Source: a virus. Taken from it: DNA of 24,670 nt. The DNA is taken from IMG/VR virus record IMGVR_UViG_3300040771_000047, positions 64,593-89,262 of that record, one strand, 5' to 3'. This document shows positions 1 to 24,670 of this stretch, piece by piece. The position numbers were made by a program, and so were the translations under genes. The notes below the pieces were generated by a model, which had not been told where the DNA came from, ran no database searches, and was given only the letters and a program-made list of their open reading frames with translations. Positions within the stretch are counted from its first letter, which is position 1, and the number at the start of each line of letters is the position of its first letter.

Positions 1-396
1 TTCTTGGTACTTAACAGACTCCATTTCTTGCCTTTCTATGGCTCTTTCCTTTTCTATTCTTCTATATTCACCATAACTTAGTTTTTCTTCGTATATACCT
101 AAAGCTTTTCTAGCTGCATCAACCTGCTCAAATGCAGAATCAATTGGTACAACTCTTTCATTGTAAACTTTTTCGTAAGGAGCTCTATCCAAAGTATTAG
201 AACTTATAGTGTATAAAGCTTCTAATTCTAGTCCGTAGGCTTTATTAGTATCCTTAATTTGTGCAGCATGAAAAGCATTGAACTCATCTTTTCTAGATAA
301 GTTCAATACTCTTGTTTCATTTATAATCCCGTCTTTCTGTAATGCATCTATAGCATTAAGTTTTGAAAGTTCATGTTTTAAAATATTACAGCTCAT
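1..396 (-). CDS. 5' part of a gene truncated by the window edge; probably another large virion cargo protein
   Basis: Translated by hand and absent from the ORF track. ATG is at 396-394, 11 nt after the preceding stop. The frame is open for 132 codons to position 1: MSCNILKHELSKLNAIDALQKDGIINETRVLNLSRKDEFNAF...ERAIERQEMESVKYQE. The product is inferred from position only. Confidence 0.8.
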   Translation of the reverse strand, partial: MSCNILKHELSKLNAIDALQKDGIINETRVLNLSRKDEFNAFHAAQIKDTNKAYGLELEALYTISSNTLDRAPYEKVYNERVVPIDSAFEQVDAARKALGIYEEKLSYGEYRRIEKERAIERQEMESVKYQE

Positions 397-407
397 ACTT
401 TATTTTA

Positions 408-3400
408 TTAAATTGCTAGTCCACCTTCACAAGGTAATTTTTCTTCCTCTGACAAAACTACTTCATTTTCTTCAGCTACACTATTATTGTCAATCATATT
501 ATCAGCATCATCAAATAAAGATGTTTGATTAGGGTCTTTGAATTGCTCTTCAGCCTTTTCATTAAAATTAAATCCTAAGTCATTAAAGAATCTAATAAAA
601 GCTGCTTTTTCTTCAGCATTTACATTTTCAGCCATCATTTCTTGGTATATCTCTTCTAACTTATATTCTTCATAGTCTAATGATTCACTTCTACTTATCT
701 GAACATTCCAATTAGTTACAGGTACAGCATAATTTGACATTCTACCATTAAGACTTTTAGCTACTAAAGTGTCCAAATTTTCTAATGCAAAATCTAAATT
801 ATCTTTAGTAATTGGAATATACTCTTGGGAAGCACCGTTATTAACAGGTTTTGCTATATAATACTTACCATTAGTAAGTTGATTGTTAATATTTTCTTCA
901 TCTAGTTTAGCAAATGTTTCTTTATTAGCTACTAATTGTTTGATTTTATCAACTTCTTTAGTAGTATCAATAGTTTGTACACCTAATCTCTTACTGTCTA
1001 AACTACCAAGTTGAGAATTTGATAGAAGTTCATAATAAGATAACTGTTGTTCAGCTCTTTCTTTTTCAATGAATCTTAGAGACTTCCCTACTGCGTCATG
1101 TGCCACACTTCCTTCTTTTAAATTAGGGTAGATGTTTTCCATAAACTTCATTATAGTAGCTAATATTTTATCTAGGTAAGATACTCCAGATTTCATATAA
1201 GGTACTTGAGACATAGCATCTTGGAAATTTTTACTAGTCAAAGACATAGTCATAAATTCCTTGATATTATACCCAGCATAATAAATACTCTTATCATCCT
1301 CAGAAAAAGACAACTTATTATCTTTTTTGAATTTCATACTAGCAATTTCCGCAGCATATTTTGCTCTAAACTGACTAAATGAAATATGTAAAGCAGTTAC
1401 ATGAGTAGGTATTGTTACATCCTTTCTAAGGTTTATAAAATCACTATCATAATATTTTTCTAATTCTCTAGTTGTTATTGTGTGTATGTACTCATGTAAG
1501 AAAGTAACAGCAGTTTTTTCTACAGAAACTCCTGTAGTCATTGAAGGTTTTAGTTTTACTTTTAAATCACTTACATAAGAAGCTCCGGCTCCAACAATGT
1601 CAGTACCTAATTCAAAGCCAATATTTGGATTACCAAATTGCTCTAAGAATTTAGCAGCTTCAGTAATAAAAGCAAAGTCCTCACTCAAAACTAAATTTTT
1701 AATTTTTTCAAGTACTGTACCTACTGTAGTGTCCTCTTCTAATTTTAAGTCTACTGCTTCATTACCTTCTAATAGTGAGTTGTTTGCTTTAAGGTTTTGA
1801 ATCTTAGTTTCTCCTAAAGAAAATGCACTAAGTACTCCATATTGATACTCTGAAACACCATTTTGTCCTAGTAAACTAATTCTTTGGTAATTCATGGCAC
1901 CTACATTCTGGTATAGAACATAGCTAGTCTTTCCTTTATCTTTTATTGCCATAGACAAAAAAGGTAAATTCTTGCCTTTAGACTCTTCTTTTAGTGTAAA
2001 AGTTCCTTCTGCATTCTTTACATTAGTTATTCCCTTAGAATAGATTTTTGGTGCTAAAGAAGGGTTATGTTGGAACCTTTGTTTAGTAAATGTACTAAAA
2101 CTTCCCTCAACAGGTGATAAACCTAGAAGTCTTCCAAACATACCATTTTCTCCACCTTCAGGCGTATTCATTCTATTAGGGTTCAAACCTTGTAACTTTC
2201 TATTTGCAGATTTAAATACTCTTCTAGCTTCAGACTTACCTTCAGCATTTATGAATCTTGACTGCTCATACTTTCCAATAGTCTCTAATACTTCAACTGG
2301 TATAAATTTTACAAATTGAGTAGCTTCTTGTACACCACCTTCTAAGTAAGAATAAGCTATTAGGTCTTCAGCTAACATTCTAGTAGTATATGCTTCACCA
2401 TTCCTGTTTGGAAGTTTAAGGTTAGACATAATTAAACTTGGAATTGCATTATACATTAACTCTTGATTATTGTTATCAACAGATGTATTACTGTAATTAA
2501 TTAAAGATAACTCTCCCGGAAGCTTACCTGTAATAAATTCAAAAGAACTAATTAATGCATTTTTCTTTAATGAACTTATACCTCTTGTATTTGTTGCACT
2601 TCTAAGAGTATCTTTTATGTAAGTGGATAATGAAGTATTACTTTCATCATCTATAAGAGTTTCATGTCTCTTAACTTGAGCATTACCTTCAAAGATGTTA
2701 TTAGCTTCACTAGAAAAAAGATATTTCTTAATGTCAGTTAAAACTTCTTCATAAGATTCTTCATTAGCTCTGTCAGGGTCCTTCCCAGATAACCTAAGGT
2801 TCTCTTCTACAATTGCAGTTAAGCTTGTATCTTGATAAGGAAAGAAATCTTTAAATAAAGTATGACCTAACTGAAGACCTGTAATAGCTATCTGACCTTG
2901 TGGAGTTGTTGGTTTTACCCAATACTCACCTATATCATAGTATCCTTCAGGTTTAGTGAAATACATTTCTTTAGAAAGAAAATCTCCAATTAACTTAGAA
3001 GCGTTACCTAGTACACTGTTTTCAGTAATTTTCTTAAGTTTTTCATATTTTAATTGAGACTCAATTATAGATTTACCTAAGTTGTTAGTGTCTACAACAC
3101 TTTGAGCATTAGCTACTTCTGCAACTTCTTTCTCTAGGTTGACATAGTTCATAAGAGCAGCAGCTTGAGTTTCAGATGTAGTGTCATTCTTTTCAATAGA
3201 CTCTAACATATTCTTTCCTGTAAGCTTACCTCCCATAAAGTCCTCTACTTCTTGATTATCAATAGCATTTCTAAACTTCCATATTCCTTTTACTTCTGTA
3301 TAGATTATACTTCCAGAAGTTAGAGTGGATATTGTAGTTGCTATTAATTCATTTTTATTTATATACTCTCCTAATACACCTTTAGCATCTCTTAATTGTT

Positions 3401-6400
3401 TGTTAAGGTTAACAATTACTGGTTGAGATAACATTAAGAAAGGAATAGAATTACCATTTTCATCTTTGTCAAATCCCATTAAAGTTAAGTAAGCATCTAT
3501 GTTGATAGTTTGCTCATTAACTCCTACTCTACCAAGTACTTGTTCTTTCTCATTATCTGTAGCAATGTTTTCTCTTTCAGCTAATACATCCGCGATACTT
3601 CTGCTTCCATCTACTGTCATTTCTTGACCAAGAATACCTTTAGCAGTGTAATTACCTATAGTTAAAGGTTTAGGATTTCCTTTCTTGTCTCTGATAAAAA
3701 TTTCACTACCATTTTGTTGTATAAGTCCATTAAGAGTAGTAAAGTTAGCATACACTCCAATAGCAGCTTTTCCAATAGTTCCTAAATCCATCTTTTGCTT
3801 TTGGTAAGCATAAGATAAAAAAGTGAAATTACTATTCATTTGTTCATACTCAAGTTTAGCTTCATCACGAGAAAGACCCTCTGCTTTTCTTTCGTTAATG
3901 TACTTGTTCTTTTCTCCTAAAGAGTTTATTTTTTCTAATTTTTCAGCTTGTTCTTTAGCATAATCAATAGAAAGTATCTTATTAATTTTACTTTGAATTT
4001 TTACACTAGGGTTATTGTAAACAGCTAAATGAACTTTGATAAATTCATTTTCTGCTAGTTTTCTTTCTAGTTCTGATTCAAGATAGTTTAACTTATCTAT
4101 GATGTCCAATTGAGGTAAAAGCAAAGATTCTAATGATTCTTCATCCAATAAGTTACCTTGGCCCTGTACAAAAGCACTGAACAATTCATTTGCAAAACTA
4201 CTTTTACGAGAAGTACTTGTGTTTTCTAAATTAAACTTTTCAATTTTATCTTTTAGACCTGAAGTTATGGTTTCAATGTCAGCTCTGTCTAGTACTTTAA
4301 TTTTACCACTATCAGTTAAAAAGTGGTTTAATTGGTAAGCAGATTCTTTATCAACATCATAATCAAGACCTTTTTGTTTAGTGAAGTTCTTAGGAACAAT
4401 CATTAAATCCCCTTGTATAGCTGGAAGTATGCCAACTATTTCTATACTTGAACCAGATACGTGAGAAGATGTAGGAGTTCTAAAAGAGAAGTTGTTGAAC
4501 AACATAGGGTCAATCATATCTTCTTTTAATCCTAGACTTCCATTTTCGTTTCTTTTTAGATACTTAGCATTAGCTACGTTTCCTGTCTTTAAGTCAAAAC
4601 CTTCAAATAAATCAATTAACTCATTGTTGTTATCCTTAAACTTAGAGGTTACAAATACTTGTGCTTTATGAAACTTAACTTCACCATTTTCAGAAGTTGT
4701 ATGTGTACCTTGTAATTCTTTACCATTATAGTTATCTAGGTATATAACATCTGATTCTTCAATACCTTCCATAGTTTCAGAGTATGCAAAACCACTTTCA
4801 GAACCTGCTACAAAAGCATTTCCTGGCATTTTGTGATGCATAACAGCATTACCAATAAGAGAGTTTAATAAAGACTCATATCTGTTACTGTCAGAAGATA
4901 GCCATAGAGGAGTTTTAAATTCATAATAGTATCCTAACTTAGCTTGTAGTTTTTCAATCTTTAAACCTCTTACAGATTTAAGACTCATACCTTTTGCTAT
5001 AGCTTCTTTAACTAATAAGTCTTGTAAGTTCTTAACAAATTTAGCTTCATTCTTTACAGTACCATCTTCTTCTAAGCCTAGTTTAGAAAATAATTGTTTC
5101 TTCTTAATGTCAACAATCTTAGCAAAAGATTCATTGTAATGGTCATACAATTGTTTACCAGTAAGAGTTTCTGTGTCAGTAGGGTTCAATTTAAAACCAT
5201 CTTCGTTTATAACCCCATCACCAAACAAAAGCTTAAAGAACTGAGTACCCATAGATACTGTATCACTTTTCTTCTTATCAGATTTAAAAGGTACATCTTG
5301 TTGTATTCTAAAGTTATCTCTACTTAAAACAACTACTGAGTTATTAGCTCCATTTTCATCAAATGTTTTTGTAGCTGCATTGTAACCATTCATTACCTTC
5401 TCTAAAGACTGTTTGTCAAAAGGGTTTACTTCATTTTCTGATTTTACACTACCTACCTTATTAGCTGTTTTAAAGGATGCTCTTACACCATTTCCTGTAG
5501 CTTCATGTAGCTCTTCCATTTTCAATCTAAGGTCATTTAACCTGTTCCCTTGTGTGAACTGAGGTAATAATGGGAAAGATGAAGACTTAATATAAACTAC
5601 TCTATTCATGTCCCAACCTTTATTAAAATAAGTTCCTGTATGAACTGGTTTAATTGGCTGAAGAACTATTGCTAGTTGTTGTTTATTTAAATGTCCTTCT
5701 CTTCCCGGCTTAGCTAGAGTAGCAAGGATACCTGCATGCTCTTCATCACTCATTCTACCTAATCTGTAAATAATATCTACATGCTCTTTAGCTGTAGTAT
5801 ACTCTTGTGCATCAGTAGATTCAAGGTCAAAATACCCATCCAAGCTAGGAAACTTTTTAGCCAAACCATCTCTAATTACTTTCATATTAGATTTAGCAGC
5901 TGCAAGAATAGCAGGGTCAATTTTGCCTACTCCTTGCTCCATATCAGCTACAACCTTAGCTTCTATGGCATATTTTTCTAATAAAGGTTTAGCTTCAGCA
6001 ATACCTTTTTCTCCGTAAAATAATCCAACTAAATACTCACTGTTCTCAGCAATATCAATACTATCTTTTAAGAAAATTTGATTGTAGTTTTCTTTGTAAG
6101 AGTTTGCTATTTTATTACCTGGAGCTATTAACAGGGCTAATCTTTTTCCAAGATTTACTCCAATTGTTTTATTTAAAGAAATGTATTGTTCATCAGTTTT
6201 AGTGTTTTCTGGTCCCACTTCTCCAACTTGTTTGTCTTTTGCATACATAGAAACATCTCCTGCAAAGACCTTAAACAAATCTGCTTGATGTAACATACTG
6301 TTTAAGACATAGTCATAAACTCCTAATTTAAAATCTTTAGATGGAGTTAAACTTATGTCAGCTTTTGAAAAGTACTCAGCATCAAACATTTTATTACTCT

Positions 6401-9400
6401 TAACTACTTGTCCTTCCCATAATTTACTGAAGTGGTTCACTTCTTTTTCTACTACATTCTCTAGTGTAGCTACAAACTTATCTTTGTGAAGTTCTACTAT
6501 TTTATCATAGTCTAAGTTTCCTTGAGAAGCTAGTTCTCCAAGTATGTCAATAATTCTAACTCCCTTCTCATCTTTTACATTGTTCATTCCTGGAATAAGA
6601 TGAAAAACCTGAGCTGCTTTATCATAGTCAGCTACATTAGTAGACTTAACATTATTATGAAAGTTTACTATTCTTTTTAATTCTGAAGCTACTAATTGGT
6701 CAAAAAGTAAATCTGTAGTTCTTTTAGTTAAACTTTGATTTCCATTTTCTTTTGGATAAAAAGCTGTACTTGCATCTGCTAAGAAGTCAAAAACACCTGT
6801 TCTAAGAAATACATTAGTAGTCTTGTCAGACATAGTAAGGTTAAGCATGTTTGCCATTCTAATAGTAAACCCACCTATTTTAGTATTTTTACTAATTTCT
6901 TCACCTTTTCTATCTTGAAAACCTGTAAGAGTTGTCAAGTAGTAGTCCATATCAGATAAATTATTTAACCCTGCTTTAGTAGGTGTGTCTCCTTTTTCTT
7001 TAAAAGCAGTTATACCAACATGGCTAATTTTAAATAAAGATTTAAAGTTTTTGTTTTCTTTTAATAACTGTAACATTATAGAGTTATCAGAAAAAGATAA
7101 ACTTTGTAAGTCCTCTATTAAAGTATTATTACTGTCCGAAGCACTTCTCTTAAGTTCAGCTACTCTATCAGTAATGAACTTAGTAGGAACTTGTGTAGAA
7201 ATGTCCTTACCTGAATCTCTAAATGCTAGAGAAATAAGTTGAGGATTGTATAACGCTTCTACGGCACTGATACCATTTATAACCCCTGACATTTCTTTAA
7301 AAACTGTATTTTCAGAAGTAAATTCGTAGTCTAAAGGATTTGCTTTAGCTTCATTTAAAAATTTAAGTATAGGGTAAGTTAACCCTCCTGCTTCTAAAGT
7401 TAGTAAATCATTAAAATCATAATCTTGTTTATTATAAATACCCTTTGCAACTATTTGGTCCCAACTTCCCTCTTCTAAATAAAGACCTATTTGTTCTAGC
7501 CAAGACCTAAGTTCTTTAGTTCCATTTTCAGTTTTTACATCTATAGCTGCAAATTGTGTCAATAAACTCTCAGCAAACTCAGCATTAAATGAACCTTCTT
7601 TAGTATATAGATTAGAAGCTTTAGTATCATTTATCCATCTTTTCTTTAGTACTCTTGTAATTTCATTCGCGTTAGTATCATACATCTTAAGCTTAACTCC
7701 TGATGCTGTGTTTTCATACATTCCAAATTTAGATTGAAGTGTGTGCTTAACAAAAGTAGTAAGAAACTTGTTCTTAATTTGTTGACTAGAACCTTCCAAT
7801 TTAGCTAAAACATCAGCTACAAAAGGAGTTTTACTTTCTTTTAATTTTCTTATTAGTGAGTCATAGTCAGAAGGTATTTCTGAAGATAATGTAATGTTTT
7901 TGGTCAACTGGTTAAAAACATCATTGAAGTCCATATAGGATGGTAAGCCTAAGTACCCACTAACCGGAACACCTTTCTTATCATACACTGCAATACTGTT
8001 CAAAAACAATCTAAGGTCAGGGTCTATAGAACCTTTAAAGTCAGCTTCAATAGATTCTTTACCAAATTGTTTAACATCTAAAATATCTTCTGCATCTGTT
8101 TCTGAATCTACAATCTTAGTTTGTTGTTTTAGGTCTTCAAAAGCTTTATCAAAAAGCTTAGTGTACTCATTAACAATTGTGTTTAAGTTAGTCAAGGTTT
8201 CTTCATACTTATCTTTAACTTGTAAAGATTTAGCATCTGTGTTACCTTCAAGTTTAGCCTGCATTACTGTAATCTTACTTTTAAGATTGTTTACTATTTG
8301 AGTAAGTTCAAACTCAATAGCCACACTTAAATTATTTTTTACTTCAGGAGTAATTTTCTTTTTAGGGTCTAATTTGTATTCATCTACAATTTTCTTGCCT
8401 ATGTTAGATACAATAAACTTTCTAATAGCTTGCTCTTGCTCAATATCTAAGTTACCGGTAAGATTAAAAATACTAACAATTGCATCAACATTGTCAATCA
8501 TTTCATCATACAACTCATCTTCTACTTCTATACCTAGAGTATTTAAGAAATCTATGTGTTCACTAACTTCAACTTTTTTCTTTTCTTCAAGCTTTTTAAA
8601 TACCGGAGCAACAGTTTCTTCCACTAAAGTAGAAGCTGGTTTCTCTTGTTTAGCTACAGATTTATAGTTTATATGAATTACAGGTTGAATTATTGTTGCG
8701 TAAATAGGTTTAGCTTCAGTACCTACATTAAAAGCTTTTATGTTAGTTTTAGAGTTAGCTTTAATATAATCATGGTAAGTCATTTTCTTACCATCTTTTT
8801 GTAGTAGTTCAACTTTTTCTGTACCAACTGCTACCATACCTACTTTAGAACCTAATGCAGCACTCAAAGTGTGCTGAGTTAGCATATCTTTTGCTATAAT
8901 ATCTTCTATAGAGTAATTAGCAAACAGTCTTTTGTATAATATTAAAGAACTACTATCATAACTTTTTCTATCTGTAGGAAGTCTTAATTCCATAAGAGTA
9001 GCTGCACTAATTTGAAAATGCATTCTAATAAAATCAGTCAAGTCCTGAATCTTTGAAATATTATAGCCCGTAGCATCTAGTATAGGGTCTACAAAAGTTT
9101 CTATTATATACCTTCTATCTTCTGGAGTATTGTTTGTAGTACTAGGAAAGTTCTCTTGTCTTCCATTTTTAGCATTAATGGTCTGTCTTTGAGAAACGGC
9201 TTTGTACTTATTATCAGAAAGTAAGTTAAAAATATGGATAGCATTTGCGACACTTTCTACTTGACTTGCATTAGGATATCTTTCAAATTTACTTGCTCTA
9301 TAAGTTTCTACAACTTTACCATCAGCCAGTACATCAGTACCTACTCTATACACATAGAAAGAATGTCCTAAAGAACTTCCATCAAAATCTTCTTCTTTAT

Positions 9401-12400
9401 TTAATAATACTTTACTTCCTTTTGCAAAACCTTCATCAAGATTTTGAAGTAACCCTTTACTACCTGTTCTATTTAAAGTAGCAACAACAGACTGAGGATT
9501 AGATTCTTCTAAAGTAATCTGTTCTTGTTCCATAGGAATTACGTACATAATACCTTCTTTACTTCTTCTTTCTACAGTTACTTCGGTTAAACCTGAATTG
9601 ATATTTTCTCTTAAAGCTCTGGCATTAGCTATACCTGCATTGATATGATCTTGCCAAGGTTTAGTAGGGTTAGCTTGATTAGTAGATGGTCCAAAAGGGT
9701 TATCAATATCATAAGCATTATACCCATCAATATCTTTTACATAACCTATTGGCTCTCCTTTCATACTAGTATAGTACATAGGGACTTTGTCAAGAAATTC
9801 TTGAGTGCTTCTAAAGTTAGGGTTAGCAGCTTCTCTCCTAGATAACCAGGAAGAGAATGGAGTAAGAACTCTTTCTCCTTTAGCATTTCTACCATTTGAA
9901 ACCATAGTAGTTGCCCAATCTGATTCAGGAGCAATCTTAACTCCCATAGGTGCTCCATTAGGATAAGCATCAGGGTCTAATAAAGCTAAGTAATTTACTT
10001 TATCAACTGGATTTAATTCAGTTCCAGAAGTTACCTTACGAACTACTCCATCTTCACCTGTAACTATTTCATAAGCTTGTGCAGAATAACCTATCCAAGG
10101 TGTTAAACCTTGACTAACTCTTTCAGTTAAAGTCTTGTTAGCCTGTTCTACATGAGAAGGATTATTTTCATCATCAAACAAAGTATCTTGAACCACTACA
10201 CCATCAGCAATAGTTTGTTCTAATTTTGCTGTTTGTGTTACCACAGTCTCCACAGGAGGTACAGAAATTACTTTCTGAGGACTTTCATACATATTAAAAA
10301 TAGAATCTGTTATAGACTCTATATCTGATGCAATATCAAAGAACTTATTATACAAGTTCATTGTTTCAGCACTAGTAACAGTATGACCTAGTTCAGTCCA
10401 ACCTCTTACAAGATGATTGTAATACTTCTTAACATTATTTTTATCTTTTGAATACTTATAAAACTGCTCCATTACATCAGTAAAACTTGGAGAAGGATTA
10501 TTAGTAAGAGTTGCAACCATACCATAGATATGGGCAATACCTTTTTTCATCACTTCTAATTGTTCCGGAGTATAAGCATAGTTATCTATACTGTAATCTA
10601 TCAGTTCTCCTTCATTAGCAGCAACGTCCTCATCATCAAAACTATCATCTAGGTCTGAAGTGAAATTTTCTATGTCAGATATGATATTACCTTCTGCATC
10701 TTCATCTCTTACTATTACTACTTCTGGAGTAATAGGAGTTTGATTAGGTGTTTCAGCAGCAGCACTCGCTTGAGCACTTGCTTGCATATCCTTATACCTT
10801 TTAAAATTCATAGTTAAAACAGCAAATTGGTCAAATTTAGTTTTGATGTCTTTGTAAGCTTTATCATTAATCTTATTGTCAGTTGCCCATTTACCTACAA
10901 AGTTTTCTTTGTTCTTTTCAAACAAGAAATCTATAAGTTTAGTATTAACTACAAGTTGCCCCTCTGCATCAAAAGTAACATTCTCAGTATCATTAAGATA
11001 CTCATCATCTACGTTGTCAATGCCTTCAGATTTAGTTTTTCTATCTTGTATATCACCCAAGAGGTCTTGCATTTCTTTCTCAACTCTTTGCTTATTTATT
11101 TCATGTTGAGGTTCAGTTCTAAGTTTAGCTACTATTTTATTAGTACTATCTAAAACTTCTTGCATTTGCTCTGAAGCTTTTAAACTGTTACTATAGTTAG
11201 AAACACCTTCGTGTCCTCTCTCAAGCATCTCCAATTCAGCAGGACTAAATGTAGTATTACCTGGAGTAAAAATTTCATCTATATTGAAACCTCTTCCCGG
11301 ATAATCTGCTTCAATCTCTTTACGAGCTTGTACAGAAAGTGTAGAACTGATAGCTTTATTATCCTCAATACCTTCTTCTAAGTTCATCTTCTCATATTGA
11401 AATTTTAAGAGTTTATTTAATAATGGATGGTCTTTATATACTTCAGATATTCTGTTCAATTCAGTTACATGCTCACTAGCTCTTACTAAAGTCTTTTGAG
11501 TTTCAACATTTAAACTTCCCTTGGCTCCTGCTCTTTTAAGTACTGTAGATAATTCAGATAATTGACCTGCTTGCACAGCATTTGAAACTACGTTATTAAA
11601 CATAAGTTTCTCTAGCATATCAGCAGACTCAGTTTTACCTTCTGCTCTAAATCTTTTAATTTCTTTATTTTGAAGTTCTATATTGTTAGCCCCTAAAGAC
11701 TGTATGTTAAGTATTTGATTTAGGTCAGAATCTTTATTAGCAAGTCTTAACCCATTGATAGCTTCTCTTGTACTATTTCTTGCATCATTGTACTTTCTAA
11801 TATCAGAGTACTTAGCTTCTTTGTTTGCATTTTTATTAGCTTGTGCTATTGCAGTGTTAGAAGATAAATTAGCTGCTTTAAAGTTTACAACTTGGTTCTT
11901 ATATTGTTCAGTTTCATCAATACTAAGAGTACCACTTGCTAACTTAGCTTCAGCATCTTTTATTCTTACATTGTTTTCAGCAATGGATTCAGTATGATTC
12001 TTTTTTAAAGCAGTGGCCTCATCTATTCTAGCTTGACCTAACTTGTTAACTCCTAGTTGGTAAGAAGTCTGCATAGAACCAACAGCACCAAATCCAGCAT
12101 TTAATAATGCTGTTTGAATTAGAATGTCTTTATTTGATTGTAAATCAAAAGTGGTATCCATAAATTCTTTAGGGTCCCCTTCAAATATACTGTTAACTGC
12201 ACTTGTAAAATATTCTTCAGGAAGCTCTTCTACAGTACCAGTTATTTTCTGTCCATTAAAAGTTGGCACCAAAGCTTTACCTGATAATTTCTTATCAAGG
12301 AATTTAGTTAGTTTGGTACTGTTAACAAGTTTTGCTCTACCTGTAGCTATTTCTTCTCCCAATTCCCCGACAGCTTTTTCTGTTCTAATAGCAAATTTAC

Positions 12401-14243
12401 CTAGTCCGGAAAATGCGGATTTACCCTTACCTAATTTAACTAATCCCTTGCCTAGATTTCCTAGTAATGCACCTGTGTAAACTTCAGCTAAACCTTCAGC
12501 AGCTTGTTTTCTAAGTCCAGTCATACTGGCTTCAAACAAACCTAAAGGTCTGAAAGTTTCTATTTCCTCTTCTAAAGTTTGTTCACCTGCAGAAAACCTT
12601 TTACCTAACTTAATTTCCATGTGAGCTACTTCTGCTTCTTCTTCTGGAGTTAAGTTAGCTTTAGCTCCTAATGTAGCTAATTTGTTTTTGTAAGATTGTG
12701 CAATTCCTTCATTAGTCCTTTGCATCAATTTGTAATAGTTGTCTTGAACATAGATATTTGTAATCTTACCTTGTTCATCTCTAACTACATTAGAACCTTT
12801 GGATAAACCTTCATTTATAAAGTGAGGGTCCATTAAATTCATAGCTTCAAACTTAGCACCAAGTACTGCACCATCCATCCCAACAGCTGTTGTTTTGGTA
12901 AGCATTTTAGATACTTTATCAGGACCCATACTTCTGTAAAGGTCTTTAGAAGCTTGAGAAATGTAACCTTTCTCTAAAAAAGCTAACTTTTCTCCTACTT
13001 CTGCTACTCTAGTTCCTCTTGCAACTATTCCTGCACCTTTACTTAATAATCCAGCAGCACCTTCAGTTAACATCATTTCAGCTATCATATCTAGGGAACC
13101 TCCCATTTGATTAATAGTGTTATGACCAAATGATTTCATGTCAGCAGTCTGAGCCTGTGCTTCATCCCTTAAAGAATAAGATTGTAGCATTGCCATATCC
13201 TTCTCAGGAATAGCACTAAGTCTTACTTGAGCTTCTTCATCAGTTTCTCCTTCGGGGCCTACAAGTTGGTTCTGATATTTCTTTTCTAACTCATCTTTCT
13301 GAAAGAAGTTTATTAATTGACTAGTTTGATGAGGAAAAGGTATTATCATTCCTTCCTTTTCATTAGTATCCACAATAGTAGAAATAAGTTCTCCTATAAC
13401 GTAACCTACTTTAGGGTCTAGTACATTATCTAAACCTCTAATCTCACGTTCATTATTATAAAGTTCTACATTTAGTCTTCCTCTCTCAAATGAGTCAGTA
13501 CTAGCATCATGCAGTCTTTGTATAGTTTCATTTTGTTTTTGTATCTGCTGCTTTTTAAGCTTAACTCCAGGAGCTTTAGCTCCTTTAAGCTCTTCTTGCA
13601 GCTTTTCTACTTTCTTTTGGTCATTTGATGCAGGTAGTATAGAATCAAATCCTGCATCTAAAAGTCCACTTACTCCATTTACTAAACTTGGAGCAATGTT
13701 TCCAAAACCTTTGGCAATTTTTTCTCCCCACCCAGCATCGGGACCAGACTCTAAGTATTCCATTTTAGATACAGATGCACCTTTAGTTTGCTTAGCTAAA
13801 AGGGCATCTAATTCTTGTTGCTTTTGTACAAAAATAGGGTTAGCTTTAGTTTCTTCAGCTATTTTATATAAAGCAGCTTCTTCTTGTTCTTGAACTTCTG
13901 GTGCAACTACAGGTCCAACAGGTTTAACCTTATTAGCTACTGCTTTTCTAGCATCAGCATCTTTTTGCTGAGCTTGAGCAAGTACTTTTTGTTTATCAGC
14001 ATAGTCTTTTTTATAAGCTGCTTCTTTTTCAACTAATTCAAGAGCTACTTGTTTTGCTCTTTCTTCTTCAGCTTGTTTTTTCTCAAAATCTGCAACATAC
14101 CTAGCAACGTTATCTTGTTCTTCAATTGATAAAGTATTTTTATCAATTTCTTTTTGTATTTTTTCGTATTCACTTTTTCTGTTTTGAAGAGTTCCTTTAT
14201 AATCTTCAACGTTAATACCATTTACACGATGTTGCTTACCCAT
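408..14243 (-). CDS. 4611-aa virion-associated multidomain protein: ejection-like N-terminal region, crAss-type two-barrel DNA-dependent RNA polymerase, C-terminal zincin metallopeptidase
   Basis: The ORF is uninterrupted and ends in TAA TAA. RNAP motifs: catalytic GLDYDVDK (D3294-D3298), upstream FRTP (R3255), TDAQEY (D2811), QPIKP...YIKSS (K2865, K2886) and ATDNEK (D3563). Zincin motifs: HEYIH (H4250) with downstream NIKEF (E4329). Confidence 0.88.
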   Translation of the reverse strand: MGKQHRVNGINVEDYKGTLQNRKSEYEKIQKEIDKNTLSIEEQDNVARYVADFEKKQAEEERAKQVALELVEKEAAYKKDYADKQKVLAQAQQKDADARKAVANKVKPVGPVVAPEVQEQEEAALYKIAEETKANPIFVQKQQELDALLAKQTKGASVSKMEYLESGPDAGWGEKIAKGFGNIAPSLVNGVSGLLDAGFDSILPASNDQKKVEKLQEELKGAKAPGVKLKKQQIQKQNETIQRLHDASTDSFERGRLNVELYNNEREIRGLDNVLDPKVGYVIGELISTIVDTNEKEGMIIPFPHQTSQLINFFQKDELEKKYQNQLVGPEGETDEEAQVRLSAIPEKDMAMLQSYSLRDEAQAQTADMKSFGHNTINQMGGSLDMIAEMMLTEGAAGLLSKGAGIVARGTRVAEVGEKLAFLEKGYISQASKDLYRSMGPDKVSKMLTKTTAVGMDGAVLGAKFEAMNLMDPHFINEGLSKGSNVVRDEQGKITNIYVQDNYYKLMQRTNEGIAQSYKNKLATLGAKANLTPEEEAEVAHMEIKLGKRFSAGEQTLEEEIETFRPLGLFEASMTGLRKQAAEGLAEVYTGALLGNLGKGLVKLGKGKSAFSGLGKFAIRTEKAVGELGEEIATGRAKLVNSTKLTKFLDKKLSGKALVPTFNGQKITGTVEELPEEYFTSAVNSIFEGDPKEFMDTTFDLQSNKDILIQTALLNAGFGAVGSMQTSYQLGVNKLGQARIDEATALKKNHTESIAENNVRIKDAEAKLASGTLSIDETEQYKNQVVNFKAANLSSNTAIAQANKNANKEAKYSDIRKYNDARNSTREAINGLRLANKDSDLNQILNIQSLGANNIELQNKEIKRFRAEGKTESADMLEKLMFNNVVSNAVQAGQLSELSTVLKRAGAKGSLNVETQKTLVRASEHVTELNRISEVYKDHPLLNKLLKFQYEKMNLEEGIEDNKAISSTLSVQARKEIEADYPGRGFNIDEIFTPGNTTFSPAELEMLERGHEGVSNYSNSLKASEQMQEVLDSTNKIVAKLRTEPQHEINKQRVEKEMQDLLGDIQDRKTKSEGIDNVDDEYLNDTENVTFDAEGQLVVNTKLIDFLFEKNKENFVGKWATDNKINDKAYKDIKTKFDQFAVLTMNFKRYKDMQASAQASAAAETPNQTPITPEVVIVRDEDAEGNIISDIENFTSDLDDSFDDEDVAANEGELIDYSIDNYAYTPEQLEVMKKGIAHIYGMVATLTNNPSPSFTDVMEQFYKYSKDKNNVKKYYNHLVRGWTELGHTVTSAETMNLYNKFFDIASDIESITDSIFNMYESPQKVISVPPVETVVTQTAKLEQTIADGVVVQDTLFDDENNPSHVEQANKTLTERVSQGLTPWIGYSAQAYEIVTGEDGVVRKVTSGTELNPVDKVNYLALLDPDAYPNGAPMGVKIAPESDWATTMVSNGRNAKGERVLTPFSSWLSRREAANPNFRSTQEFLDKVPMYYTSMKGEPIGYVKDIDGYNAYDIDNPFGPSTNQANPTKPWQDHINAGIANARALRENINSGLTEVTVERRSKEGIMYVIPMEQEQITLEESNPQSVVATLNRTGSKGLLQNLDEGFAKGSKVLLNKEEDFDGSSLGHSFYVYRVGTDVLADGKVVETYRASKFERYPNASQVESVANAIHIFNLLSDNKYKAVSQRQTINAKNGRQENFPSTTNNTPEDRRYIIETFVDPILDATGYNISKIQDLTDFIRMHFQISAATLMELRLPTDRKSYDSSSLILYKRLFANYSIEDIIAKDMLTQHTLSAALGSKVGMVAVGTEKVELLQKDGKKMTYHDYIKANSKTNIKAFNVGTEAKPIYATIIQPVIHINYKSVAKQEKPASTLVEETVAPVFKKLEEKKKVEVSEHIDFLNTLGIEVEDELYDEMIDNVDAIVSIFNLTGNLDIEQEQAIRKFIVSNIGKKIVDEYKLDPKKKITPEVKNNLSVAIEFELTQIVNNLKSKITVMQAKLEGNTDAKSLQVKDKYEETLTNLNTIVNEYTKLFDKAFEDLKQQTKIVDSETDAEDILDVKQFGKESIEADFKGSIDPDLRLFLNSIAVYDKKGVPVSGYLGLPSYMDFNDVFNQLTKNITLSSEIPSDYDSLIRKLKESKTPFVADVLAKLEGSSQQIKNKFLTTFVKHTLQSKFGMYENTASGVKLKMYDTNANEITRVLKKRWINDTKASNLYTKEGSFNAEFAESLLTQFAAIDVKTENGTKELRSWLEQIGLYLEEGSWDQIVAKGIYNKQDYDFNDLLTLEAGGLTYPILKFLNEAKANPLDYEFTSENTVFKEMSGVINGISAVEALYNPQLISLAFRDSGKDISTQVPTKFITDRVAELKRSASDSNNTLIEDLQSLSFSDNSIMLQLLKENKNFKSLFKISHVGITAFKEKGDTPTKAGLNNLSDMDYYLTTLTGFQDRKGEEISKNTKIGGFTIRMANMLNLTMSDKTTNVFLRTGVFDFLADASTAFYPKENGNQSLTKRTTDLLFDQLVASELKRIVNFHNNVKSTNVADYDKAAQVFHLIPGMNNVKDEKGVRIIDILGELASQGNLDYDKIVELHKDKFVATLENVVEKEVNHFSKLWEGQVVKSNKMFDAEYFSKADISLTPSKDFKLGVYDYVLNSMLHQADLFKVFAGDVSMYAKDKQVGEVGPENTKTDEQYISLNKTIGVNLGKRLALLIAPGNKIANSYKENYNQIFLKDSIDIAENSEYLVGLFYGEKGIAEAKPLLEKYAIEAKVVADMEQGVGKIDPAILAAAKSNMKVIRDGLAKKFPSLDGYFDLESTDAQEYTTAKEHVDIIYRLGRMSDEEHAGILATLAKPGREGHLNKQQLAIVLQPIKPVHTGTYFNKGWDMNRVVYIKSSSFPLLPQFTQGNRLNDLRLKMEELHEATGNGVRASFKTANKVGSVKSENEVNPFDKQSLEKVMNGYNAATKTFDENGANNSVVVLSRDNFRIQQDVPFKSDKKKSDTVSMGTQFFKLLFGDGVINEDGFKLNPTDTETLTGKQLYDHYNESFAKIVDIKKKQLFSKLGLEEDGTVKNEAKFVKNLQDLLVKEAIAKGMSLKSVRGLKIEKLQAKLGYYYEFKTPLWLSSDSNRYESLLNSLIGNAVMHHKMPGNAFVAGSESGFAYSETMEGIEESDVIYLDNYNGKELQGTHTTSENGEVKFHKAQVFVTSKFKDNNNELIDLFEGFDLKTGNVANAKYLKRNENGSLGLKEDMIDPMLFNNFSFRTPTSSHVSGSSIEIVGILPAIQGDLMIVPKNFTKQKGLDYDVDKESAYQLNHFLTDSGKIKVLDRADIETITSGLKDKIEKFNLENTSTSRKSSFANELFSAFVQGQGNLLDEESLESLLLPQLDIIDKLNYLESELERKLAENEFIKVHLAVYNNPSVKIQSKINKILSIDYAKEQAEKLEKINSLGEKNKYINERKAEGLSRDEAKLEYEQMNSNFTFLSYAYQKQKMDLGTIGKAAIGVYANFTTLNGLIQQNGSEIFIRDKKGNPKPLTIGNYTAKGILGQEMTVDGSRSIADVLAERENIATDNEKEQVLGRVGVNEQTINIDAYLTLMGFDKDENGNSIPFLMLSQPVIVNLNKQLRDAKGVLGEYINKNELIATTISTLTSGSIIYTEVKGIWKFRNAIDNQEVEDFMGGKLTGKNMLESIEKNDTTSETQAAALMNYVNLEKEVAEVANAQSVVDTNNLGKSIIESQLKYEKLKKITENSVLGNASKLIGDFLSKEMYFTKPEGYYDIGEYWVKPTTPQGQIAITGLQLGHTLFKDFFPYQDTSLTAIVEENLRLSGKDPDRANEESYEEVLTDIKKYLFSSEANNIFEGNAQVKRHETLIDDESNTSLSTYIKDTLRSATNTRGISSLKKNALISSFEFITGKLPGELSLINYSNTSVDNNNQELMYNAIPSLIMSNLKLPNRNGEAYTTRMLAEDLIAYSYLEGGVQEATQFVKFIPVEVLETIGKYEQSRFINAEGKSEARRVFKSANRKLQGLNPNRMNTPEGGENGMFGRLLGLSPVEGSFSTFTKQRFQHNPSLAPKIYSKGITNVKNAEGTFTLKEESKGKNLPFLSMAIKDKGKTSYVLYQNVGAMNYQRISLLGQNGVSEYQYGVLSAFSLGETKIQNLKANNSLLEGNEAVDLKLEEDTTVGTVLEKIKNLVLSEDFAFITEAAKFLEQFGNPNIGFELGTDIVGAGASYVSDLKVKLKPSMTTGVSVEKTAVTFLHEYIHTITTRELEKYYDSDFINLRKDVTIPTHVTALHISFSQFRAKYAAEIASMKFKKDNKLSFSEDDKSIYYAGYNIKEFMTMSLTSKNFQDAMSQVPYMKSGVSYLDKILATIMKFMENIYPNLKEGSVAHDAVGKSLRFIEKERAEQQLSYYELLSNSQLGSLDSKRLGVQTIDTTKEVDKIKQLVANKETFAKLDEENINNQLTNGKYYIAKPVNNGASQEYIPITKDNLDFALENLDTLVAKSLNGRMSNYAVPVTNWNVQISRSESLDYEEYKLEEIYQEMMAENVNAEEKAAFIRFFNDLGFNFNEKAEEQFKDPNQTSLFDDADNMIDNNSVAEENEVVLSEEEKLPCEGGLAI
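1045..1720 (-). other. Zincin-like metallopeptidase domain within the giant protein (HEYIH at 1482-1496; boundaries approximate)
   Basis: TFLHEYIHTIT is followed about 75 aa later by YNIKEFMTMSLTSKNFQ. This HEXXH...EF pattern is typical of metallopeptidases in phage polyvalent proteins. Confidence 0.8.
4350..4364 (-). other. RNA polymerase catalytic DxDxD motif (DYDVD)
   Basis: Context is FRTPTSSHVS...GDLMIVPKNFTKQKGLDYDVDK. The RxP-to-DxDxD arrangement fits the double-psi beta-barrel of two-barrel polymerases. crAss-like RNAPs have a non-Gly residue at position 4 (DFDID in phi14:2 gp66). Confidence 0.88.
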
Positions 14244-14256
14244 AATATTGCTTTAT

Positions 14257-15975
14257 TTAGTCTGTATCTACTCTTATTCCTAAGTTGTTAAAAGTGGTAA
14301 CAAAGTGTAAAGGTACACCATTTACTTCAAACTCAAAGGAATTTTTATTATTATGAAACTGTGAAGGATTATCAGTTAAAATAATAGGCATTTCAGAACC
14401 TTTTACAAAGTAATCTCCAGTTCTTTTAGCTTTAGTATTTTTAGAAGCAGCTGGTCCTCTTCGAGCTCCTCCTATTGTTGTTTTAGTTTCTTCAGTTGTT
14501 GCATCTGCTTCAGTTACACCACTAAAATCTTCTTCTGTAAATCCATAAAGCTCTGGATTATTTTTTATATCATAAAAAGATTTATTTTTTACATGTATAG
14601 TTTTACCTGCACGATTTCTTATATCAAAATCCCCTTTTACACCATATAAGTTAGCAGGGTCTTCTGTATACGCTCCTACTGCTTTTTGAATAGCAACTGT
14701 TGCAGCTACACCTAATACTTCAGAAGTTGCTCCATAACCAATGTTTAACCTTTCTGTATACAATTTACCTATTTGAGTATATTGTTCACGTAACTTTTTA
14801 GCTTCAATACTTCCTTCTGGCATTTTAGCAATAGTTGCATCTAAGGCTTCTTTAATACCTTTTACACTCATTTCTTTTCCAGCTCCTTGTCGTGGCATTT
14901 TTAATGTGTCAAAAGCAAATGAGTTTAAAGCATCATTGTATTTTTGATTAACTAAAAGTAAATCTTTCTTCTTAGTTAACACAATGTTTTTAGATACACT
15001 TCCTAAAAGATTAGTCTTGTCTGACTGTGTTTTTGCGTATTGTTCTTGTTGCCATTCATAATGACTATTAACTTTTATACTACGTCTAGTATCTTGTTCT
15101 TTTACTTCATAGGCTATACCTGCAGCTTGTGCTTTTCTTCCAAAGAAATTGTCTGGATTTATAGTTTGTACTTGTTGTCCTTTTTTATTTACTGAAGTAT
15201 TGTATGCTCTATTAATATCAACATCTTCATACCCGGCAACTCCCGAAGCACTCCAATCATTTAAAGCTGTTTGATAGTTAACATCTGCTCCAGCTGCAGC
15301 TAAATAAGCTTGTTGTATTTCTCCTTGTGTAAGTATCTTATTATCATCAGAACTAGTGTTAATCCAAGCTCCTGATACACTATCTCTTTCAACTTTTTTA
15401 CCTTTAGCTTTCATTTGAGCTAAGAATTTGTCATCAAATTCAGGATGATAGTATGTACCATCTACTTTAAGAGTGCCAGTAGATTGTTTAGTTGCATCAT
15501 TATATCCTAATCCATTCTCATAGCCTGAGAAAATTTCTTTTTTCTTAATGGCTACATAATTAGCATCTTCTGGATGTGCCTTAAGATGGTCATTTAATAT
15601 TTGTATTTCAGCTTCTGCTTTCTTTTTATTATTCTGCATAGTTCCAATAGGACCTGTAGTCCAATCAGCACTAATATCTCTACCAAGTTTAGTAATGTCC
15701 CCTGTGTACTTATTGTACTCCATAGGATTAGCTTGTATGTTTTCTACAATACCACTTATCTTACCTTCATAGTCAGCAATTCTCTTCTGCAAAGCAGGAG
15801 TATCTTGTATTAAAGATTCAGCTTTAAGTTTTTCTAAGTAAGAATTAGCACTTGCAATAGTGTCATCTACAGCTTTTTCTTTGTTCATAATAACATTAGC
15901 CATAAGTTCAGCAGGTGCTTGATACATTTTATTATCAATAAAATGAGGTTGTGACGTTTCGTAGAATCTACCCAT
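14257..15975 (-). CDS. 572-aa putative internal virion (ejected cargo) protein
   Basis: Long ORF with a helical, coiled-coil-like N-terminal half and no cysteine. It lies between the 773-aa cargo-like gene and the RNAP gene. Its ATG overlaps the upstream stop (TAATG). No catalytic motif recognised. Confidence 0.6.
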   Translation of the reverse strand: MGRFYETSQPHFIDNKMYQAPAELMANVIMNKEKAVDDTIASANSYLEKLKAESLIQDTPALQKRIADYEGKISGIVENIQANPMEYNKYTGDITKLGRDISADWTTGPIGTMQNNKKKAEAEIQILNDHLKAHPEDANYVAIKKKEIFSGYENGLGYNDATKQSTGTLKVDGTYYHPEFDDKFLAQMKAKGKKVERDSVSGAWINTSSDDNKILTQGEIQQAYLAAAGADVNYQTALNDWSASGVAGYEDVDINRAYNTSVNKKGQQVQTINPDNFFGRKAQAAGIAYEVKEQDTRRSIKVNSHYEWQQEQYAKTQSDKTNLLGSVSKNIVLTKKKDLLLVNQKYNDALNSFAFDTLKMPRQGAGKEMSVKGIKEALDATIAKMPEGSIEAKKLREQYTQIGKLYTERLNIGYGATSEVLGVAATVAIQKAVGAYTEDPANLYGVKGDFDIRNRAGKTIHVKNKSFYDIKNNPELYGFTEEDFSGVTEADATTEETKTTIGGARRGPAASKNTKAKRTGDYFVKGSEMPIILTDNPSQFHNNKNSFEFEVNGVPLHFVTTFNNLGIRVDTD

Positions 15976-18296
15976 TACTTTTTAGTTTTCTTATTAATAG
16001 CTATGATTTTGTTATTCTTATCAAATTGGAAATACTTACTCATCTGATTTACCATGTTCATCATAGTTTCATTCTGCTTAACTTGATTCAAATCTTTACC
16101 TGTTTGTTGAAGACCTTGCCCCATAGTAGCCTTATCTTGACCTAGTTGTTTGTAGAAAGCATCCTTGTCTTGTCTATTAGCTAAGTCAGCTGAAGCAGCT
16201 CCACCTTGCTTAACTTGGTCAATATTAAGTTTCATATTACTTTCTTGCCCTAGCATAGCCATCATTTGTCTAGCATATTGGTCAGAAAGACTAGCATTAG
16301 AATCATTAGATTGCAAGTCTACAGCTAAGTCTGTTGCTCTCATAGTGTTAACACCTCTAGAACTGTTTCTAGAATTTCTTTTAGCACCATTGGCTTGAGT
16401 AACTATTCTTTGCTTATTATTATCATTCTCTCCAGCCAACATGTTCTTAGCTTCTGCATTAGCAGCTAAAGCTTCATCTCCATAATTTGCATACTGATTT
16501 ATATTGGCAGTATCAGAAGCTCTATTTTTCAAAGTATTATTCATAGGAGAGAACATAGAAACTGCATTACCTAGTAAACCTGTAATATCTCCAGGTGTAA
16601 ATTGCATGCCCATTCCTGCATTTGCTTCTGCTCCTGCTTCATCAGTATATAATGAAGCCATTTTTCCATTAGCTTGATAATCTTTTTCCATTCCTGCAAG
16701 AACTCCTACCGCACCCGCTCCAAAATTATTCATAAAATTATTAGATTGAGTAGGGGTTTGAGTTTGTGCAAAAGCATTTAAAGAATTAGTCATTTCATCT
16801 TGTTCAATATCTGAATAGCCTAAAGGACCTGTTCCTCCTGCCATCTTAACTCCTTGCTTACCTGTCCCCATAGCAAACTCTTGCATTTGGTTAAACTGAT
16901 TGGCCATCTCTTGCATCTGCAAATCGTTTTGCTCTTCATTTTCAATAGCCATTTTCATTCTAGTATGAGAATTGGCTATGGCTTTATCTCCTTTGTTGGC
17001 TGCAAGAAGTTCATCAAGTTTAAGTTCTTTTTTTTCTCTAGCTTTCTTTCTATCTGCCATTGTTTTACCATCAGCACCTTTAAGTTGGTCAGAGTATATC
17101 TTAGTCCCATCAGGAACATTTAAATCAATTCCACCTTGAGTATGTTTAGGTCCTTTTAATTCAGTAGCTTCTCCACCTGGAGCTTCTATCATCTCACCAC
17201 CTTCTGCTTCAATTTGACCTTCAGCATCTCCCATTCCCATAGCTGCCATAGGTACTTGTTCTTTGTTAAACATGCCGGCCATGCCCGGTGCCATACTAGA
17301 TAAAAGTTGTCCACCTAATAGAGTACCCATTGCCCAAGGGTTATCAGCAGCATCAGCTTCAGCCTTTGCAAACATAATATCATTGTCAGCTAAAGCTTCA
17401 GCAGGAGTTTGCATATAATTCTTAGTATTAACTCCACTTGTGCCAGTACCATTAGCAAACTTTTTTTGATTTGCTGAATACTGTGCCCATTGAGGAGTTT
17501 GTTGTATATCTAAGAAGTTACTATCTTTTACAAACTCTCTATCATTTGCTATATTAAAACCTTTGGCATCTGTATTTCTACTATAAAGATAAAATCCAGA
17601 ATCACCAGTAGCTCCATCAGTAACTCCAGGCTGATACCTCACTATAGGTTTAGTATTATATGCTCCTGCAGTTACAGGATTACCTCCTATAACAAGTGGT
17701 AATCCTGTAGTTGGGTCAATAGGAGGGTCAATAGTAGGGGCAGTTACACCCGCTGTTCCTGTACCTTTTCCGTACTTTCTTACTGTTTTTTGTTTCATAT
17801 CAGGGTTAATTATATCTTTTATAAATTTAGCATTGCTTAAATAGCCTGCTCCATATTTTTTTAAATATTTATTATGTTCATCAGGACTACCACTAAGGGC
17901 TCTTTTAAACTGCTCTTTTTGAAGGTCTGTAGTTTTAGGTAAATATTCTTCAGCAATAGCTTCAATAGTTTTACCTGATACATTGGGTAAAAGAGAGCCA
18001 ATAAAATTACTAGCTAATCCCATAACATCCCCATCTACCAAAGCTTTACCTGTATTATATATGTCATAGACTGTTTCTGCAAAAGGGATTTTACCTAGTG
18101 CTGCACCAATCATAGTTGCTTTAGTAGCACTTTCAGAAGTTTTTTTAAGTCTGCTTTGTTCAGGAGCTAAATAATCTTCAAGTTTTGCTTTTCCTTTAAC
18201 TTTATCAGAATATCTTTTAGGGCCTATTAGAGTTGTTGTAGGACCTGCAGGCTTTAGTTTACTTTGTTGTTTATTGCTAGTTTTAGGTTGTAACAT
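15975..18296 (-). CDS. 773-aa putative cargo/ejection protein (position of crAss-like cargo protein 1)
   Basis: Contains IEAEGGEMIEAPGG...LKGPKHTQGGIDLNVPDGTKIYSDQLK (about 17080-17215), a motif I recognise from crAss-like virion proteins. Rich in Met/Gly/Ala/Asn/Gln, no cysteine, with short hydrophobic helices and a coiled-coil-like C-terminus. Directly follows the muzzle gene. Confidence 0.65.
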   Translation of the reverse strand: MLQPKTSNKQQSKLKPAGPTTTLIGPKRYSDKVKGKAKLEDYLAPEQSRLKKTSESATKATMIGAALGKIPFAETVYDIYNTGKALVDGDVMGLASNFIGSLLPNVSGKTIEAIAEEYLPKTTDLQKEQFKRALSGSPDEHNKYLKKYGAGYLSNAKFIKDIINPDMKQKTVRKYGKGTGTAGVTAPTIDPPIDPTTGLPLVIGGNPVTAGAYNTKPIVRYQPGVTDGATGDSGFYLYSRNTDAKGFNIANDREFVKDSNFLDIQQTPQWAQYSANQKKFANGTGTSGVNTKNYMQTPAEALADNDIMFAKAEADAADNPWAMGTLLGGQLLSSMAPGMAGMFNKEQVPMAAMGMGDAEGQIEAEGGEMIEAPGGEATELKGPKHTQGGIDLNVPDGTKIYSDQLKGADGKTMADRKKAREKKELKLDELLAANKGDKAIANSHTRMKMAIENEEQNDLQMQEMANQFNQMQEFAMGTGKQGVKMAGGTGPLGYSDIEQDEMTNSLNAFAQTQTPTQSNNFMNNFGAGAVGVLAGMEKDYQANGKMASLYTDEAGAEANAGMGMQFTPGDITGLLGNAVSMFSPMNNTLKNRASDTANINQYANYGDEALAANAEAKNMLAGENDNNKQRIVTQANGAKRNSRNSSRGVNTMRATDLAVDLQSNDSNASLSDQYARQMMAMLGQESNMKLNIDQVKQGGAASADLANRQDKDAFYKQLGQDKATMGQGLQQTGKDLNQVKQNETMMNMVNQMSKYFQFDKNNKIIAINKKTKK

Positions 18297-18324
18297 AATA
18301 CTTAACTTTATTAAAGGTTAATCT

Positions 18325-21300
18325 TTATCTTTCAGAAGGCTTTTCATCTTGAACTGAAAAATTCATAATCAATCTAGTGTTGTCAAAAGTATCAAATATT
18401 AGCCTAACAACCAAGAATTTATCTCTAAAACTTTCCATCTCTCTCCAGTCCTTATTGTAGTTAATTGCATTTGCATTTACAGTTTTATCTACGAAATAGT
18501 CAGACTGTAAATCAGATAGTTTCTTACTAAACATTGGAATTTCATAATTTGTTCTAATATCTCTAAATTCATTTATGTTCCAATTCCTCTCTGTCCTAGA
18601 GATAGCAATATCATATAAAGAATTTTTTACTTGTTGATTAATGTAATTATCAGCTGCTGTCTTAGGTATAAGATTTTTTAACCCACTAATTTGATGAGAA
18701 TTATAAACTAAAATTTTATTAAAAGTAATATCCTTTTTATCAAAGTATTCTTCGTATTCAGCATTGTATTGTTTAGCTTCTGTCTGTAACATAATGTTAT
18801 CACAAAGAGCAGTCTGAGTACCATAGGTGTCCACATACTCTACAATAAAAGGATACTTTACACCAAAGAAAGTTTGGTAGTGATTCTTTCTATTAAATCT
18901 ATAGATAGAAGCTCCTCCTTGCTTCCAAGCATAGAACTTCTCTTGTACTCTAAAGTAAAAACTAGGTAAGTAACTATGCCAGCTAATCCACTTTTGTTCT
19001 TTTAAAGAGTAACTCAAAGTCCAGCTATTGTTAATTGTACTTGGAACTATTGGAGTACCTTCTACATAACTAAAAGTAGTTAAAGGAACTTGTGTAGTAA
19101 CAGAAGTATCCACCTCTTCTGTGTAATTAACTGTTGTGTTTACAGTAGTAAATACCTCTTCTGTGACAGTTTGATTAGCAATTTCACCTCCACTTACTCC
19201 ATTCACTGATAATTTTCCTTCAAGAATATTATAAGTAAAAACCCCCATAGTTTGAGCTTGACTAGCATCACCTGTTTCAGGTCCATTAATAAAAACTGGA
19301 GCAAATGTATAATTACCTCTTAATGTTCCTCCTGTATTTATAAATTCATAATTTGAACTACTTATAGTTCCCCCTTTATAAGCAATAGCATCCATTTCAA
19401 CATTACCTCCTGCAGCTCCTTCCAAGTTACTATTGGTGTGCCAGTAAGACCTGCACTCAAAAGTAATTAGATTTTCATTAGGGAAATCTCGTTTTAGTTG
19501 CCCCACGTCAATATGAATAGATTCGTAACCATTACCTTTGTTATCTCCAGCCCAAAAGAAATAAATATTAGGAGATGAAGGTAAATTCCACCCAAATCTT
19601 GTACTTGCAAAAGGAGATATTAAATTACTGTTAGTATCTAAATCTGTTAATCCTGGTGGCATCTTAAATCTAAAAACTAAATGATCTACTTCAGCAAAAA
19701 TACTTCTAGTTACTATTTCTGATGTAGTTACAGAATCAACTCTAGTTCTTTCTACTAATTGTATTCTGGATTCTATTTTATCCTCTAGTATTGTTTTTGA
19801 GAACTTTAATTTACATTTTTCTATTCCTAAGTATTGAAAGTTTAAAGCCTTTTTGTCAGTTATGATTTGTTCAAAGTCATTAAAAATAACTGTGCCATCT
19901 CCTGAGTCACAAAGTTTATACCCTGTGCCCAAATCAGTTGTTATTTTAAAATCCTTTTTACTAATAATTATTCTTTCTTTTTTAGTGTCATAGGTAGCTA
20001 AGTACCCTACTCCAATAGGGTTAGAAGGGTTGTTGCTAAAAGGATAATCAATTCCATTGTCTACATAATAATCTTCACTCACTTTAAAGTTCATATTTTC
20101 TTTAAAGTAATTAGACATAGACGTATCTGAAAAAGCTTTTAATTGTTGACCATCAAATATGTACCATTTCTTTTCTTTATGTGAAGGAAATATTACACCA
20201 AACTTAGTTTTTATTCTCGCCCACTTATGAGAAGTTCCAGCAGAACTATTACTATCATCTACTATTTTTCTTGGTGGAACAGAGAAAAACTCACCTGTAC
20301 CTAGAAAAGATAATATATCCCCCGTAATTCTTTCTTGACGAATCTGAGGTAAGTGCCATAAAGCTTCTTCTGTATGTATGTAAAGATTATTTTGAACCCT
20401 AAATACATCAGTTATTGCACCTGTTTCTCCTTCTATATCTCTATAGTTATTAGGAAGAAAAGTTCTATAGTTATCTGTAAGTTCTTCTTGAAAAGAGTCT
20501 TCAGACCAATGTGTTCTATGAGGAAAACTTTCTCTACAATCTGAACAACAGTCATATTCTAAAGGTAAGTGGTTAAAGATTTTCTGTTTATTTCTTCTAT
20601 AGTAATCCAGGTTTACTTGATAAATTTCAGGTAATGCAATAGATAGGTAAGTCCTACCTCCTTCTCTCTCTTGGTCTACTACAGTTAGTTTAGACAACAA
20701 GTGTCTGTCTAACTCATTTGCAGGTTTAACAGGACCATTGTTACCATTTCCAGTTTCAGCTAAAGCAGGGGAGTCTATGAAGTCAGGAATAGAACCTACA
20801 TTGGCTCCATACCTTAAAGACATGTTTACACTAGACTCAAACCATAAATTAGTCAAAGCTTCTCCATACCATCTGATTTCATCATCAGGTGGATTAACAG
20901 CTTTAAAATTATCATTTAAAAAGTCATCCTCTATAGTTTCTCTTAAACCTTGGTCATATAACTCATTGTAGGTTTTATTCCAATTAGCTTGTTTAATACC
21001 TGAAGATGCAAGTAAAGCTCCTCCTGTAATAGCTGCAGCTCCGGCTCCCGCAACCAATGCTAAGCCTACAGAACTTAATCCTAAACTAGTCCCACCACTA
21101 AAAATAGCAGCAGCTACACCTACAGCTACAAGAAGTACACCTACAAAAATACTAAGAAAACCTCCTTTAGTTCTTCTTTGTCTAAATCTATTTTCATAAA
21201 ACAGAGAGTTCACATACTTCATAGAAGTTACATAGCTGTCTCCATTGGCCACTCTAGTTTTACTTATTACTCCTTCTTGGAACTTTACCATGTGCTTACT

Positions 21301-23880
21301 TTCTTTATAGTAAGGAAGTGTTCTAAAGTTACTGTAAGGGTCTGCTATGTTTCTCTTAAAGATTACATAAGGTAAAGTATTAATTATAGGGTCACTAAAG
21401 TCAGAGTTTAAAGATAATATACCTATTTTATTATCTGAAGATACATTAAAAACATCTTTATCTATATTGTAACTATCTTCTACATTTTTATAAGTTAATG
21501 CATCTAAATAAAATATTTCTTTAATATCTGTTTTTACAAACAAAGGCTTATGTGCAGTGTTATACGCAAGAATATTATCTTTGGTTCTTACTCTTAAATC
21601 AAAACCGTCATTATCTTTCTCAGAACCTCTATGTCTTTTACCATCATAGGATGTTCCATCTAATACATCTTGCACTAAAAAATTACTGTATAAACTACCA
21701 ATACTTGAGTGTACATACTCTCCTTCTTTTATAATTTCATCTACTTCAGTGTAAGTTTTATTATTAAATTTAAATTCAGGATTAATAATACTTAAGAAAT
21801 CTTTTTTAATTTTAGTAGTTGAAGCATTTGCAAAGTCTGGCATTAATAGGCCATGTGATACAAAATGTTCATTTTGCATAGTAGAGGTAAGTACCCCACT
21901 ATCTAAAATAGTTTTTTCATTCTCAGTTCTTTCATTTCTAACTATGTAATACCCTACTATTTTTTCCCCACCTGTATCAGCTAAACTTGGCATTTCTACA
22001 TTAGAAAATTCAATATTCATTACTTCAGAATAAAATAATTTACCTTCAGTTTCAGCTATATAAGGAACATCATCTATAACATAAGTAAGACCTGTGGAAG
22101 GAGAAGGTTGTCCTGCAGTTAGTACCACACCATCTTCTTTAATAGAAACTATAGTAATAACCCCTCCCGTAAGAATAGGGTCTAAATACACTTCTTGTCC
22201 TGGAGTTGAAAGGTCATCCCAATTGGTGTACTCAATAGTTTTACTAGCATAATAAGTTGTACCGTTAGCTATGTACTCAATTAAATATTCAATAAAATCA
22301 GCAGTAACACAATTAGGATCATAAGCAGGGTCTGCTGTGTCCGTTACACAAGGAGCAGGAAAACTAATGTTTCCATTTACTCTTATTCTTAATGTATGAA
22401 ATTCAGTAGAACTTTCACTTGCTAGTACTTCAGTGAATAAAGGTTTATTAATTTCACTTCTTAAAGGAAATCTATGATGCCTTACTAGCTTATCTTTTAA
22501 AACTGTACCTTCACTATCCACTCCCCAGTAGCCTAAATTGTCACAGGTGTCATTATCAATATACCTAGTTGAAGAAGAAGAGTTATTACCACTCATAGGA
22601 TAATACGTTTTACCTTCTTCATTGGGCAGAAAAGTTGTTCCTACTGATAGTAAAGAGCTTCTCCCCGGTATATGACAAACAGGACTTACAGTCATGTCCT
22701 CAAATATATAAACTATCCCAAAAGAATGTATTTCACCTGGAGTATAAGCTACACCATTGATGTTTGTATCAGCATGTTTAGGGTTTGTTTTATTTAGAGC
22801 ATTAAGAGAAACTGTAGAAAGTATACAATCAGCTTTAATTCTACTTGCGTACCTTTGTAAAGCACAATAATTGATTTGCTTACCTTTTACATTAGATAGT
22901 ATTAATTTGTTTTCTATTTGTTCTACATGTTCTGCAGACTCAATAATATTATTAAATACAATAACATCTTGTTGGGTACCTGAACTTTCAAAATTAGCTC
23001 CTGTATAAACAAAAACTGGATTTCTAGTAGATATTTCAGCAGTGTATTTTGTATCACTAACTTGCCCACTCCCATTATTGGATTCAGTAAAAGCCAGTCT
23101 GTAAAAAGGAAAGTCTAAATCTAATTCTGATACTTCTACCCTAATAGATTTGTTAGTATCTGTACTTAAGTATAAAGGTGTAGTTTGAGAATTGCTTCCT
23201 CTAATATCTTTATAAGGACCTGTATAGCTATCATTATAAATATGCACCACTTCAGTACTAGTTATAAACTCAGTAGGATTCAGGTCTTCATCTAAATATT
23301 GTATAGAAATATTGTAACTACCTGATACTAAAACTCCTCCACTATTTAAAGCTTCTACTTTATCAAATTTAGGTATAGAATTATATGTTTTAAATAAACT
23401 AAATTTGCTTATATTCCAATTACCTAATGCATCTTTAAAGTTTTCTTCTTTTTCTATAATGAAGCTTCTAGGTTTAGGGTCTGCCCAATAAATAACTCTT
23501 TCACATCCTCTTCTTAATCTAAAAGTAGCTGATATTTGATGGTCAATCCTAAAACCTAATTTATCAGTTTGGTCAGCATCATTAACTATGACATTAAGAT
23601 TACAGTTTCTATCAGCTATTGCTAAAGCAGAATCACCTATAGCAGATACTAAAAAAATTAAAGTGTTTTCTCCACCAATGTAGACTTCACCAATAGGAGA
23701 AAATCCTGCAGGCAAAGTATAACAAGCTTCATTACTTTCTTCATTAGCTCTGTGTCCAGAATCTCCTTCATTTGTTTCGTTAACTCCATTAAGAACAAAT
23801 CTAGTTGTTCCTTCCGGTTGTGAAACTAATGAGGTATCTAAACTTAATCCTCCAGGCTTTGTAACTTTATTTTGTGCCAT
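18325..23880 (-). CDS. 1851-aa tail-tip 'muzzle' / tail stabilization protein (P22 gp10 / T7 gp12-like nozzle role)
   Basis: N-terminal GGLSLDTS...PEGTTRFVLN, beta-rich body, and C-terminal WTLSYSLKEQKWISWHSYLP and FRDKFLVVRLIF, all resembling crAss-like stabilization proteins. Position immediately upstream of the cargo genes agrees. Confidence 0.75.
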   Translation of the reverse strand: MAQNKVTKPGGLSLDTSLVSQPEGTTRFVLNGVNETNEGDSGHRANEESNEACYTLPAGFSPIGEVYIGGENTLIFLVSAIGDSALAIADRNCNLNVIVNDADQTDKLGFRIDHQISATFRLRRGCERVIYWADPKPRSFIIEKEENFKDALGNWNISKFSLFKTYNSIPKFDKVEALNSGGVLVSGSYNISIQYLDEDLNPTEFITSTEVVHIYNDSYTGPYKDIRGSNSQTTPLYLSTDTNKSIRVEVSELDLDFPFYRLAFTESNNGSGQVSDTKYTAEISTRNPVFVYTGANFESSGTQQDVIVFNNIIESAEHVEQIENKLILSNVKGKQINYCALQRYASRIKADCILSTVSLNALNKTNPKHADTNINGVAYTPGEIHSFGIVYIFEDMTVSPVCHIPGRSSLLSVGTTFLPNEEGKTYYPMSGNNSSSSTRYIDNDTCDNLGYWGVDSEGTVLKDKLVRHHRFPLRSEINKPLFTEVLASESSTEFHTLRIRVNGNISFPAPCVTDTADPAYDPNCVTADFIEYLIEYIANGTTYYASKTIEYTNWDDLSTPGQEVYLDPILTGGVITIVSIKEDGVVLTAGQPSPSTGLTYVIDDVPYIAETEGKLFYSEVMNIEFSNVEMPSLADTGGEKIVGYYIVRNERTENEKTILDSGVLTSTMQNEHFVSHGLLMPDFANASTTKIKKDFLSIINPEFKFNNKTYTEVDEIIKEGEYVHSSIGSLYSNFLVQDVLDGTSYDGKRHRGSEKDNDGFDLRVRTKDNILAYNTAHKPLFVKTDIKEIFYLDALTYKNVEDSYNIDKDVFNVSSDNKIGILSLNSDFSDPIINTLPYVIFKRNIADPYSNFRTLPYYKESKHMVKFQEGVISKTRVANGDSYVTSMKYVNSLFYENRFRQRRTKGGFLSIFVGVLLVAVGVAAAIFSGGTSLGLSSVGLALVAGAGAAAITGGALLASSGIKQANWNKTYNELYDQGLRETIEDDFLNDNFKAVNPPDDEIRWYGEALTNLWFESSVNMSLRYGANVGSIPDFIDSPALAETGNGNNGPVKPANELDRHLLSKLTVVDQEREGGRTYLSIALPEIYQVNLDYYRRNKQKIFNHLPLEYDCCSDCRESFPHRTHWSEDSFQEELTDNYRTFLPNNYRDIEGETGAITDVFRVQNNLYIHTEEALWHLPQIRQERITGDILSFLGTGEFFSVPPRKIVDDSNSSAGTSHKWARIKTKFGVIFPSHKEKKWYIFDGQQLKAFSDTSMSNYFKENMNFKVSEDYYVDNGIDYPFSNNPSNPIGVGYLATYDTKKERIIISKKDFKITTDLGTGYKLCDSGDGTVIFNDFEQIITDKKALNFQYLGIEKCKLKFSKTILEDKIESRIQLVERTRVDSVTTSEIVTRSIFAEVDHLVFRFKMPPGLTDLDTNSNLISPFASTRFGWNLPSSPNIYFFWAGDNKGNGYESIHIDVGQLKRDFPNENLITFECRSYWHTNSNLEGAAGGNVEMDAIAYKGGTISSSNYEFINTGGTLRGNYTFAPVFINGPETGDASQAQTMGVFTYNILEGKLSVNGVSGGEIANQTVTEEVFTTVNTTVNYTEEVDTSVTTQVPLTTFSYVEGTPIVPSTINNSWTLSYSLKEQKWISWHSYLPSFYFRVQEKFYAWKQGGASIYRFNRKNHYQTFFGVKYPFIVEYVDTYGTQTALCDNIMLQTEAKQYNAEYEEYFDKKDITFNKILVYNSHQISGLKNLIPKTAADNYINQQVKNSLYDIAISRTERNWNINEFRDIRTNYEIPMFSKKLSDLQSDYFVDKTVNANAINYNKDWREMESFRDKFLVVRLIFDTFDNTRLIMNFSVQDEKPSER

Positions 23881-23909
23881 GTACTTATGTATTTTAAATT
23901 TTTCTATAT

Positions 23910-24670
23910 TTAATAATCAGTTTCTACATAAATTCTATTTATTCCTAATTGTACAGAAGTTACAGGAGTCAAAGCAGCATTACTTGCTAGTACTCCTGCT
24001 GTAAATAAAGTAGTGTTTATAGGTAAATTTAAAGTTGCTATTCCGTTAGCTTCTGTATTCAAATTTATATCTTTTATTCTCCAAGTAACTTGATTAGTGT
24101 TTGGAGCGCAAAACATATATAAATCATAGCCCTTATTTGATACTATTGTAAATCCTGTTGTTGCTTTAGTTGCTACCGTTCCCCTTGTTAAAAAACTGAT
24201 TGCACCGTTGTCAGCAGCATCTACACAAAACCCCATAGTATTATTTAAAGCAGACGGATCAGCAGAAATTACCGTTGTTGCCGTGTGCATACCCGTAAAA
24301 AATCTTCCTCCATTAGTCCAAACATCCATTCCTACTCTTGCATAAAAAAAGAAACCTCCTTGCCTAGATAAAGAACCTCTTGTAAACATCGCTTCTGTAT
24401 TTCTACACCCTAAAACTTGGTTTAAAGTAGTTACAACATTAGCATACCTTGAACGTACTATTGAAGTATAAACTTCCGTTGCTGTTGGTAATGCTCTTGA
24501 AAATGTTCCTGTAGTAGCACCAACGCTACCAAGCCAAACACCCGCAGTTACGTTTGTTGGATTCCACATTGTTATATTATTTTGCCAAAACGCATTTTGT
24601 AAAGGGGAATCCAATCCTGATTGCCCCTTTATTTTTATAGCTAGTTTCCCGCTTATGTATTTAGTATAAA
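23910..24670 (-). CDS. 3' part of a putative tail fibre / virion appendage protein; true start lies beyond the window
   Basis: The frame stays open upstream of the track's TTG at 24614 up to the window edge (...YTKYISGKLAIKIKGQSGLDSPLQNAFW...). The sequence is Thr/Gly/Ala/aromatic-rich, looks like a beta-sandwich, and ends in INRIYVETDY. Function is inferred from composition and position. Confidence 0.6.
   Translation of the reverse strand, partial: YTKYISGKLAIKIKGQSGLDSPLQNAFWQNNITMWNPTNVTAGVWLGSVGATTGTFSRALPTATEVYTSIVRSRYANVVTTLNQVLGCRNTEAMFTRGSLSRQGGFFFYARVGMDVWTNGGRFFTGMHTATTVISADPSALNNTMGFCVDAADNGAISFLTRGTVATKATTGFTIVSNKGYDLYMFCAPNTNQVTWRIKDINLNTEANGIATLNLPINTTLFTAGVLASNAALTPVTSVQLGINRIYVETDY

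Follow-up and report, generated by a model that had tools for sequence, protein, structure and literature searches.

The window analysed here is the whole stretch of 24,670 nucleotides at positions 64,593 to 89,262 of the IMG/VR virus record IMGVR_UViG_3300040771_000047, and all the genes described below lie on its minus strand. The phage is crAss-like and of the FpV4 type, and this stretch takes in the final part of its cargo block. The start of that block is marked by the Crassvirus muzzle protein (18325..23880; 1851 aa), which matched PF25731 crAss_MUZ at 75 bits against a cut-off of 27. It is followed by two cargo-like proteins of 773 aa (15975..18296) and 572 aa (14257..15975, starting M-G-R-F-Y), and then by an ORF for a giant virion protein of 4611 aa (408..14243), in which a gp67-like region is joined to a crAss-type virion RNA polymerase (vRNAP), to a zincin-like module with an HExxH motif and to an acidic tail. 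A spacer of just 11 nt (397..407) separates this gene from that of a gp65-like protein, of which the window holds the first 132 codons (1..396). The latter gene continues past the window to G000 60033; followed into the phage's own genome (G000 60033-64988), the ORF encodes 1651 aa in full. The same order, from the muzzle protein over two small cargo proteins to the proteins of the vRNAP block, was found in L012, L013 and L030-L033.

The identities of the large proteins came from profile searches. Pfam returned no significant family for the giant protein, for residues 1-632 of the downstream protein or for the two small cargo proteins, and phmmer of residues 2500-3700 of the giant protein against the PDB gave no match, so a profile search was required. 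A profile of its residues 2781-3340 matched PDB 6VR4 chain A, which is phi14:2 gp66, at E=1.1e-30, in an alignment that includes the catalytic motif, and BLAST also matched the giant protein to gp66. The sequence D-Y-D-V-D at residues 3294-3298 (4350..4364) aligns to the catalytic D-F-D-I-D of gp66. It represents the DFDxD metal-binding motif with Tyr for Phe, and its three Asp are invariant in 30 homologues. The zincin-like motif is H-E-Y-I-H at residues 4250-4254 (1482..1496); across 50 homologues, its two His and its Glu vary little or not at all. The giant protein was assigned to the family phrog_16227. Its position in the structural module and the annotation 'virion structural protein' of both FpV4 gp32 and the PHROG family indicate that it is probably packaged in the virion and ejected. 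For the downstream protein, a family profile of 112 members matched phi14:2 gp65 at E=5.7e-21, chiefly over the C-terminal 550 aa of gp65, and tblastn against GenBank phages gave matches only in FpV-type phages. On the polymerase side, crAss001 gp50 matched FpV4 gp32 (E=7e-13; 2.3 Gb searched).

Together, these matches place the locus beside phi14:2 gp67-gp66-gp65 and crAss001 gp47-gp50-gp49, which form a homologous block with a common synteny behind the muzzle protein. The layouts differ in two respects. First of all, phi14:2 has two gene junctions in this block while the phage studied here has one, because its 4611-aa chain unites the gp67-like, RNA polymerase and zincin parts. Secondly, the zincin motif, which in phi14:2 is encoded downstream of the boundary, within gp65, lies upstream of the remaining boundary here; it is absent from the 1651-aa protein and is located in the giant protein.

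The original prediction had drawn attention to the cysteine content of this block, and its counts were borne out by the ORF translations. The 773-aa and 572-aa proteins contain no Cys. The 4611-aa protein has a single one, C4605 (TGT codon, 429..431), located 7 residues from the C-terminus in a tail that ends C-E-G-G-L-A-I. The sole Cys of the 1651-aa protein is C3, in the start M-S-C (TGT codon, 388..390); the lack of any further Cys had been noted for the 132 visible residues and holds over the full length. Four consecutive proteins with a total of 7607 aa hence contain 2 Cys, whose codons are 41 nt apart. The genome average is about 0.9%, with most other ORFs at 0.4-2%, and the probability of finding two or fewer Cys in 7607 residues at 0.9% is approximately 3e-27. 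The 16 Cys of the muzzle protein indicate that neighbouring structural genes do not avoid this residue. If the two sole Cys were randomly placed, one per protein, the probability of both lying this near to the facing ends would be approximately 3e-6. The depletion extends to relatives: the internal Cys frequency was 0.0086% in 91 giant proteins, compared with about 0.9% in this genome, and homologues of the 572-aa protein, which stands outside the Cys chain discussed below, were Cys-free as well.

We then asked how far the terminal Cys are conserved. All 91 homologues of the giant protein, at 25-100% identity, carry a Cys 1-7 residues from the C-terminus (at -1, -2, -3 or -7), and in 66 of them it is the only Cys. 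On the other side of the junction, a Cys falls within residues 2-7 in 113 of 121 full-length homologues of the downstream protein. All three exceptions that were checked proved to be annotation errors, namely miscalled starts or a frameshift, and with three corrected starts the count rises to at least 116 of 121. In an alignment of 112 sequences of this family, 100 share one N-terminal Cys column, while internal columns hold at most 5 Cys each. The same regularity corrected four gene calls (crAss002 gp33, P0118, P0233 and P0108).

When vRNAP genes were tabulated with the genes downstream of them in crAss-like genomes, as the original prediction had proposed, the pairing showed no confirmed exception. 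Both Cys were present at about 30 of 30 junctions from approximately 25 phages, Suoliviridae among them, with metagenome protein pairs taken from contigs encoding homologues. The pairs were found in FpV4 and 8 IMG/VR loci, in 7 further metagenome loci, in DAC15, p-crAssphage and crAss002, and in cr50_1, cr1_1, cr10_1 and jaberico. The pattern is most explicit in the two best-known blocks, which obey the rule alike. In phi14:2, the terminal residue of g067 is Cys, g066 carries C3 and C-2, and g065 carries C3; in crAss001, gp47 has C-3, gp50 has C5 and C-9, and gp49 has C5.

Could the pairing be due to chance, to neutral tolerance of Cys in floppy ends, or to a nucleotide-level constraint at the junction? 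The two codons do lie just 41 nt apart across a short spacer. The N-terminal tip of the downstream protein is also predicted to be disordered with low model confidence (AlphaFold2 on the N-terminal 140 residues: mean pLDDT 59.7; residues 1-11 under 50), which hints weakly at a floppy position for C3. However, these readings do not account for conservation in 91/91 and at least 116/121 proteins with outer ends nearly devoid of Cys, and the rule survives large changes in the DNA. The intergenic distance in relatives ranges from a 20-nt gene overlap (cr10_1) to a gap of 144 nt, the junction genes of crAss001 and DAC15 lie on opposite strands and still obey the rule, and both TGT and TGC codons occur at junctions. 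With the variable gap and the opposite strands there is no conserved nucleotide element, and together with the mixed codons and varying flanks they show selection on the protein rather than the DNA. The survey refutes these readings, whose probability we regard as negligible.

The polarity of the terminal Cys is strict. First proteins of a block carry it at the C-terminus only, middle proteins at both ends, and last proteins at the N-terminus only. An N-terminal Cys was found in just 2 of the 91 first proteins, and a Cys within the final 10 residues in just 1 of the 121 last proteins. This is the distribution that a head-to-tail link predicts. A different view is that each terminal Cys acts alone, for instance by bonding to the portal, the capsid interior or the muzzle, by forming dimers of the same protein, or as a redox-sensitive anchor. 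Such separate roles have precedents in the many inter-protein disulfides of the crAss001 tail and portal vertex (PMC10172136), and they would suit two orphan N-terminal Cys with no partner on the immediate upstream gene, in the L024 giant protein (M-C) and FpV4 gp30 (C5). Nevertheless, they predict neither the near-empty outer ends nor the gain of Cys at both ends of inserted or split-off middle proteins, and we consider them unlikely.

That gain became apparent when split and fused versions of the block were compared. The 4611-aa fusion has no Cys at the site where phi14:2 separates g067 from g066. In P0089, a helicase module is fused in and the sole Cys is terminal; in L012, the helicase module is a separate protein, whose only Cys are C4 and C-4 once four in its intein and homing endonuclease are set aside. 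In L013, the last gene is interrupted by a GIY-YIG insertion and yields two proteins, one of 168 aa with C3 and C-2 and one of 1829 aa with C3, and the unsplit relatives of L013 (P0217, P0189 and P0171) have no Cys at the corresponding point. Although the boundary shifts between lineages relative to the HExxH and RNA polymerase motifs, the Cys pair is always at the boundary. Judged from these comparisons, a fission brings in both Cys at once and a fusion lacks both.

The fused forms also bear on the idea that the Cys serve an enzyme-driven chemistry at chain ends, for instance by marking a site that the built-in zincin protease would recognise or cleave, by taking part in thioester formation or ligation, or by being acylated. 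A conserved HExxH module does lie in the block, and one class of tails, C-[E/N]-G-G-L-[A/T]-[I/L], contains Gly-Gly (13/91). But most tails lack Gly-Gly, and the Cys moves between residues 2 and 7 and between -1 and -11 with varying adjoining residues. The corresponding internal positions of fused forms contain no Cys, so the Cys is not a cleavage motif. We regard chain-end chemistry as very improbable. Roles as N-terminal nucleophile, in a lipobox or in native ligation were dropped, as the Cys falls anywhere between residues 2 and 7, a signal peptide is lacking, and position 2 frequently holds a residue that is not small (K, N, D, P, I).

A link between the facing ends might also be made by a metal. 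The two Cys could hold a shared Zn, Fe or Cu ion, perhaps with the Cys of second copies, and such a clasp would be independent of oxidising conditions. It accounts equally for the pairing, polarity and fission data, and since it would work both in the gut, which is anoxic, and in the cytoplasm of the assembly stage, it could aid co-packaging. On the other hand, each terminus offers one thiol, and no His, Cys or Asp was conserved within 8 residues before the C-terminal Cys in 91 tails or within 11 residues after the N-terminal Cys in 113 heads. In known zinc clasps and hooks between two chains, each chain contributes two Cys. The conserved ligands from two termini that characterise them, at least 3-4 in number, were not found here; a clasp built from multiple copies is possible. 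There is also no obvious trigger that would release a metal clasp inside the cell, and we consider this reading unlikely.

The sequence comparison shows a conserved and polar rule that is coupled to gene fission, and this suggests an end-to-end tether between the cargo proteins, probably a disulfide. The specific link between facing Cys that the original prediction had raised is thus supported by co-occurrence, polarity and the behaviour of split and fused genes, while for its chemistry we infer a disulfide that forms after assembly and serves ejection and reassembly. We lean slightly towards a head-to-tail disulfide chain that would act like a polyprotein in both processes. The two facing thiols would form one inter-chain disulfide within the virion, so that the 4611-aa and 1651-aa proteins would become a pseudo-polyprotein, coupled head to tail; where relatives encode three or four proteins instead, one bond per junction would produce a linear chain. 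With both Cys no more than about 10 residues from a chain tip, the joint would be hardly thicker than one polypeptide strand, so that the proteins, partly unfolded, could pass in series through the portal and tail channel and reach the cell together at 1:1. In the cytoplasm the bond would be reduced, and the proteins would be freed or would simply refold side by side. The lack of other Cys would prevent wrong cross-links inside the densely packed head.

Two points on crAss001 speak for the feasibility of such a bond. Cryo-EM revealed real inter-subunit disulfides at its portal vertex and tail, and its structure paper argues that the cargo must partly unfold to get through the tail (PMC10172136). 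Several observations pull against the disulfide chain. Phage assembly takes place in the reducing cytoplasm, and the habitat of gut crassviruses is anoxic. Since a disulfide is unlikely in that cytoplasm before assembly, co-packaging, which the original prediction had offered beside ordered ejection, is the weaker half of that idea. The four terminal thiols of a three-protein chain could also pair otherwise than head to tail, and nothing enforcing head-to-tail specificity was found among the sequences compared. The orphan N-terminal Cys of the L024 giant protein and FpV4 gp30 count against the chain as well. A search of this genome found no encoded thioredoxin or glutaredoxin; a search of it for an Erv/ALR oxidase gave no match, with the search controls silent too. 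Co-folding the final 130 residues of the giant protein and the initial 140 of its downstream neighbour scored 0.00, but with the partner fold uncertain this counts neither for nor against the link.

Comparison with known systems helps to define the proposal. Schitoviridae (N4 gp50; DEV gp71/gp72/gp73) have a giant virion RNA polymerase and co-ejected proteins in which Cys is strongly suppressed, as here. The likeness is in behaviour only, with no homology; the N4-like RNA polymerase is of the T7-like family, whereas the crAss type is a two-barrel enzyme. In N4-like phages, Cys is essentially absent, the suppression is attributed by the authors to passage via the disulfide-forming periplasm, rare Cys are ascribed to annotation errors, and no terminal pairs are reported (PMC11445570). 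Cys purging of ejected proteins is already known from N4-like phages, and the terminal pair is the exception here. The disulfide staples of crAss001 (gp57 dimer, tail hub and ring proteins) are bonds between different virion proteins seen by cryo-EM (PMC10172136). They fix folded structural subunits, while the proposed link would join the ends of mobile cargo that the map does not resolve. Two-chain bacterial AB toxins carry one inter-chain disulfide that is reduced after translocation. By analogy, both would tether a translocated unfolded polypeptide to a partner that cytosolic reduction frees. The toxins are unrelated, and their chains are cut from one precursor, while here separate gene products would be joined serially end to end.

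Our literature search found no description of terminal Cys or disulfides in crAss cargo proteins, and neither the preprint version of the gp66 structure paper nor the crAss001 structure paper (PMC10172136) mentions the terminal Cys. The terminal-Cys rule aids annotation by flagging which adjoining genes belong to the ejected chain. How podovirus-like phages force cargo proteins of megadalton size through a channel that is too narrow for them when folded is still a puzzle, both in N4-like phages and in crassviruses, and crassviruses are the most abundant phages of the human gut. In its broadest form, which in our estimate has an even chance of being right, the sequence pattern would mean that Crassvirales and their FpV4-like relatives eject the vRNAP and its companions as one disulfide-stitched thread. 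Each cut in an ancestral giant polyprotein would be rejoined after translation by a Cys-Cys bond at the tips, and a cargo of about 0.7-1 MDa would pass the tail as a single polypeptide, to be freed by the reducing cytoplasm. If true, a conserved minimal covalent joint would be an ordering principle for ejection, and it would explain both why these proteins are otherwise free of Cys and why fused and split architectures interchange so easily.

The large genes of the window all lie on the minus strand. In transcription order, they encode a crassvirus muzzle protein of 1851 aa (PF25731, scoring 75 bits where the cut-off is 27), two proteins of 773 aa and 572 aa, and a giant protein of 4611 aa (408-14243). 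After an 11-nt spacer, the last gene begins at 396 and continues beyond the window; read in the 89-kb IMG/VR phage record that contains the window, it encodes 1651 aa in full. The closest relatives in culture are the FpV4 group of Flavobacterium psychrophilum phages, whose large proteins share 43% and 31% identity with the last two. A hydrophobic stretch of the muzzle protein (aa 904-1000, window 20881-21171) also gave a weak match to the SseC translocator family (PF04888, E=2e-4), which at 21 bits stays below the cut-off of 30.

The original prediction held that the 773-aa and 572-aa proteins lack Cys, that C4605 is the only Cys of the 4611-aa protein, and that the next protein has C3 and no other Cys in its 132 visible residues. 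Our counts agree: zero and zero for the first two, one for the giant protein (C4605 at nt 429-431, the seventh residue from the C-terminus), and one for the downstream protein, where C3 (nt 388-390) is the sole Cys over the full 1651 aa. The other ORFs of this genome mostly contain 0.4-2% Cys, and the adjoining muzzle protein has 16. At 0.9% Cys, the probability of two or fewer in 7607 residues is about 3e-27.

Searched as a profile, aa 2781-3340 of the giant protein matched a single solved structure, 6VR4 (E=1.1e-30), which is gp66, the virion RNA polymerase of Cellulophaga phage phi14:2. D-Y-D-V-D at aa 3294 aligned with the catalytic D-F-D-I-D of gp66, and a conserved HExxH motif follows the polymerase motif at aa 4250. 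The family profile of the 1651-aa protein, built from 112 relatives, matched phi14:2 gp65 (E=5.7e-21). The giant protein therefore combines a gp67-like region, gp66 and a zincin module in a single chain; the 1651-aa protein is the gp65 counterpart. Whereas phi14:2 has three separate proteins (g067, g066 and g065), the window phage has two, with its zincin module upstream of the boundary; fusion of the three proteins in some phages was already remarked in the gp66 preprint. Some giant homologues of about 6560 aa (P0093, P0097) also contain a DUF1768/NADAR-type domain (PF08719) and helicase domains, which shows that the ejected chain takes up modules freely.

The original prediction paired a terminal Cys in virion RNA polymerase genes with MxC-type starts downstream, and a survey of both families bore this out. 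All 91 giant homologues retrieved (2919-6564 aa, 25-100% identity) have a Cys near the C-terminus, at position -1 (13), -2 (63), -3 (2) or -7 (13). It is the sole Cys in 66 of them, and all remaining Cys in the set occur at a frequency of 0.0086%. The last seven residues of the giant protein here, C-E-G-G-L-A-I with a Gly-Gly (window 408-431), belong to a conserved tail class found in 13 of the 91; the remainder of the tail could not be aligned. For the 1651-aa protein, exhaustive phmmer searching returned 150 cluster representatives, 121 of them full length. A Cys lies within residues 2-7 (usually at residue 3) in 113 of the 121 and is the only Cys in 79. One N-terminal Cys column is common to 100 of 112 sequences in the family alignment, and internal columns hold at most five Cys each. 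Three of the eight apparent exceptions were examined in their contigs, and all were annotation-type faults: in two the start had been called at an internal Met (true starts M-A-C and M-S-C), and the third is a frameshifted gene whose real start is M-A-H-C. The upstream protein has a Cys at -2 or -3 in all three.

Both cysteines were present at every junction between consecutive cargo proteins that could be read on both sides. FpV4 has C-2 (second from the C-terminus) and then C3. In phi14:2, the C-terminal residue of g067 is Cys, g066 has C3, C-2 and no other, and g065 has C3 only. The crAss001 chain reads C-3 in gp47, C5 and C-9 in gp50, and C5 in gp49, and DAC15 follows this scheme. In p-crAssphage, gp45 has C-2 and gp44 has C3. 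Both cysteines also occur in Suoliviridae cr50_1, cr1_1 and cr10_1, in 'Rudgehvirus jaberico', in eight IMG/VR loci with identities as low as 24% and in seven further metagenome loci. In crAss002 (NC_055828), gp32 has C-2 and gp33 (L018:11088-11195) is annotated from M-V-L-D-Y; codons 33-35 read M-S-C, preceded by an A/T-rich context as in the window. This start, 32 codons downstream of the annotated one, is probably the true one and would restore the rule of a Cys at both facing ends. The pattern is polar: only 2 of 91 first proteins have a Cys in the first seven residues, only 1 of 121 last proteins has one in the final ten, and middle proteins have Cys at both ends. The giant protein P0093 (L024:9001-9010; likewise P0091) starts M-C after a Cys-free 850-aa upstream protein, an orphan N-terminal Cys; C5 of FpV4 gp30 is a second of like kind.

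The rule is not a DNA-level effect. Junctions range from a 20-nt overlap (cr10_1) to a gap of 144 nt, the gene for the first protein of crAss001 and DAC15 lies on the strand opposite to that of the other two genes, TGC replaces TGT in two cases, and the residues flanking the terminal Cys vary between lineages. Ahead of the C-terminal Cys the tails are acidic (a net charge of -5.3 in the last 40 residues; background -0.9) and the N-terminal heads are slightly basic, which may help the ends to meet, though as evidence this is weak.

Gene fissions and fusions, as the only real variation available, provide the strongest argument for Cys pairing. The window fusion protein has no Cys at the place matching the phi14:2 g067/g066 junction. 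In P0089 (5165 aa), the giant protein includes a fused helicase module and its only Cys is at -2. The helicase in the cargo chain of contig L012 (L012:23428-28104; 1558 aa, DUF7831, AAA_30, PIF1-like) is a separate protein with C4 and C-4; four further Cys lie inside an intein and its LAGLIDADG homing endonuclease, starting at Cys727. This helicase is part of the giant protein in other lineages. In contig L013, a GIY-YIG homing endonuclease gene (L013:22271-23440), which is broken into two pieces (43 and 122 aa), splits the last gene into one protein of 168 aa, whose only two Cys are C3 and C-2, and one of 1829 aa, whose only Cys is C3. Since a single gene in relatives corresponds to this pair, this is a gene fission inside the cargo block driven by a mobile element. 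The unsplit P0217, P0189 and P0171 hold both parts in one chain, with no Cys at the split point. Measured against the HExxH and polymerase motifs, the boundary differs in place among phi14:2, crAss001, p-crAssphage, Suoliviridae and the window phage, and the Cys pair is always at the boundary, wherever it falls.

In the most likely mechanism, each C-terminal thiol would be joined to the next protein's N-terminal thiol, and the Cys pattern is as expected from this. With one thiol per end, a disulfide would be the simplest chemistry, and inter-subunit disulfides are present in crAss001 virions (PMC10172136). A metal bridge between the facing cysteines seems improbable, as no second ligand is conserved beside the terminal Cys. 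We found no paper describing the rule in a literature search, and neither the crAss001 structure paper (PMC10172136) nor the gp66 preprint mentions these cysteines. Cys suppression in N4-like ejection proteins has been ascribed to passage through the periplasm (PMC11445570); suppression is common to both systems, and what is new in crAss-like cargo is that terminal pairs are kept. Annotated thioredoxin genes lie a few kb from the cargo block in p-crAssphage (gp39 and gp37, L017:24978-26245) and 'Rudgehvirus jaberico' (L023:25240-25515), and none was found in the genome of the window phage.

A link had been proposed for co-packaging or ordered ejection. Since the cytoplasm is an unlikely place for oxidation, the link is probably made after assembly and would serve ejection or reassembly rather than packaging. 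The crAss001 structure study concludes that cargo has to unfold in part to get past constrictions of less than 50 Angstrom (PMC10172136). Both thiols lie within about ten residues of the tips, which would make a thin joint through which one chain could draw or follow the next along the channel. The absence of other Cys would avoid tangles in the packed head, and cytoplasmic reduction would free the parts. Alternatively, the tether may merely hold a handful of molecules together during refolding. If joined thiol to thiol, the separate gene products would act like the single polyprotein of other members.

Follow-up and report, generated by a model that had tools for sequence, protein, structure and literature searches.

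A fused giant protein of an Fpv-like Flavobacterium phage joins a crAss-type virion RNA polymerase to a predicted zincin domain and may act as injected cargo without being cut

Cellulophaga phage phi14:2 encodes gp66, the crystallised virion RNA polymerase (PDB entry 6VR4), and the question is how such an injected polymerase of the crAss-like phages is delivered and switched on. The crystal structure of gp66 represents an inactive conformation, and its authors, who ask whether proteolysis activates the enzyme, also report gp66 and both adjacent gene products in phi14:2 virions (Drobysheva et al.). The annotations of phi14:2 g065–g067 cite MS/MS proteomics as their basis, and the RNAP-associated proteins of crAss001 were detected in virions by mass spectrometry. 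Self-processing has been put forward in print by Drobysheva et al. and by Iyer et al. 2017 (PMC5512222), and both the fused arrangement and the self-cleavage idea are already published for crAss-like phages. That a zincin releases or activates the polymerase, as the first-pass annotation of the locus described here also proposed, is a published hypothesis from 2017–2020 and no new inference.

The window analysed here (the whole stretch of 24,670 nucleotides) is the end of an 89-kb record of an FpV4/Fpv-like Flavobacterium phage. A single ORF of 4,611 aa without an internal stop occupies positions 408..14243 of its minus strand and, as had been estimated beforehand, is about twice as long as phi14:2 gp66 (2,180 aa). 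The whole ORF matches phrog_16227 (E = 0), and a collinear ORF is present in 29 cultured Flavobacterium psychrophilum phage records. Further, 222 database proteins of 2.5–8 kaa match the giant at E <= 1e-3, over 200 metagenomic relatives reach its size, the same fused form occurs in 54 dereplicated IMG/VR loci, and relatives with an uninterrupted giant ORF are 25–73% identical to it. The giant ORF is a real gene and no chance frame or assembly artefact. A Pfam search with the whole protein returned no family at E <= 1 except two spurious matches, and a PDB sequence search with the whole protein gave nothing useful. As judged by sequence comparison of its parts, the single chain is made up of a putative N-terminal cargo part (X, blocks A and B), a crAss-type RNA polymerase (block C), a zinc-protease-like domain (zincin, block D), and a tail.

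Block C (aa 1930–4104; 1932..8456, minus strand) is the predicted virion RNA polymerase and orthologue of phi14:2 gp66. A block C HMM matched gp66 (E 1.2e-55) in four collinear stretches covering gp66 residues 132–1785, and blastp of block C against gp66 gave matches of 1e-11 and 1e-7 spanning the DFDID motif. The latter is aligned to DYDVD of the giant (aa 3294–3298; 4350..4364, minus strand), the catalytic DxDxD motif, in which D3294, D3296, and D3298 are, together with K3299, invariant among 34 giants. By tblastn, matches to Crassvirales genes annotated as 'putative RNAP catalytic subunit' were detected. Because block C is collinear with gp66, we infer a two-barrel polymerase fold, with two double-psi beta-barrels in one polypeptide.

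The polymerase block is followed by block D (aa 4105–4400; 1044..1931, minus strand), a predicted zincin-like (gluzincin) metallopeptidase domain, and by a variable tail (aa 4401–4611; 411..1043, minus strand), which is acidic at its end (27% D+E in the last 60 residues). The first-pass annotation had described this succession correctly and had also placed E4251 where we find it, within HEYIH (aa 4250–4254; 1482..1496, minus strand), the HExxH zinc-binding and catalytic motif. A block D HMM matched residues 126–354 of phi14:2 gp65 (E 2.2e-14). E4251 and H4254 are present in 67/67 unique sequences and H4250 in 55 of the 67, the remainder having K (8) or E (4). E4329 (1257..1259, minus strand), which follows HExxH on a further helix and may supply the third zinc ligand, is retained in all 66 aligned sequences and is followed by an invariant F4330. 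The structural model (pLDDT 84–96 over aa 4165–4370) has helices at model residues 74–101, strands at 109–131, and a helix at 141–162 that contains HEYIH; E4329 lies in a predicted helix at 227–236. The top structural matches of block D are almost all zincins (Z 5–7.8), among them PhiM1 gp48 (Z 7.5), anthrax lethal factor (Z 7.2–7.8), and the C1 domain of N4 vRNAP (Z 5.3), and these middling scores support, but do not prove, a zincin fold. A profile of the zincin alignment gave weak PDB matches to minigluzincins, IrrE, and Spartan (E 0.05–1.5), and none of the curated Pfam zincin models, including any for polyvalent-protein zincins, matched the giant. Among known folds, those of protein endopeptidases come nearest (lethal factor, Pro-Pro endopeptidases, minigluzincins, and Spartan). 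The active site is strongly conserved, and this implies a genuine catalytic role. The tail is poorly conserved (0.07–0.29, with 40–84% gaps) and mostly modelled at pLDDT < 50.

Block A (aa 1–1154; 10782..14243, minus strand) is charged and fast-evolving, with low conservation in an alignment of 34 giant homologues, and contains one uncharged 27-residue stretch (aa 707–733). Block B (aa 1216–1864; 8652..10598, minus strand) is a conserved alpha/beta module forming the C-terminal half of X, in which W1282, P1488, R1545, P1583, Y1823, Q1853, and P1854 are invariant among 34 giants; its AlphaFold2 model has a mean pLDDT of 74. The block A HMM matched the N-terminal part of X where X is separately encoded (1,646 aa in locus L067, and also in L042), and the block B HMM matched stand-alone X proteins at E 3e-67 to 2e-27, the match ending near their C-terminus. 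In all, blocks A and B matched stand-alone proteins of 1,473–2,937 aa from IMG/VR relatives (E 1e-15 to 3e-67), so the N-terminal ~1,900 aa do correspond to proteins encoded separately elsewhere, and in some of these relatives the X gene lies directly upstream of the polymerase gene. The separate X genes were found by running the block A and B HMMs on the ORFs of loci retrieved with the giant alignment; with aa 1–1929 as the query, a word-indexed search for shorter relatives returned one 113-aa fragment, and a single-protein scan of IMG/VR returned no separately encoded relative.

The label 'ejection-like', which the first-pass annotation gave to this N-terminal region, found no direct support. 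HMM-to-sequence searches detected no similarity between blocks A and B and phi14:2 gp67, and profile-profile comparison of X with gp67 gave a weak signal (36% probability). Membrane insertion by block A was set aside, as blocks A and B hold no predicted membrane helix and no 19-residue window at Kyte-Doolittle 1.2. The block B model had no convincing fold match in the PDB (Foldseek E > 0.1), its best VIA match (Z = 7.0) being confined to an 87-residue helical bundle, and the ESM Atlas offered for block B sub-threshold leads alone (LPD23 and LPD1/LPD5, at 0.84–0.85). PHROGs gave no informative link for block A, block B, gp67, or gp65. It is gene position that would suggest an ejection role for blocks A and B.

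Two acidic, low-complexity segments, already read as dividers of the chain in the first-pass annotation, proved to be real module boundaries. Linker 1 (aa 1155–1215; 10599..10781, minus strand) has 28% D+E and a net charge of -16, and linker 2 (aa 1865–1929; 8457..8651, minus strand), at the X/polymerase boundary, has 25% D+E. In the alignment of 34 giant homologues, linker 1 accounts for 402 inserted columns and the region across linker 2 (aa 1851–1950) for ~550, far more than anywhere else. Mean conservation in the linkers is 0.23–0.40, their lengths vary widely, and no conserved motif is visible in either of them in the alignment of giants. Being acidic and variable, the linkers are probably exposed in the protein. 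Both linkers and the tail are places at which relatives have gene splits or inserted enzyme domains: linker 1 is an insertion place and linker 2 a gene split point, linker 2 of homologues has received a Kinase-PolyVal domain (P0098, E 1.5e-35) or NTP_transf_2 (P0111), and the tail has received AAA_33 (P0053) or ART-PolyVal (P0120; below the Pfam cut-off). In homologue P0116, three zincin copies lie between the modules, an extra one being placed between blocks A and B.

The giant gene is followed by gene Y, the start of which (1..396, minus strand) is contained in the window and which in full encodes 1,651 aa (L005:6034-10989, minus strand). A Y-family HMM matched gp65 residues 974–1401 (E 1.6e-19), making Y the counterpart of the C-terminal part of gp65; of gp65, the predicted zincin domain alone is fused into the giant. 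The modules X, polymerase, zincin, and Y are distributed over two, three, or four genes depending on the relative, and the claim that parts encoded separately elsewhere are fused here thus holds (block C is gp66, block D belongs to gp65, and blocks A and B form a stand-alone X). Further, the place of the zincin relative to the polymerase is not fixed, because it precedes the polymerase in Intestiviridae, Suoliviridae, and crAss001-like phages and follows it here. With modules so often joined or parted at several boundaries, covalent continuity may be nearly neutral. The fused X-polymerase form is a common arrangement in the Fpv clade and in Suoliviridae and an ordinary genome feature.

The cysteines of these proteins are confined to facing termini. 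C4605 (429..431, minus strand), seven residues from the end, is the sole cysteine of the giant, and Y, which starts MSC, has Cys3 (nt 388–390) as its only cysteine. Four consecutive proteins (773, 572, 4,611, and 1,651 aa; 7,607 aa in all) contain these two cysteines and no others, where ~66 would be expected at the 0.87% Cys of the remaining proteome. A cysteine lies within the last 12 residues in 127 of 128 giants, which have a median of one Cys each. In 57/60 dereplicated loci, a Cys/Cys pair is present at the junction that follows the polymerase ORF, compared with 0/54 at the junction before the giant and a background of 7/101 and 5/101. In phi14:2, gp67 ends in its sole Cys, the two cysteines of gp66 are at 3 and 2179, and gp65 has its sole Cys at 3. 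The terminal-Cys pattern also occurs in cr118_1, cr52_1, cr128_1, and Rudgehvirus; in crAss002 it is seen in the upstream partner alone (gp32, Cys2019), the annotated gp33 having no N-terminal Cys, and a cysteine-free lineage exists (L072 and L076). Two apparent exceptions were rejected as such, namely L044, which is explained by a frameshift relative to L049, and Cys5996 of the L056 giant, which lies in sequence resembling an inserted helicase domain and at no former junction. In all arrangements seen, the terminal Cys counts (none or one, two, one) fit a linear chain. Under the resulting head-to-tail rule, each terminus that meets a neighbour in the chain has a Cys no more than about 8 residues away, the outer ends have none, and hardly any occur elsewhere; we found this rule in none of the papers on crass phages consulted. 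The one precedent for a covalent bond between such termini comes from cyanophage A4, whose ejection proteins gp27 and gp26 are joined by a Cys1715–Cys5 disulfide in cryo-EM (PMC12002296). In addition, intersubunit disulfides are present in crAss001 virions, and N4-like phages have been shown to keep cysteine out of their ejected proteins. Overall, the pattern suggests that the Cys pair may be an end-to-end tether rather than a mark of obligatory separation.

On balance, we somewhat favour the view that this crAss-like phage packages the giant in its virions and injects it as a cargo chain, and that the fused chain need not be cut. From the head, where it would be packed, the chain would leave through the tail in a partly unfolded state before the DNA. 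A bond, probably a disulfide, would link C4605 to Cys3 of Y, allowing X, polymerase, zincin, and Y to exit as one thread, and the near-absence of cysteine is consistent with passage through the periplasm. The polymerase domain would then refold and transcribe early genes, while the conserved zincin would act on something besides its own linkers or trim them optionally. Against this view stand the strongly conserved active site, the three zincin copies of P0116, the cysteine-free lineage, and the missing N-terminal Cys of the annotated crAss002 gp33. The Fpv orthologue is annotated as a 'virion structural protein', and a literature search for Fpv virion proteomics, including fragment sizes, returned nothing relevant.

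The main alternative is that the zincin, after packaging or injection, severs the acidic linkers and so frees an active polymerase of ~2,200 aa. A predicted protease domain does lie within the chain, with E4251, H4254, and E4329 conserved in all sequences and a fold nearest to protein endopeptidases, and its presumed targets, the linkers, are probably exposed. Precedent can be added, since copies of a zincin between modules, as in P0116, are taken by Iyer et al. as a sign of autoprocessing and processing is known for phage P1 DdrB, which ends in a zincin domain (PMC5512222); the polymerase is moreover a separate polypeptide in phi14:2. However, packaging without processing is reported for N4 vRNAP, whose domains follow the same order, and phi14:2 retains the zincin though gp67, gp66, and gp65 are all separate genes. 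The lack of a visible conserved motif in either linker also speaks against cutting there, although the zincin may be a protease of loose specificity. Further, the first His of HExxH is replaced by K or E in 12 of the 67 unique sequences, including those of L041, L074, and L079, which are fused giants whose loci hold no other HExxH (large plus-strand ORFs scanned). Finally, Cys pairs at split junctions and the near-neutrality of covalent continuity suggested by frequent fusion and fission both argue against obligatory cutting. Self-processing is a serious but less likely reading.

The zincin could also spare its own chain and, as part of the ejection apparatus, have a host protein or peptidoglycan peptides as its substrate, which fits an uncut chain. 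Its closest structural and profile matches include podovirus ejection proteins, namely the tetrameric gp48 of PhiM1 (Z 7.5; profile E 0.033) and 9sfn_G, an 'internal virion protein' whose profile match (E 0.0012) spans HExxH, and the unfixed place of the zincin relative to the polymerase among crAss-like groups is in keeping with this role. Peptidoglycan digestion was offered by Drobysheva et al. and host-protein cleavage by Iyer et al. (PMC5512222), and in cyanophage A4 the ejection protein gp28 combines a lytic transglycosylase with a metallopeptidase domain (PMC12002296). Against this, the fold matches are middling (Z < 8), the sequence gives no substrate, and gluzincins of the HExxH type are not known as typical hydrolases of peptidoglycan. 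We consider this specific role for the zincin unlikely.

A further scheme, which we put forward with considerable reserve, would have two interchangeable release routes, with disulfide ties where the modules are separate genes and zincin cuts at the acidic linkers where they are fused. If so, the host cytoplasm would reduce the disulfides of separately encoded modules, gene boundaries could drift freely along the chain, and with either route activation of the polymerase would be tied to entry into the cytoplasm.

Zymogens of minigluzincins, which are among the zincin fold matches, are inhibited by their own C-terminal tail, and C4605, located in a flexible tail ~350 residues after HExxH, might likewise be a 'cysteine switch' that caps the zincin zinc and keeps the domain latent, with no tether involved. 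We consider this very improbable. In phi14:2, it is the zincin-free proteins gp67 and gp66 that have a C-terminal cysteine, whereas gp65, which contains the zincin, has its Cys at position 3, a pattern on which the switch was rejected as a general explanation. The terminal Cys counts that fit a linear chain in all arrangements also oppose it, and the tail (pLDDT < 40) is not docked into the active site in the AlphaFold2 model. The idea that the giant ORF is two or three genes merged by assembly or frameshift error, for which the split giant of related contig L044 next to its close relative L049 could be cited, can practically be dismissed in view of the uninterrupted ORF in the cultured records, dereplicated loci, and database proteins counted above.

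For the question of whether proteolysis activates the injected polymerase, the Fpv-type phages, which are cultured, have a tractable host, and carry the fused X-polymerase-zincin chain, offer a convenient test system. The module map marks the candidate cut places (linker 1, linker 2, and the tail) and the key residues (E4251, C4605, and Cys3 of Y).

Among known systems, one likeness is to cyanopodophage A4, in which a near-C-terminal Cys of gp27 is bonded to Cys5 of the next protein, gp26 (PMC12002296); here, the corresponding pair is seen in sequence only, A4 belongs to an unrelated phage family, and gp27 and gp26 are no polymerases. The giant is also akin to the polyvalent proteins (Iyer et al. 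2017, PMC5512222), which are huge, multidomain, codelivered with DNA, and equipped with a zincin, in that it combines a zincin with an unrelated enzyme domain, the polymerase, in a virion gene block. Consistent with this kinship, its homologues add Kinase-PolyVal, ART-PolyVal, NTase, P-loop kinase, and extra zincins, whereas the giant here has none of these additions.

N4 vRNAP (gp50, Schitoviridae) is likewise one injected giant with suppressed Cys, made up of an N-terminal domain, the RNAP, an HExxH domain (C1), and a large C2, and the zincin model of the giant aligns to C1 (chain residues 2124–2362, Z 5.3). However, the N4 polymerase is T7-like, single-subunit, and unrelated to the two-barrel crAss type, and the ejection proteins of N4-like phages have essentially no Cys and hence no terminal pair.

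Likenesses are also found within Crassvirales. Suoliviridae pair a giant with a ~1.6-kaa protein, of 4,946 and 1,667 aa in cr118_1 (gp14 and gp15) and 4,464 and 1,568 aa in cr52_1 (gp34 and gp35). Because these giants are also a fused X-polymerase, and their partner has an N-terminal Cys, fusion of this kind is ordinary within the order, but in cr118_1 the HExxH (aa 1734) precedes the DxDxD (3209), unlike in the giant here. In phi14:2, gp67-gp66-gp65 have the module order and genome position seen here and Cys only at facing termini. There, however, three genes take the place of two, the boundary lies before the zincin rather than after it, and gp67 lacks significant similarity to blocks A and B.

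The nearest counterpart is the gp33-type protein of Fpv/FpV4 (Fipvunavirus), a direct, collinear orthologue of 4,287–4,419 aa that belongs to the same phrog_16227 and is recorded without a polymerase annotation. Hardly any alignment is possible over the first ~1,270 residues, and the giant here is 190–320 aa longer, whereas Fpv20 gp33 is 46% identical to it over aa 1269–4409. Fpv20 gp30–gp34 are syntenic and collinear with the genes of the window (1,783, 628, and 732 aa, the giant, and 1,596 aa in Fpv). The terminal Cys of the giant is shared by Fpv/FpV4, and the next Fpv protein begins MAC.

The ORF assigned to positions 408-14243 of the window by the first-pass annotation was borne out as a single open frame on the minus strand, running from 14243 down to 408 over 4,611 codons. 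Its upstream neighbors in the same orientation are genes of 1,851, 773, and 572 aa, one more gene lies downstream, and the window forms the final 24.7 kb of an 89,262-base IMG/VR virus record with a completeness rating of 95%. The closest named relatives of the window are 29 Flavobacterium psychrophilum phage records of the genus Fipvunavirus (Fpv1-4, Fpv20, and the FPSV series), and Yutin et al. (2021) placed Fpv3 beside the crAss-like assemblage. The gene order of Fpv20 (1,783/628/732/4,419/1,596 aa) parallels that of the window (1,851/773/572/4,611/1,651 aa), and its 4,419-aa "virion structural protein" is collinear with the 4,611-aa protein (hereafter the giant, as are its large homologues); identity is 46% over aa 1269-4409, and the matches upstream of this stretch are weaker. 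Because relatives of the giant are found in cultured phages, in PHROGs (phrog_16227, a profile of 4,401 positions), and in the protein collection (222 relatives of 2.5-8 kaa), the frame is a conserved gene, neither a chance opening nor an assembly join.

To map the modules, conservation and inserted columns were scored along the giant in an alignment of 34 giants. The inserted columns peaked at aa 1151-1200 (402 columns) and aa 1851-1950 (about 550), coinciding with the two acidic linkers proposed earlier (aa 1155-1215 and 1865-1920; Asp plus Glu make up 28% of aa 1155-1215 and 25% of aa 1865-1929). The chain thus consists of a poorly conserved block A (aa 1-1154), a moderately conserved block B (aa 1216-1864, window 8652-10598), a well-conserved block C (aa 1930-4104), block D (aa 4105-4400), which adjoins block C without a gap, and a variable tail (aa 4401-4611) that is acidic over its final 60 residues. 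The accessory enzyme domains of relatives are inserted exactly at linker 2 (Kinase-PolyVal in homologue P0098 and a nucleotidyltransferase in P0111) or in the tail (AAA_33, a P-loop kinase, in P0053 and ART-PolyVal in P0120), corresponding to aa 1865-1929 and 4401-4600 of the giant. P0116 contains three copies of the zincin and, by the precomputed Pfam list, helicase domains. Judged by these insertions, the family behaves as a polyvalent-protein scaffold.

One HMM per block was then run against the proteins of Cellulophaga phage phi14:2, taken from its GenBank record. Block C, which covers most of the RNA polymerase-sized block noted earlier at about aa 1930-4150, matched the virion RNA polymerase gp66 (E 1.2e-55) in four collinear pieces spanning gp66 residues 132-1785, and direct blastp aligned DYDVD (aa 3294-3298 of the giant) to DFDID of gp66. 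Block D matched gp65 at residues 126-354 (E 2.2e-14), the HExxH of gp65 being at residue 245, and blocks A and B had no match among the phi14:2 proteins. The next gene, completed from the same record, encodes 1,651 aa with the N terminus MSC. An HMM built from this protein together with its counterpart ORFs in IMG/VR loci matched phi14:2 gp65 (residues 974-1401, E 1.6e-19), cr128_1 gp52 (three stretches, residues 272 to 1317, E 2e-22), and cr118_1 gp15 (best stretch residues 1374-1490, E 7e-6). Therefore, block D and the next gene together are the counterpart of phi14:2 gp65, and the gene boundary that precedes the zincin in phi14:2 follows it in the window's phage. In two loci (L067 and L068), a 594-aa ORF with cysteines, including a CxxC, interrupts the polymerase gene, leaving halves of 2,422 and 1,118 aa; a mobile element or an intron-encoded gene is a possible explanation. 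In another (L009, cr52_1 gp32-gp35), translation with table 11 gave 6-37 in-frame stops per gene, consistent with stop-codon reassignment as described for some crAss-like phages.

Simpler searches returned no separately encoded match to the N-terminal 1,900 residues of the giant. We retrieved 79 IMG/VR loci with the alignment of giants and searched their called ORFs with HMMs of blocks A and B, and this did reveal separately encoded counterparts. In relatives, stand-alone block B proteins are encoded immediately ahead of a shorter polymerase gene: L067 (1,646 aa, E 3e-67), L055 (2,000 aa, E 6e-51), L047 (1,473 aa, E 3e-49), L087 (2,937 aa, E 1e-40), and L072 (2,013 aa, E 2e-27). Block B ends about 40-270 residues short of the C terminus in the first three, and block A likewise had matches in the L067 protein and, in L042, in an incomplete ORF of 957 residues. 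Blocks A and B thus form one unit, X, which some relatives encode as a gene of its own, the split being at linker 2. X has no Pfam or PHROG connection and no predicted membrane helix, and profile-profile comparison with gp67-type Crassvirales proteins gave a weak signal (36% probability). AlphaFold2 modeled block B as a mixed alpha/beta module with a mean pLDDT of 74 (confident over aa 1380-1865, where pLDDT is mostly 80-95), and no solved structure matched it convincingly in fold searches; the label "ejection-like" given to this region therefore reflects its position only. Overall, the fusion is real, its modules have been mapped and paired with separately encoded counterparts, and such a fusion is the standard layout of the Fpv-like clade and the Suoliviridae.

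Block D carries HEYIH at aa 4250-4254 and is matched by no Pfam model. A search with aa 4101-4611 against 1.8 billion representative proteins located the module near the C terminus of giants and in shorter proteins. In its AlphaFold2 model (pLDDT 84-96 over aa 4165-4370), helices and a three-stranded sheet accompany the helix of the HExxH motif and a subsequent one that carries E4329. Foldseek matches were weak and mostly zincins; an independent fold search ranked the ejection protein gp48 of PhiM1 first (Z 7.5, 160 residues aligned), followed by anthrax lethal factor (Z 7.2), Pro-Pro endopeptidases, minigluzincins, Spartan, and ArdC, and a further one aligned the model to residues 2124-2362 of N4 vRNAP (Z 5.3), described in the N4 structure paper as the HExxH-bearing C1 subdomain. 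The alignment profile matched an "internal virion protein" (9sfn_G, E 0.0012, spanning the HExxH) and PhiM1 gp48 (8vb2_A, E 0.033). Across 67 unique sequences, E4251, H4254, and E4329 are invariant, and H4250 (window 1494-1496) is replaced in 12, by Lys in 8 and Glu in 4 (loci L041, L042, L052, L054-L057, L074, L079, and L089); the Lys lineage (L054, L056, and L057) has a second, canonical zincin further along the chain. We conclude that block D is a divergent gluzincin-type domain and that most lineages very probably retain its catalytic function.

The profile and model of aa 4165-4400 thus resemble part of a tetrameric ejection protein from a T7-like phage (PhiM1 gp48) and the "internal virion protein" 9sfn_G; a term search of the PhiM1 paper turned up no metalloprotease. 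Ejection proteins of podoviruses may commonly contain a zincin-like module. The HExxH domain precedes the polymerase in Intestiviridae, Suoliviridae, and crAss001-like Steigviridae (crAss002 gp32, L006; Rudgehvirus, L007; cr118_1 gp14, L008; and cr128_1 gp51, L010, each compared with aa 4105-4400 of the giant) and follows it in phi14:2 and the Fpv-like clade, the two versions being only weakly similar (blastp 6e-4; HMM i-E 0.007).

The single cysteine of the giant, C4605 (window 429-431), lies seven residues before its end and faces, across the gene junction, the single cysteine of the next protein at residue 3 (window 388-390). Cysteine is absent from the 773- and 572-aa proteins, so that the four consecutive cargo proteins contain 2 cysteines in 7,607 residues, compared with 0.87% in the remaining proteome. 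A cysteine falls within the last 12 residues in 127 of 128 giants, with a median of one per protein. The facing pair also occurs in phi14:2 and most Crassvirales examined: the sole cysteine of phi14:2 gp67 is its last residue, gp66 has cysteines at 3 and 2179 only, and gp65 at 3 only; cr128_1 gp51 has one near its C terminus, its polymerase cysteines near both ends plus two internal, and gp52 one near its N terminus; and in cr118_1 and cr52_1 cysteine occurs near the C terminus of the giant, which also has a few internal, and near the N terminus of the next protein. In Rudgehvirus, the zincin protein has a penultimate cysteine and the RNA polymerase protein Cys3 plus three internal; crAss002 gp32 has only a penultimate one, with none near the N terminus of the annotated gp33. 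We counted junctions over 69 dereplicated loci, scoring a pair where one protein has a cysteine in its last 8 residues and the next has one in its first 8. Of 60 junctions that follow the polymerase-containing ORF, 57 had a pair (the three others being one frameshift and two loci with an interrupted polymerase gene), compared with 0 of 54 for the junction before the giant and a background of 7/101 and 5/101. Thus, a facing pair marks the gene boundaries within the chain but no boundary that is fused. The polymerase-block proteins of two related loci (L072 and L076) lack any cysteine, as in N4, and are an exception to the terminal-cysteine rule.

The simplest reading of these sequences is that the facing cysteines would tether the proteins of the chain end to end, probably by a disulfide made in the released virion. 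The pairs point to selection for holding the modules together in the particle, which would make a fused chain a natural state and not a precursor needing cleavage. That the giant processes itself is a hypothesis already in print, zincin-mediated autoprocessing being the general model for polyvalent proteins in Iyer et al. (2017), and the conserved active site, the apparently exposed linkers, and the accessory enzymes and zincin copies of homologues are consistent with it. Against obligatory processing, phi14:2 retains the zincin even though gp67, gp66, and gp65 are separate genes, the linkers lack a conserved motif, the first ligand of some fused giants is non-canonical with no second HExxH in the large ORFs scanned, and several boundaries undergo frequent fusion and fission. 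Moreover, N4 vRNAP, which has the same domain order, is reported to be packaged unprocessed (Iyer et al., 2017). On balance, obligatory self-cleavage is considered less likely than an uncut, tethered chain; cleavage after entry would be compatible with the cysteine pattern, and the analysis points to a cultivable system and to precise residues for testing the cleavage hypothesis.

The proposed end-to-end tether would have precedents in other phages. Cysteine is suppressed in the ejected proteins of N4-like phages, and intersubunit disulfides are present in crAss001 virions. The tether predicted here from sequence would be a bond of the same kind as that between ejection proteins of cyanophage A4, in which cryo-EM revealed gp27 Cys1715 bonded to gp26 Cys5 (PMC12002296).
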